Source: Eledone cirrhosa
Lineage: Eukaryota
Assembly (NCBI GenBank): GCA_964016885.1
Contig: OZ024740.1
Coordinates: 397,978,001 to 398,042,000 of the forward strand
Direction of reading: 5' to 3'
DNA length: 64,000 nucleotides
Position 1 is the stretch's first letter. Every line of letters begins with the position of its first letter. Under the pieces are notes generated by a model. That model was not told the origin of the DNA. It worked only from the letters and a program-made list of their open reading frames with translations, and ran no database searches. Shown here piece after piece: positions 1 to 64,000 of the stretch. A program made the position numbers and the translations under genes.

Positions 1-35
1 ATAAGATCAAAAGATGGTTAAAGGAGTTCCATGTA

Positions 36-102
36 TTTTATTATGCGCATTTCAAAAACAAACATCATCATGCAATAATATTTGTGTTTTCATCAGATAA
101 AA
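36..102 (-). ncRNA. Hammerhead ribozyme motif (type I), left-arm copy
   Basis: Reverse complement of 230-296. Confidence 0.75.
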
Positions 103-229
103 CAGGAGAACATGATATGAAGGCTAAAAAACACTTGTGGATAGTGCAGTTTTAAATCAACATATGATATGTTGATTTAAAACTGCACTATCCACAAGTG
201 TTTTTTAGCCTTCATATCATGTTCTCCTG

Positions 230-296
230 TTTTATCTGATGAAAACACAAATATTATTGCATGATGATGTTTGTTTTTGAAATGCGCATAATAAAA
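230..296 (+). ncRNA. Hammerhead ribozyme motif (type I, minimal palindromic stem III)
   Basis: TTTTAT-CTGATGA-stem II (ACAAATATTAT/ATGATGTTTGT)-GAAA-TGCGCA-TA-ATAAAA. Confidence 0.8.
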
Positions 297-419
297 TACA
301 TGGAACTCCTTTAACCATCTTTTGATATTATATTATGTATACTCCAGTCCTACAAACTGTAGAGTGCTTCTTATCCGATATCTGCATTGCTTTATTGTAC
401 TACAATAAAACTCACCTCC

Positions 420-520
<101 letters not shown>

Positions 521-1017
521 TATTTATGTTTATACACAGAACAAAAGTGCTACTCAAAGTTTCAAGGCTCAATATTGACCACACCTCCAGAAATGTAAGA
601 GACACTTACAGAAATGTAAGAAAATTGTGACCTATTTTCAGGCACTTATACGAGTTTATAACATACCGTTAAAAGTAATGCGTACTAAAAACGTATTATA
701 ACAAAGGGAAATAACTCCAAGATGTAAATTTGAAATGCAAGATCTTTCACGTGCTAGTGTTCGTAAGCTATAGCAGAAGTATTGTATTATGTGGTGGAAT
801 GTAATATAAAGATGGTAATATTCATTAAAATAAGGAGTAAGGTAGTATAGAAAGTATTATGTAAGCGTGGAAAGATATAACGGAAGCAGATAAATCAAAT
901 TAAGGTGGTTGAAAATCAGTCAAATTTATTGTGTGTGTGTGTGTGTGCGTGCGTGTGTGTGTGTGTGTATACACACACACACATATATATATATAAAGGC
1001 AGTTTAGCTTTTAGCCT

Positions 1018-1163
1018 TAATTATTGTTTCTACTTTTAGCACAAGGCCAGCAATAATTCCAGTGTATTACTATTACTTTATTTTATCGACCCCGTAAGGA
1101 TGAAAGGCAAAGTTAACCTCGGCGGGATTTGAACTCAGAATGGCAAGGGCCGTAACTCTATGC
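1018..1163 (-). mobile_element. tRNA-derived SINE, dominant family, 5'-truncated
   Basis: Reverse complement of GAGTTCAAATCCCGCCGAGGTTAACTTTGCCTTTCATCCTTACGGGGTCGATAAAA, shared with many copies in the window. Confidence 0.85.
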
Positions 1164-1248
1164 GTCAAAGCATTAATAATGAGAATAATAATGATAATAT
1201 ATATATATATCGAATTCTGTCGATCGATTCGTTATTGATTATGCGAAA

Positions 1249-1358
1249 CCCGCTGATGAAGACACATGCACCGATTCTGCATTATTGCATAATAAATGTA
1301 GACAGTAGATGCCGTGCACTCTGTTGCAGCATTATGTGTGGCCGAAACTTAAGTACGG
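1249..1358 (+). ncRNA. Hammerhead-like motif with long stem II insertion
   Basis: CCG-CTGATGA-(ACACAT...ATGTGT, ~84 nt)-GAAA-CTTAAG-TA-CGG. Stem III is palindromic. The base of stem II is imperfect. Confidence 0.55.
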
Positions 1359-1485
1359 ATATAGATTGAAGGTACCCATTTAGCGAATAACTATGTATCT
1401 ACTCTGAGATTTTACATAACATTACCTATTGAGTACGCTGAGATGCAACTGGTACTAGTAGTGAAGCTTATGATAGTCCCATCAA

Positions 1486-1620
1486 CTTAGTGTAGTAGAG
1501 TGGGGAATAGGAACAAGTATGACCCCGATGGCAGAGCTCAAGCTGTTTCGACGGCTATTTCTTGACTCAAGAAATAGCCGTCGAAACGGCTTGAGCTCTG
1601 CCGTCGGGGTCATACTTGTT

Positions 1621-1625
<5 letters not shown>
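1486..1625. mobile_element. Fold-back element family B (palindrome 1507-1625, HHR 3' half in each arm)
   Basis: 59-bp arms around C1566. The arm reads GAAA-CGGC-TTGAGCTCT-GCCG-TC-GGGGTC. Homologous to 39512-39656, 47859-47920 and 59811-60021. Confidence 0.75.
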
Positions 1626-1670
<45 letters not shown>

Positions 1671-1761
1671 TATATATATACATATATATATACATATATA
1701 TATTCATATATATATATACATACATACACACACACACACACATATACATACACACACACAG

Positions 1762-1848
<87 letters not shown>

Positions 1849-1898
1849 AGAGAGAGAAAGGATGAGATAATATATGGGGGTCTCTCACCCACCATCTC

Positions 1899-1946
<48 letters not shown>

Positions 1947-2295
1947 CCTTCTCTCTCTCTCCCTGAAAAATATTCATATGTGTGCTTGTGTGTGTGCTTG
2001 TGTGTGTGCTTGTGTGAGTGTGTGTGTGCGTGTCCTTTATCAACACTGCTTCCAGTCATCTTTACAGTTTAGCCTTTTGTTGTAAAGGTCTTGTGTCTGT
2101 CTTGTCTTGTTTCGTTCCGTTTGACATGATCGTAATAAAAGCCTGGACACGTTCCCGTCTTTTGTTGTGGCACACTTGTCTTAGAACTTGTACGAGGCTC
2201 GGGTCGGCACAGGCAGATGGTGTTTGTAGGCCGGCAATATTTAGCAGCGTTTATGCCTGCCTACGCACACACACACACACGCGTACTCACGCGCG

Positions 2296-2367
<72 letters not shown>

Positions 2368-2470
2368 ATTCACAGAGAAAGAAGAATACACTCTCCTCTT
2401 TCTCTCTCTCTTTTCTCTACCCCTTTTTTTCTCTCTCTATATGTACACACGTGTGTAAGTACATATTAAC

Positions 2471-2512
<42 letters not shown>

Positions 2513-2572
2513 GTGTGATTAGAGGTAGAGATAACAAGGGAGTGTTAAAGCAGGAGAAACAGAAGGTATATA

Positions 2573-2667
<95 letters not shown>

Positions 2668-2777
2668 GTGTGTGTGTGTATATATATATGCACACATATA
2701 TATACATACATATATATATTATACATACACACACACGCATATATATATATATGCGTGTGTGTGTAGGAATAAAGAGA

Positions 2778-2823
<46 letters not shown>

Positions 2824-3984
2824 ACAGATAAGTAAGAGAGGGGGCATAATTGTGTAGGGATGATAAGATTTTGTCTGATTAAAAGTAGGATAGCTGATAG
2901 ATAGATAGATAGATAGGTAGGTATGTATGTATGTATGTAGGTAGGTAGGTAGGTAGGTAGGTAGGGAGGTAGGTAGGTAGGTAGGTAGGTAGGTAGGTAG
3001 GTAGGTATGTATGTGGGTAGGTAGGTAGATAGGTAGGTAGGTAAGTAGGTAGGTAGCTAGATATGCATATTAGATAAGCGGACAGAGAGGTATATATATA
3101 CAGGAGTAAATGTGTATGTATTTACATATCAACAATAACCTGAATGGAATATATGAAAGAAAAAAGTAAGGTGAGAAGGTGAATGGCTAACAGAGAAAGT
3201 AAGGTAGATAGTAAATAAAAGAACAAGTGAAAACGTAAGATCCTGTGAATGAAACCCATTAAACACTGGCCAACAAATAATTTCCATGGGAAATTATTTG
3301 GGCTGGATCAAGTAAGGTGTTTTATGTTGAATTCAAACTGCCTACGGCTTTTCTCTCTACCGCATATGGTTTTTGAGAATAGACATTTGTATGTGTGTGT
3401 ATGTATGTGTGTCTGTGAGTCTATGTATGTGTGTGTATGTCTTTCTGTGTGTGTGTGTGTGTGTCTATGTGTGTGTGCGTTTGTGTGCGTGTGCATGTAT
3501 GTATGTACCTGCTGTTTCTTTATCGGTTCATGTTTTGGGGTGACAACCATTTTAATTTAAAAAAAAGACAAAAATAAACAACAGCATACAAGCAACTTCA
3601 TGTGTTTGTAGTATGTGGATCAAAGTGGAATTTATTTTCGTTTAGAAGAAGTGTTGCTTTGAAGGTGGCTTAAGGAATCAATGAACAACCGCAACTCGTT
3701 AACCTTATTCTCGCGAACAAGAATTGACATCTTTCCCACACGCAAGTTTCTCTTTTTGTGAGAATGATTCTTTGAATTTAACATGGTGGCTGTGAAAAAC
3801 AGAAATTTTAGTGTCACGTTGAAGAAAATTCCAACCTTTTAATCTTGAACCTAAAACTTCAACTTGCTTTTCAGTTTAATTCAGATCACGAACAACGTTG
3901 TTCTGATCTCAGAATACCGTTCAGTAGAACAGGTAGCTGGAATATTGGATGAGAAATGGATTAACCATTCCTCCAGAGATATTC

Positions 3985-5020
3985 TCCAGCTTCAATCAAT
4001 TATGACGATGTTGTTGAAAGGTTCTATGAGGTCATGGAGAAAATCATCTGGATGGCTCCTAAAAAAAATAAACGTCCTCATCATCTTAGGAGACTGGAAT
4101 GTCAGAGTAGTCCCGACCAATGGGCTGGGACAGTGGGGGCGATTTAGGATTGGAGAAACAAACGATCATGGACTTCGCCTCTTAGAATGTGTTAGCACCC
4201 ACAAGCTGATCCTAGCCAATACACTCTTCTCACACAAGACCTCGCGTAGAATAACATGGGATGCACCCAATGACAGGACTCAGAACCAAATTGACTTCAC
4301 CCTCACACCTCAAACGTTCAAGTCCAGTATTAATAAGGCCAGGACTAGGACCTTTCCTGGTGCAGACGTCAACAGTAATCATGATTTGGTTCTGATAACA
4401 CTAAATCTTAAACTGAAAAGGATCCATAAAAAGTTAGTCACATGTATCAGGTTTGATGTAGACAAACTAAGGGATTCTAGGTTTGCAGCAATGTTTGAAA
4501 CAAAATTAGGTGGCAGGCTTGCAGCCTTCAACCTTCTAGAAGATATTAACTCCTTAACCAACAACAACACCAACAACAAAAAAGGAAACTTAAGACTCTG
4601 CCAGAACTGCAGAATTCAGCCTAATTAGCCACCCCAGCAAAGTACTGCTAAGAGTTCTTCTAAACAGACTTAAAGGAAAGACAGAAGGAATCCTGGCAAA
4701 AGAACAGTCAGGATTCTGGCCCACAAGAAGTACAACAGAGCAGATATTTAACATCAGACTTCTCCCTGAAAAACACCTGCAGCACCAACCTGACATCTCT
4801 CATAACTTTATTGACTTTGACCGTGTTTGGCATGAGGATTTATGGAAGGTGATGAGGGATTACAACTTTGACATCAACCTCATTCAAGTAATTAAAGCAG
4901 TTTATGACAACTCAAACAGTGCAGTTCTCCTGAATAACAACACCGGAGTATTCTTCAGGACAACAGTGGGAGTTCGACAGGGGCGTCTCCTTTCTTCAAT
5001 GCTTTTCAACGTCTTCCAGG
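3985..5020 (+). pseudogene. RTE-clade LINE fragment (AP endonuclease plus start of RT), internally deleted
   Basis: IILGDWN, LANTLFSHK..RITW, NQIDF and GADVNSNHDLV endonuclease motifs, then ISHPSKVLL, EQSGF and GVRQG RT motifs in shifted frames. Confidence 0.9.
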
Positions 5021-5242
5021 AAAATAGTAGATATGTTTTAAGCTAAATAGGGTTTATTGCTCTCAAAATAGAAACTGTGAGAATGGTTACAGCTGTTAGT
5101 GACTTAATAGTTATCAATGGAAATCAATTCAATCATCTTTGTCTGTATGTCTGAATGTATGTATGTATGTATGTATGTATGTATGTATGTATGTATGTAT
5201 GTATGTATGTATGTATGTATGTATGTATGTATGTATCTCATC

Positions 5243-5627
5243 CCGTATGTATATCGGGATGAAATACAAGACCCAGCAAAGGACCGAGAAACTCAGCAGA
5301 GTCAACGGCTATCCAAATTGCACTTTTTATTTTGTTTTTTCACCTGGAAATGAAAGGCCCTCAGTTGTTGTCACAAAACCTTTCTAGGAGAGGGAAACTC
5401 TGAAAAAAAATCTGCGGCCTCGGAAGCATCCGATGATGCTGAACAGTTCTCCCTTTCGGGTAGTGTTTTCGATGCTCAGAGAGTGGTCGAGTGCAAGGTC
5501 TTTCCCCACTTAAAAAAACCTTCAAAGCACAGGCATTGCTTGTTCAAGATCTGTTACAGGTTCGTGTAGCTGACCGTAGCTTAAAGGTGCTCCATTTTCT
5601 GTAATCTTAGCAGCGTTTGCAGCCATC
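5243..5627 (+). mobile_element. Short RTE-derived non-autonomous element with (ATGT)n tail, related subfamily
   Basis: Head resembles 16100-16170. The 3' end TTTGCAGCCATC-ATGTATG matches the RTE end at 13262-13283 (minus). Confidence 0.6.
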
Positions 5628-5729
5628 ATGTATGTATGTATGTATGTATGTATGTATGTATGTATGTATGTATGTATGTATGTATGTATGTATGTATGTA
5701 TGTATGTATGTATGTATGTATGTATGTAT

Positions 5730-6323
5730 GTTGGTGCTACTGGTAACATGTATCCCAGTACAACCTGTCTCATGGTCGGGTCGTTGGCGACTAAACTGGC
5801 AACCCACCAAGGTTTCTTGGTGAGGAGGGTGACTTTGGACATCCCGCAGGACTAAAAACAAAACCTGTCAAAAGGCAAAGGAGCTCTTAAGAGTCAATGG
5901 CCATCCAAAATCACCGGGAGGGATGACCCCTTAGCCTTTGTCAAGGCAGAATTCTAGGAGAAGGAAAACTCTGATATAACACCTGCAACCCTGATGGTAT
6001 CCAATGATGTTGACTTGTTCTTCTTTTTGGTAAATATCATCTTGGTTAAGAGAGTGAAACTGGCTTTGTGCAATGCCTTTGCTCACTATAAAAGCTTCAC
6101 GGCACAGGCATTGCTTTATATCTGGAGATCTCTCTGCACTTGTCGTCACATGGTACCATGGGCCAGCACTATGTGTCAATAATTGTCACAAGTGTAGTGT
6201 TTGTACCAGAGTTTTCAAGTCGCTGGCTGGACTAAAAAGTCACACTCGTTCAGCGCATCGGTAGGAGTTCTCCTACATGGATATAAAGTAGTGGCCGTAC
6301 TCGAAAACGAGTTGGCAGCCACC
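5730..6323 (+). mobile_element. ~600-bp bipartite RTE-derived non-autonomous retroelement, copy 1
   Basis: Near-identical to 6402-6998, 11107-11663 and 27711-28314. The 3' part encodes a C2H2 finger remnant ([22 protein letters not shown]) like the RTE end at 13316-13528. Has an (ATGT)n tail. Confidence 0.8.
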
Positions 6324-6401
6324 ATGTATGTATGTATGTATGTATGTATGTATGTATGTATGTATGTATGTATGTATGTATGTATGTATGTATGTTTGTA
6401 T

Positions 6402-6998
6402 GTCAGGTCACCAGTTGGTGCTACTGGTAACATGCATCCCAGTACAACCTGTCTCATGGTCGGGCGACTAAACTGGCAACCCCACCAAGGTTTTTTGGTG
6501 AGGAGGGTGACTTTGGACATCCTGCAGGACTAAAAACAAAACCTTTCAAAGGGCAAATGACCTCTTAAGAGTCAATGGCCATCCAAAATCACCGGGAGAG
6601 ATGACCCCTTAGCCTTTATCAAGGCAGAATTCTAGAAGGAAAACTCTGATATAACACCTGCAACCCTGATGGTATCCAATGATGTTGACTTGTTCTTCTT
6701 TTTGGTAAATATCATCTTGGTTAAGAGAGTGGGACTGGCTTTGTGCAGTGCCTTTGCTCACTATAAAAGCTTCACGGCACAGGCATTGCTTTATATCTGG
6801 AGATCTCTCTGCCCTTGTCGTCACATGGTACCATGGGCCCAGCACTATGTGTCAATAATTGTCACAAGTGTAGTGTTTGTACCAGAGTTTTCAAGTCGCT
6901 GGCTGGACTAAAAAGTCACACTCGTTCAGCGCATCAGTAGGGGTTCTCCTACATGGATATAAAGTAGTGGCCGTACTCGAAAACGAGTTGGCAGCCAC
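6402..6998 (+). mobile_element. ~600-bp bipartite RTE-derived element, copy 2
   Basis: Directly similar to copy 1 and sits in the (ATGT)n tail of copy 1. Confidence 0.8.
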
Positions 6999-7242
6999 AA
7001 TGTATGTATGTATGTTTTTCTGGTTTTATAATTTCACAAAGTTTTACCAATAGAGAGAGATTTGGTTTCTAACATAGACACAAGACTCTCTCATTGGAAT
7101 TTACACAACATCAACTAGGTAGGTATGTATGTATGCATGCATGTGTATATATGGATGTTATTGTATGTGTGGATGTGGATGTTTTGAGTTGTATGTGTGC
7201 ATGTGTATATGCTTTGCATCTGTATATGTGTATATGCAGTTA

Positions 7243-10200
7243 TTAAATGCAACATTTTTGGAATGTCTTACATATTTTTACTGTTCCATTAATGGTGGAT
7301 TGTACTTGTAATTTCCAAACTAGTTGTGTTCTTTCTGTTCCTGTGAAGCCTAGCTTCTCAAGATTTGTATTGAGGCAGTTACAAACATATCCCAGTGCCC
7401 CAATAATCACAGGCATAAATCTGAAGGTGTAATCAGGGTGGAGTATCTGCAGATTTCTCATCAGTTCTGCATAAATGTTCTCCTTCTCACTAATCTTTGA
7501 TATTATATTGGCATCTGCTGGGCAGCTAATTTCCACTACTGTGCATGCTTTCTTCTCCCTGTCCCATATCATAATATCTGGTCTGTTATGCCTGCATTTT
7601 ATTGGGGTTTTTACTGGAACATTCAACCAGTACTCTTTCATATTATGTACATGGATGTCTTCCACATTGCTGGAGCTTTTAATGTGTTTATTATCGGGGC
7701 TACCTTTTTTTACGAACTGCATTGTACAGTGTTTTGGCCACTACATCATGCCTCATAGGTAGATAGTACCGCGATGACATCTTTGGACAGCTGCTGATGA
7801 CATGGGTGATATCCTCGATGTTAGTTCTGCAGAGTCTGCACTTGTTATCACATCTAGGTGTTTTGCCTGCATCCCTATCTCTTTTGTGAATCAGGTATTT
7901 CGTGCTAATCTCCTGTTCCTGGATTGCAAAAGCGTATCCTTCAAAGTGGGAGCCAATATAGCGGTTGTTGGTCCAAGATAGACTACTTTCCTTATCTATA
8001 TTACTCTCACTCTGGAGCTTCCTGGTAACATATCCATGCATGATTTTTTTTGCTGATAGGCATTCAGTTTTTCATCCATGGATTCACTGCGATACTGCTG
8101 AGCGACATCCCTGGGTGTGAGTTTTTGATTATCACACGGAATATCTCTCAAGGAGTTCCTTCCCAACTCTCGTGATCTTATCTGTTTCACGGGCTGTTTC
8201 ACGGGCTCCAACGCTTCGAGGTTCGTAGATGTTGTCGGAGAGATATGGTGCGACATTCAAATGTTGTCTGGACTGATGTTAGGCCTCTGCCTCCCTGCTT
8301 ACGTTTCAAGTAAAGGCGGTCTATGTCACTGTTGATGTGGAAGTTTCCGGTGTTGTTCAGTATTTTTCGAGTTCCAACATCAACTGCTCGGATTTCGTCT
8401 ATCGTCCAATTGAGTATTCCAAACGTTGGTGTTAGGACAGGCACAGCAAACACATTGTGAGCCACAGTTTTGTTTTGCGCAGAGAGTTCCAATGACCAGA
8501 TCTTTCTTAATCGGGTTTAGTATTCCCTGGTTACGCGTTTTTTATTACAGATACCATTATAGGATATGTTCTCATCTATCCCCAGGTATCTGTAGCAGTC
8601 CTAATCAGATATCGGTGAAACAGTTAGGCCATTGATGACAATGTTGCTAGATTGGGTTGTTGTTTTCCCCGCTTTACAGTCATGTATGAGCATTTATCTT
8701 GGCCAAACTCCATTCCTATATCCTTTGAGAACGTTGTAACCAGGTCAAGATTTTTCTTCATCCCATCCATGTTCTTGGCATAGAGTTTCAGATCGTCCAC
8801 AAAGAAATTATGGGTTAGGTTCGTATTTCTGTCCTCCTTTGAGCCAATGATGTATCCCTCACATTTCTTGAGCAGAAAGGACAAGGGGTTAAATGACAAG
8901 ATGAATAATATCACAGAGAGACTGTCCTCCTGAAATATACCCCTGCAATATTTTATTTTATCAGTGGAAATAGAGTCCTCCCTCTCTGTCTTTAACCTTA
9001 GGATAGTAGCCCAAGAAGAAGACAGCCTCTCTATGCCTCTGACAGTAATGTTTGGGACTTTAGCAAGTTGGAGGGCCTCTATCATCCAAGAGTGGGGAAC
9101 AGAATCAAAAGCTTTCCTGTAGTCCAGCCAGACTGTAGACATATTCCTCCTAAGTTGTCGCACCTCCGACATCGCAGTTTTGTTGATTAGGATTTGTTCA
9201 GCACATCCCCAAACCCCTTTCCTTCCAGCTGCTTGTTCATCTGTGATGTTATTATTTCAGTGATCTTAGAGGAATAGGTTCAGGCAGGCTGTATACATCT
9301 TATACATCAGGTTCTGGCATGCAATGGGTCGGTAGTTTTTTGCCAAGTGGGTGTCTTTGTTCTTGGGGACCAGTAATGTTTGTGCTAATGTCAACCATTC
9401 TGGTATAAGTGTATCTCCCTTAAGAACTTGTTGGTAGAGGTCAGTAAGATACCTCCGATAGAATATCAGTTTTTTGTACCAGTAGCCGACAATCATGTCT
9501 CTTCCTGGTGTTTTCTTATCTTGGAGTTTTCCTATCACAGTCTCAAGGGTACCCTCACTTATTTCGTATGTTTTTGTTGTAGTGTAGGAGCAATAGTTCT
9601 TTCTGATTTCTCTTAGCCACACTGCATCTTGGTTGAAATTCTTCTTTTCACCCCATATTTTGCTCCAAAAGGAATCTATGTCTTTCTGGGATGGGGCCTC
9701 AGTGACACTTATTTTGCCCTTCATATCTCTATAGATTGATGTTTGGTTTCGTCTGAATCTTTTATTAAGCAATTTTCTCTCATCTACCTTCTTCAGGTAT
9801 CGGCGTTTTTCGCTAACAGCTCTCAATTCTTGTTTGAAGGTGATCAACTTATATTGGAGAGTTCTGGTTCTACTGTTACCAAACATCGTCTCTATTTTAT
9901 TTTTCAATCTTTGTTGGTGAGGAGTGAGGTGTTTGTGTTTGTTTTTATGTAAGGAGCATTGTCACATATCCTATGTTTTTTCGTAGGTCAGCAATCTTTT
10001 TTTCTATTTTAGTTATATATGATGGTATTTTTGGTGGTGTTTTGTTCTTGTTAATATCTCTGCTATCACCAGCTTCACTGTCATTACTAAGGCATATAAA
10101 CAGGCGTTGATTTGCCAAAATGTTGGGGTTTTTATCCGTCGTAAATATTTAACCCCTATTTCGTCAATAACACGTAATATTTCATTATTTGGTTTTTTAT

Positions 10201-11095
10201 TCAACATTGTCGTTTTAACACGTTCAACCAGAGAGATATTTATACATGAGTTAATTTCTCTCTGGAAGATTTCATTGAGGGAAATTTTCAATTGTTTATA
10301 CTTTTGATTATCATTATCGATAGTATTTTCCACAATAGTCGAGGTAGTCTCGGATGGTACACGTGGTGTCAAATTTCTTCGATTATTATTGTTATCGAGA
10401 GTGTTTTCCCCAGCATTCGAGGTAGACTTAGATGGTACAGGTGGTGTCAAGTTTCTTACAGGCATAGTTGTTTCAAGACGCTGTTCGACCTGGCTGCTAG
10501 GAAGTCTAGTAGCATGACGACCTGTAGCACGTGTTGTTGATAACATGTTTGTTGTGGGGGACTTACAATTAATAATATTTATCTTATTTTTACGTTCAAC
10601 AAACGTCGCTTGTTGGCGTAATTGTTTCGCTGTGAAATAATGTAGCTCTGGGTGCATTTCGTCCCAGTGTAGCTTCATTCTGTTCATATAGCCAATGGAG
10701 GGATTTTTTTTTTTGCCATTTTATAACAATTAAATAAATCATTATTAAGTTCGCAACTCCAAGAGAAATGCGATTTATAATTTCGGTTTCTTCTGTAGCT
10801 ACAACTGAATAAAGTTTGATTACCTTCTTTGTTATTTGTCTTCGATACTTCCTTAATTTTCTTGTTGATGTTGTGTTCAGCCATGCTATTTGTAGCAAAT
10901 CCTTGTAAAATGAATTATGTATTTAGTTGGATATCTCTACGAATTCGAATAAAAGGTATCTTCAGAAGGGATAGTTAGAAGAATAACCAGTTATTCAATC
11001 TGATTGTAGTTATGGCATTACTGTCGGAGATAGTATTCATCTTAAATTTAATAAATAGTCTCCCACGCCAAAATATGCGACTGATCGCGTTTACT
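7243..11095 (-). pseudogene. R4/Dong-type non-LTR retrotransposon (RT, CCHC finger, restriction-like endonuclease), frameshifted
   Basis: Consecutive ORF pieces: NYRPIAC, WLDYRKAFDSVPHSW, GIFQEDSLS, FVDDLKLY, RLYLKRKQGGRGL, CRLC..E...H..S.C..RHD, NRPDI...VEISCP..K..Y. The 5' boundary is approximate. Confidence 0.9.
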
Positions 11096-11106
11096 GTATG
11101 TATGTA

Positions 11107-11663
11107 TGTCTCATGGTCGGGTCGTTGGCGACTAAACTGGCAACCCCACTAAGGTTTCTTGGTAAGGAGGGTGACTTTGGTCATCCTGCAGGACTAAAAA
11201 CAAAACCTGTCAAAGGGCAAAGGAGCTCTTAAGAGTCAATGGCCATCCAAAATCACCGGGAGAGATGACCACTTAGCCTTTATCAAGGTAGAATTCTAGA
11301 AGGATAACTGTGATATAACACCTGCGACCCTGATGGTATCCAATGATGTTGACTTGTTCTTCTATTTGGTAAATATCATCTTGGTTAAGAGAGTGGGACT
11401 GGCTTTGTGCAGCGCCTTTGCTCACTATAAAAGCTTCACGGCACAGGCATCGCTTTATGTCTGGAGATCTCTCTGCACTTGTCATCACATGATACCATGG
11501 GCCCAGCACTATGTGTCAATAATTGTCACAAGTGTAGTGTTTGTACCAGAGTTTTCAAGTCGCTGGCTGGACTAAAAAGTCACACTCGTTCAGCTCATCG
11601 GTAGGGGTTCTCCTACATGGATATAAAGTAGTGGCCGTACTCGAAAACAAGTTGGCAGCCACC
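11107..11663 (+). mobile_element. ~600-bp bipartite RTE-derived element, copy 3 (5'-truncated)
   Basis: Similar to 5730-6323, with (ATGT)n on both sides. Confidence 0.8.
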
Positions 11664-11727
11664 ATGTATGTATGTATGTATGTACACACACACACATGCG
11701 TGCACGTTTGGAAACACACACACTCAT

Positions 11728-11870
<143 letters not shown>

Positions 11871-11926
11871 CATTATACATATATATATATATATATGAAA
11901 AACCACAGACCCTCCATCTCAACTCA

Positions 11927-11964
11927 CCTTTTGAAAAGCAGAAGAACTGCGAAACCGGTAAAGG
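11927..11964 (+). ncRNA. Degenerate hammerhead motif between (TA)n tracts
   Basis: CCTT-TTGAAAA-GCAG/CTGC-GAAA-CCGG-TA-AAGG. The core differs from CTGAAGA at two positions, but all three stems are intact. Confidence 0.55.
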
Positions 11965-12036
11965 AACCAAATAAATATATATATTTAAAAAAAAAATAAG
12001 ACTTCAGTTGCATTTTCGATTTCATCTCTTTTTCTT

Positions 12037-12214
<178 letters not shown>

Positions 12215-12425
12215 CACTGAAACGCAAACAAATCTACACCTAACCAGTGCTATCCACGGACAGAAACACTCACCAGATACGTACCGCATAAGATGTAAAG
12301 TACAATTCAATCACGCTATTCAAAGCCATACCTAAACAAATTTAGAGCAAGAAAAACAATCTACACCTATTACTAGTACGAGGGCGACGAACGCCGTCAG
12401 GATGCAACCATTGTATTCCGTGGTT

Positions 12426-12501
<76 letters not shown>

Positions 12502-12505
12502 CATG

Positions 12506-12538
<33 letters not shown>

Positions 12539-12547
12539 GTATATATG

Positions 12548-12595
12548 GTTTAGTTCGCATCTAGCTGTCGAAACGGCCGGGGTCCTGATTATTTT

Positions 12596-12600
<5 letters not shown>
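12548..12600 (+). mobile_element. Family B fragment with deleted stem III
   Basis: TAGCTGTCGAAACGGCCGGGGTCC...TTCCTAT between (TA)n tracts. Confidence 0.5.
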
Positions 12601-12670
<70 letters not shown>

Positions 12671-13114
12671 CAGATTAAAGTTTAAGTAAAGAATCGCTGC
12701 TTATTTGCTCTACGGTTCTTATATATTTGATATATATTTATCCTTATCGAGCCCTCTTTGGATTTTAGTCTTCAAATTTATTATTATTACTATATTATAT
12801 ATATATATATATCATTGTCACAGTCTTCAATATTCTCCCTCCTCTCATCCCTTATCTCTCAGCTAATCTTTCCTTTTCCTTTATGTATACACGCTTTCTT
12901 TTCACAATCCCCTTTACACACAAATACATCTGTTTCTTGTTTGTGGGATTGATAATGGCGTTGTATATAACACTGCACGAACAAGAGATGGTGGCATGTG
13001 CGTTTCACACACACAAACACACACACAAGCCGCACACACGTACAAATTTATCAAGGATTGACTACCGTATAAACGCACAACTGTTTCAATCCTAAATAAA
13101 TTAATTGGTGTATA

Positions 13115-13255
13115 TTAGCGAATAAGAACCTCTGGCAAAGTCTTTAATCTAAGATGATTTAACACCAAGTCCAAAATATTTGGCATTATTGACAGGCAGT
13201 TCCTGTATGCTGATGATGCTGATTTTGTGGCATACACTGTAGAGGACATGCATAT
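13115..13255 (+). pseudogene. RTE RT fragment
   Basis: Reads RTSGKVFNLR*...QFLYADDADFVA. Confidence 0.7.
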
Positions 13256-13261
13256 ATTACT

Positions 13262-13740
13262 TACATACATGATGGCTGCAAACTCTGCTAAGAGTATTGC
13301 AATCGCTTGTCAGATTCAGATGTGTGACGCTCGGATATGACTTTCCAAGCCTGCTAGAGACTTGCACTCCTTCGCACATTGACGACAGCTACTGATCTCC
13401 CTGGCCTCAGGTCTTGCATCAGGTTGCCCGCGAACCTTCACAATACCGTGCAGATTATCGTTCACTGGTTCTCTTTGAACGTGGCTGCGACTGTGGCTCC
13501 TGGGACCAGATTTGCAAATTTTCCACACTCAAATTTTTCCACACTCAAAGCACTTCAATTCGATGGAGATACCGATCGTTTCGAGAGATACACGAGGGCA
13601 TTGCTTACGCACATCCCGTTTGATCTTCTCGTGCTCTATGCGCCTGTCCTCAAAATTATGGACCCCATCATTCACCATTCCACGCCAAATTTCTTTTTCA
13701 AGAGCCTCTATCTCCCTGTCAGCCACCATCAAACCAGTTA
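13262..13740 (-). pseudogene. RTE LINE 3' end with zinc-finger remnants
   Basis: IWRGMVNDGVHNFE, CFECGKI, CRQCAKECKSLAGLESHIRASH, followed by an ATGTATGT tail. Confidence 0.7.
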
Positions 13741-13776
13741 CATACATACATACAAAGTCCCAGGCATTATTATCAG

Positions 13777-13958
13777 AGCGGTGGATTGGCAGTATCGGTA
13801 GGGGATCGGACGCCATGCTTTGCAGCAAAGAGTTACGGCCCTTTATGGTTTGAGTTCAAATCCCGCTGAAGTTAACTTTGCCTTTCATCCTTAAAATAAA
13901 GTACCAGTAATACACAGGGTAATTGCTGGCCTTGTGCCAAAAGTCGAAACAATTATTA
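13777..13958 (+). mobile_element. tRNA-derived SINE, dominant family
   Basis: A-box-like TGGCAGTATCGG, B-box GAGTTCAAATCC, shared body. Confidence 0.85.
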
Positions 13959-13974
13959 TCAGAGCCATAAAGAA

Positions 13975-14640
13975 GCTGTCTTCTTGCCAAGAATATAAAT
14001 GGGATGAAGAAAAGTTTTGACCTGGTTACAACATTCTCATAGGATAAATGTTCATATATGATTGTAAAGCGGGCCATAACTACAACCCAATCTAACAACA
14101 TTTTTACCAATGGCCTAACTGTTTCACTGATATCTGACGAGGACTGCTTCAGATACCTGGGGATAGATGAGAATATATCCTATAATGGTATTTGTAATAA
14201 GGAACGCGTAACCAGGGAATATTACACCCGATTAAGGAAAATATGGTCATCGGAACTCTCTGCGTACAATAACAGTGGCTTACTATGTGTTTGCTGTGCA
14301 TGTCCTAACACCAAATTTTGGAATACGATGGACGAAATCCGAGCAGTTGATGTTAAAACTCGAAAAATCCTAAACAACACCGAAAACTTCCACATCAACA
14401 GTGACGTAGACCGCCTCTACTTGAAACGTAAGCAGGGAGGCAAAGGGCTAACATCAGTCCAGACAGCATTTGAATGTCGTATTCCTCCGACAACATTTAC
14501 GAACCTCCAAATATAGGAGGCCATCTACTGAGCAAGACTATCTGCATGAAACAGATAAGATCATGAGAGTTGGGAAGGAACTCCTTGAAAGATACTCCCT
14601 GCATTATAATCACACCCAGGGAAATTACCCAGCAATATTC
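13975..14640 (+). pseudogene. Second, deleted fragment of the R4/Dong-type element
   Basis: FRYLGIDENISYNG and FHINSDVDRLYLKRKQGGKGL. Similar to ~8100-8780 on the opposite strand. Confidence 0.85.
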
Positions 14641-14649
14641 TTACACACA

Positions 14650-15310
14650 TGATGCTGCAGTACTTGAGAAAGAAGGCAGCACCAGTATTGAGAGGAGGAT
14701 TATTATAAACCAGATACGTTGGGCTGGTCATGTGGTCAGGATGGAAGATGGAAAGCTGCCTAAACAATTATTTTATGAGGGAAAAGGCTACAACATAAAG
14801 CTCTGAATATTGATATGGAGAACTGGGAGACATCATGAAGAATGATCATCAAGTATGCATGTGATGTCTTTGAGAAAAAGCGAATGAAGTATACTGCTTT
14901 GAAGCGTTCACTCCGTAAGCGGGACCCAAGTGCAGTGTCTGTAAAAATCCAGCAGGAATTGAGCTGCAATGTATATGGTCGATTTCTTCTATCAAGACCT
15001 GGATTTGTCAACCATCTGAAGTCACACAAGCCAGGGAAAAATCACTTGTGAGCTGGTTCTACTTCCACGCTCTCCACGGTACATTTGCAATGAGTGTGGC
15101 TTAATTTGCAAGTCAGCTGGGGGACTGACATGGTAGAATACATGAAAACACACCCCAGCCGGGATTGCCAGGAGACAGAGAGTTAAAGTGTCACATCTGT
15201 GAACGTGCTTGCAAAACAAAAGCAGGTCTGAAAAGTCACCAACGTGTACATAACCGTGCAATGTTCAGTGAAGGGTGGCACTATTCTGACAAGAAGTAGC
15301 AATCAATACA
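14650..15310 (+). pseudogene. RTE LINE 3' fragment with (ATGT)n tail
   Basis: QIRWAGHVVRMEDGKLPKQLFY followed by C2H2 finger remnants. Confidence 0.8.
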
Positions 15311-15451
15311 TGTATGTATGTATGTATGTATGTATGTATGTATGTATGTATGTATGTATGTATGTATGAATGTTATCTCTTTCTCTTAATTTCGAGTATA
15401 TTTTTGACCGGCCACCTGCCTGGTGGCAAGGTTATAAAAGAAAAGAAATTG

Positions 15452-15792
15452 TCATCCCTTGAATCGCAAGAATGTTTTGTAAATTTTGAACGTGCCAGCT
15501 ATCGCAGCCATTTGTAGACTATGAATTAGGGAGCTGCGCTCTTTGTCCGCAAATCCAAGTTCAGTTATGCATTGGTTCAAGTGGGTTGGTATATAACCCG
15601 TAGCTCCAATAATGATGGGTATGAAGCTAAAGGTGTATCTTGGATACTGGATTTGTAAACTCCTCATCAATGGCCCGTAGATGTCCTCCTTCTCCTGTAT
15701 TTTTCTGACAACGTTTACACAAGTGGGCAGCTGATCTCCACAACAGAACACGTTTTCAATGTGTGGTCCCAAACAACAATATCAGGCCGGTT
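15452..15792 (-). pseudogene. R4/Dong-type endonuclease C-terminal fragment (diverged family)
   Basis: NRPDIVVWD...VEISCP and EKEDIYGPLMRSLQIQYPRYTFSFIPIIIGATG parallel 7243-7722. Confidence 0.8.
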
Positions 15793-15978
15793 GTATGTAT
15801 GTATGTATGTATGTATGTATGTATGTATGTATGTATGTATGTATGTATGTATGTATGTATGTATGTATGTATGTATGCATGTATGTATGTATGTGTGTAT
15901 GATGTATGTATGTAAGTATGTGTGTATGCAAGTATGTATATATGTATGTATCTATTTATGTATATATGTATGTATGTA

Positions 15979-16190
15979 AGCTCGCTCTCGAGTGCTACTG
16001 GTAACATGTAACCCAGTACAACCTATCTCATAGTCGGGTCGTCGGCGACTAAACCGGCAACTCCACCAAGCTTGCTTGGTGAGAAGGGTGATATTTGGAC
16101 ACTCTGTGGGATGAAATACAAGACCCGTCAAAGGGCGGAGGAACTCGGCAGAGTCAACGGCCATCCAAATAGTACTTTTCTTTTTTTCTC
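15979..16190 (+). mobile_element. 5' head of the RTE-derived element family
   Basis: TGCTACTGGTAACATGTA.CCCAGTACAACC...GGCGACTAAACCGGCAAC is shared with 5730 and 6402. Confidence 0.65.
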
Positions 16191-16298
16191 CTTGGAGTGA
16201 CCTCCTCAGTGACAGATTACTTATTTTGTGTCTCTCCTTTGTTCTGTCCTACACCATCTTGTTTTTGTGTGTTGACAACATAACAACAACAACAACAA

Positions 16299-16372
<74 letters not shown>

Positions 16373-16839
16373 AGGGGTTTATAATGATAGAGAGCCCTAA
16401 ATAACTAATATAAAGCTGAATTCACGCAGATCGTCTTTGGGTTCGTCATCTTTATAAGCTATGTGTCGAAATACGCAAATATATATATACATACTACATG
16501 CATACCGCGTATGTATAGACAAAAACACACAGATACACATGTATGATTACTGATGTGTAACATTCCCATATATACACAAATGTATGTACTATCGTTCAAA
16601 GTTATGAAATGAAATACATTTTTCCGCTATTGACTTTTAGTATGCATGCATGTATGTATGTATGTATATATATATATATATAAATATTATATATATTCTA
16701 ATTCTTCATTTTTTATAGTTAATTGCAACAACACAGCTCGCCATTTTTGATTCATGTATATATAAATATATATATATATATATAACTATATATAAATATA
16801 TATAAATATATATAAATATATATATATAAATATATATAC

Positions 16840-17115
16840 AGATAAATCTAGCAATCAATGGTAGGGTCTAAACCGTATGAAGAACTCAATGTAATCCGTA
16901 TGTAGAAGATGTCGTGAAGCAAAGTTTAAAATACAAAATTTTCAACGATATAATTCATTGGATACAGAGTCAAAAATAGAAATATTAAAACAATGAAATT
17001 AAACACAAAACGGTTAATTCATAGTAAAACTCATTATTTTACGATCGTAAAATAATGAGTTTTACTATGAATTAACCGTTTTGTGTTTAATTTCATTGTT
17101 TTAATATTTCTCTCT
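16840..17115. repeat. Perfect 134-bp palindrome (16978-17111) with left-side tail, between AT tracts
   Basis: Loopless centre ACGA|TCGT at 17044/17045 with 67-bp arms. Confidence 0.85.
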
Positions 17116-17137
17116 ATATATAAATATATATATATCC

Positions 17138-17531
17138 CACAAGGTGTCCAAATTCACCCTCCTCACCAAGCAGGCTTAGTGGGGTTGCCGATTTAGTCGC
17201 CTTCAAAGGGTGGAGGAACAGAGGAGAGTCAACGGCAATCAAATATCAGAATGACCTTCTTCTAGAGAGATGTCTGAATGAAGACTAGGAGTCTCTCGCT
17301 CCACACACACAACAAAAGAAAAATAAATTAAAAAATAAACTTTATTTGATCGGCGTTGACTCTCTCGAGTTCCTCCGCCCTTTCACAGGTTTTGTTTTTC
17401 TTCCCACAGGGTGTCCAAATTCACCCTCCTCGCCAGCAAATTTGGTGGGGTTGCCGGTTTAGTCGCCGACGGCCTGACCTTGCGCAGGTTGTACTGTGTT
17501 ACATGTTACCAGTAGTGTTGAAGAACGACCT

Positions 17532-17533
<2 letters not shown>
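17138..17533 (-). mobile_element. Two 5'-head fragments of the RTE-derived family
   Basis: GGTGTCCAAATTCACCCTCCTC.CCA...GGGGTTGCCG.TTTAGTCGCC occurs at ~17143 and ~17410. Confidence 0.6.
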
Positions 17534-17593
<60 letters not shown>

Positions 17594-17775
17594 AATATAT
17601 ATATATATAGGAGATAAATAAATTTAGTATAATACCAGTTTATTACCAGATGCGAAGAAGCTCGATATATTAACCCCTTAGAAAAGGGTAGAGACCATAA
17701 TTTTTTAAAAATTATATATATAAGATCCCGTTAAGAGTGAAAGCAGCGATTCTTTGCTTAAACTTTAATCTATTA

Positions 17776-17858
<83 letters not shown>

Positions 17859-18071
17859 CGTTTCTGAATTTGTTTAGCAAGATTCTTTATCTGAAATCGT
17901 GTGTTGAAACCGATATTGTTATACTTTGGGAGGGTCATGTTGCCAATAAGAAACACACGCACCAGTTGCTTTCACTTCAATTTAATTTAATATATATTTA
18001 TAAATTTACAAATTTATAAATTTCTGGTTGGTTGGTTGGTTCCACAACCAGATAGTTGTTTATATATATAT

Positions 18072-18116
18072 AGTCATAGTTCTTTCGTCACACACTCTGT
18101 GACCTCTTCAGTGACT
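18072..18116 (-). ncRNA. Hammerhead ribozyme motif, left-arm copy
   Basis: Reverse complement of 18248-18292. Confidence 0.65.
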
Positions 18117-18247
18117 GGGGATTTCTTTCTTCGTTTCTGTGCCTTTCCTTTCTTCTATCCTACGCCATTTCTTCTATCCTACGCCATTTTTCAAAATGGC
18201 GTAGGATAGAAGAAAGGAAAAGCACAGAAACGAAGAAAGAAATCCCC

Positions 18248-18292
18248 AGTCACTGAAGAGGTCACAGAGTGTGTGACGAAAGAACTATGACT
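18248..18292 (+). ncRNA. Hammerhead ribozyme motif
   Basis: AGTCA-CTGAAGA-G-GTCAC/GTGAC-GAAA-GAAC-TA-TGACT. A related 5' half lies at ~16191-16222 (minus). Confidence 0.7.
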
Positions 18293-18427
18293 ATATATAT
18301 ATAAACAACTATCTGGTTGTGGAACCAACCAACCAACCAGAAATTTATAAATATATATTAAATTAAATTGAAGTGAAAGCAACTGGTGCGTGTGTTTCTT
18401 ATTGGCAACATGACCCTCCCAAAGTAT

Positions 18428-18479
<52 letters not shown>

Positions 18480-18543
18480 TAGAAAACGTAAGAGAAACAC
18501 AAACATATAGACAATTACCGCTCTTCGGTTGTTTGGTGTGGGT

Positions 18544-18588
18544 CACTGATGTTTCGATGCATTAAAGACAGTACATCTCACCACAGTG
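18544..18588 (-). ncRNA. Decayed hammerhead motif
   Basis: CACT-GTGGTGA-GATGTA/TGCATC-GAAA-CA-TC-AGTG. The core is mutated and stem III is shortened. Confidence 0.4.
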
Positions 18589-18975
18589 CGTTAATAACTA
18601 CGAGGTATAGTTATTAGGGAAGAAAACAACAACAACAAAAGAACACAGACGCTAGCAAAAAGAACGACAGAAAAAGAAAATAAACAGAAAAAACCCCAGA
18701 AAATATACCGATAGAGAGGGGGAACACGAGACAGTATACATGTAAGTTTCAGTAACCAATGTGTGAGAATGAGAAGTTAAAAAGGAGACCGAGCGCAAGC
18801 CCTGAATCCGTATTAATAGCCCGGCAGAGAACGAAAAAAAACCCTCTGATCTTAGCAAGAACAGGCGCAAAGAGGGAGAGACGAAGGAAAACGGAAATGA
18901 GAGGGGGGAGTAGTAAGGGAGCAGAAAGAGAGGGGAGAAAGGAGATAGATGGTAGGAGCAAAGAGAATAAGTGAG

Positions 18976-19033
<58 letters not shown>

Positions 19034-19279
19034 AGTGAGTTGAGAGAGAGAGAAAGGGAGGGAAGAAAGAGGGAGAAACGAGGAAGGAAAAGATTTAATA
19101 CAAAATGACAGAACGTAAGTCCAAAATCAGAATTAACAACAACAAGCGAGATAGAGTGATTAGAAGGAAGGTGACAGCAATAAATTAATATGAATTAAAA
19201 GTGACAAAAGCGCTGTGTGGTTACTAATAGATAGTGTTTAGAAAACGAAAGAAAAACACAAATATATATATATATGACA

Positions 19280-19490
19280 GTCGATCGACTTTCGTCAAAT
19301 CGGACCGAGGAAACAATGTTTCCGTTGGTCTTTCCAATTACTAATACTATCTATCGGTCGCAACTCCAGGTAGAAGGAGCAACGTAAAATAAAGTGTCTT
19401 GCTCAAGACATAACGCATCGCCCAGTCCAGGAAACGAACTCAAAACCTCACGATTGCGAATCCAATTTTCTAACCACTCAGCCACGCACC

Positions 19491-19494
<4 letters not shown>
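19280..19494 (-). mobile_element. tRNA-derived SINE with CORE-like domain
   Basis: Head TGGCTGAGTGG...GAGTTCGTTTCC, then TCTTGAGCAAGACACTTTATTTTACGTTGCTCC. Second copy at 49147-49361. Confidence 0.75.
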
Positions 19495-19539
<45 letters not shown>

Positions 19540-19681
19540 TTAAAAGTTAAACAAGGTTCATTGAATACATCAAAGAATGAGTTTTACAATAGATTTGAAG
19601 CACTCAACAGTAAAGGTTTTCCAGAGTTATTAATATTAATTCAAAATATTAACAAAATAGATATTCTTGTGATCAAGTATA

Positions 19682-19744
19682 TTTTATTATACATATATCA
19701 GAGATACTGATTTAAGTTCAACAGTACGTCCTCATCAGATAAAA
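19682..19744 (-). ncRNA. Hammerhead motif in inverted pLTR (GAAA changed to GATA)
   Basis: TTTTAT-CTGATGA-GGACGTACTG...CAGTATCTCT-GATA-TATGTA-TA-ATAAAA. Confidence 0.6.
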
Positions 19745-19966
19745 TAAGATGATGTATGACATACCCTGACATAGTAGATGGTTAAGATTCAGTCATGGTA
19801 GTGATTAACATATGACAAAACTCAATATTTATACCCTAATATTGAGAACATGAGAAAAATATATAATACAAACAATAGAGAGGGTGCGTGTAATACAGCT
19901 TAAAAAATACATGGCATCAATATAACAGTTAATAAAATTCTTTTTAAACTACTGAAGAAAGAGGAA

Positions 19967-20510
19967 ATGAATATGGCCCAAAACATCGCTAAACTAAATA
20001 GTATAATTCTAAACCAAAATCAACATAATGCTATTAATAATAGTGTTAATATAAATAATAATAAATCGAAATGTAATTGTAGAAATAAACCAGATTGCTC
20101 TCTGCAAAATAATTGTCTGGATAGAAATCTGGTGTATAAATGGACCGTAAAAACAAATAACAACACATACAACTACATAGGGGCAACTTCTTCGACATTT
20201 AAATCGAGATTTGCGAATCACAAATGCTCATTTTCGAATCCTAATAGGAAATCTTCGACTTCTTTATCACAACTTATATGGTCATTAAAAGACAAAAATT
20301 TAAAATACTCGATTTTTTGGACGAAGCTTTGTAATAGTAAAATATACACGAACTCCTCTATATAAACTAACTGCAACCTCTGCACAAAGGAGACCCTATT
20401 AATAATTACTAATTACGAAACTTAACAAAAAAAGTGAATTATTCTCAAACTGCCTTCATAAAGCTTTGTCTACATTCCAAGCCTCGCAAAAAGTCAGGAA
20501 AAAACACTAA
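19967..20510 (+). pseudogene. PLE GIY-YIG endonuclease fragment
   Basis: KCNCR...C.LQNNCL..NLVY...YIGATSSTFKSRFANH...STSLS, then out-of-frame CNLC..E and LNKKSELFSNCLH. Homologous to the C-terminus of 57480-59444. Confidence 0.9.
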
Positions 20511-22454
20511 ACAATCAGGCCTTAATTTTTGACGTCTCTTATCAACTGTTGGGCTAAAAAGTCATAACGGTTTATAAAACTTTAATAATGCTTTATCTTC
20601 TAATCATTTATGATAGAATTAATGTTAGAATGAAGGATCCTCTTTAGATATACAAACATATTATTTGGTAACTTGTTTACTTGATAAATATGCACATCTT
20701 AGGATTATTTTAGATATTTATAATTTATCTGTCTCTGTTTTAAATATATAATTTGGATATTCAACTTGTAAATTTACCGATTACAATTGAACTGTAGATC
20801 ATTCACGCGTTTGCATATTTTATTCATTTTGAGTATGTTCTGGGGACTCAGAAAGTTAGATTTGCATTTATTTATTTTTATATATATCGAGGTATAAATA
20901 TAACAAACCATAACAGTCGACAAATATTGGTCTCTCTCTCCACTGAACTGGAGGTAAAACTACAATTATAGCATTACTAATAATGATTATAATTATTTAT
21001 TTATTAAATGTATACCATTTCATTAATACCTATAATAATATCTCTATATAGTTGTACAAATAGGTTTATCTAGTGTAATAACATACTCGTAGTTACATTT
21101 ATAAATAATTTAGACACTCAAATGACTCTATATTGTTATAAGTGTTTGATATTCCCTGGAAGTTCGAATTTATATAATGATTTTTACTTAATTTAATATA
21201 ATTTAATGTAATTTAATTTATTTTAATTAAATTTAAATTTAGATTACCTTCGGCTTTTTCAAATATTTAGCTCCTCTTTCTATCACATTCGCTAAAATAT
21301 TTTAGACGTATCTTTTGTCTAATTTATATTAAAACCATATTTCATTTTATAATATATTTTTAATATTGGGCATTTTTAAGTCTCGCAAACAATTCATTAT
21401 TTTTATTTTTTATTTTTATATTTATTTTGTATCTAGCCTCTATCATTAGGACTCATGTAGTTTTGAATTATATATTTGTAGTATATATATCAACTAAATG
21501 AAAATAATTGATATAAAACATTAATTTTTTAATAGTATATTTTAACTATATATATTTTTTAACAATATTTTCAGTAACTTATTTACTATATTGTATTATT
21601 GTATTTTGTTATATTATATATATTTGAAATGTAGCACCTTAAGTCTATAGACATTATAATCCTTATGCATTTTTGATCAACACTTATATATAATTATGCA
21701 TTTTTGATTAACACATATATATATAATTAAAAATTCAGACTTCTTTAAGTTTAGTTATAAGGCCGGTTGATCCTTTAGGCACTCAAACTGTTTAATCATA
21801 AATTATTTAATAATTGTAACTATAATTATTTTATGAATTAAATTATATGATAATTTTGGTAAAGATTAACTTCGGGAGGGTATAAAAGCATTATATATTT
21901 TCTCTCTCGTGTTTCGTAAATCCCTTTGTTTTCATAAAATTTGAATTTTAGAAATTAAACTTGATAGTATAATATAATATTAATACAAATACCTTTAAAA
22001 CCTAAAATATTACTATTACTCTGAAATAACTTAAATTAAATATGTTGAATATTAACGGTCATCTAAGTAAGTTTGGATATATATTGCATATATAGAAAAT
22101 TGTCTATAAACTTGAACATAAATTACTCCTCTTTGTCTCTCTATCTCTATAATCATCTCTCATTTGTTTTTTCGAGGCACCTACTAACTATATTATCCCA
22201 TCAGCTGTTTCTTCCTCTATGCTTTCCTTTCTTTCCTCTTTCTTCAGTAATTTAAAAAATTTGTTATTAACTGTTATATTGATGCCATGTATTTTTTAAG
22301 CTGTATTACACGCACCCTTTCTATTGTTTGTATTATATATTTTTCTCATGTTCTCAATATTAGGGTATAAATATAGGGTTTTGTCATATGTTAATCACTA
22401 CCATGATTGAATCTTAACCGTATACTATGTCAGGGTATGTCATGCATCATCTTA

Positions 22455-22497
22455 TTTTATCTGATGAGGACGTACCTCTGAAATATGTATAATAAAA
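22455..22497 (+). ncRNA. Hammerhead motif in 3' pLTR with stem II deletion
   Basis: TTTTAT-CTGATGA-GGACGTACCTCT-GAAA-TATGTA-TA-ATAAAA. Confidence 0.6.
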
Positions 22498-22537
22498 TAT
22501 ACTTGATCACAAGAATATCTATTTTGTTAATATTTTG

Positions 22538-22582
<45 letters not shown>

Positions 22583-22585
<3 letters not shown>

Positions 22586-22790
22586 GGGTGCTGGAATTAC
22601 CTCCCCCCCCCCCCAAAAAAAAACTACCCAAACACACATCTATTTGGATATGCGCTACAATTTATGTACATGCTATCGAAGTTTTCTGACTATTTTAGAG
22701 TGAAAATAGCTAAATTAATCATCACAACTAAATTGACCTTATTACCCCCCCCCCCCCCTCATTCGGAAATGTTTCCACCTCCCCACCCCA
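22583..22790. mobile_element. Non-autonomous DNA transposon (MITE), diverged copy of 63004-63179
   Basis: Starts TA-CAGGGGTGCTGGAA. Internal AAACTACCCAAACAC...CTATTTGGAT..CGCTACAAT is shared in opposite orientation. Confidence 0.6.
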
Positions 22791-23098
22791 CCCTTATAAA
22801 GCTGTAATGTAACTAAGAATCATCTGAATATTAAATATTCTTTGTAATTTTGTACAACTCTCTCTCTCTCTCTCTCTCTCACTTACCCTCTCTTTCTTTC
22901 AAGCCCTTCTCCATTTTCTACCCCCTCTCTCTCTCTCTTTCTCTTTCTCTTTCTCTGTCTGTCTCTCTCTCTCTCCCTCTTCCTCTCTCTCTCTCCCATC
23001 TCTCTCTCGTAGTTACTTCTCAAAGTAGATCGGAATAGCGTCACGGGGGAAGCCTTTCTCTCTTAACATGTTATATTTCTTTTACACGCAAGAACACG

Positions 23099-23238
<140 letters not shown>

Positions 23239-23474
23239 TACACACACGAACACACGAACACACACACACCAAGACACACACACACACACGCACACGAACA
23301 CGAACACACAGACACACACACACACACACACGAACACACGAACATACACACACCAAGACACACACAAACATAGGAACACGCATAGGAACACACACACGAA
23401 CACCCACACGAACACACGCGAACACGCACGCATATTTTTCTATTCATTTATAAGTATTTATGTTCTCTCTCTCC

Positions 23475-23510
<36 letters not shown>

Positions 23511-23559
23511 CATATATATATATATACATATATACATATAAATATATATATACATATAA

Positions 23560-23651
<92 letters not shown>

Positions 23652-23787
23652 AAATAACAGGAGGGTGATACATATATATAATAAACATATATACATATAT
23701 ATATACTCCGGTATTTCCTAATGTTTGTTGAGTGAGTTTGAAATTGGTCGGAGTATCGCTATTAGCTTTCTCCGTTTATGTAATTAT

Positions 23788-24528
<741 letters not shown>

Positions 24529-24812
24529 AATTCACACATAAATAAGTAGCAGCCATTTTGCCTTCTACTTTCTCTTTATTTTTTCTCTTATCTTAAACCT
24601 CCCATTTCTCGTTTAGTCCATTGTCTCGACAGTATCGAGTTGGTTCCCACGTAAGGGAGCACCTGTCATTTGGAGCACGTGACTGTCGGCTCGTGCGGCA
24701 TGTGCCTTTGTCGCGCGCCGCCGTTTATTTTTATTCGATGCTTTTTGTCTTTTCGAAAATATATTTATTCACAATTGTTGTACAGTATACACACACACAC
24801 ACACACGGACAA

Positions 24813-24853
<41 letters not shown>

Positions 24854-24902
24854 CATATATACATACATACACACATATATATATATATATATACATACGT
24901 AC

Positions 24903-24960
<58 letters not shown>

Positions 24961-25009
24961 CTGTATGTATGTGTAAATATATATGCGTGTGCATCTGTGT
25001 GTTTATGTA

Positions 25010-25102
<93 letters not shown>

Positions 25103-25103
<1 letters not shown>

Positions 25104-25698
25104 GACGGATGACGGATAGTCCTGGCTTACTCTATTTCTTAATTCATATGTATCACATCCGCAACAACGCAGCACGCCATTTTTCATCCCTATATTTTTC
25201 CTCCTTCGCTGTGACCTGTCTCTTTCTCTTCCCTTAATGCTATCCTCTTTCTCTCTCCCCCTCCTCTCTCCTTATACCTCTTACTTTCATTCACCCCTCT
25301 GCTAGTCACCCTCTCTCGGCTAGCCTCTTCCTCACACTTTTACTCACTCACTCTCTGCTACTCACCCTCTCTCACTCTCACCCGTCTGACCCTTGTGAAA
25401 TTCTTTTCTCGCTCACATTTCGCAAGGCTTGGACGCGTCTTTCGTCTTCTCGTCAAGGAATCGCCAGATCTTCTGTTCACTTGTATCACTGACTTGATGT
25501 TTCACTCTTTACGTTGCCTCACCATTCTTGTTTATTTACATGTCTCTCTTTCTCCACCCAATTCTTTTTATCCCAATAACTTTATTTAGTTATTGCTCGC
25601 GCTGGCTTGAGGTATATTATCTTTAACGTGAAGAAATACCTATCATGGCCAGAAGATCACTGATGACGGATAGTCCTAGCTTCTTACTCTATTTTTGA

Positions 25699-25702
<4 letters not shown>
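25103..25702 (+). mobile_element. ~600-bp insert in (TA)n with terminal direct repeats containing a partial HHR core
   Basis: GATGACGGATAGTCCT.GCTT..ACTCTATTT occurs at ~25108 and ~25662. The second copy is preceded by CT (CTGATGA-C-GGA-TAG-TCC), but no GAAA follows. Confidence 0.45.
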
Positions 25703-25781
<79 letters not shown>

Positions 25782-25833
25782 TACATATAAATATGTATAT
25801 ATGTATAAATATGTATATATATATATAAATATA

Positions 25834-25867
<34 letters not shown>

Positions 25868-25966
25868 CATACATACATATATATATACACACATATATAT
25901 ATATATATACATTAATATACATATTTCTACATTAATTTTGGATATACATATATACATATATATATT

Positions 25967-26030
<64 letters not shown>

Positions 26031-26331
26031 TATACCATATATACATATATATATACCATATATATATATATATATATACATATATATACCATATATATAT
26101 ATATATACATATATTTACCATATATATATATACATATATTTACCATATATATATATACATATATTTACCATATATATATATATATACATATATATACCAT
26201 ATATATACATATATATACCATATATATATATAGAGAGATATATACCATATATATATATATACATATATATACCATATACATATATATATATATATATAAA
26301 TATACATATATATACATATACATATATATAA

Positions 26332-26407
<76 letters not shown>

Positions 26408-26412
<5 letters not shown>

Positions 26413-26519
26413 AATAGAATGAAACGAAATTTCATTTCTCACTCTTAGTACGGCACTTACTTAAATGTAAGTATGTATGTATACGTACATACATACATGT
26501 ATACAGACGTACAGTAGCA

Positions 26520-26575
<56 letters not shown>

Positions 26576-27013
26576 TATACATACACGTACACATATATAT
26601 ATGTACGTATCAGTTTAGCGGACGTTTATTATAACGCCCGCTTTGTCCGTTTGTAAACAAACGGACAGCCTGATTTATGCCGTACGGTGTTAAGTCAACC
26701 ACGTCACCTTTTTGTTCAACACTGACACAGGAACGATGTACTAGTTTCAAGCTTCTTAGCTATCATCAGCACCGTATACCCTTCTGCCAGATGGTTGAAC
26801 GTTCGAAAGTATATACTTTCCTTATGAAAATTAACGGCTGAGCAGCCTAATTTGCATATCGAGTGAGTTCAGTCGGCCAGGCGTACCGAAAATGATAAGT
26901 TGTAATAGAATGAAATGAAATTTCATTTCTCACTCTTAGTACGGCACTTACTTAAATGTAAGTATGTATGTATACGTACATACATACATTTATACAGACG
27001 TACAGTAGCATGC

Positions 27014-27046
<33 letters not shown>

Positions 27047-27173
27047 TATACATACAGGTACACATATATATATGTACGTATCAGTTTAGCGGACGTTTAT
27101 TATAACGCCCGCTTTGTCCGTTAATTTTCATAAGGAAAGTATATACTTTCGAACGTTCAACCATCTGGCAGAA
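26408..27173 (-). mobile_element. ~490-bp HHR-containing non-coding unit (retrozyme-like family R), ~1.5 tandem units plus inverted 5' piece
   Basis: 26408-26650 is repeated at 26899-27122. 27118-27173 is the reverse complement of 26782-26837. HHR at 26733-26775. Confidence 0.85.
26733..26775 (-). ncRNA. Hammerhead ribozyme motif, family R
   Basis: ACGGTG-CTGATGA-T-AGCT-AAGA-AGCT-T-GAAA-CTAG-TA-CATCGT. Confidence 0.8.
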
Positions 27174-27227
27174 TGTGTGTGTATGTATGTATGTATGTAT
27201 GTATGTGCATATATGTATGTGTGTGTG

Positions 27228-27259
<32 letters not shown>

Positions 27260-27413
27260 TGTATGTATGTATGTATGTATGTATGTATGTATGTATGTAT
27301 GTATGTGTGTGTGTATGTGTGTGTGTATGTATGTGTATGTGTATGTATGTATGTGCATGTATGTATGTGTGTGTGTATGTATGTATGTGTGTGTGTATGT
27401 ATGTATGTGCATG

Positions 27414-27447
<34 letters not shown>

Positions 27448-27520
27448 TGTATGTATGTATGTATGTATGTATGTATTTATGTGTATGTATGTATGTATGT
27501 ATGTATGTATGTATGTATGT

Positions 27521-27560
<40 letters not shown>

Positions 27561-27655
27561 ATGTATGTATGTATGTATGTATGTATGTATGTATGTGTGT
27601 GTGTATGTGTGTGTGTATGTATGTGTGTGTGTATGTATGTATGTGCATGTATGTA

Positions 27656-27688
<33 letters not shown>

Positions 27689-27710
27689 GTATGTATGTAT
27701 GTATGTATAT
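27174..27710. repeat. (TATG)n/(TG)n compound microsatellite
   Basis: Direct reading. Confidence 0.95.
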
Positions 27711-28314
27711 GTCAGGTCACCAGTTGGTGCTACTGGTAACATGTATCCCAGTACAACCTGTCCCATGGTCGGGTCGTCGGTGTGTAAACTGGCAACCTGA
27801 CCAAGGTTTCTTGGTGAGGAGGGTGACTTTGGACATCCTGCAGGACTAAAAACAAAACCTGTCAAAGGGCAAAGGAGCTCTTAAGTGTCAATGGCCATCC
27901 AAAATCACCGGGAGAGATGACCCCTTAGCCTTTGTTAAGGCAGAATTCTAGGAGAAGGAAAACTCTGATATAACACCTGCAACTCTGATAGTATCCAATG
28001 TTGATTTGTTCTTCTTTTTGGTAAATATCATCTTGGTTAAGAGAGTGGGACTGGCTTTGTGCAGTGCCTTTGCTCACTATAAAAGCTTCACGGCACAGGC
28101 ATCGCTTTATATCTGGAGATCTCTTTGCACTTGTCGTCACATGGTACCATGGGCCCAGCACTATGTGTCAATAATTGTCACAAGTGTAGTGTTTGTACCA
28201 GAGTTTTCAAGTCGCTGGCTGGACTAAAAAGTCACACTCGTCAGCGCATCGGTAGGGTTTCTCCTACATGGATATAAAGTAGTGGCCGTACTCGAAAACG
28301 AGTTGGCAGCCACC
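27711..28314 (+). mobile_element. ~600-bp bipartite RTE-derived element, copy 4
   Basis: Similar to 6402-6998, flanked by (ATGT)n. Confidence 0.8.
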
Positions 28315-29018
28315 ATGTATGTATGTATATATGTATGTATGTGTGTGTGTATGTATGTATTCATGTATGCGTGTTTGAATGGATGGATGTGCATGCATTA
28401 TTGTATGTTTGTATGTATGTAACATGTATGTATGTATTTATGTATGCATGCCTGCTTGCATATATGTATGTTTGTATATATGTATGCCTGTATGCATGTA
28501 TGTGTGTGTGTGTAAGTATGTATGTGTGTTTGTATGTATATATGTAAATATGTACGCATGTATGTATGTGTGTGTGTAAGTATGTATGTAAATAAGTACG
28601 CATGCATGTATGCATGTATAAGTTTGCTGTCGTTATTAAGGTGACGGTGGTTTTTGCGGGCTGTGAGGTCGGGGAGGGAGGAGAGCATGGCGGCAGTGGT
28701 AAGTGTGTATGTTTGTGTCTGGTGTAAGATGAGGTTGATGGTGGGATTGAAAATGATAAGGGTGGGTTTTTATAGAAGGAAGGGTGGCAATAAGTAGTTA
28801 ACGGTGGCGTGGTTGGTGCGTGGGCTGCGTGCCTGAGTGTTGGTTGGTGGTTTAGTGAAGTGCTTAGGGGAGAAGCTGAGTGTGAGCGAGAGCAGGTGAG
28901 GCGGGGTCTGAAACAACGACAACAACAACGACAACGTCAATACCAATGACAACAACAACAACGACAACAAAAAAGAAGCATATGTATTCACACCATTCAG
29001 CTTCTTCTCGTTATTTTT

Positions 29019-29071
<53 letters not shown>

Positions 29072-29243
29072 TGAAGCAGTAATAGTAGTAGTAGCAGTTG
29101 CAGGAGCAGCAGTAGTAGTAGTAGTAGTAGTAGCAGCAGCAGCAGTAGTAGTAGTAGTAGTATTAGTAGTAGTAGTAGTAGTAGTAGTACTAGTAGCAGC
29201 AGCAGTAGTAGTAGTAGTAGTAGTAGTAGCAGCAGCAGTAGTG

Positions 29244-29334
<91 letters not shown>

Positions 29335-29362
29335 CAGTAGTAGTAGTAGTAGTAGCAGCAGC

Positions 29363-29393
<31 letters not shown>

Positions 29394-29455
29394 ATAGCAG
29401 CAGCAGTAGTGGTAGTAGTAGTAGCAGCAGCAGTAGTAGTAGTAGTAGTAGTAGT

Positions 29456-29520
<65 letters not shown>

Positions 29521-29521
29521 C

Positions 29522-29555
<34 letters not shown>

Positions 29556-29938
29556 ATAGCAGCAGCAGCAGTAGTAGTGGTAGTAGTAGCAGCAGCAGCA
29601 GTAGTAGCAGCAGTAGTAGTAGTAGTAGTAGTAGCAGCAGCAGCAGCAGTAGTAGTAGCAGCAGTAGTAGTAGTAGTAGTAGTAGCAGCAGCAGTAGTAG
29701 TAGTAGCAGCAGCAGTAGTAGTAGCAGCAGCAGCAGTAGTAGTAGTAGTAGTAGCAGCAGCAGCAGCAGTAGTAGTAGCAGCAGCAGTAGTAGTAGTAGT
29801 AGTAGTAGTAGTAGCAGCAGCAGCAGTAGTAGTAGCAGCAGTAGTAGTAGTAGTAGTAGTAGCAGCAGCAGCAGTAGTAGTAGCAGCAGCAGTAGTAGTA
29901 GTAGTAGTAGTAGTAGTAGCAGTAACAGCAGCAGCAGC
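29019..29938. repeat. (GTA)n/(GCA)n interleaved trinucleotide array
   Basis: Direct reading. Confidence 0.95.
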
Positions 29939-30182
29939 TCCATTCGCCGATGTCAAATCTGCCATGCAAAAATTTCGTTCAGACACCCCCCCCCCTCTCT
30001 TGCTCTACATGTCCTCTGCGGTGAAGGGGGTGGGAGTGTGAACACCTCTGGCTACGATGCCCTGGAGAGCGAGAGATACCATCACAAACTCGGCACATCC
30101 TTGGAGGAATTAGTCCGTCTCCCAGTTGCATCTCTACCACTTCTGAGGAGGATACTCAGGCACCTGAGGTGAATCAGAAGAA

Positions 30183-30215
<33 letters not shown>

Positions 30216-30330
30216 GGTAGTAGTAATAGTAGTAGTAGTAGTAGTAGTAGTGGTAGTAGTGGTGGTGATGGTCGTGAGAGTCTGCTTGTCGTATAAGTTG
30301 TTTTTGCTGTTGGGAAATGTGGCTTTTATA

Positions 30331-33300
30331 GGTGTGGTGGTAGTGGTGGTAGTGGTGGTAGTGATGGTGGTGATCGTGTTGGTAGTTGTGGTGGCTCTGG
30401 TGGTAGTGGTGGTAGTGGTGGTAGTGGTGGTTGTGGTGGTAGTGGTGGTTGTGTTGGTTGTGGTGGTTGTGTTGGTTGTGGTGGTAGTGGTGGTTGTGTT
30501 GGTTGTGGTGGTTGTGGTGGTAGTGGTGGTAGTGGTGGTGGTGATCGTGTTGGTAGTTGTGGTGGCTCTGGTGGTAGTGGTGATAGTGGTGGTAGTGGTG
30601 GTAGTGGTGGTAGTGGTGGTTGTGGTGGTAGTGGTGGTTGTGTTGGTTGTGGTGGTTGTGTTGGTTGTGGTGGTGGTGGTGGTTATGTTGGTTGTGTTGG
30701 TTGTGGTGGTTGTGGTGGTTCTGGTGGTAGTGGTGGTAGTGGTCGTAGTGGTGGTTGTGGTGGTTGTGGTGGTAGTGGTGGTAGTGGTGGTAGTGGTGGT
30801 TGTGTTGGTAGTGGTGGTAGTGGTGGTTGTGTTGATTGTGTTGGTTGTGTTGGTTGTGGTGGTAGTGGTGATAGTGGTGGTTGTGTTGGTTGTGGTGGTG
30901 GTGGTAGTAGTGGTGGTAGTGGTGGTAGTGGTGGTTGTGGTGGTAGTGGTGGTAGTGGTGATAGTGGTGGTAGTGGTCGTTGTGTTGGTATTGATGGTAT
31001 TGGTGGTAGTGGTGGTTGTGTTGGTAGTGGTGGTAGTGTTGGTTGTGTTGGTTGTGGTGGTAGTGGTGGAAGTGGTGGTAGTGGTGATAGTGGTGGTAGT
31101 GTTGGTTGTGTTGGTTGTGTTGGTTGTGGTGGTTGTGGTGGTAGTGGGGGTAGTGGTGGTTTTGTTGGTAGTGGTGGTAGTGGTGGTAGTGGTGGTTGTG
31201 TTGGTTGTGGTGGTAGTGGTGGTAGTGGTGGTTGTGTTGGTAGTGGTGGTAGTGGTGGTTGTGTTGGTTGTGGTGGTAGTGGTGGTAGTGGTGATAGTGG
31301 TGGTAGTGTTGGTTGTGGTGGTTGTTGTGGTAGTGGTGGTAGTGGTGGTTTTGTTGGTAGTGGTAGTTGTGGTGGTAGTGGTGGTTGTGTTGGTAGTGGT
31401 GGTATGGTGGTTGTGTTGGTTGTGGTGGTTGTGGTGCTAGTTGTGATGGTGGTAGTGGTGGTTGTGCTGGTTGTGTTGGTTGTGGTGGTTTTGGTGGTTG
31501 TGGTGGTTGTGGTGGTAGTGGTAGTAGTGGTGGATGTGTTGGTAGTGGTGGTAGTGGTGGTTGTGTTGGTTTTGGTGGTAGTGGTGGTAGTGGTGGTTGT
31601 GTTGATAGTGGTGTTACTGGTGGTTGTGTTGGTTATGGTGGTAGTGGTGGTAGTGGTGGTTGTGGTGGTAGTGGTGGTTGTGTTGGTTGTGTTGGTTGTG
31701 GTGGTAGTGGTGGTAGTGGTGGTTGTGTTGGTAGTGGTGGTAGTGGTGGTTGTGTTGGTTGTGGTGGTAGTGGTGGTAGTCGTGGTTGTGGTGGTAGTGG
31801 TGGTTGTGTTGGTTGTGTTGGTTGTGGTGATTGTGTTGGTAGTGCTGGTAGTGGTGGTTGTGTTGGTTGTGGTGGTAGTGGTGGTAATGGTGGTAGTGGT
31901 GGTAGTGGTGGTTGTGTTGGTTGTGCTGGTTGTGGTGGTTGTGGTGGTAGTGGTGGTAGTGGTGGTTGTGTTGGTTGTGGTGGTAGTGGTGGTAGTAGTG
32001 GTTGTGTTGGTTGTGTTGGTTGTGCTGGTTGTGGTGGTCGTGGTGGTGATCCTGTTGGTAGTTGTGGTGGCTGTGGTGGTAGTGGTGGTAGTGGTGGTTG
32101 TGGTGATAGTGGTGGTATTGGTGGTTGTGTTGGTTGTGGTGGTAGTGGTGGTTACGGTGGTAGTGGTGGTTGTGTTGGTTGTGGTGGTAGTGGTGATGGT
32201 GGTGGTAGTGGTGGTTTGTGTTGGTTGTGTTGGTAGTGGTGGTAGTGGTGGTTGTGTTGGTTGTGGTGGTTGTGGTGCTAGTGGTGATCGTGGTGGTTAT
32301 GTTGGTAGTGGTTGTAGTGGTGTTTGTGTTGGTTGTGGTGGTAGTGGTGGTAGTGTTGGTTATGTTGGTAGTGGTGGTTGTGTTGGTTTTGGTGGTAGTG
32401 GTGATAGTGGTGGTAGTGGTGATAGTGGTGATAGTGGTGGTAGTGGTGGTTGTGTTGGTTGTGTTTGTTGTGGTGGTTGTGGTGGTTGTGCTGGTAGTGG
32501 TGGTAGTGGTAGTAGTGGTGGATGTGTTGGTAGTGGTGGTAGTGGTGATAGTGGTGGTAGTGGTGGTTGTGTTGGTTTTGGTGGTAGTGGTGGTAGTGGT
32601 GGTAGTGGTGGTTGTGTTGATAGTGGTGTTACTGGTGGTTGTGTTCGTTGTGGTGGTAGTGGTGGTAGTGGTGGTTGTGGTGGTAGTGGTGGTTGTGTTG
32701 GTTGTGGTGGTAGTGGCGGTAGTGGTGGTTGTGTTGGTTGTGGTGGTTGTGGTGCTAGTGGTGATAGTGGTGGTAGTGGTGGTAGAGGTGGTTGTGTTGG
32801 TTGCGGTGGTTGTGGTGGTTGTGGTGGGAGTGGTGGTAGTGGTGGTTGTGTTGGTTGTGTTGGTTGTGTTGGTTGTGGTGGTAGTGTTGGTTGTGGTGGT
32901 AGTGGTGATAGTGGTGGTAGTGGCCGTTTTGTGTTGGTTGTGGCGGTTGTAATGGTAGTGGTGGTAGTGGTGGTAGTGGTGGTTGTGTTGGTAGTGGTGG
33001 TTGTGTTGGTTGTGGTGGTAGTGGTGATAGTGGAGGTAGCGGTGATAGTGGTGATAGTGGTGGTAGTGGTGGTTGTGTTGGTTGTGTTGGATGTGGTGGT
33101 TGTGGTGGTTGTGGTGGTAGTGGTGGCAGGGGTGGTTGTGTTGATTGTGCTTGTAGTGGTGGTAGTGGTGGTTGTGTTGGTAGTGGTGGTAGTGGTGGTT
33201 GTGTTGGTTGTGTTGGTTGTGGTGGTAGTGGTGTTTGTGTTGGTAGTGGTGCTAGTGGTGGTTGTGTTGGTTATGCTGGTAGTGGTGGTAGTGGTGGTAG

Positions 33301-35925
33301 TGGTGGTTGTGTTGGTTGTGCTGGTTGTCGTGGTAGTGGATGTATTGGTGGTAATGGTGGTAGTGGTGGTTGTGTTGGTTGTATTGGTTGTGGTGATTGT
33401 GTTGGTAGTGGTGGTAGTGGTGGTTGTGTTGGTTGTGGTGGTAGTGGTGATAGTGTCGGTTGTGGTGGTAGTGTTGGTTGTGTTGGTTGTGTTGGTTGTG
33501 GTGGTAGTGGTGGTAGTGGTGGTTGTGTTGGTTGTGGTGGTAGTGGTGGTAGTGGTGGTAGTGGTGGTTGTGTTGGTTGTGGTGATTGTGGTGGTGGTGG
33601 TGATCGTGTTGGTAGTTGTGGTGGTAGTTGTGGTGGCTGTGGTGGTAGTGGTGATAGTGGTGGTCGGGTGGTAGTGGTGGTTGTGGTGGTAGTGGTGGTT
33701 GTGGTGATAATGGTGGTGATCCTGTTGGTAGTTGTGGTGGTAGTTGTGGTGGCTGTGGTGGTAGTGGTGATAGTGGTGGTCGGGTGGCTGTGGTTGTAGT
33801 GGTGGTAGTGGTGGTTGTGGTGGTTGTGGTGGTAGTGGTGGTAGTGGTGGTTGTGTTGGTAGTGGTGGTAGTGGTGGTAGTGGTGGTTGTGTTGGTTGTG
33901 GTGGTAGTGGTGGTAGTGGTGGTAATAGTGGTAGTGGACATAGTGGTGGTTCTTTTGGTTGTGTTGGTTGTGGTGGTTGTGGTGGTTTTCGTGGTAGTGT
34001 TGGTAGTGGTAGTTGTGTTGGTTGTGTTAGTTGTGGTGATTGTGTTGGTAGTGGTGGTAGTGTTGGTAGTGGTGGTAGTGGTGGTAGTGGTGGTTGTGTT
34101 GGTTGTGTTGGCTGTGGTGGTAGAAGTTGTAGTCGAGGTTGTGGTGGTAGTGGTGGTAGTGGTGGTTGTGTTGGTTGTGGTGGTTGTGGTGGTAGTGGTG
34201 GTGGTGGTGATAGTGGTGGTAGTGGTGGTTGTGTTGGTAGTGTTAGTTGTGGTGATTATGTTGGTAGTGGTGGTGGTTGTGTTGGTTGTGGTGGTAGTGG
34301 TGATAGTGGTGGTAGTGGTGGTAGTGGTGGTTGTGTTGGTAGTGGTGGCAGTGGTGGTTGTGTTGGTTGTGGTGGTTGTGGTGGTAGTGGTGGTAGTGGT
34401 GGTTGTGGTGGTAGTGGTGGTGATCCTGTTGGTAGTTGTGGTGGCTGTGGTGGTAGTGGTGATAGTGGTGGTTGTGGTGGTAGTGGTGGTAGTGGTGGTA
34501 GTAGTGCTAGTGGTGGTAGTGGTGGTAGTGGTGGTTGTGTTGGTTGTGTTGGTTGTGGTGGATGTGGTGGTTGTGGTGGTAGTGGTGGTAGCGGTGGTTG
34601 TGTTGGTTGTGGTGGTAGTGGTGGTAGTATGGAGGTGGTGGTAGTGGTGGTTGTGTTGGTTGTGGTGATTGTGGTGGTGGTGGTTTTCGTGTTGGTAGTT
34701 GTGGTGGTAGTTGTGGTGGCTGTGGTGGTAGTGGTGATAGTGGTGGTAGTGGTGGTAGTGGTGGTAGAGGTGGTTGTGGTGGTAGCGGTGGTAGTGGTGG
34801 TAGTCGTGGTTGTGTTGGTTGTGGTGGTAATGGTGGTAGTGGTGGCTGTGTTGGTTGTGGTGGTTGTGGTGGTAGTGGTGGTAGTGGTGGTTGTGGTGGT
34901 AGTGGTGGTGTTCCTGTTGGTAGTTGCTGTGGTGGTGGTGGTAGTGGTCGTTGTAGTGGTTGTGTTGGTTGTGGTGGTAGTGGTGGTAGTGGTGGTAGTG
35001 GTGGTAGTGGTGGTTGTGTTGGTTGTGGTGGTAGTGGTGGTAGTGGTGGAGATGGACTTAGTGGTGATTGTGTAGTTTGTGGTGATTGTGGTGGTAGTGG
35101 TGATAGTGGTGGTAATGGTGGTAGTGGTGGTAGTGGTGGTAGTGGTGGTAGAGGTGGTAGTGGTGATAGTGGTGGTAGTGGTGGTAGTGGTGGTAGTGGT
35201 GGTTGTGTTGGTTGTGGTGGTAGTGCTGGCTGTGTTGGTTGTGGTGGTTGTGGTGGTAGTGGTGGTAGTGGTGGTTGTGGTGGTAGTGGTGGTGATCCTG
35301 TTGGTAGTTGCTGTGGTGGTGGTGGTAGTGGTCGTTGTGGTCGTTGTGTTGGTTGTGGTGGTAGTGGTGGTAGTGGTAGTGGTGGTAGTGGTGGTAGTGG
35401 TGGTTGTGTTGGTTGTGGTGGTAGTGGTAGTGGTGGTGGTGGTGGTTGTGGTGGTAGTGGTGGTGGTGGTGGTGGTTGTGGTGGTTGTGGTGGTAGTGGT
35501 GGTTGTGGTGGTAATGGTGTTGGTGGTGGTAGTGGTGGTGGTGTTGGTGGTGGTGTTGGTTGTGGTGGTAATTGTAGCAGTGGTGGTGGTGGTGGTAGTG
35601 CTGGTAGTGGTAGTGGTAGTGGTGGTAGTGGTGGTGGTGGTGTTTGTGGTGGTTGTGGTGCTAGTGGTGATGGTGGTTTTGTTGGTTGTGGTGGTGGTAG
35701 TGGTGTTAGTAGTGGTAGTGGTGGTAGGGGTGGTGGTGGTGGTGGTGGTTGTGGTGGTTGTGGTGGTTGTGGTGGTAGTGGTGGTGGTGTTGGTGGTGGT
35801 GGTGGTAGTGGTGGTGGTGTTGGTTGTGGTGGTTGTGGTGGTAGTGGTGGTAGTGGTGGCAGTGCTGGTGGTGGTGGTGGTGTAGTGGTGGTAGTGGTGG
35901 TAGTAGTGGTAGTGGTGGTAGTAGT
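30331..35925. repeat. 5.6-kb degenerate GTN-triplet array (GTGGTGGTA / GTGGTGGTT / GTGTTGGTT 9-mers)
   Basis: Direct reading. A variant block GTGATC(C/G)TGTTGGTAGTTG recurs through the array. Confidence 0.95.
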
Positions 35926-36797
35926 GATAGGGGTGATGCCTCCCCTCCTCGACGTCGTCGATATTGTACAAGGAAAAAGCAAATACCGATACAGCTTAGC
36001 AATAGTATTATCACAGGCGAACACAGAACAGTGCAATGCAGTTTGCCTAACGCTCTGATATTGCCGCCTACTTCTTTATTTTTGCGAGCCTGGAAGGTAG
36101 TAAGGCAAAGTTCACTTCGATGGGATTTGGACTTAGAACGTATCTTCCGATTGAGCTATAGGAGCGCCGTCCTAATATACGGCGTGCCTTGGATATTTAA
36201 ACCTGGCGGAACCTATCACCTCTCCACCTCTGAACACAGACGATTTCTTCGAGAGAAGGCTCGAGAGTGAGAAAGTGAAAATGAGAAAGATATATAGAGG
36301 CAGAATCGACCCTATTAGTCGACTGGTACTTTTTTTTTATTGACCTCGAAAAGATGAAAACAAAGTTGATCTCAGAAAACCGGAACGAATACCATCAAGC
36401 ATTCTATCCGATGAACCAATTCGCCGCCTATTTTTTAATAATATTGACGATTAATTTTTTTTTACGTAGGTACAAATTATGGTTGAGAGCATAAGTTCGC
36501 TTCGCAATCATGTATTTTCGAGTTTGAGCCCACTGCGTGACATCTTAGCATACATTCGGATCGATCAAAACCTGTCAGTGAAATTAATATATGAAAATCA
36601 GCCGAATGGATTGAACCTGTCAAACGGAGGTCAAGCCTTATCACATATTATGCAGATCTATAGCAGATAAGTAGTCGACAGAATGATGAGGTGCGATCGA
36701 TTGATCCCGCACTCAAAAGATGGAACGGTCATGGATGGCGAGTAGATTGGACGATAAAATGGCGACAGAAAAATAGGCTTACAAAATACAGTATCAT

Positions 36798-36988
36798 TGG
36801 TGGATTGGAAGTACCGGTAGAGAGTCAGACGTCGTACTTTGCAGCACAGAGTTATGGCCCTTTGCGGTTTGAGTTCAAATCCCGCCGATGTTAACTTTGC
36901 CTTTCATCCTTACGGGGTCGATAAAATAAAGTACCAGTAATGCACTGGCATAATTGCTGGCCTTGTGCCAAAAGTAGAAACAATTATT
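36798..36988 (+). mobile_element. tRNA-derived SINE, dominant family
   Basis: Shared head, B-box and body. Confidence 0.85.
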
Positions 36989-37237
36989 GTTGTTTTCAGC
37001 CCTGCTAGAGCAGACTTATGATCAGAATGTGTTCTAGCTATGACAACCAAATCACCATCTTTTTCCCATTTTTTTTCAAATAGTGCATCTCAGAAAACCA
37101 TTATCTAATGGGTCTTTCCATGTTTTAAGACATCGAATTATAATATATTTCTTGTTGATCGAGTGACCATAGAGTGTTGTTTGCGTTGTTGTTGATAGTT
37201 TTGATAGTGTTCATGGTGATATTATTTGTAGTATTAG

Positions 37238-37588
37238 TGGTGGATTGGCAGTATCGGTAGAGGATCGGACGCCATGCTTTGATGCATAGAGTTACAGCCC
37301 TTTCAATTTTGAGTTCAAATCCCGCCAAGGTTAACTTTGCCTTTCATCCTTATGTGGTCGATAAAATAAAGTACCAGTAATGCACTGGGTATGTGGCGAT
37401 GGATTGGCAGTATCGGTAGAGGGTCGGACGCCATGCTTTGCAGCGAAGAGTTACGGCCCTTTATGGTCTGAGTTCAAATCCCGCCGAGGTTAACTTTGCC
37501 TTTCATCCTTACGGGGTCGATAAAATAAAGTACCAGTAATGCACTGGGATAATTGCTGGCCTTGTGCCAAAAGTAGAAATAATTATTT
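37238..37588 (+). mobile_element. Two adjacent SINE copies, dominant family
   Basis: Heads at ~37238 and ~37395. Confidence 0.85.
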
Positions 37589-38186
37589 GTAGTATTAGTC
37601 GTAGTAGAATCATGATGATTATGTTGATGGCAGTGGGACTTAAGGCGGGTTAGAAGGGAACTGACGCTGTTTCCTCAGCCACTGTAAGGTTCCACCTGCG
37701 CTTATCGCTCTCCCCATTGTTTTTACACAGTTTTTCTCTTCTCCCTATTTTCCTTACCATCCCCTTATTAGACGTACTCCTCCTCCTCCTCCTCTTCTTC
37801 CTCCTCCTCTTCTTCCTCCTCCTTTCATCATCGCCTCCTTCTCTGGTTGATTCTTCATCTAGACGTATAAGTCTTTCTTTATTGGATGCCTTCATAGTTA
37901 TTTGCCGCATTATACGTATGAGTCAATCAATGTATGTTTTGCATATGCGTGCATGTGTGAGTATGTGCGTGCGTTTGTTTTTCTCTGTGTGTGCGCGCCT
38001 GTTTTTCCCTGTGTGTGTGTGTGTGCCCTGCGCCAGCATTATCACCATACTGCTGTTTCAAACGTTTCAGCTTGCTAACATGCTTTAGCCCTCTTACACT
38101 GCTGTTGTTAAAAAAAGCTTTTCTTCAGCTTAGACTTTTAATGTTTTTTCTTTCTTTTGATCTCTTCTTTATTTATTTCTTCATTC

Positions 38187-38257
<71 letters not shown>

Positions 38258-38516
38258 TCATTCTTTCTGTCCAAACTTCTTTCCTCGCCATTGTTTATTT
38301 TATAGAATCGAAAACATTACTGCTCAAGTTTCACTTTCAGTTTCGGTTTACACGAAATTACACATTACATAGACGTACAAACGACATACTCATAATTACA
38401 TGTACATTGTCAGGCATATTCGTGCACACACATACACACACACACACAGACACACACACAGACATACACACAGACACACTGAGGTGCAGGCATGAATGTG
38501 TGCGTGTACACACACT

Positions 38517-38582
<66 letters not shown>

Positions 38583-38586
38583 TGTA

Positions 38587-38644
<58 letters not shown>

Positions 38645-38664
38645 TACATATATATATGTATGTA

Positions 38665-38700
<36 letters not shown>

Positions 38701-38706
<6 letters not shown>

Positions 38707-38813
38707 CAGGTACACATACATATATGCACGTATCAGTTTGTTTACAAACGAACAAAGCGGCGTTATAATAAGCGTCTGCTAAACTGATACGTGCATATAT
38801 GTATGTGTACCTG

Positions 38814-38871
<58 letters not shown>

Positions 38872-39305
38872 TGCTACTGTACGTCTGTATACATATATGT
38901 ATGTACGTATACACACATACTTACATTTAAGTAAGTGCCGTACTAAGAGTGAGAAATGAAATTTCGTTTTCATTTTTTTCAACTCATCGTTTTCGGTATG
39001 CCTGACCGACTTAGCTCACTCGATATGCAAATTAGGCTGCTCAGCCGTTAATTTTCATAAGGAAAGTATATACTTTCGAACGTTCAACTATCTGGCAGAT
39101 GGGTATACGGTGCTGATGATAGCTAACAAGCTTGAAACTAGTACATCGTTCCTGTGTCAGTGTTGAACAAAAAGGTGACGTGGTTGCCTTAACACCGTAC
39201 GGCATAAAAATTTAGGCTGTTCAGTTTGTTTACAAACGAACAAAGCGGCGTTATAATAAGCGTCTGCTAAACTGATACGTGCATATATGCATGTGTACCT
39301 GTATG

Positions 39306-39373
<68 letters not shown>

Positions 39374-39487
39374 TGCTACTGTACGTCTGTATACATATAT
39401 GTATGTACGTATACACACATACTTACATTTAAGTAAGTGCCGTACTAAGAGTGAGAAATGAAATTTCGTTTTCATTTTTTTTTCAAC
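38701..39487 (+). mobile_element. Retrozyme-like family R, ~1.5 tandem units with inverted 5' piece
   Basis: 38733-38983 is repeated at 39221-39487. 38701-38739 is inverted against 38781-38819. HHR at 39107-39149. Flanked by (TA)n. Confidence 0.85.
39107..39149 (+). ncRNA. Hammerhead ribozyme motif, family R
   Basis: ACGGTG-CTGATGA-T-AGCT-AACA-AGCT-T-GAAA-CTAG-TA-CATCGT. Confidence 0.8.
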
Positions 39488-39511
39488 TATATATATATAC
39501 ATACATATATA

Positions 39512-39654
39512 TAACAAAGAGGAATTTTGGTAAGGAACCAGATGGACCATAACGCACCAGAGTACTCAATACTTAGGGTAGTAGAGTGGGAAATAGGAAA
39601 AACTATGACCCCGACGGCAGAGCTCAAACCGTTTCGACAGCTATTACTTTTTCC

Positions 39655-39656
<2 letters not shown>
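39512..39656 (-). mobile_element. Family B element: tail, HHR 3' half and tiny inverted piece
   Basis: Homologous to 59811-59940. Ends in an inverted TACTTTTTCCTA before (TA)n. Confidence 0.7.
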
Positions 39657-39710
<54 letters not shown>

Positions 39711-39739
39711 CATATATATATGTATACATATATATATGT

Positions 39740-39867
<128 letters not shown>

Positions 39868-39911
39868 CTTCAAAATATTAATAAATATAGACATTCATGT
39901 GATCAAATATA

Positions 39912-39973
39912 TTTTATTATACATATTTCAGAGGTACTGAGCTATTTCATCAGTACGTCCTCGTCAGATAAAA
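39912..39973 (-). ncRNA. Intact hammerhead motif in a solo pLTR fragment (39866-39995) of the 19541-22541 family
   Basis: TTTTAT-CTGACGA-GGACGTACTGA...TCAGTACCTCT-GAAA-TATGTA-TA-ATAAAA. Confidence 0.75.
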
Positions 39974-40052
39974 TAAATTGATGTCTGACATACCTCAACT
40001 GTGCTGATGGTTCAATTCCAGTCTTGGCAGTCTGTATATATATATATATATA

Positions 40053-40147
40053 CAGGGTGTCCCCCAAAATGTATACACACTTTGATTACCTGTACAGGCA
40101 ATATTTATTACAAGGTGTTGAAGTGTGTATACATTTTTGGAGACACC

Positions 40148-40150
<3 letters not shown>
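40053..40150. mobile_element. Tc1/mariner-type MITE
   Basis: ~30-bp TIRs CAGGGTGTC...GACACCCTG with TA on both sides. Confidence 0.85.
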
Positions 40151-40191
<41 letters not shown>

Positions 40192-40855
40192 TGTTTATAG
40201 TTAAAACAGGGCCATAGGGGGAAATATTCACTAATTACGCCGTTACTCTCATTACTCACTCAATGAGACAAGATTTAAACGTATTAAACAAGCAATCTGT
40301 ACTCAGATTGCTTACCAAGGGTTATTTGTAATGAGGGTAATGGCACATTTTGTCCGGACCGTGGTTTCTACGATATAGACTGATGAAATAAGTGCATTTG
40401 CGACTTGCTTTTCATAGTGGCTGTACAACATCCGCAGACCATTAACTATTGTTCTCGGCGTGGTAGCAGAGGACGGAAGTAGCCAAAATGGCTACTTATT
40501 ATCACAGACAACGACTGGTGTATTCTAGCGAACGAAGGATACCTCTAGACGTGACGTCACGTGGCCATGGAATATCATCTGGCGTGCGGTGTTGTGCTTA
40601 AGCGGTAAATTCAAAATAAAGTATATCACGAATTTGTGGCTTATTAAATATAACACAAGAGTAACATTACAACGACTTTGTGTTACATTTTTCTGTCTGT
40701 TTATCTATCTATCTACCTACATATCTATTTATCTATCTCCCTGTTTGTCTGCCTGCTTGACTTGTCGATCTATAGTTATCTATTTATGTATATTTACCAA
40801 GAACAATAATAACAACAAAGCACATATCCCAATACCAGTCCGAAGATAATTATAC

Positions 40856-40999
<144 letters not shown>

Positions 41000-41095
41000 A
41001 TGTGTGTGTGTGTGTGTGTGTGTGTAGCTACAGCTTGCTGGTTGGAACCAATAAAAGAGTAGATAAATTGCTGCCCGACTTTGATTATATTCCCT

Positions 41096-41282
41096 GTGGG
41101 TTGGCAGTATCGGTAGAGGGTCGGACGCCATGCTTTGCAGCAAAGAGTTACGGCCCTTGATGGTCTGAGTTCAAATCCCGCCGAGGTTAACTTTGCCTTT
41201 CATCCTTACGGGGTCGATAAAATAAAGTACCAGTAATACACTGTGATAATTGCTGGCCTTGTGCCAAAAGTAGAAGCAATTA
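41096..41282 (+). mobile_element. tRNA-derived SINE, dominant family
   Basis: Full head and body. Confidence 0.85.
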
Positions 41283-41610
41283 TATTCCCTGGACACCAAA
41301 TGTGTACGAATATTCACTGGAGATAGCCACTGAACAGTGTTGAGCGAACCCCCATGTTTGATACTACCTTTGGCAAGTGTCGGTACGGGAGACGGCGGTA
41401 GTGTGCTGATAACCTAAAACAGTGAAGGGGAACAAGCCTGTAAACAACCTACTAAACACTTTCCCATACTGATCACGATGTGAAGGAAATCACCACAGAC
41501 CGTTCATAAATGGCGAATTCAGTCAAAGAGGTTTTAGAATCAAAGTATCATTCTGTTCACCACTATCTATATATTTCTCTTTCTATGGAACTCAGTTCTT
41601 CCATCTAAAG

Positions 41611-41722
41611 CAGTCATGAGCAAACTTCGGCTCGTTTGGCTTTCCGAATGGCATGCCTAATTCCAAAATTGATCAGCCACATCCTATGTTGCCCACTGCT
41701 CGAAAAAGGTTGCCCATGGCTG
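41611..41722. mobile_element. hAT-type MITE
   Basis: TIRs CAGTCATGAGCAA / TTGCCCATGGCTG. Perfect 8-bp TSD ATCTAAAG (41603-41610 and 41723-41730). Confidence 0.85.
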
Positions 41723-43045
41723 ATCTAAAGAATATCGACCTTTTCTTCTTTTTATCTGTCTCTATATTTTCAATAGTGGCAGAGCGAAAGTTAAAGCTAT
41801 CATTATCACGATCGTTTTGAAAATTATTTCAGATATGATAAACTTTTCATTGTTCTTTTATGATTGAACATGTGAGTTACAGGAACAAAACTTCGATCTT
41901 CCGAGTAATCCACTAACACGAAAGTTTACGTAGCATTGTAGTAAAGTTAAGTAATAGCTAGGATAAAGAGTAAATATAATGGTTGAGGCGTGAGTTTTAC
42001 TTGCAGCATGTTTTCACATTATTATTCCTTATAAGTACTACTTACATATCTTCATTTTCTTGGTTTATTTAAATCATAACAATAACCCCCCGCCCACTAC
42101 ACACACAAGTGTAAGCATGGCTATAACCGTGATACCTTAAATAATTTAAAGAACTATATAGACACACGTATATACGCTAATCTACGATTTAGTAAAATTT
42201 ATATTTAAATTTATGAAAACAGATATGTGTGTAGTGAGATCTGAAACCGGAATCACCTGGCTGTGAAGCGACCTTTTAAACCACACAGCCACACCTGCTT
42301 CATAGATTGATTCTATGTCTGTTTGATCAGCAACCACTTGAAGCCAAACACCATATATACAATATTCTGTGTCATATATGTATTTACGTGTAAAAATAGA
42401 CATTTTACATACTACGTCCAGACTTTCCCCAATTCAACAGCCATCCCCAACCAGAAAAACCAATATACACATATGTATAGGTGTATATGTCCACACAAAC
42501 ACACATACCGACAGTGGCAGGAAGAAACACCAATGCAACTATTGTAAAAGCCGGCAAGCAAGTTAACAAGCTGAGTTCAATCATAAGGGTAAAAGAAAAG
42601 GAAGGAGATGAAGAAAAAGAAGTAAAAGGAGGAGGTAGAAGTTGATTTCTGTCTCAATGTTATTGTTTAAGATACTCCTTATTACCTTTATGTTAAGAGA
42701 GCAGGTGAATTTTACCCTTACCATTATGTTAAGGGAGCAGGTGAATTTTGTTATTGATACTTACGGTCCTTTCTCCTTTTCATTCACACTATCGCCACAT
42801 TACTACCGTCCTCCCTTTCTCTTTCTATGTCACCTGTAGGACACGCTTAGTTGTAGAACCAGTGAGGAAGTGGGGAGGGCGTTCTCTACATAGTCGCTCG
42901 ACCTGCTAGAAACAGCAGCCAAATCACCCTTAAATTACACACGGCCGTCTTAAAAGAAGTATATAATGTCTTGATTTCGCTGCACATATGAAAAACACGA
43001 GATGGTCACGGATTGGAATGTTTTTAATTTAATATTTGTTCAATG

Positions 43046-43192
43046 AATAATTGTTTCTACTTTTGGCACAAGGCCAGCAATTATCCCAGTGTATTACTGG
43101 TACTTTATTTTATCGACCCTGTAAGGATGAAAGGCAAAGTTAACCTCGGCGGGATTTGAACTCAGATCATAAAGGGAGGTAACTCTATGCTT
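43046..43192 (-). mobile_element. tRNA-derived SINE, dominant family
   Basis: Reverse complement of the shared body. Confidence 0.85.
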
Positions 43193-43387
43193 CGACCTAG
43201 GATTAATCAAAAACAAGAACTAGTTATAGTTCAGTTAATGAGAGGGCCTCTACAGAGTCACTTAAATCACATCCTACCATCTTAACAAAAGGGATTCACT
43301 GGATTATAGTAGTTATACGTTATGTCTGAAAGAAAGCAGAACGAGCCTGATTATAACATCTTTGATTATACATCAGTTCATTCATAG

Positions 43388-43512
43388 CGCATGGCTTTGT
43401 GGTTAGAGCATCGGCCTTGCAATCGAAAGGTTGTGAGTTGAATTTTCGGACCGTGTGATGTGTTGTTTCCTTTATTTCACGTTGCTCCAGTTTACTCAGC
43501 TGTAGAAATGAG
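43388..43512 (+). mobile_element. CORE-like tRNA SINE fragment
   Basis: TGGCTTTGTGGTTAGAGC head, then TTTCACGTTGCTCCAGTTTACTCAGCTGTAGAAATGAG. Confidence 0.65.
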
Positions 43513-43699
43513 ATAATAGGATTGGGATCCCTATCATTAAATTACCCAAGACACCTCCAACGAGATATACCTTGGAGGAGGCCAGCTAAATCTGCATAGG
43601 TGTGAGCTGTCACACACACACATTCATGGTTGACTTGGGACTAAACAATAACAGCAGCACCAACCATGCAATCACCACTACCACTTCATTGGTCTATAT

Positions 43700-43987
43700 C
43701 AGTGGTTTCCAACCTTCTGTGCCCCATGCCCCACCTCAACATCTCAAACATTTTTATGCTCCACTTTGATATAAAAACAGCGTAAAAGTGAAAACAAATT
43801 GGCGTATGGGTGATACCAGATGCACAATAACATGTGTGGAGGAGGTGAGGTAGAAGTTTCCGACCAGAATTTGACCCACATTTGCCTTGGTGTAAAAGTA
43901 ACAGGGTAAAATCTGAAGTTTGCTCTCACTGACATCATTTTCAAACTGCCCCACTGTGGGGTGTGCGCCCCACGTTGGGAACCACTG
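43700..43987. mobile_element. hAT-type MITE
   Basis: TIRs CAGTGGTTTCCAAC / GTTGGGAACCACTG. Imperfect 8-bp TSD GTCTATAT/GCCTATAA. Confidence 0.75.
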
Positions 43988-45144
43988 GCCTATAACAAGG
44001 CTTTTCATGGTCGCTTGACTTGTTAGAAATAGAAGCTGAATCTCCCTTAACACACACAATCATCTTAAACATGGACACGTTGGATAATGTTGTCCTGAGT
44101 TCCCTACACAAAGGAAAAATACTAATAGCCAGAACAACTTGATCATAGGTCTACTCAATCAAAGCTGACCTGAGACTAAACTATAACAATAGCAACGTAA
44201 CTTCTACGCGATCACTCGATCTGCTAAAAACAGTAGCCAACTTCCCTTGAAATTACACACTACCGTCTTTAAAAAATGTCAATGTTGGATACACAGTATC
44301 CGAGGAAGACGGAATGGTCATCGATAGATTGCCTTTGATTCTAGATGTGTACAATCAAAGCTGACTTGGGGATCAACAACAACAACGACATAACTAACAC
44401 AAGAAAATGTGAAAATCTCCACGTGGCTGCTCTAGCTACTAGAAATAGCAGCAAATTCCTCCTCAGAATAGAGTGGTCAAGGCTGAAACATCTTAAATTA
44501 TAGGTCTGCCCAATCAAGTTTGATCTGGGATTAAATAACAACAATAACAATAAACTGATAGTTATTGAAATCTGTAAAAGAAAGTACTAGTAAAGTATTT
44601 TGATCGATTGTTTGCCTTGTGCCGAAATCAGAAACCATAATCATCCACAGCTTGTCTCCATGACAGAGCTGGAACCCTGGGTCAAGCACAGACAGTGGTC
44701 GGGCATTTCACGTGAGGAATGTCCCAAGATATTCCCTGCACTCTACAAGATGGACCATGTATTTGGTATAGAAAGATGATAGCAGATATGAGCAATGATT
44801 GTCTGGAAACGATTCTAGGCGTTGGCGAGGACAAAGTAATAACTTCTTGTGGACTTTCAAGTCGAGTATCATAGATTATCTCCAAATGTTCTTGGTCAGA
44901 GGAGATTTATCTATTCGGAATAAACTACAAACACGGCCATGCTGGAGCCGTCAGCAACCGAGGCTATCTGAGATTCTCGTCGCATGCCGAAACCATCGAA
45001 CACTCATTCATCAGTTGCCGTGCACTACTGATTTGTGGAGTTAAGTTAAACACTTGTCGACACGTGCGGGATGGAGCGAATTGTCAGCCGAATCTGTTGT
45101 GAAAATTGAACCACTTACTTTATTATCATTATTATAATTACTAG

Positions 45145-45265
45145 ATCTGAGTTCAAATCCCGCCGAGGTTAACTTTGCCTTTCATCCTTACGGGGTCGAT
45201 AAAATAAAGTACCAGTAATACACTGGGTAATTGCTGGCCTTGTGCCAAAAGTAGAAACAATTATT
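45145..45265 (+). mobile_element. SINE 3' part, dominant family
   Basis: Runs from the B-box to the tail. Confidence 0.8.
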
Positions 45266-45270
45266 ATAAT

Positions 45271-45310
45271 TACTAGCTGCAACTCGGGTTTTGCTTCGGA
45301 CATACAAAAA

Positions 45311-45401
<91 letters not shown>

Positions 45402-45675
45402 GGTTTTTCCACGCGTGTTGACAGACTTACACGTAAAATTCTTGCATTTGCGATCAAACTCCTAGTGTGGTGACAACTCCCTCTACCTATCTATCTTTCA
45501 CACACATACGAACAACCTCCCTCCCTCCCAAACTCTGAATTATTTTCGCTTGTTACACGTTACGTGTTAGTTAGAGAGGAAAATGTGGAGTGAGAGGTAG
45601 AGTACTATTTCCCTCTCTATATATTGAGAGCGTGACGGACGGACGGACAAACACGGCTCTTATTATAGTATAGAT
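45271..45675 (+). mobile_element. Possible non-autonomous Helitron/Helentron-like element
   Basis: Starts TACTAGCTG..CTCGGGTTTTGCTTCGG and ends (GGAC)n..TATTATAGTATAGAT. A similar end lies at ~47521-47548. Confidence 0.45.
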
Positions 45676-46420
45676 TTAATTAAATTTTTTTAATAAGGAG
45701 GAGCGGTTAGTTTTCCTCTATCTAGTGGCTATTGCGAACGAAGTAGCATTGTGTTTGTGGCTGAACGATTTTCTCGGTAGAGTTTTTCTTTTCGGTCATG
45801 ACCGTATTAACCATTAAACAAAATAAGCACATGTTTAGCGCATTCAAGGAAAAAGGGCCCCGTTTTATTCAAGTCAAATGTATTTATCATTAAAAAAAAT
45901 TGAAGGCTTTATATACGGTGTGCACCAAAATCTTTTTACGCGCTTAGTGTTTCAAAAGGACATGATCCGCACTGCTTCCAGTAAAAGCCAAAATCAATTT
46001 CTTCAAATACCACTTAATGAGAAAGATAAGGACAGAGAGGAAGGTGCTGGCTTCCAGTGGGTGAGAGTAGCAAAAATAGGACGGCTAAATGCGTTTATAG
46101 TAACTATGGCTGGCGGCAAGAACTGAGGGAACGCACTTGCCTTTGGTGTAGCGGGCTTGTTTGGGTTGCCCTTAATTTTTGGGGCTCCTTTTATTGTTTT
46201 CTACTGCTTGTTCTATTTATTACCAATTTATTAATGTGTCCTTATTGTTACTGCTCCCGCCCTTACCCCACAAAATCTTGTTTGAGGTTTCCCTATGTAT
46301 TTCTTTCTCTTTTGTATTGTCCCCAACATCGCAGACTTTTTGTGGCCAATAAAAGAAATGATCATCATTGTTGTGTTGTTGTTGTTGTTGTTGTCATTAT
46401 CATTATTATTATTATTATTA

Positions 46421-46460
<40 letters not shown>

Positions 46461-46692
46461 GATGCTGTATGATCTTTCTGTTTTTCTTTGTCTCTTATTT
46501 TTTTCTTTATTCAGCCCAGGATTACACGCTGCCACACTTCTTTCTCCATTGCATTTTTTGCGCCTTTTCTATATTTCATTTTTTTTGTTTATTTATTCAG
46601 CCTTCCCCGTCTCCACTCCCAGCTCCGCCATACAACTATCATCTCCATCAACTACCACCAACATAAAAAACAATAACCACTACTACTATTAA

Positions 46693-46723
<31 letters not shown>

Positions 46724-47809
46724 GATGATGATGATGTTACTACTACTACTACTACTACTACTACTTGTAGTAGTACTGCTGCTGCTACTACTACTACTAC
46801 TATAAATACTATCCACGACCTGCTAGAAATAACAACCAAAATTCAAAACCGTCTTAAATAAAGGTTACATTAGGAGACAATGTAGTCTCTAAGTCTTGAT
46901 ATACAATCAAACCAGTTAGCCATTGCTGGTTGCATCGCCTTTTATCATATATCTGTTTAATGATGGTTGACTTGAAGCTGAGAAACAGCGGCAGCAACAA
47001 CAACAGTCACCAACAACATCAGCAATCACAACCAACAATAACTTTCATCCCTATCACCATAACCTTAAACTCTACAGTGGTGACAGTCGTCATGTTGTAG
47101 GGCCTACTCCAATGACCACTTTCACCACAAACCAACAACCATAACAATTCTTCTACTAGCCGTTCCGACATTACCGTACAAGGATTTGCGAGTTCTTCGA
47201 CATGTGATATTACAATGTATGGGCATAACTGTGTGTGTTTGCCTGTGTGTGTGTATGTGTGTGTGAAAGAGCGAGAGAGAGAGAGTGTGTGTGTGTGTGT
47301 GTGTGAGTATGAGTAAGTGTGTGTGTGTGAGTGTGTATTCCCCCCGTCCTCCCACTCCTGTGGAATTCACTATGTACATGCTCTCTTCATTCACGCAACC
47401 GTCAATATTATTCGACACATACACACACACACACATACACATATATATATATATAATATGTATGCGTGAGTCTGTGGGTAGGTGTACACACACATACCCA
47501 TGTGTGTGTGTAGATAGCTAGACAGATACTCTATTAATAGTATAGAAATTCTCAAAGCTTCCGGTTACGCATGTGCAATGATATAAAGATTGAAAAATAA
47601 ACCTTTTCACGGAATATGAGGGTATCAACACAAAAATAATGGAATTACAGACGAATATATAAAAAAAGGAAAAAAAAAAGTATTTCGACTAGAACAAACA
47701 GCAAGAATATATATATATGAATAAATAATGTGTTACGACTGGAATACGACAACATGTAGTGTAAACTGTGTAGGTAGAAGAGACATGCAACAAGTCAGCT
47801 CTTGTCTCG

Positions 47810-47858
<49 letters not shown>

Positions 47859-47862
<4 letters not shown>

Positions 47863-47920
47863 CAGAAATAGCCGTCGAAACGGCTTGAGCTCTGCCGTCG
47901 GGGTCATACTTTTTCCTATA
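47859..47920 (+). mobile_element. Family B single arm (HHR 3' half) in (TA)n
   Basis: AGTCCAGAAATAGCCGTC-GAAA-CGGC...GCCG-TC-GGGGTCATACTTTTTCCTA. Confidence 0.7.
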
Positions 47921-47999
47921 TATATATATATATATGGGTTTATATATCCTTATATATATACAGCCCTTATCGAGTCCTCATTGAATTTTGGTCTTTGTA

Positions 48000-48356
48000 T
48001 TCGGACGCCATGCTTTGCAGCAAAGAGTTACGGCCCTTGCCATTCTGAGTTCAAATCCCGCCGAGGTTAACTTTGTCTTTCATCCTTACGGGGTCGATAA
48101 AATAAAGTACCAGTAATACACTGGGTAATTGCTGGCCTTGTGCCAAAAGTAGAAACAATTATTACTGGATTGGCAGTATCGATAGAAGGTCGGACGCCAT
48201 GCATCGCAGCATAGAGTTACGGCCCTTTATGATTTGAGTTCAAGTTCCGCCGAGGTTGACTTTGCCTTTCATCCTTACGTGGTCGATAAATTAAAGCACC
48301 AGTAATACACTTAGATAATTGCTGGCCTTGTGCCAAAAGTTTGAAACAATTATTAC
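48000..48356 (+). mobile_element. Two head-to-tail SINE copies, dominant family
   Basis: Bodies at 48000-48163 and 48165-48356. Confidence 0.85.
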
Positions 48357-49146
48357 TATTTGGCTCCTTCGGTAGAACACTGTTCAAATTTAAAACCACT
48401 ATCCAGAAACAACACCTTAATATTTCTACGAAAAGTATTCCGGTATTTGTTTGTAACCTTTTTAAAATATTTATTGCTGCGTCTACAGATTGATTTTTTT
48501 CTCAGTTTCAGATGATCCCGCTTAGGGTAAAAGCAAACATTTTTTGCTTAACTCTTTGGCATTCATACTACTCTGTATTTACTATTGCATTTTTGTGGTA
48601 AAGGCTTTATCTCACATAATTATCTCACGTAATATCGAATCTATGAGATTTTGATATTAATTATTTTGAGAACAATACCATAACATCAGTATGAGTGGCC
48701 GGTTATGACTGGTTTGAACAGAAAGAGGTGAGAAAATTCTGGCCAGATATGGCCGGTTTAAATGCTAAACGGTTAAACTTTTAATCTGTACTAATAACAA
48801 ATAAATATATATATATATATAACATATATATGAGCAAACAACGCACACAGAAAAACTAACATAAAAAGCAGATACATCTTAAACAATTCATCTTACATCC
48901 TCTTCAGCCACCTTCTATCGTAAAATCTACGCATAAAAGTGGGATTGCACTTGTAACACCATTTTGTACCGCAGCTTCAAGAACTGCTCGTTTTTCTGTT
49001 AAGATACAATGTCTCATTACTCGAAGTTTAATGTTTTCTTACTCTAACAACTCTTTTTAGTCGAAAAGATTAAGAGAGAAAAAAAATTCGTTTGATTATA
49101 AAGTACGAAATTGAAACGATATTCTGAAACGATCGTACATTTACAA

Positions 49147-49361
49147 TCGACAGACTTTCGTCAAATCGGACCGAGGAAACAATGCTTCCATCGGTCTTTC
49201 CAATTGCTAATACTATCTATCGGTCGCAACTCCAGCTAGAAGGAGCAACGTGAAATAAAGTGTCTTGCTCAAGGACATAACGCATCACTCGGCTCGGGAA
49301 TCAGACTCATAACCTCACGATTGCGAATCCAATTCTCTATCCACTCAGCCACGCGCCTTCA
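49147..49361 (-). mobile_element. CORE-like tRNA SINE
   Basis: Closely similar to 19280-19494. Confidence 0.75.
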
Positions 49362-49862
49362 CTAAATTTACATTTACATTTACAATAAAAGGAGGAAAAA
49401 AATCAAAATATGGACAATAACTTTATTGGCATAGTTTATCATTAATATAGTGATGTTTTAACTCATCACGACCAGTACAATTTTATTAATTAAAATGTCT
49501 TGACTCATTACAATATATATGTTAACACCCATTTTATCATTACCTTTTATACAGGTCTTTATCTATTATATAGATAACCAAGTCATGGTGGAATTCAGCT
49601 TCTAGGAGTTAAATCAAACTAACGAGATACGAGTCAACAAAATGGTTTACCTGATCGTTCGAGCTCGAAGAAATAGTATATTGTAATTTGAGAGAGATTT
49701 GGTTGCTGTCTTAAAAATGGGAGGGGAGTATTAGAACATGTAGCCGTAGGTATACTATACTGAAAACATTCGCATGTTGGTTAGATACACAAAACATGAT
49801 ATGCAATATCAGAGAGAAGGGCGAATGGGATGATCACAGCTAGAATGAACACCTTCCATTAC

Positions 49863-50674
49863 ATGTCTGCTCAGGAGTGAGGTGGATTTGCCGTATCGAT
49901 AGGACGTCCGACAAAAAATGCTTTGGGGCATAGAGTTATGCCCTTTACATTTTGACTTCAAATCCCACCGAGGTTAGCTTTTCCATTCATCATTACGGGG
50001 TCAATAAAATAAAGTACCAGTAACGCACTGGGGGCTGATTTAATCAACTTCCCCTTCCCCCCCAAATTGTTGGCCTTGTGTCTAAATCAGAAACCATTAT
50101 ATGTCTGCTCAGGATGGTGAATTGATAGTATCGGTAGAGCATCGGACAACTTGCTTTGTGGCATATAGTTACGACCCTTTACGTTCTGAGTTCAAATCTA
50201 CCTTTCATCCTCACGGAATCGATAAAATAAGGTACCAGTAACGCACTGGGGTCGATTTAATCGACTTACCCCTCCCTCAAAATTATTGACCTTGTACCCA
50301 AATGAAAAACCATTATATGTCTGCTCACATACCTTGCGGCATATAGTTATGTTCTGAGTTCAAATCTTGTCGAGGTCAGCTTTGCCTTCCACCCTTCCTA
50401 GGTTGATAAAACTAACAATTCAGTGCTAGAGTCGATATAATCGACTTTCCTTTTACCCCCAAATTGCTGGCCTTGTGCCAATGTTAGAAAGAATTTACGT
50501 CTGCTCATAAGCTTTGCGACAAATAGTTGCGTTCTAAGTTCAAATCTCACCGAGTTCCAATCGGGGTCGATAAAATAAAGCACCAATAACACACTGGAGT
50601 CGATTTAATTGATTTTCCCCTTTCCTTGAAATCGTTGACCTTGTGCCAATCTAGAAACAATTAAATGTCTGCTC
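49863..50674 (+). mobile_element. Array of four diverged SINE copies separated by ATGTCTGCTC
   Basis: Separator motif at 49863, 50101, 50317, 50497 (ACGTCTGCTC) and 50665. Confidence 0.8.
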
Positions 50675-51427
50675 CGTCGGGAATTACTTGAGACTAAAAT
50701 AATAACAATAACAGCAATAAGAGAGGAATGATTGTAAGGAAATAAATATAGATCTTACCCTCACGGGATGAAATCTATATTTATTGTGCTGTTTGATAAT
50801 AATACTTCATCAGCAAAATATGTTTAGTTTAAAAATATATACACGCGAACAGAGAAAAACAAAATTACCAAAAAGCAACAACAACAATAAAAAAAACAAA
50901 ACAAAGTAACGATCAAAAAGATAAAGAAAAGTAGAAAAAAAAGGAGAAAAACAATGCTTTTTTACCTGTGAAACAAACCAACAAACAAAAAATGTCAGGT
51001 CTGTTAATGTGGTTGTGTTACACCTGCCGCGTGTAAGGTTCATTGTTTCGGAAGAGCTTGCATTAAAACTTATCTTACTTTCTTCCTTCCTTCATTTCCT
51101 ACCTATAACAAGACATCAGCGGCAACAAAAGATATAGTTAGTCCACCTGTTCTATTCACCTTAGTTAAGTGGTATCTTTTGTTGTCGATATCTACAACTA
51201 CATACACTCTTCGATCTTATACCTTTCCTGTCCCCCAATATATAAATATTTTTTTTTGTTCATATTAAAATTTTTATAAATGAGCAGTAGATTGACAAAA
51301 TCGGTAGAGTGTCCAACTAAATGCTTTACGGTATTTAGTTACGTTGCTTTACGTTTGGAGCCTCAAACCGACCCAGGTAAACTTTATTTTTCATCCTTCT
51401 GAGAAGTTGTTAAAATAAATAAATACT

Positions 51428-51503
<76 letters not shown>

Positions 51504-51507
<4 letters not shown>

Positions 51508-51776
51508 CTAAAGTCTGTCTTAAGCCAGAAGGCCCTTTTGGCCGGTGTTTATCCCGGTTTCATGGCGTGAAGCGACTGAGAGTACAAGACTCCCCCCTGG
51601 ACAGGCCGCCAGTCCATTGCAAGGTTAAACCCCCAGTTATTGCTGGAACTCATTATCAGCTGAGTATTCTGGAGCAATGTGAAATTAAGTGCTTTGCTCT
51701 TGAACACAACACGCAACCCAGGAATCAAACCCACGATCCTAAGTCCAACACCCTTACCACTAGGCCACATGCTTCC
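51504..51776 (-). mobile_element. tRNA SINE with CORE-like domain and GATGGACTGGCG..CCTGTCCAGGG segment
   Basis: A-box TGGCCTAGTGG and B-box GGTTTGATTCC. Homologous to 55061-55304. Confidence 0.8.
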
Positions 51777-51799
51777 AGTTATATATATATATATATATG

Positions 51800-51842
<43 letters not shown>

Positions 51843-51855
51843 ATATATATATATA

Positions 51856-52146
51856 TAAGTATGTATACGTACATACATATATGTATACAGACGTACAGTA
51901 GTATGTATATATATATATACATGCACACATATATATATGTACGTATGGATTTACCGAACATTTATTATAATGCTCGGTTTGTTTGTAAACAAACATCCCG
52001 AATTAAGCCGTACAGTGTTTAGCAACCATCGTTGCCCTTTTGTTCAACACTGACAAAGGAACCATGTACTAGTTTCAAGCTTATTAGCTATCGTCAGCAC
52101 CGTATACCTTCCTGCCAGATGATTGAACGTCTGAAAGTATATACTG
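51856..52146 (-). mobile_element. Retrozyme-like family R, partial unit
   Basis: Homologous to 60097-60372. HHR at 52061-52103. Confidence 0.8.
52061..52103 (-). ncRNA. Hammerhead ribozyme motif, family R
   Basis: ACGGTG-CTGACGA-T-AGCT-AATA-AGCT-T-GAAA-CTAG-TA-CATGGT. Confidence 0.75.
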
Positions 52147-52214
52147 ACAGATGAGTCCAAATGAAATAGAGATGATATAAAGTATATATCTTTCGTTTAT
52201 TGCTATTATGATTA

Positions 52215-52375
52215 TAATAATTGTTTGTACGTTAGGCACAAGGCCAACAAATACCCTGTGCATTACTGGTACTTTATTTTATCGACCCCGTAAGGATGAA
52301 AGGCAAAGTTAACCTCGGCGGGATTTGAACTCAGATCATAAAGGGACGTAACTATATGCTGCAAAGCATGGCGTC
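52215..52375 (-). mobile_element. tRNA-derived SINE, dominant family
   Basis: Reverse complement of the shared body. Confidence 0.85.
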
Positions 52376-52835
52376 CTCCGGATAAATATATACCGTTGAG
52401 TGCTTGGCATCTGTTATATACTAGAATCAGTTGACTACAAATCATCTAACTCTTTTTTCATTATATATATATGCGTGTGCATACACACACACACACACAC
52501 ACACAAACGTATATATATATATATACATACACACACATATATAATATAGATAACTAATCTTCTTATTAGGGATTAACAGTTGTTGATTTTTCATAATTTA
52601 TTTATTACATTTATATCTATTATTCGTTTATCAATTTCTCTATTTCTTTTTCTATTCCTTTGCCTTTTTGCTAAACTCACTGCCTCAAATCTGTCAGTTC
52701 ACCTTTGGTGAAGCACACTGCCAGCTGTTGCAATACTTTGTATTGTATTTGGCTTACACGTGCTCTAGGGTGTATGGTTGCATTAAGTATCTGCCAATCA
52801 ACGCTTGATTGTCGATTGTCACGTATGCACCCCTC

Positions 52836-52878
<43 letters not shown>

Positions 52879-52882
<4 letters not shown>

Positions 52883-53224
52883 TGATATTAAATAAATGGA
52901 AACTATATTTATAAAACCATATTTATTCTATTATATATATTTCAAGGGTACCAAATATTTTGGTACGCTATCATCAGATAAAATACAAAATGTTTTATAA
53001 ATATTTGACATGACCAAGGATGATATACCTTAACGGTTCAAGTTATCCCTGGTATCCCTGGTATTTGGTACCCTTGAAATATATATAATAGAATAAATAT
53101 GGTTTTATAAATATAGTTTCCATTTATTTAATATCAATTGAATACTTACTCCAGAAACTTGTCGAGGGCTTTGAATCAGTTGTAAACATCTATATTTGTT
53201 GGATTTCCAACAAATTAAATATCT

Positions 53225-53226
<2 letters not shown>
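52879..53226. mobile_element. Fold-back PLE-type mini-element (arms 52879-52957 / 53062-53140, tail 53141-53226)
   Basis: 79-bp inverted arms, an HHR on the minus strand, and (TA)n on both sides. Confidence 0.8.
52924..52985 (-). ncRNA. Hammerhead ribozyme motif
   Basis: TATTTTAT-CTGATGA-T-AGCGTACCAAA/TTTGGTACCCT-T-GAAA-TATATA-TA-ATAGAATA. Confidence 0.75.
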
Positions 53227-53274
<48 letters not shown>

Positions 53275-53795
53275 TATATATATGCACACATATATATATG
53301 CACACATATATATATGCACACACACATTACCACCCTCCGGGGAAACGCCTTCTCCATTCTGTCCGCCGGGGCTGTAGGGAGGCCAGCACGTGGGACCCCA
53401 TTTGCTCACCATACGGAGAGATGTGGAGGGAGAGAGATATGGAGGCGATGACAGTGGGAATTCGGCTCTTCCACGTTCGGACCATATCCTTGTGGTTGTG
53501 GTCATCAAGCCCTAGTGCAGTAATGAAATATATGTAAAAATAATTAACCACATGAACAAAAATAACAATAGCAATAGCAATAATCTTTGACATTTAGATC
53601 TGTTGACACATGTCTAAATTCTTTTTCGGTAATTTCAGTGACTCCACATGCAGGACATTTGGCCACTGACTGCTGAAAAATATTTGATATATTTTCAACC
53701 CACTAAAGTGATGATTCAACAACATCGCAATACGGAAGTGGAACCTTTGTTTACCATAATGTAAATAAACACATATATATATGTACATATATATA

Positions 53796-54747
53796 TGTAG
53801 CGACTAGCGCCACCTTGCCCGGGGAGAAAAATCTAATTGGAGTTACTTCCCCGTGGCCAATATATAAGGGAGTGTTCTGACGTCACTCGACCTCTCTTGC
53901 TCACTCACTCTCTTTTTGGCGGCACCTCTCAAACTGGTCAGATCGAGCGCAAGCATGCTAACCTTTTTTCAACCATATCTTATAATTCAGAATTATTCTT
54001 TGTCATGCCACGAGGCACATTTGTTTACCACATATGTAATTCACGGGGTACAATAAACGCAAGTTATTTTGATACTCGTTTTGAGAAACTTATTATGCTT
54101 GAGTTATTACTTCAGATGTATTGAGAGATAATTCTCACACGGCATGAAATTGTATGAAAATTCTCCTATCACGTCGGGGTCACCAAAAAAAAAAGAGAAA
54201 GAAAAAAAAAGAGAAAGAAAAAAAAGAGAAAGAAAAAAAAAAGAAAGAAAAAAAAAGAGAAAGAAAAAAAAGAAAAAAAAAGAAAAAAAAGAAAAAAAAG
54301 AAAAAAAAGAAGAAAAAAAAGAGAAAAAAAGGAAAAAAAAAGAAGAAAAAAAGAAAAAGAAAAGAAGAAAAAAAGAGATAGGAGAATTTTCATACAATTT
54401 CATGCCGTGTGAGAATTATCTCTCAATACATCTGAAGTAATAACTCAAGCATAAGTTTCTCAAAACGAGTATCAAAATAACTTGCGTTTATTGTACCCCG
54501 TGAATTACATATGTGGTAAACAAATGTGCCTCGTGGCATGACAAAGAATAATCCTGAATTATAAGATATGGTTGAAAAAAGGTTAGCATGCTTGCGCTCG
54601 ATCTGACCAGTTTGAGAGGTGCCGCCAAAAAGAGAGTGAGTGAGCAAGAGAGGTCGAGTGACGTCAGAACATTCCCTTATATACTGGCCACGGGGAAGTC
54701 ACTCCAATTAGTTTTTTTCCCCGGGCAAGGTGGCGCTAGTCGCTACA
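53796..54747. mobile_element. TG...CA element with ~375-bp inverted LTR-like arms, tRNA-Trp 3' end and polypurine spacer
   Basis: 53796-54170 is inverted against 54377-54747. Termini are TGTAGCG/CGCTACA, flanked by TATA. The arm has TATATAAG (53861) and AATAAA (54052). The spacer is ACGTCGGGGTCACCA plus an A/G-only tract. Confidence 0.85.
54168..54185 (-). other. Primer-binding-site-like sequence complementary to tRNA-Trp 3' end
   Basis: Minus strand reads TGGTGACCCCGACGTGAT. The plus strand equals the last 18 nt of metazoan tRNA-Trp including CCA. Confidence 0.85.
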
Positions 54748-55060
54748 TATATATATGTGTGTACAGATAAATGTAGCCAGTCTCTTGACCTTTAGGTGAT
54801 CAGGGCTATCCGTCATTGGCTGACAAGCTCTATTAGTCTTCAAGAAAGGGAACAATCAATTATATTGAACGATGTAGGGTAAAAGCTAAATAGGGCAGCA
54901 TTTGAACACATCGTAAATTGATCACCTAAGATCATGATTTTGATCTCTCTTTATCCGTATTAATGCTTCCATAAATAGAATAAATAGTAATATCTTACAT
55001 CACGTACACACATACATACGCACCTCATATATAAATATATATAAATATATATATATATAC

Positions 55061-55296
55061 GGCCTGGCGGGTTCGATTTCTGGGTTGCGTGTTTTGTTCT
55101 TGAGCAAAACACTTCATTTCACGTTGCTCCAGTTTACTCACCTGAAAATGAGTATCAGCAATAGCTGGCGGTTTAATCCTGTGATGAACTGGCGTCCTGT
55201 CCAGGGGGGGGGGGGAGTCTTGTACTCTCAGTCACTTCACATCATGAAACCGAGATAAGCACAGGCCTGATGAGCCTTCTGGCTAAGACAGACGTT

Positions 55297-55304
<8 letters not shown>
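55061..55304 (+). mobile_element. tRNA SINE with CORE-like domain, 5'-truncated
   Basis: B-box GGTTCGATTTC. Homologous to 51504-51776. Confidence 0.8.
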
Positions 55305-55372
<68 letters not shown>

Positions 55373-55520
55373 GATTAGAATACTGGAGCGTGTTTGAGTC
55401 AAACACCCTCTTCGTATTATAGAAATGACAGTAAAAGGTATAGCTCAATGCAGTTAAACAGAGCTAAAAAATTAAGAGAGTAAAACAAAGAATCCTTTAA
55501 TACATCAAAAGTTTTTATTA

Positions 55521-55558
55521 GCCGACAATGTTTCGTCCTATTAAGGACTCATCAGGGC
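55521..55558 (-). ncRNA. Canonical hammerhead ribozyme motif in the Naiad 3' pLTR
   Basis: GCC-CTGATGA-GTCCT-TAAT-AGGAC-GAAA-CATTG-TC-GGC. Confidence 0.85.
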
Positions 55559-55896
55559 AATCAAAACAACAAGAGGTAATATCGGCAGATACAAGCCAGA
55601 AACTCTGAAGAATATGGAGTGTACATACACTAATGTCTTACAAAGATATAGGATAATAAAAATGAAAATAAAGATAAAAATAATAAAAATATATAATAAC
55701 TAAGGATGTAGATAACATTAAGAACCATATTACAAATATAGTCCAAAGCCACCAACCTAAATCTAAACAAATTTGGTTATATAGAGCAGGAATTATATAT
55801 AACACAATATAATACATTATAATAATAATATATTTATACCAACATTAAAATTCCAAATTAAAAATCAAAAGGTACAATATATACATGTATATATGT

Positions 55897-55955
<59 letters not shown>

Positions 55956-57479
55956 ACAATACACATATCTATGTTCTATTACACAGAAATTAAGCCCTAT
56001 TAGAAGTTTGAATATTAAAAATAAGCATGGTAATAGTGAAAATAATACTAATACATCTACCCAATATACATGAGGCAATAATATGATATAATTACAAGAA
56101 ACACATATAACAAATAATAAACAACAAAATTATATAATTCAATACAATATAATAAAGTAGAATAGATAATCCCCGGTTAATTTACAGAAACAATATAGAT
56201 GTCACAATGAAATACAATGATAAAATGTTAACATTATATTAACAAGTACCATAAACAATATATACAAATTGATTCATACTGGGTTACATAATAAATGAGG
56301 AAATATAAATCATATAATACTCAAAAAAACTATAATGGTACAGGGAAAAATTGTGATGTTACAGAAAAAATATGATGTTACAGAAAAAAATATACAGACG
56401 TCTAGCATGATATGTAAAGTCTAAATATCATAATGTTACATATTACAATATTAAAAAAAAACCCAGACATCTTACATGATATATAAAGTTTAAATATCAT
56501 AATGTTATATATAATGAACGGTAAGTAATAAGGATCTATATCATAATGTAATATATTTTAAAATTGGCATAAAATATATAAATACTTATAATTACAAGGT
56601 TAGTAGACAGACATGTGTGGATGAGTGAGCGAAGCCAGACGGTGAATAGTAAATAGAATATAGAATAAAACAAATAAATACAATCAACCGGAAATTACAA
56701 AACAAAAGCAAATGTATACACATTTAGGCCTCGCGTGCATTAAGAAATTAGGTAAACACCAAGGAAAGCGATCATTTTAAATGACTCCAAACCCTATCTG
56801 ATAAATTAATATTAAAAATATCGAACCCGTCCAATAAGGTAGTATAATATTAGCTGTAGTTTAAGTCATTAAAGTATATAAACTTTAATGTATCATTACA
56901 AATGTTTACAAAAAGGAATAAAATTACACTATCATATACGCAACGATATCTAAAAAAACTGACTTAAGTAGAGTTAAGGTAGGCTAATGGGGACAGAATT
57001 GACAAAATATATGGAGGGTGCGAAGTGGCATAAAATATATTCGATATACTATAATAAATAATAGAACGGAGCATAAAAGAGGGGGGGGGGTAAATATAAT
57101 CATATTCAATCTGGAGGGGTTGACAATAAGTTTATGTGTGCATGGGGGGGGGGGGAGAAAGGGGGGGGGGGTTGTCAATAGGTAAATCAGAATAGACTTA
57201 GAAATAAAAATAGAATTAAAAATAAAACTAAAAATAATATTAATTAAAATTAAAGTTAATAATAATAAAAAAATATAAAGATAATAATAGAATAACGTAA
57301 GTGGCGTAAAGTGTGTAATCTTATGTATACTAACAAGGTGTAATAGTGAAGACATAGATATGGTACAGTGGCCAAATGATTATGAGAGCTAGAATGAAGA
57401 GTCATCAAAAACCAATGATAACATTAATGTTGGCAAACAAAAGAACCCAAACAAAAAACTAAGTAATGGAATATATCTG

Positions 57480-59444
57480 CTAATGGGTACAATTTGTACT
57501 ACTAGAACATTTGGGTTTATAATAAAAATAAGAATTAGAAATGGCATGGGGGCAAGAAGAGAATATCTCAGACTTTCTATTCAGTAAGGGTACGCTAGAG
57601 AAAATAATAGAGTGTGTCTCAAGTATACAGAGATTACAAAACTTACTATGTGCAGAAAGGTGGTTAGATCGTGCAACTAAACTCCAGTTAAGGCTATATG
57701 GTATATAAGCTCCCTTAAGATCACAGATATAATGCGCTAGAGAGGTAGAATTCTTAAACCTAACATGTTTGAAGTTAGAGATATGAGAGTTAAACCTAGT
57801 CTTAAAAGTGTTTGAAGTAGATCCTATATACGTTCTTTTAGAGGAATTAGTTATAACCTCGCAAGCATAGACAATGTTCTTAGAAAGGCAGTTACCGTTT
57901 AGAGGGCAGTTAGCACTCACTCTACAATTGCACTTCCGGGTGTTATTGGTTGGCTCGAGTGGTGATGTATTGCACGTAGGACCTCTATTAGATAAGGACT
58001 GTTCTGGTGGTAAAGCATTGTCCGATGCATTCAGACTAGTAGTATGTAGAGAGGAGAATCCATCCCTAATTTTCCTATTATTAGTGCTAGCTAAATGAGA
58101 ACTAATATTAGGGGTGGTAGAGAATGAGAGTTTAATAACATTTTTATTAAAAATACCATGGTATTTGTGAGAAGGGGGGAAATTTTTCTCCAAGATAGTG
58201 AATAAAGACCTAGGGATATTAGTTGATACATCCTGATTATATGGCGGGTTGAAATAAGTATTCAATCGCCTTCTATTTTTATTTTTATTCTTATCGACCC
58301 TACCTCTATCAAATGTCCCACCGTCGAGACTAGGGTTACTATCGGGAATAGTTGAAGCCACATTCATAGAATCAGCCATAATTTCGTTATGCCTATTATA
58401 GTTTCTACCTCTAGTAGATCCGCTGTTGTCCAGAATCCCTACAAGAGGATTAAGGCCAATGATAGGATCAGTAGGAGCAACATTACTAGAATAAGATCCA
58501 GCCAAACCAACACCAATGCGTGAGCGCACAGGGGGCTCGACTTGTCTCTTAGAGGTATTATATTTGTTATTACGAGTCCGGTGGGATAATTTATGGGTGG
58601 GTTCAGATACTCCTATATAAGTTCTATGGTTACTATGTTTGCTACTCCCATTCATGGCCATGTTATGTGATATAATGTTATTATTATTAAGAGTAAGCGG
58701 AGACTTTCCAAAGTTACTATTATTATAATTTATTTTACTAGAGTGACCTGAATTTGCTAGGGCATTATTGTAGTACTCCGCATGTTCATTAAAAGTTCCT
58801 ATGTCCTTAGATAGTGTGGAAATCCTATTAGAAACGCCCTTAATTATAGAGTTTATCATAGACTTAGGGTGGTTAGAATTGGGGCTAACATAAGAAAGAA
58901 TTTCATTAGGCTTATGGAAGGGTTTAAAACTATTAGTGGCCAAGTCCAAAGTCACATCTAAAAAGTTAACCGCTCTATCATTTCTATCTATCGTGATTGA
59001 AAGGTTGTAGCTTTTAAAAAACTTATAAAGCTTCTTCTTATTACGTTCTACATTGTTGGTACTAGAGTTAATTACAAAAAATGCATCATCGCGATATAGT
59101 CCGCCTACAAGGTGCGGGAAAGTAGCGTATAGTTTATTAAGGAGGAACAACCCAACAAGATCAGTAACCTGGGCCGAATCACTCGAACCCATTGTAACGT
59201 CGAAATTATTGGGCGTGTTTTTACGGGTCCAAAAAGTGTCCTCAAATTTAATAATAGTTTTACGGGCTGCTAGTATAATATCTACCTGCGATCGTGTAAG
59301 GCTGGACACTCTCATGGCCAACATTAAGGCTTTATTGAGGAGGATGGGTGAAATTGATGTGTAGTAGGCATCAATATCGAATTGGATAAACTTATTAGAT
59401 TCAAGTCTATTAATCCCAGAGAACCAATCTATAACTTCCCTAGT
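57480..59444 (-). CDS. Penelope-like reverse transcriptase / GIY-YIG endonuclease (N-terminally truncated, frame open)
   Basis: The frame is open upstream of the track ATG (VIDWF...FIQFDIDAYYTSI). Motifs: FDVTMGSSDSAQ, GLYRDD, VNFLDV, SNHP, YFNPPY, CNCR..CPLNGNCL, IVY..TYIGST, CNLC..E, LN.KSE...CPH. Confidence 0.93.
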   Translation of the reverse strand, partial: TREVIDWFSGINRLESNKFIQFDIDAYYTSISPILLNKALMLAMRVSSLTRSQVDIILAARKTIIKFEDTFWTRKNTPNNFDVTMGSSDSAQVTDLVGLFLLNKLYATFPHLVGGLYRDDAFFVINSSTNNVERNKKKLYKFFKSYNLSITIDRNDRAVNFLDVTLDLATNSFKPFHKPNEILSYVSPNSNHPKSMINSIIKGVSNRISTLSKDIGTFNEHAEYYNNALANSGHSSKINYNNSNFGKSPLTLNNNNIISHNMAMNGSSKHSNHRTYIGVSEPTHKLSHRTRNNKYNTSKRQVEPPVRSRIGVGLAGSYSSNVAPTDPIIGLNPLVGILDNSGSTRGRNYNRHNEIMADSMNVASTIPDSNPSLDGGTFDRGRVDKNKNKNRRRLNTYFNPPYNQDVSTNIPRSLFTILEKNFPPSHKYHGIFNKNVIKLSFSTTPNISSHLASTNNRKIRDGFSSLHTTSLNASDNALPPEQSLSNRGPTCNTSPLEPTNNTRKCNCRVSANCPLNGNCLSKNIVYACEVITNSSKRTYIGSTSNTFKTRFNSHISNFKHVRFKNSTSLAHYICDLKGAYIPYSLNWSLVARSNHLSAHSKFCNLCILETHSIIFSSVPLLNRKSEIFSSCPHAISNSYFYYKPKCSSSTNCTH

Positions 59445-59468
59445 GATCCCTTTGTCAGCTAATAAAAA

Positions 59469-59510
<42 letters not shown>

Positions 59511-59537
59511 TTTTTATTAGCCGACAAAGGGAACACT

Positions 59538-59588
<51 letters not shown>

Positions 59589-59590
<2 letters not shown>

Positions 59591-59773
59591 TGGCAGAATC
59601 GATAGAGCGTCAGACACCATGCTTTCGAGCATAGTTACGTCCCTTTACAGTCTGAGTTCAAATCCTGCCGAGGTTAACTTTGCCTTTCATCCTTACGGGG
59701 TCGATAAAATAAAGTACCAGTACATTACTGAATGTACAAGGTATTTGTTGGCCTTGTGCCTAAAGTAGAAACA
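59589..59773 (+). mobile_element. tRNA-derived SINE, dominant family
   Basis: Shared head and body. Confidence 0.85.
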
Positions 59774-59810
59774 CATATATATATATATATGGTATTATAT
59801 ATATATATAT

Positions 59811-60016
59811 AACGAAGGAAATGTGGTAAGGAACCAGGTGGACCATAACGCACCAAAGTACTCAATACTTAGGGTAGTAGAGTGGGTAATAGGAACGAGT
59901 AGGACCCCGACGGCTGAGCTCAAGCCGTTTCGACGGCTAATTCTGGATTTTTTTTTTTTTAGTCCAGAATTAGCCGTCGAAACGGCTTGAGCTCAGCCGT
60001 CGGGATCCTACTCGTT

Positions 60017-60021
<5 letters not shown>
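59811..60021. mobile_element. Family B fold-back element (tail 59811-59888, palindrome 59889-60021)
   Basis: 59-bp arms around a T-rich loop, with an HHR 3' half in each arm. Confidence 0.8.
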
Positions 60022-60094
<73 letters not shown>

Positions 60095-60100
<6 letters not shown>

Positions 60101-60657
60101 TATGTATACGTACATACATATATGTATACAGACGTACAGTAGTATGTATATATATATACATACATGCACATATATATGTGTACGTATGGATTCACCGAAC
60201 ATTTATTATAATGCTCGGTCTGTTTGTAAACAAACATCCCGAATTAAGCCGTACAGTGTCTAGCATTTGTTCAGCACTGACAAAAGCACGCTGTACTAGT
60301 TTCAAACTTATTAGCTATCGTCAGCAACGTATACCTTCCTGCCAGATGGTTGAACGTCTGAAAGTATATACTTTCCTTATGCATATTAACGGCTGAGCAG
60401 CCTAATTTGCATATCGAGCGAGTTAATCGGCCGGGGTACCGAATTGGGATGTTTCGGGATGTTTGTTTACAAACACACCGAGCATTATAATAAATGTTCG
60501 GTGAATCTATACGTACATATATATATGTGTGCATGTATGTATATATATATACATACTACTGTACGTCTGTATAAATATATGTATGTACGTATACATACTT
60601 ATATTTAAGTAACAGCCGTACTAAGAGTGAGAAATGAAATTTCGTTTCATTTTTTCC

Positions 60658-60658
<1 letters not shown>
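60095..60658. mobile_element. Retrozyme-like family R in fold-back form
   Basis: 60095-60243 is inverted against 60453-60603. Tail at 60604-60658. HHR at 60288-60330. Confidence 0.85.
60288..60330 (-). ncRNA. Hammerhead ribozyme motif, family R variant
   Basis: ACGTTG-CTGACGA-T-AGCT-AATA-AGTT-T-GAAA-CTAG-TA-CAGCGT. The stem I G.U pair is switched to U.G relative to other copies. Confidence 0.8.
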
Positions 60659-60714
<56 letters not shown>

Positions 60715-60956
60715 GTATTAGCATTGGAAATAGCGATGTATACACGAATGTATGTATAGTATATTTGGCAATATACCGTATGTTTAATTAAAAAACATTT
60801 AGAAGACCATTCGCTATGAGTTTTAAAGTAATGTCTATGTCACTTACTTAATCTCGGCAAAAGTAACAGAGAGTGGCCGACAGACAGTCTGTTTCTTTCT
60901 TGTGAGCTTTTATCAGGACCACACACACTCTGCCGCCTATATATATATATATATAC

Positions 60957-61150
60957 ACGTTATTCCGGGTTGAATCGGAGGTAACCACAGTAAGTAAGGT
61001 ACTCAATACATAGCAGAGTATAAAAGTTTCAATATAGATGAGATTCTACAGGACTAGAACTGTTTCATTCTTTAGAAATCATCAGGAATCTCTGATGATT
61101 TCTAAAGAATGAAACAGTTCTAGTCCTGTAGAATCTCATCTATATTAAAA

Positions 61151-61153
<3 letters not shown>
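60957..61153. mobile_element. Family C fold-back element (tail 60957-61023, palindrome 61024-61153)
   Basis: Homologous to 63371-63568, flanked by (TA)n. Confidence 0.85.
61040..61092 (-). ncRNA. Hammerhead ribozyme motif, family C
   Basis: GAGATTC-CTGATGA-T-TTC-TAAA-GAA-T-GAAA-CAG-TTCTAGTC-CTG-TA-GAATCTC. Confidence 0.8.
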
Positions 61154-61196
<43 letters not shown>

Positions 61197-61381
61197 GAAA
61201 GGGGTATATGCGTATATGTGCATGCGTGTATGCACACAAGCACAGGGAAGAAATAGTTGCAAATGAATTAAAGGAAAGGAGGAATTAGAAACTGGTATCT
61301 GGCAAAAGTTAGATTGAGAGAGAGAGGAGAAGAGAGAGAGAGGGGGAACAGGGAGAGAGAGAGAGAGAGGGGGAACAGAGA

Positions 61382-61449
<68 letters not shown>

Positions 61450-62059
61450 TGTATGTATATATATATATATATGGGTTGCAGCGATCAATCGGTAGATTAT
61501 CGTTATCGGACATATCGACAATTTTGTAGATTAATTGGTATCGTCTTTCTTGTCCATTAATCAGTTTTGATAATTCTTATTATTGATAGGCCCATATGCT
61601 GGAACAAGAAAACCACGGGTGATAAAACACTTTGAATTCAACATGTAAAAATATATACGAAACATATATTACTTCCTAGGTCACACAATCTAAGCCCACC
61701 AGAATAATATAACGCGTTGATATACATTATTGGAAATTACTTCATACTGCTCAGGGGATGTAACTCCCCGTTGATAAAGAGTGCCAAAGTATAAGCAAAG
61801 CTTTCCTACCCGTCTGAGGTGACTGTTTGTCTATCAAGGCATTTCAGTGGGCCTTAGAATGTTTGGCGGTGCCCATCTCCTCTTCAAGCCTTAAGTCCCT
61901 CACTAAATTTAGCCTGCTAGCAGAAGCAGTTTCCGGTATGTGGCTGAAAAGGTTTTCAGAGTCAATAGTGAGAATCAGGTGAAAACCAATGTACCTGTCC
62001 ATCCCTAAGAATGCCGCTGCCGGACATCAAGGTATTCTCTCTACCCGAACACCCAATAC

Positions 62060-62378
62060 AGGGAGCACAAAACAAACACCTTTGTCAGGCAGCGAGGTAA
62101 CAAATATACTTGGCTGGCAGAAAACATTCCGTGCGATACTAAAGGCATGTGGTTAAAATGTCTTAGGAAAGAGCTCCTGGACAGATTTTTACGGGAAAAA
62201 CCAACAGACAAGAGACCCAGGGATAGATCCTGAGAAAGATGGCTGGATAACATCCACGAGTTTAGCTGGTCAGGTTTGAGGATCAAGAAGAAGAAGAAGA
62301 AGAAGAAGAAGAAGAAGAAGAAGAAGAAGAAGAAGAAGAAGAAGAAGAAGAAGAAGAAGAAGAAGAAGAAGAAGAAGA
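62060..62378 (+). pseudogene. Decayed LINE 3' end with (AAG)n tail
   Basis: Remnant of GHV.RM...KRP.GRP..RWLDNI followed by (AAG)n. Confidence 0.55.
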
Positions 62379-62800
62379 TATCTGAACATTAAAAAAGAGG
62401 TCATTTTGGCGTTATACATTGATGTTAATAAAAAGATGAAATACTAAGTTAGAGAGTGAGAAGAAGAAGGAATATAAAATTTAACATTATATTAAATGAT
62501 ATATATTGCATTTATATATTAAATGATATATTGACTCGGTTATCAATCACTGCTAAAACGGCACGTCGCTTCGGCTTTAGGTTTCGCTTCTGAATCAATA
62601 TTTTCAAAGGATTAAGAATGTTTGTAACTATTATTAAACTATTCAAGGTGACCTGTACAAGTGTTATAAGTAAAAAAAGATGTAATTTTTACGGCACGTA
62701 TGTATGATTGAATGTATGTATGTATGTATGTATGTATGTATGTATGTATGTATGTATGTATGTATGTATGTATGTATGTATGTATGTATGTATGTATGTA

Positions 62801-62867
<67 letters not shown>

Positions 62868-63003
62868 TACTGGGTGAATTGATTTTACTGCTATTATCCG
62901 CTGATTCTCAACTGATACATGAAAATGGTCAATGTGAGGAATTGTTCCCTCAATCCATTGACTACATTCATAGCATTCACGGCGATACGACGCACAAGTT
63001 ATA

Positions 63004-63179
63004 CAGGAGCAGTGGAAGCATATGGGGGGGGGGGGGTCAACTTAGTTGTAGTGGTTAGTTTAGCTCTTTACTCTCTGAAATGGTCAGAAAATATACATAG
63101 ATTGTAGCGAACATCCAAATAGTTGAGTGTTTGGGTAGTTTGGAGAGAAAATATGATTATTAGAGTTCCACCGCCCCTG
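63004..63179. mobile_element. MITE with TA target site
   Basis: TIRs CAGGAGCAGTGGAA / TTCCACCGCCCCTG, with TA on each side. Confidence 0.75.
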
Positions 63180-63320
63180 TATATATATATATATACCCAG
63201 GGAGTGTAACATGATTCCAGAGTCGGACCAGATCGATACAGATCAAACCTTGAGCTGGTCAACAGAGAAACTCGCGTCACCAATCAATAAACGTAATGAA
63301 AGCTTAACAAATCGCCCTTG

Positions 63321-63373
<53 letters not shown>

Positions 63374-63456
63374 GGTCCCGGGTTGAGTCGGGGATAACCA
63401 CAGTAAGTAAGGTACTCAATACATGGCAGAGTAAAATTTTTTTATTTTATAGAAGG

Positions 63457-63507
63457 AGCTTCTACAGGACTAGTACTGTTTCATTCAGATGAAATCTTCA
63501 GGCAGCT
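63457..63507 (-). ncRNA. Hammerhead ribozyme motif, family C (left arm)
   Basis: AGCTGC-CTGAAGA-...-GAAA-CAG/CTG-TA-GAAGCT, with one stem I mismatch. Confidence 0.7.
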
Positions 63508-63554
63508 TCCTGAAGATTTCATCTGAATGAAACAGTACTAGTCCTGTAGAAGCT
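63504..63554 (+). ncRNA. Hammerhead ribozyme motif, family C (right arm)
   Basis: AGCTTC-CTGAAGA-T-TTC-ATCT-GAA-T-GAAA-CAG-TACTAGTC-CTG-TA-GAAGCT. Confidence 0.8.
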
Positions 63555-63562
63555 CCTTCTAT

Positions 63563-63597
<35 letters not shown>

Positions 63598-63665
63598 GAA
63601 AGGTATAGAAATTGTTTTAGCGAGAAGCTAACAGTATTTCATAACATATATATATATATATATTT

Positions 63666-63696
<31 letters not shown>

Positions 63697-63859
63697 GCCT
63701 TTATTTTTAAATTTATCTCATTCCTTGTATTTTGATCATGCTTTATTTTTATTTTTATCTTTATTTTTTATTTTTTCATTCGCACCGTTTCCTTTCGCTA
63801 TATGTCTCTCCACCACTCCCCTACACACCCTTTGAACTCTGTTCCAACACACTTCCCAC

Positions 63860-63890
63860 CTGAGGAAGGGCTTATGCCCGAAACGTCGTC
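63860..63890 (+). ncRNA. Hammerhead core without an evident stem I
   Basis: CTGAGGA-A-GGGC-TTAT-GCCC-GAAA-CGTCG-TC. Upstream and downstream flanks do not pair. Confidence 0.5.
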
Positions 63891-64000
63891 CCCCACCAAC
63901 ACCCCACTCTCCAGAGCGTGAAATTAATAAACATTTGTTGTACTGCCTCTCTGTTTTGTCCCTGTTCAAATTTTTCCATTATATATATATATATATATAC

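Follow-up and report, generated by a model that had tools for sequence, protein, structure and literature searches.

Family R, a short non-coding repeat with four copies in the window (the whole 64,000-nucleotide stretch of DNA analysed here), is likely a new and very abundant family of non-LTR retrozymes, new with respect to the literature searched. We consider it moderately probable that its copies were made by a Penelope-like enzyme from an RNA monomer that was probably circular. The first-pass annotation had called the family retrozyme-like, and every sequence-level feature of a non-LTR retrozyme is present.

Re-reading of the sequence placed the copies at 26408-27173, 38701-39487, 51856-52146 and 60095-60658, as annotated, and bore out the hammerhead motif, the read-through, the common tail, the inverted pieces and the named palindromes (Table 1). 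In the unique core copy 2 is 93% identical to copy 1, and copies 3 and 4 are 80-83% identical to it. Copy 3 has neither a tail nor an inverted piece. The unit lacks an ORF, as had been claimed: the longest ATG ORF in the doubled unit spans 59 aa and derives from the microsatellite. The core GC content (125/288) lies within the retrozyme criterion of GC <50%, and no tRNA gene was found in the 64-kb window. The proposed unit length of ~490 bp applies to the subfamily whose internal (TA)n is long but not to another, whose units measure 420-426 bp; units with expanded (TA)n in the other subfamilies range from 456 to 567 bp. The subfamilies had been counted as two, which is too few since helix I occurs in at least three variants. 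Two features were absent from that annotation: the closure of stem II by U.U rather than G-C, and a second, tail-less 3' end.

Table 1. Family R copies, their hammerheads and a comparator Penelope-like element (PLE) in the window
Feature	Position	Strand	Remarks
Copy 1, one full 491-bp unit	26408..26898	-	3' tail end at 26408 adjoins (TA)n
Copy 1, tail (~60 nt)	26408..26471	-	lies between the two fixed 3' ends; contains GAAAUGAAA/UUUCGUUUC hairpin
Copy 1, second unit, 5'-truncated	26899..27122	-	read-through across the unit junction
Copy 1, inverted piece	27118..27173	+	unit positions 62-117
Copy 2, whole	38701..39487	+	short inverted piece from 38701; partial unit 38734-38983; read-through; full unit to tail end at 39487, into (TA)n
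Copy 3, 5'-truncated single arm	51856..52146	-	tail-less 3' end; hammerhead with one broken helix I pair
Copy 4, inverted arm	60095..60443	-	tail-less 3' end; hammerhead (CUGA at 60324, U.G wobble variant)
Copy 4, direct arm	60444..60658	+	stops at tail end into (TA)n
Copy 1, type I hammerhead	26730..26780	-	predicted cut between 26739 and 26738
Copy 2, hammerhead	39102..39152	+	CUGA at 39113
Comparator outside family R, 5'-truncated autonomous PLE	55371..59541	-	RT + GIY-YIG frame 57480-59471; own hammerhead

The family is abundant in the 3.0-Gb host genome, an animal genome whose SINEs and microsatellites look like those of an octopus. A 31-nt pattern of the hammerhead core has 24,811 exact matches (reversed control, 0) and the segment just downstream of it 31,008, which puts the copy number at roughly 25,000-31,000. 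The first 100 core matches, covering the first 22 Mb of C1, fall into 58 clusters, of which 37 hold a single hammerhead; extrapolation from this stretch gives about 14,000 insertions with an intact core. The best genome DNA matches to copy 1 are 98-99% identical to it, arguing that the family is young. A loosened hammerhead pattern uncovered a sister family, S (9,669 matches), whose units measure 466-470 bp and whose arms reach 31 units. The two families are collinear over the full unit and have diverged throughout, with local identities of 65-80%. S loci (for example L136-L165 and L202-L226) have canonical G-C hammerheads, follow the same two-end rule and appear very young.

The hammerhead of copy 1 consists of helix I ACGGUG/CAUCGU, CUGAUGA, a stem II of U.U plus AGCU/AGCU, GAAA and the palindromic stem III ACUAGU. 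The canonical core (C3 U4 G5 A6 N7 G8 A9, G12 A13 A14, A15.1-U16.1, H17) is present in all four window copies. A descriptor search matched copies 1, 2 and 4; copy 3 keeps the core, but a C>G change breaks one helix I pair. A scan against Rfam returned zero matches at the gathering score and a weak match to Hammerhead_HH9 at 26721-26783 on the minus strand (18.1 bits, E 0.15, gathering 52). Rfam miRNA matches were discarded as (TA)n artefacts, and the fold z-score of -12 for the unit is inflated by the (TA)n hairpin. Helix I occurs as ACGGUG/CAUCGU, ACGUUG/CAGCGU and ACGAUG/CAUCGU in R; the S form is AUAUUG/CAAUAU. For stem II, R has AGCU/AGCU and S either GUUGU/ACAAC or GAUGU/ACAUC, while the stem III palindrome is common to both families. 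The change from G.U to U.G in helix I, the variable stem II loop (AAGA/AACA/AAUA) and CUGAYGA are all as first described.

In 15 rows drawn from the R subfamilies and S, of which 14 have letters, 95.2% of the hammerhead cells pair. Both partners have changed in 24 cells of these rows; shuffles gave 8.4 such cells and slid controls no more than 5. Because of the kinship among the rows, the shuffle figure cannot be read as a probability. Sister family S contributes the compensatory changes of helix I and helix II. Apparent selection for the hammerhead RNA fold across the R subfamilies and S counts as evidence for the retrozyme reading. Position 10.1-11.1 is U.U in 10/10 R rows and G-C in 4/4 S rows; the canonical G10.1-C11.1 pair does not occur in these R rows, and no R copy carrying it was present among 11 genome matches to a pattern able to catch it. 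R thus resembles the U10.1-U11.1 variants of Perreault 2011 (PMC3088659), where U.U at the base of stem II is reported to occur naturally, to preserve activity better than other mismatches and to be rejected by a standard hammerhead filter. The variant is fixed in R (~25,000 copies), whereas S keeps G-C.

Helix I of R, at 6 bp with an internal loop, resembles the canonical type more than the minimal PLE type described in PMC4209133. The palindromic stem III recalls the dimeric hammerheads of amphibian satellite and PLE repeats (Cervera 2014, PMC4209133), for which a palindromic helix III of 1-2 bp leads to a predicted dimeric fold; neighbouring hammerheads of family R are likewise predicted to be able to pair as a dimer. 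The octamer ATGCAAAT lies in a hairpin arm and is kept in all R and S units (26850-26857 on the minus strand of the window). Newt satellite 2 reportedly has an snRNA-type promoter with an octamer.

The ends of R insertions follow a strict pattern. R has two fixed 3' ends ~60 nt apart: one after the tail (...CAACTTAT or ...CGTTTAT, then (TA)n) and one earlier (...CATACTTA, then (TA)n). Inside arrays the letters of the tail end run on into the next unit. Typing of ends by script in 86 R loci, 55 chosen by the hammerhead pattern and 31 by DNA search, gave 67 tail ends, 68 tail-less ends and 93 read-throughs. One tail arm and one tail-less arm make up 37 of the 39 head-to-head pairs in these loci (binomial p 3e-9; one locus is counted twice via a local duplication). 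In the two exceptions, the tail is cut short by other sequence and the locus is composite, respectively. The same rule holds in 11/11 two-armed S loci, one of them read from the sequence by eye. The 5' ends of R are scattered, with 38 starts between positions 14 and 230 within the core. Insertions lie in (TA)n or AT-rich sites, and their 3' ends have 1-4 bases in common with the (TA)n target. A clear target duplication, of 9 bp, was found once, at an AT-rich site (locus L094); elsewhere the (TA)n flanks blur it.

These features are of the PLE type: 5' truncation, partial tandems, an inverted 5' arm and a microsatellite target. PLE insertions are described with an inverted arm and an optional tail at one end (PMC3846280, PMC8557442), and an anole PLE in vitro uses two internal start sites for reverse transcription, with both DNA strands cut and extended (PMC11167929). 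Family R is very probably a PLE-mobilised non-autonomous element. Mobilisation by PLEs, which the first-pass annotation had taken from the literature as a hypothesis, is thus backed here by the insertion ends, in 37 of 39 pairs. The same ends bear on the idea that R is a minisatellite whose hammerhead is a passenger and which spread at the DNA level, be it through extrachromosomal circles, unequal exchange or Helitron-like copying. Irregularly shared variants in long arrays are compatible with later unequal exchange, but two fixed 3' ends, a single tail per insertion, scattered 5' ends, head-to-head inversions and the 9-bp duplication at one locus are marks of target-primed reverse transcription, and 37 of the 58 sampled insertions carry a single hammerhead. 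Spread at the DNA level is strongly disfavoured, its probability being close to negligible.

PLE mobilisation would also fit a unit that is no more than the pseudo-LTR (pLTR) of some autonomous PLE outside the sample, with the R copies as truncated insertions of that PLE, the reading that the first-pass annotation had set against its own. pLTRs do have PLE ends and a type I hammerhead, and four PLE families were compared out of 62,709 first-look PLE candidates, which leaves room for such a parent. However, the 133 unit starts in 85 R loci follow a whole tail (120), a partial tail (12) or an inverted piece (1), and an ORF in frame direction precedes none of the 133. The tail end continues into the next unit, and arrays of up to 10 R units and up to 32 S units consist of unit sequence only. 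None of the four resident families compared, among them that of the window PLE, that of the PLE nested with R in L094 and one at L034, matches R as a parent or partner, their hammerheads or ends being different, and none has a pLTR homologous to R. A loosened hammerhead pattern aimed at an R parent gave 11 matches, namely eight S variants and three unrelated sequences. A pLTR origin of the copies is very improbable.

The comparator PLE in the window combines RT, a cysteine linker and GIY-YIG in one 663-aa frame with a 1.9-kb 3' UTR, a canonical-core hammerhead and a short inverted head. Intact 915-aa frames of its family exist in the genome, and the family has the same two-end pattern, with ends 101 nt apart. 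It has no sequence likeness to R, and its tail end leads towards the ORF, whereas that of R leads into the next unit. The cysteine linker suggests that this PLE belongs to the Neptune group. PLE fragments near R copies are separate or nested insertions. Locus L094 was considered as an R-PLE chimera and rejected: R is inserted into a PLE there, flanked by the target duplication. Part of this composite (L094:4000-7060) occurs again, inverted.

Several other elements share the window. A small hammerhead family unrelated to R (60965-61144, 63378-63597) has a U.U-closed stem II and a long stem III; it has 23,595 genome matches, often in close inverted pairs, and its loop 2 is highly variable. Fragments at 19637-20480, 22232-22540, 39866-40031 and 52881-53138 contain TATTTTAT-CTGA hammerheads with a palindromic stem III; one adjoins a GIY-YIG remnant, and we read them as further PLE families. 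A short family (1485-1622, 39520-39649, 47860-47916, 59816-60018), often a palindromic insertion between (TA)n tracts, is also nested in an R copy (L045). A 371-bp inverted repeat (53800-54170 and 54377-54743, 97.6%) flanks a T-rich tract, and a degenerate trinucleotide repeat of ~7 kb occupies 28950-36075. One SINE family contributes about 14 copies, and remnants of LINEs lie at 3855-10720.

Which RNA served as the template can be approached through the copies themselves. Linear cut monomers used as templates would yield 5' ends at the cut site. Among ~31,000 copies, breaks within three bases of the cut site number 186, compared with 512 at a control ten bases downstream, both counts including small indel alleles. 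Few copies start at the cut site, which argues that the templates were circles or uncut multimers, and the copies read through it, as the circular or multimeric template proposed in the first-pass annotation requires. The two arms of one insertion differ by a median of 0.02, compared with 0.098 to other loci (33 pairs); the arms are identical in six pairs and differ by more than 0.10 in two. Several arrays are clonal, and in a two-armed S array of 20 units all 18 whole units are identical. A single template per insertion thus appears to be common. The haplotype of the identical S array occurs in a sublineage of seven loci, however, so that the identity could likewise stem from a homogeneous source array. 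The nearest neighbour lies strictly within the same locus for only 33 of 76 units. In R array L097 two haplotypes 13 sites apart alternate, and one S array holds 19 haplotypes in 29 units, with variants irregularly shared. Mosaic structure was found in 15 R cores, compared with 8-14 in column-shuffled controls; three breakpoints span the cut, and there is no excess at the cut site. In a single S array (L261:1250-2300) the 5'-most unit and a tiny inverted arm have one haplotype and the rest another, with the switch between cut +1 and +70.

Some of these data fit a different template for the same PLE-mobilised element, namely linear RNA that reads through existing arrays and is left uncut. In that case the hammerhead would be weak or act elsewhere in the cycle, and long arrays would beget long ones, followed by local amplification. 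Heterogeneous and ABAB arrays, chimeric arm pairs, the one two-haplotype array and the mosaic breakpoints, which show no excess at the cut site, all accord with such a template, as does the closure of stem II by U.U. The anole PLE in vitro takes mainly uncut RNA and can dispense with its own hammerhead (PMC11167929). However, the hammerhead helices are kept by double changes in families that diverged unit-wide, which is hard to understand if cutting only destroys the template, and arms as long as 31 units would require source arrays just as long. We regard linear read-through RNA as a possible but rather unlikely template. Granted a PLE-mobilised element, a circle is fairly probable as the main template. 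Compensatory change has kept the hammerhead in a non-coding parasite that is read through its cut, and retrozyme RNA circles are reported from mussel, coral and axolotl (PMC7229834), both of which favour the circle. The use of uncut RNA by the anole PLE and the report that eight of nine Xenopus dimers did not cleave (Li et al. 2026, bioRxiv 10.64898/2026.07.22.740005) disfavour it.

With a circle as template, we infer the following course, including cleavage, the circle and the identity of the enzyme. R arrays would be transcribed, and neighbouring hammerheads in the transcript would pair via the palindromic stem III and cleave after GUA. A host ligase would close the monomer. At a (TA)n or AT-rich target, a PLE protein would then nick the two strands and start one cDNA on each of them, using two fixed internal priming sites ~60 nt apart. 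Synthesis of each cDNA would run in reverse past the cut site and across the unit junction, covering anything from part of a unit to many units, and the two cDNAs would join head to head.

Host A-to-I editing may have left traces in family S. Among insertion-fixed changes in S, A>G accounts for 9 of 24, compared with 16 of 136 among singletons (p 0.004; three of the nine come from one locus). In R, A>G accounts for 1 of 12 insertion-fixed changes, and the ratio of A>G to T>C among shared minor variants, 17:10 in R and 11:14 in S, reveals no excess of A>G. One sublineage of S carries GTGCGGAT in place of the octamer, a difference of three A>G changes within a single hairpin arm (70 matches, seven loci). 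Nearly all of its units are identical, and they form long arrays (C1:30.83 Mb, L205+L215; L257-L263). The GTGCGG variant was considered as private to one array, a view rejected on its occurrence in seven loci. Reverse-transcribed A-to-I editing is a possible origin of this sublineage and is offered as a lead only. A bolder synthesis is that R and S copies record the whole reaction of a PLE on a ribozyme-made RNA circle, in which a dimeric enzyme starts from two fixed sites of the circle on the two strands of a cut (TA)n and rolls out two multi-unit arms, and in which A-to-I editing by the cephalopod-like host is sometimes written back to the genome, as in the three A>G changes that would have founded the S sublineage; we put it forward tentatively, as doubtful at present.

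Like the metazoan non-LTR retrozymes described in PMC7229834 and by Li et al. 2026, R consists of short non-coding tandem units of low GC content, each with a type I hammerhead, that are dispersed as monomers to long multimers and co-occur with PLEs. R differs in the length of its units, which reach 470-570 bp via the internal (TA)n, and in the U.U of stem II; its cleavage and its circular RNA are predictions. The longest units exceed the 150-450 bp given by Cervera & de la Pena 2020 (PMC7229834) and fall inside the range of 51-972 bp given by Li et al. 2026. The latter propose that retrozymes are non-autonomous PLE derivatives, on the basis of 31 vertebrates, three insects and one anthozoan. 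In both reports PLE mobilisation is drawn from co-occurrence and pLTR homology, whereas here it is drawn from insertion ends; evidence of this kind appears unusually direct.

R shares with endonuclease-bearing PLEs, as described in PMC3846280, PMC8557442 and PMC11167929, 5' truncation, partial tandems, a head-to-head inverted arm, an optional tail, microsatellite or AT-rich targets and two internal start sites. Unlike them, it has no RT or endonuclease ORF, its tail measures ~60 nt rather than 30-40 bp, and both of its arms can be many units long. Its 3' ends match the (TA)n target by 1-4 bases, whereas the start site of the anole PLE is reported as non-homologous (PMC11167929). As non-coding PLE parasites with multicopy head-to-tail insertions, Chlamys elements such as MRC1 (Craig et al. 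2021, PMC8557442) resemble R. No description of family R was found in the literature searched, which stopped short of Repbase, Dfam, supplements and repeat libraries. 'Octopus' does not occur in the main text of PMC7229834, nor 'ribozyme' in that of the 2026 Octopus vulgaris repeat annotation (PMC13282606).

For the return of animal retrozymes to genomes, the circle as template is so far a hypothesis. Family R offers tens of thousands of young copies, two base-exact start sites and the one-tail rule, together with an intact PLE family in the same genome, which makes trans-mobilisation and rolling-circle copying directly testable in the PLE assay already published for in vitro use. The R/S pair is in addition a natural comparison of U.U with G-C at the base of stem II. 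As some hammerhead searches discard the U.U form, families of this kind may be undercounted.

Follow-up and report, generated by a model that had tools for sequence, protein, structure and literature searches.

How a palindrome made of two LTR arms came to enclose the copied 3' end of a tRNA is the question raised by one element in a 64,000-nt stretch of Eledone cirrhosa DNA (the window). The element occupies positions 53796-54747 (952 nt), has TGTAG...CTACA termini and sits within a (TA)n run. A preliminary description had taken it for a non-autonomous hybrid, either a hairpin retroelement or a Ginger-like MITE, with TG...CA termini and inverted arms of ~375 bp that differ at few places. The termini and the arms were as described there: arm against arm (53796-54170 / 54377-54747), we counted 5 substitutions, a 1-nt indel and a 3-nt indel (1.39%). 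The features are as follows.

53792..53795, no strand: left flank TATA, compatible with a target-site duplication (TSD) but uninformative in the (TA)n run; the TSD of the family is 4 bp
53796..54170, plus strand: left arm, LTR positions 1-375 with the U3 end outward, 95.4% identical to the solo LTR L037
53861, 53878 and 54052, plus strand: TATA box (TATATAAG), CRE-like motif (TGACGTCA) and AATAAA of the left arm, read in the sequence
54168..54170, plus strand: ATC, a 3-nt overlap common to LTR 373-375 and tRNA 59-61
54168..54185, plus strand: mature tRNA-Trp A59-A76 including CCA; on the minus strand, an 18-nt PBS-type copy
54186..54378, plus strand: A/G-only tract with slippage-like repeats, replacing LTR 383-452 and a 2-nt spacer
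54377..54747, minus strand: right arm, LTR from its U3 end, with homology running to LTR position 382 at 54369
54748..54751, no strand: right flank TATA, 4 bp

The palindromic element and its parent LTR

Read on the minus strand, the element consists of LTR 1-382, a T/C tract replacing LTR 383-452, the 18-nt tRNA copy and the inverted LTR 375-1. The ATC at 54168..54170 is seen directly in the sequence as GAT on this strand, where these three bases both close the tRNA copy and open the inverted arm; we infer that this GAT/ATC overlap is the site of re-priming. The final ~10 nt of the A/G tract still match LTR 373-382. The centre of 206 nt is made up of the tRNA copy and the A/G tract and contains no ORF and no polypurine tract (PPT). 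The element shares with MITEs its terminal inverted repeats, a TSD and the lack of coding capacity, the TSD being ambiguous at this locus, and the inverted symmetry carries ~11 nt into the (TA)n flanks. When 46 LTR copies were compared, the two arms were sisters (support 100/96), 1.4% apart, with the next nearest copies at 3.1-4.0%. Since each arm is the nearest of the 46 copies to the other, both come from one event or were homogenised later.

The rest of the window showed no further sequence of the parent LTR family, and a scan of the window with ARAGORN returned zero tRNA genes. Other features of the window are an unrelated, MITE-like inverted repeat of 83 bp (52875-53144; 99%, spacer of 104 nt), LINE-like endonuclease and RT fragments recognised by eye (3855-5046, 7243-10720 and 14043-14516), and ~7 kb of a GGT/AGT/TGT trinucleotide-derived satellite with extreme strand skew (29000-36000). 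A long frame on the minus strand (57480-59471) appears to resemble a Penelope-like RT with a GIY-YIG-type end, and there is a second such fragment on the plus strand (19904-20365).

A genome search with the arm yielded 84 matches from the 40 candidates scored out of 510, with 87-96% identity outside the window locus. In the fetched loci, the sequence continued beyond the arm for ~78 nt to CACTAAA, which gives an LTR of 452 bp with TG...TAAA ends. The motif CTTCA ending at 54114, which had been proposed as the LTR end, is therefore not the end, although it and the three signals of the left arm lie where the preliminary description had placed them. The LTR occurs both as solo LTRs and as direct pairs; 22 solo LTRs had an exact 4-bp TSD, a count that pools the long subfamily with a short one of 265 bp, which has its first 56 nt in common with the 452-bp LTR.

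The autonomous partner that had been called for was found as a Gypsy element with the window's LTR in direct pairs around gag-RT-RH-IN. Between the two LTRs of such a pair in L031 lie a PBS, the Gag, RT, RNase H and integrase frames and, upstream of the 3' LTR, the PPT GGAGGGGAGCCT. The Gag frames of L031 and L150 contain the CHCC motif C-x2-H-x9-C-x3-C, the best PDB matches of the parent-family proteins include Ty3 Gag-Pol, and 15 listed 5' LTRs of the family are followed by a PBS with a tRNA-Trp match of ~11 nt and by gag downstream. A Pfam scan of parent-element fragments did not detect a protease. According to the available text of PMC2582038, a tRNA-Trp PBS, a CHCC Gag and a 4-bp TSD are traits of the CsRn1 clade, in which PwRn1 and AgCR also have the RT-RH-IN order. 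Judged by its sequence, the parent, with direct LTRs, a 4-bp TSD and the same RT-RH-IN order, has these CsRn1-clade traits. In contrast to the clade as it is presented there, the window element is only an LTR-primer fragment with inverted arms and without PPT or ORF, and the U5 end of the parent is TAAA, not CA.

Most tRNA-Trp-primed families in this genome have U5 ends of TAAA, TATA or similar sequence, not CA, and clean 4-bp TSDs. L085:1500-2131 and L082:1468-3173 arose from the 265-bp subfamily by deletion and resemble TRIMs, having direct LTRs, an 18-nt PBS, a PPT and a 4-bp TSD. L212, L213, L215, L216, L220 and L293 are family copies that are inverted internally and scrambled by template switches, the flanks of L212 still being compatible with a TSD. 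We considered L107/L212 as a U3-U3 element around pol and rejected it: the outer ends are U5 and U3, the flanks are compatible with the TSD GGCT, and the copy is scrambled inside but normal in polarity. Inverted pieces at L079 and L125 were also rejected as inversions of the family, being separate repeats.

The tRNA-Trp copy and the central tract

The 18-mer at 54168-54185 corresponds to A59-A73 of tRNA-Trp plus CCA. At 11 of 11 loci read, the genomic tRNA-Trp(CCA) genes end in ...GGGGTCA without CCA. Since the genes lack it, the CCA of the 18-mer is post-transcriptional and was copied from the mature tRNA, which bears out the earlier reading of the 18-mer as positions 59-76 copied up to before A58. 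A tandem cluster of tRNA-Trp genes lies at G000:C4:353.40-353.45 Mb (L240, L249-L251).

Across all families, the 18-mer had 693 genomic matches at <=1 mismatch. A read-through pattern extending past position 58 had 114 matches at <=2 mismatches, many of them from one family with a fixed tail. We assembled a set of 32 tails from 29 of the 30 loci returned, one duplicate having been removed, together with L105 and L168. Opposite A58, the base was T in 20 tails, A in 8, G in 2 and C in 2; a non-templated base was thus present in 12/32 tails, as compared with 14/800 at neighbouring positions, a background rate that is limited by the search pattern. The tails ended at positions 35-40 (21 tails), 27-30 (7) and 41-44 (4), with none beyond 27; these stop positions are conditional on read-through to ~position 42, and their placement disregarded mismatches at 57, 58 and 37. 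The stop map was read against the positions of m1A58, m1G37 and m2,2G26, which we take to apply to this tRNA, and the stops and miscoding fit copying by RT of a tRNA modified at these three sites. In retroviruses, synthesis of the plus strand halts once 18 nt of the primer have been copied, and the accessible text of PMC8599865 describes this stop as requiring m1A58 with retroviral RTs in vitro.

Many read-through matches, together with L052, L086, L091, L096, L257, L263, L265 and L283, belong to a family with a duplicated PBS region. Its layout is an 18-nt PBS, a 16-nt tRNA read-through in which the base opposite A58 is A, the U5 tip once more and a second PBS-like site. This has the look of a strong-stop error fixed and then amplified in short direct-LTR elements of ~1.3-1.8 kb. 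The family includes a tandem array at C14:21.37-21.42 Mb.

The A/G sequence at 54186-54378 had been called a polypurine tract. We rejected this assignment, the family PPT being GGAGGGGAGCCT before the 3' LTR. The tract is periodic in the manner of slippage repeats, and no comparable A/G tract preceded the other tRNA copies examined. It might represent an RNA tail, if a 3'-tailed tRNA-Trp acted as primer at the U-rich LTR position ~380, or if a LINE retroposed a tailed tRNA, and RT copied the tail and the 18 nt. The plus strand would agree with this, as tRNA-CCA is followed by A-rich sequence with no U5 between and no later deletion is needed; the window is also rich in LINE fragments. However, the slippage-like periodicity and the lack of such a tract upstream of the other copies examined speak against a tail, and the LINE version requires the coincidence that the same tRNA came to lie at the PBS side of the LTR. 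We regard an RNA tail as scarcely credible. Our best guess is a change later than the insertion, in which the tract probably took the place of the U5 end at the unstable palindrome centre.

Sequencing is difficult through long palindromes and A/G runs, and the whole structure, or at least its A/G centre, could be an artefact of sequencing or assembly across a hairpin. Consistent with this, among the read pieces listed from a RAD run and from three short-contig runs of a single sample, none crossed either junction; the same reads, aligned to the left part of the element, showed flank differences at two places. Rows X1-X17 (share 0.12-0.13) carry no weight in this comparison. In run X18, the depth over 54171-54178 was 6, compared with a single-copy depth of 5.7-6.5 in the flank, although the piece was absent among those listed; with X19 and X20 both at 0, this is a weak hint against an error. 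The two arms, however, differ at 7 places, and other inverted loci in this assembly show TSDs and a clean centre, which makes an error very unlikely.

Related insertions elsewhere in the genome

The arm-tRNA junction of the window had one genome match at <=2 mismatches and is thus single-copy. The exact 18-nt pattern of the LTR start had 114 matches, the 100 listed of which gave 87 loci, and all of these were examined, mostly for ~1.8 kb downstream. Among these listed matches, U3 was present at both outer ends in 5 of the 87 loci (the window, L035, L081, L109 and L105), a proportion that is approximate, since two-ended loci match twice as easily, tiny tips were spotted by eye only and a larger inversion would escape notice if its far end was mismatched. 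The four sister loci are as follows.

L035: 842 bp, TSD CCTC, no tRNA tail
L081: 561 bp, TSD TATC, tail reaching tRNA position 28
L109: 516 bp, TSD CATC
L105: 318 bp, TSD AGTC, tail reaching position 30, inverted tip of 10 bp

All five are flanked by a 4-bp TSD, that of the window (TATA) being uninformative in its (TA)n run, and each has a different junction. A genome search showed the junctions of L081 and L109, like that of the window, to be single-copy, whereas the junction of L035 had one second match, with 2 mismatches and in a different structure, and the second match of L105 was an unrelated tandem repeat. The overlaps at the junctions were 6 nt in L035, 3 nt in L081, 4 nt in L105 and 6 nt in L051 (CGTGAT, read by eye). 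The arms of L035 were also sisters among the 46 LTR copies (support 99/89), and those of L081 (4.0% apart) and L109 (5.3%) were not each other's nearest copies. The suggestion that the inverted layout might be a one-off is therefore correct for the exact layout, which is unique to the window locus, but not for the class, which recurs independently.

On contig C1, all 81 exact matches of the tRNA 18-mer were examined. At three (L051, L081 and the window), the LTR is repeated as an inverted arm, L051 showing a window-like layout without TSD. At two more (L089 and L090), two different families meet head to head, and the remainder are for the most part ordinary PBSs or tails that run into unrelated DNA. 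At L089:1586-2410 and L090:1660-2508, the LTR ends of two tRNA-Trp-primed families are joined through their tRNA tails. These two junctions are similar, lie 41 kb apart inside satellite and have the same GAT/ATC overlap as the window. L185 is a related product of another family (TSD TGTT), and at L168 a tRNA tail is rejoined to a U5 tip (TSD GAGC). At L206:1313-1646, a self-folded tRNA-Trp copy lies between two U5 ends (TSD AACT).

Host DNA repair could in principle give such a structure, if an LTR, normal or tailed, had inserted and was then duplicated in inverted form by fold-back in the chromosome; the A/G tract would be filler left by the repair. The symmetry reaching ~11 nt into the TA flanks, the filler-like sequence at the centre, the lack of a TSD at L051 and the abundance of other inverted repeats in the genome, such as 52875-53144, would all be accounted for. 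At the four sister loci, however, both arms stop exactly at the LTR terminus, to which fold-back would not keep, and the direct 4-bp TSD does not extend to 5 bp. Moreover, (TA)n is self-complementary and accounts for the flank symmetry, and the tRNA tail would need RT anyway. Repair by the host is thus improbable as the origin of the element.

The hybrid of the preliminary description, a hairpin retroelement or Ginger-like MITE mobile as an inverted unit, would be in keeping with the TG...CA terminal inverted repeats, the 4-bp TSDs of the sister loci and the recurring layout. The results showed that the window, L081 and L109 junctions are single-copy and that the second matches of L035 and L105 are other structures. 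There was also no convergent LTR pair enclosing an integrase among the 87 loci, and the TSDs are not CCGG or CCGT. Elsewhere, the arm mostly belongs to solo or direct LTRs of the gag-pol element. We saw no sign of movement of the element as a unit; it is a product without coding capacity and with a single-copy junction. A mobile hybrid is therefore highly improbable, and since the junction searches revealed no dispersed copies of the same inverted unit, identification as a MITE was rejected. As a single-copy by-product, the element goes back to an ordinary Gypsy family and belongs to a recurrent, apparently little-described class. In the literature searched, which contained few subscription journals, Repbase reports or older retrovirus work, we found no description of genomic U3-U3 strong-stop insertions.

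Origin and meaning of the element

Taken as a whole, the evidence makes it likely that the element is a rearranged end of a CsRn1-like Gypsy, made during reverse transcription when plus-strand strong-stop DNA was re-primed on the plus strand of an LTR, and then inserted by integrase. This reading is based on arms that are the LTR of a gag-pol element, a tail that is mature tRNA up to 59, the 3-nt overlap, the TSDs of the sister loci and the unique junctions. Against it stand the uninformative TSD of the window, the ~11 nt of symmetry in (TA)n, the missing TSD of L051, the A/G tract, which has no counterpart at the other tRNA copies examined, the lack of listed read pieces across either junction and the arms of L081 and L109, which are not sisters.

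Plus-strand strong-stop DNA would consist of the LTR and 18 nt copied from the tRNA-Trp primer, the stop at 59 presumably being caused by m1A58. With a PBS of ~11 nt, the terminal 7 nt of this copy would remain unpaired at normal strand transfer and could leave a dead-end strand, as in Ty3, where tRNA-tailed (+) strong-stop DNA is displaced and dead-end products accumulate (PMC5371799, as far as its available text goes). Two such plus strands may then prime each other through GAT/ATC and extend on each other into linear DNA with two U3 ends. Pure fold-back would give a one-ended hairpin that needs further copying, whereas mutual priming would give two ends directly. Priming between molecules is favoured because L089 and L090 join different families through the same GAT/ATC overlap; L206, with U5 ends around a tRNA hairpin, is evidence of fold-back as well. 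Both U3 ends finish in CA, the U5 end of the family being TAAA, and integrase would insert them with a 4-bp duplication. The earlier proposal of a Gypsy integrase as the inserter is likely to be right, the sister products having the 4-bp TSD of the family.

TRIMs and solo LTRs are short non-coding LTR derivatives, and TRIMs have direct LTRs, a PBS and a PPT and are able to retrotranspose. We rejected TRIM as the identity of the element because its arms are inverted and the family PPT is absent; the direct-LTR short forms in the family are L085 and L082. The dead-end strong-stop DNA of Ty3 and Ty1 (PMC5371799) and the m1A58 strong-stop DNA of retroviruses (PMC8599865) are, in the text available, likewise an LTR with a copy of the 3' end of the primer tRNA, displaced and incompetent for normal transfer. 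In the window, too, the LTR is followed by a copy of mature tRNA ending before 58, with the U5 end replaced by the tract. In those systems, however, the strong-stop DNA is described as an intermediate in the particle, whereas the one in the window was rejoined to a second LTR end and is fixed in the genome with a TSD. Aberrant HIV-1 proviruses with asymmetric LTRs and inversions are also integrating template-switch errors, but those covered in the accessible part of PMC9278108 keep normal U3/U5 polarity, unlike the window element with U3 at both ends.

According to the text available of PMC2836005, Ginger1 elements resemble the window element in their TGTNR termini, inverted repeats, 4-bp TSD and Gypsy-type integrase chemistry; they have TIRs of 40-270 bp, CCGG/CCGT targets and a transposase, whereas the window element has arms of 375 bp, no transposase and no amplification. 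Identity with Ginger1 was rejected, the TSDs being TATA, CCTC, TATC, CATC and AGTC and the arms belonging to RT-encoding elements. The tRNA remnants that had been attributed to Ginger1 found no support in the main text of that paper, which does not contain the word 'tRNA'. In the same text, the step from LTR to TIR element is called unclear, and an origin of the TIRs from two opposed LTRs is suggested. The window element fails the Ginger1, MITE and TRIM tests, yet it has the outer form that this idea requires.

The class shows how terminal inverted repeats could come naturally from LTRs, opposed LTR ends being formed in one step, although none of its members encloses an integrase or has multiplied. 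Annotation will mistake U3-U3 palindromic loci for MITEs. Transcription across the element is predicted to give a hairpin of ~370 bp directed against the parent LTR. A bolder reading is that tRNA-Trp-primed Gypsy elements routinely make integrase-competent palindromes from dead-end strong-stop DNA (~6% of family loci), that these are TIR elements occasionally open to re-mobilisation by Gypsy integrase and a first step to Ginger elements or MITEs, that their hairpin RNAs silence the parent and that the tails record modifications of A58, G37 and G26; we consider this combination unlikely. The tails provide a sequence-only record of RT stops and miscoding on a modified primer tRNA. The palindromes are genomic fossils: the Gypsy integrase likely accepts two U3 ends, and once two U5 ends, so that failed intermediates of reverse transcription become insertions.
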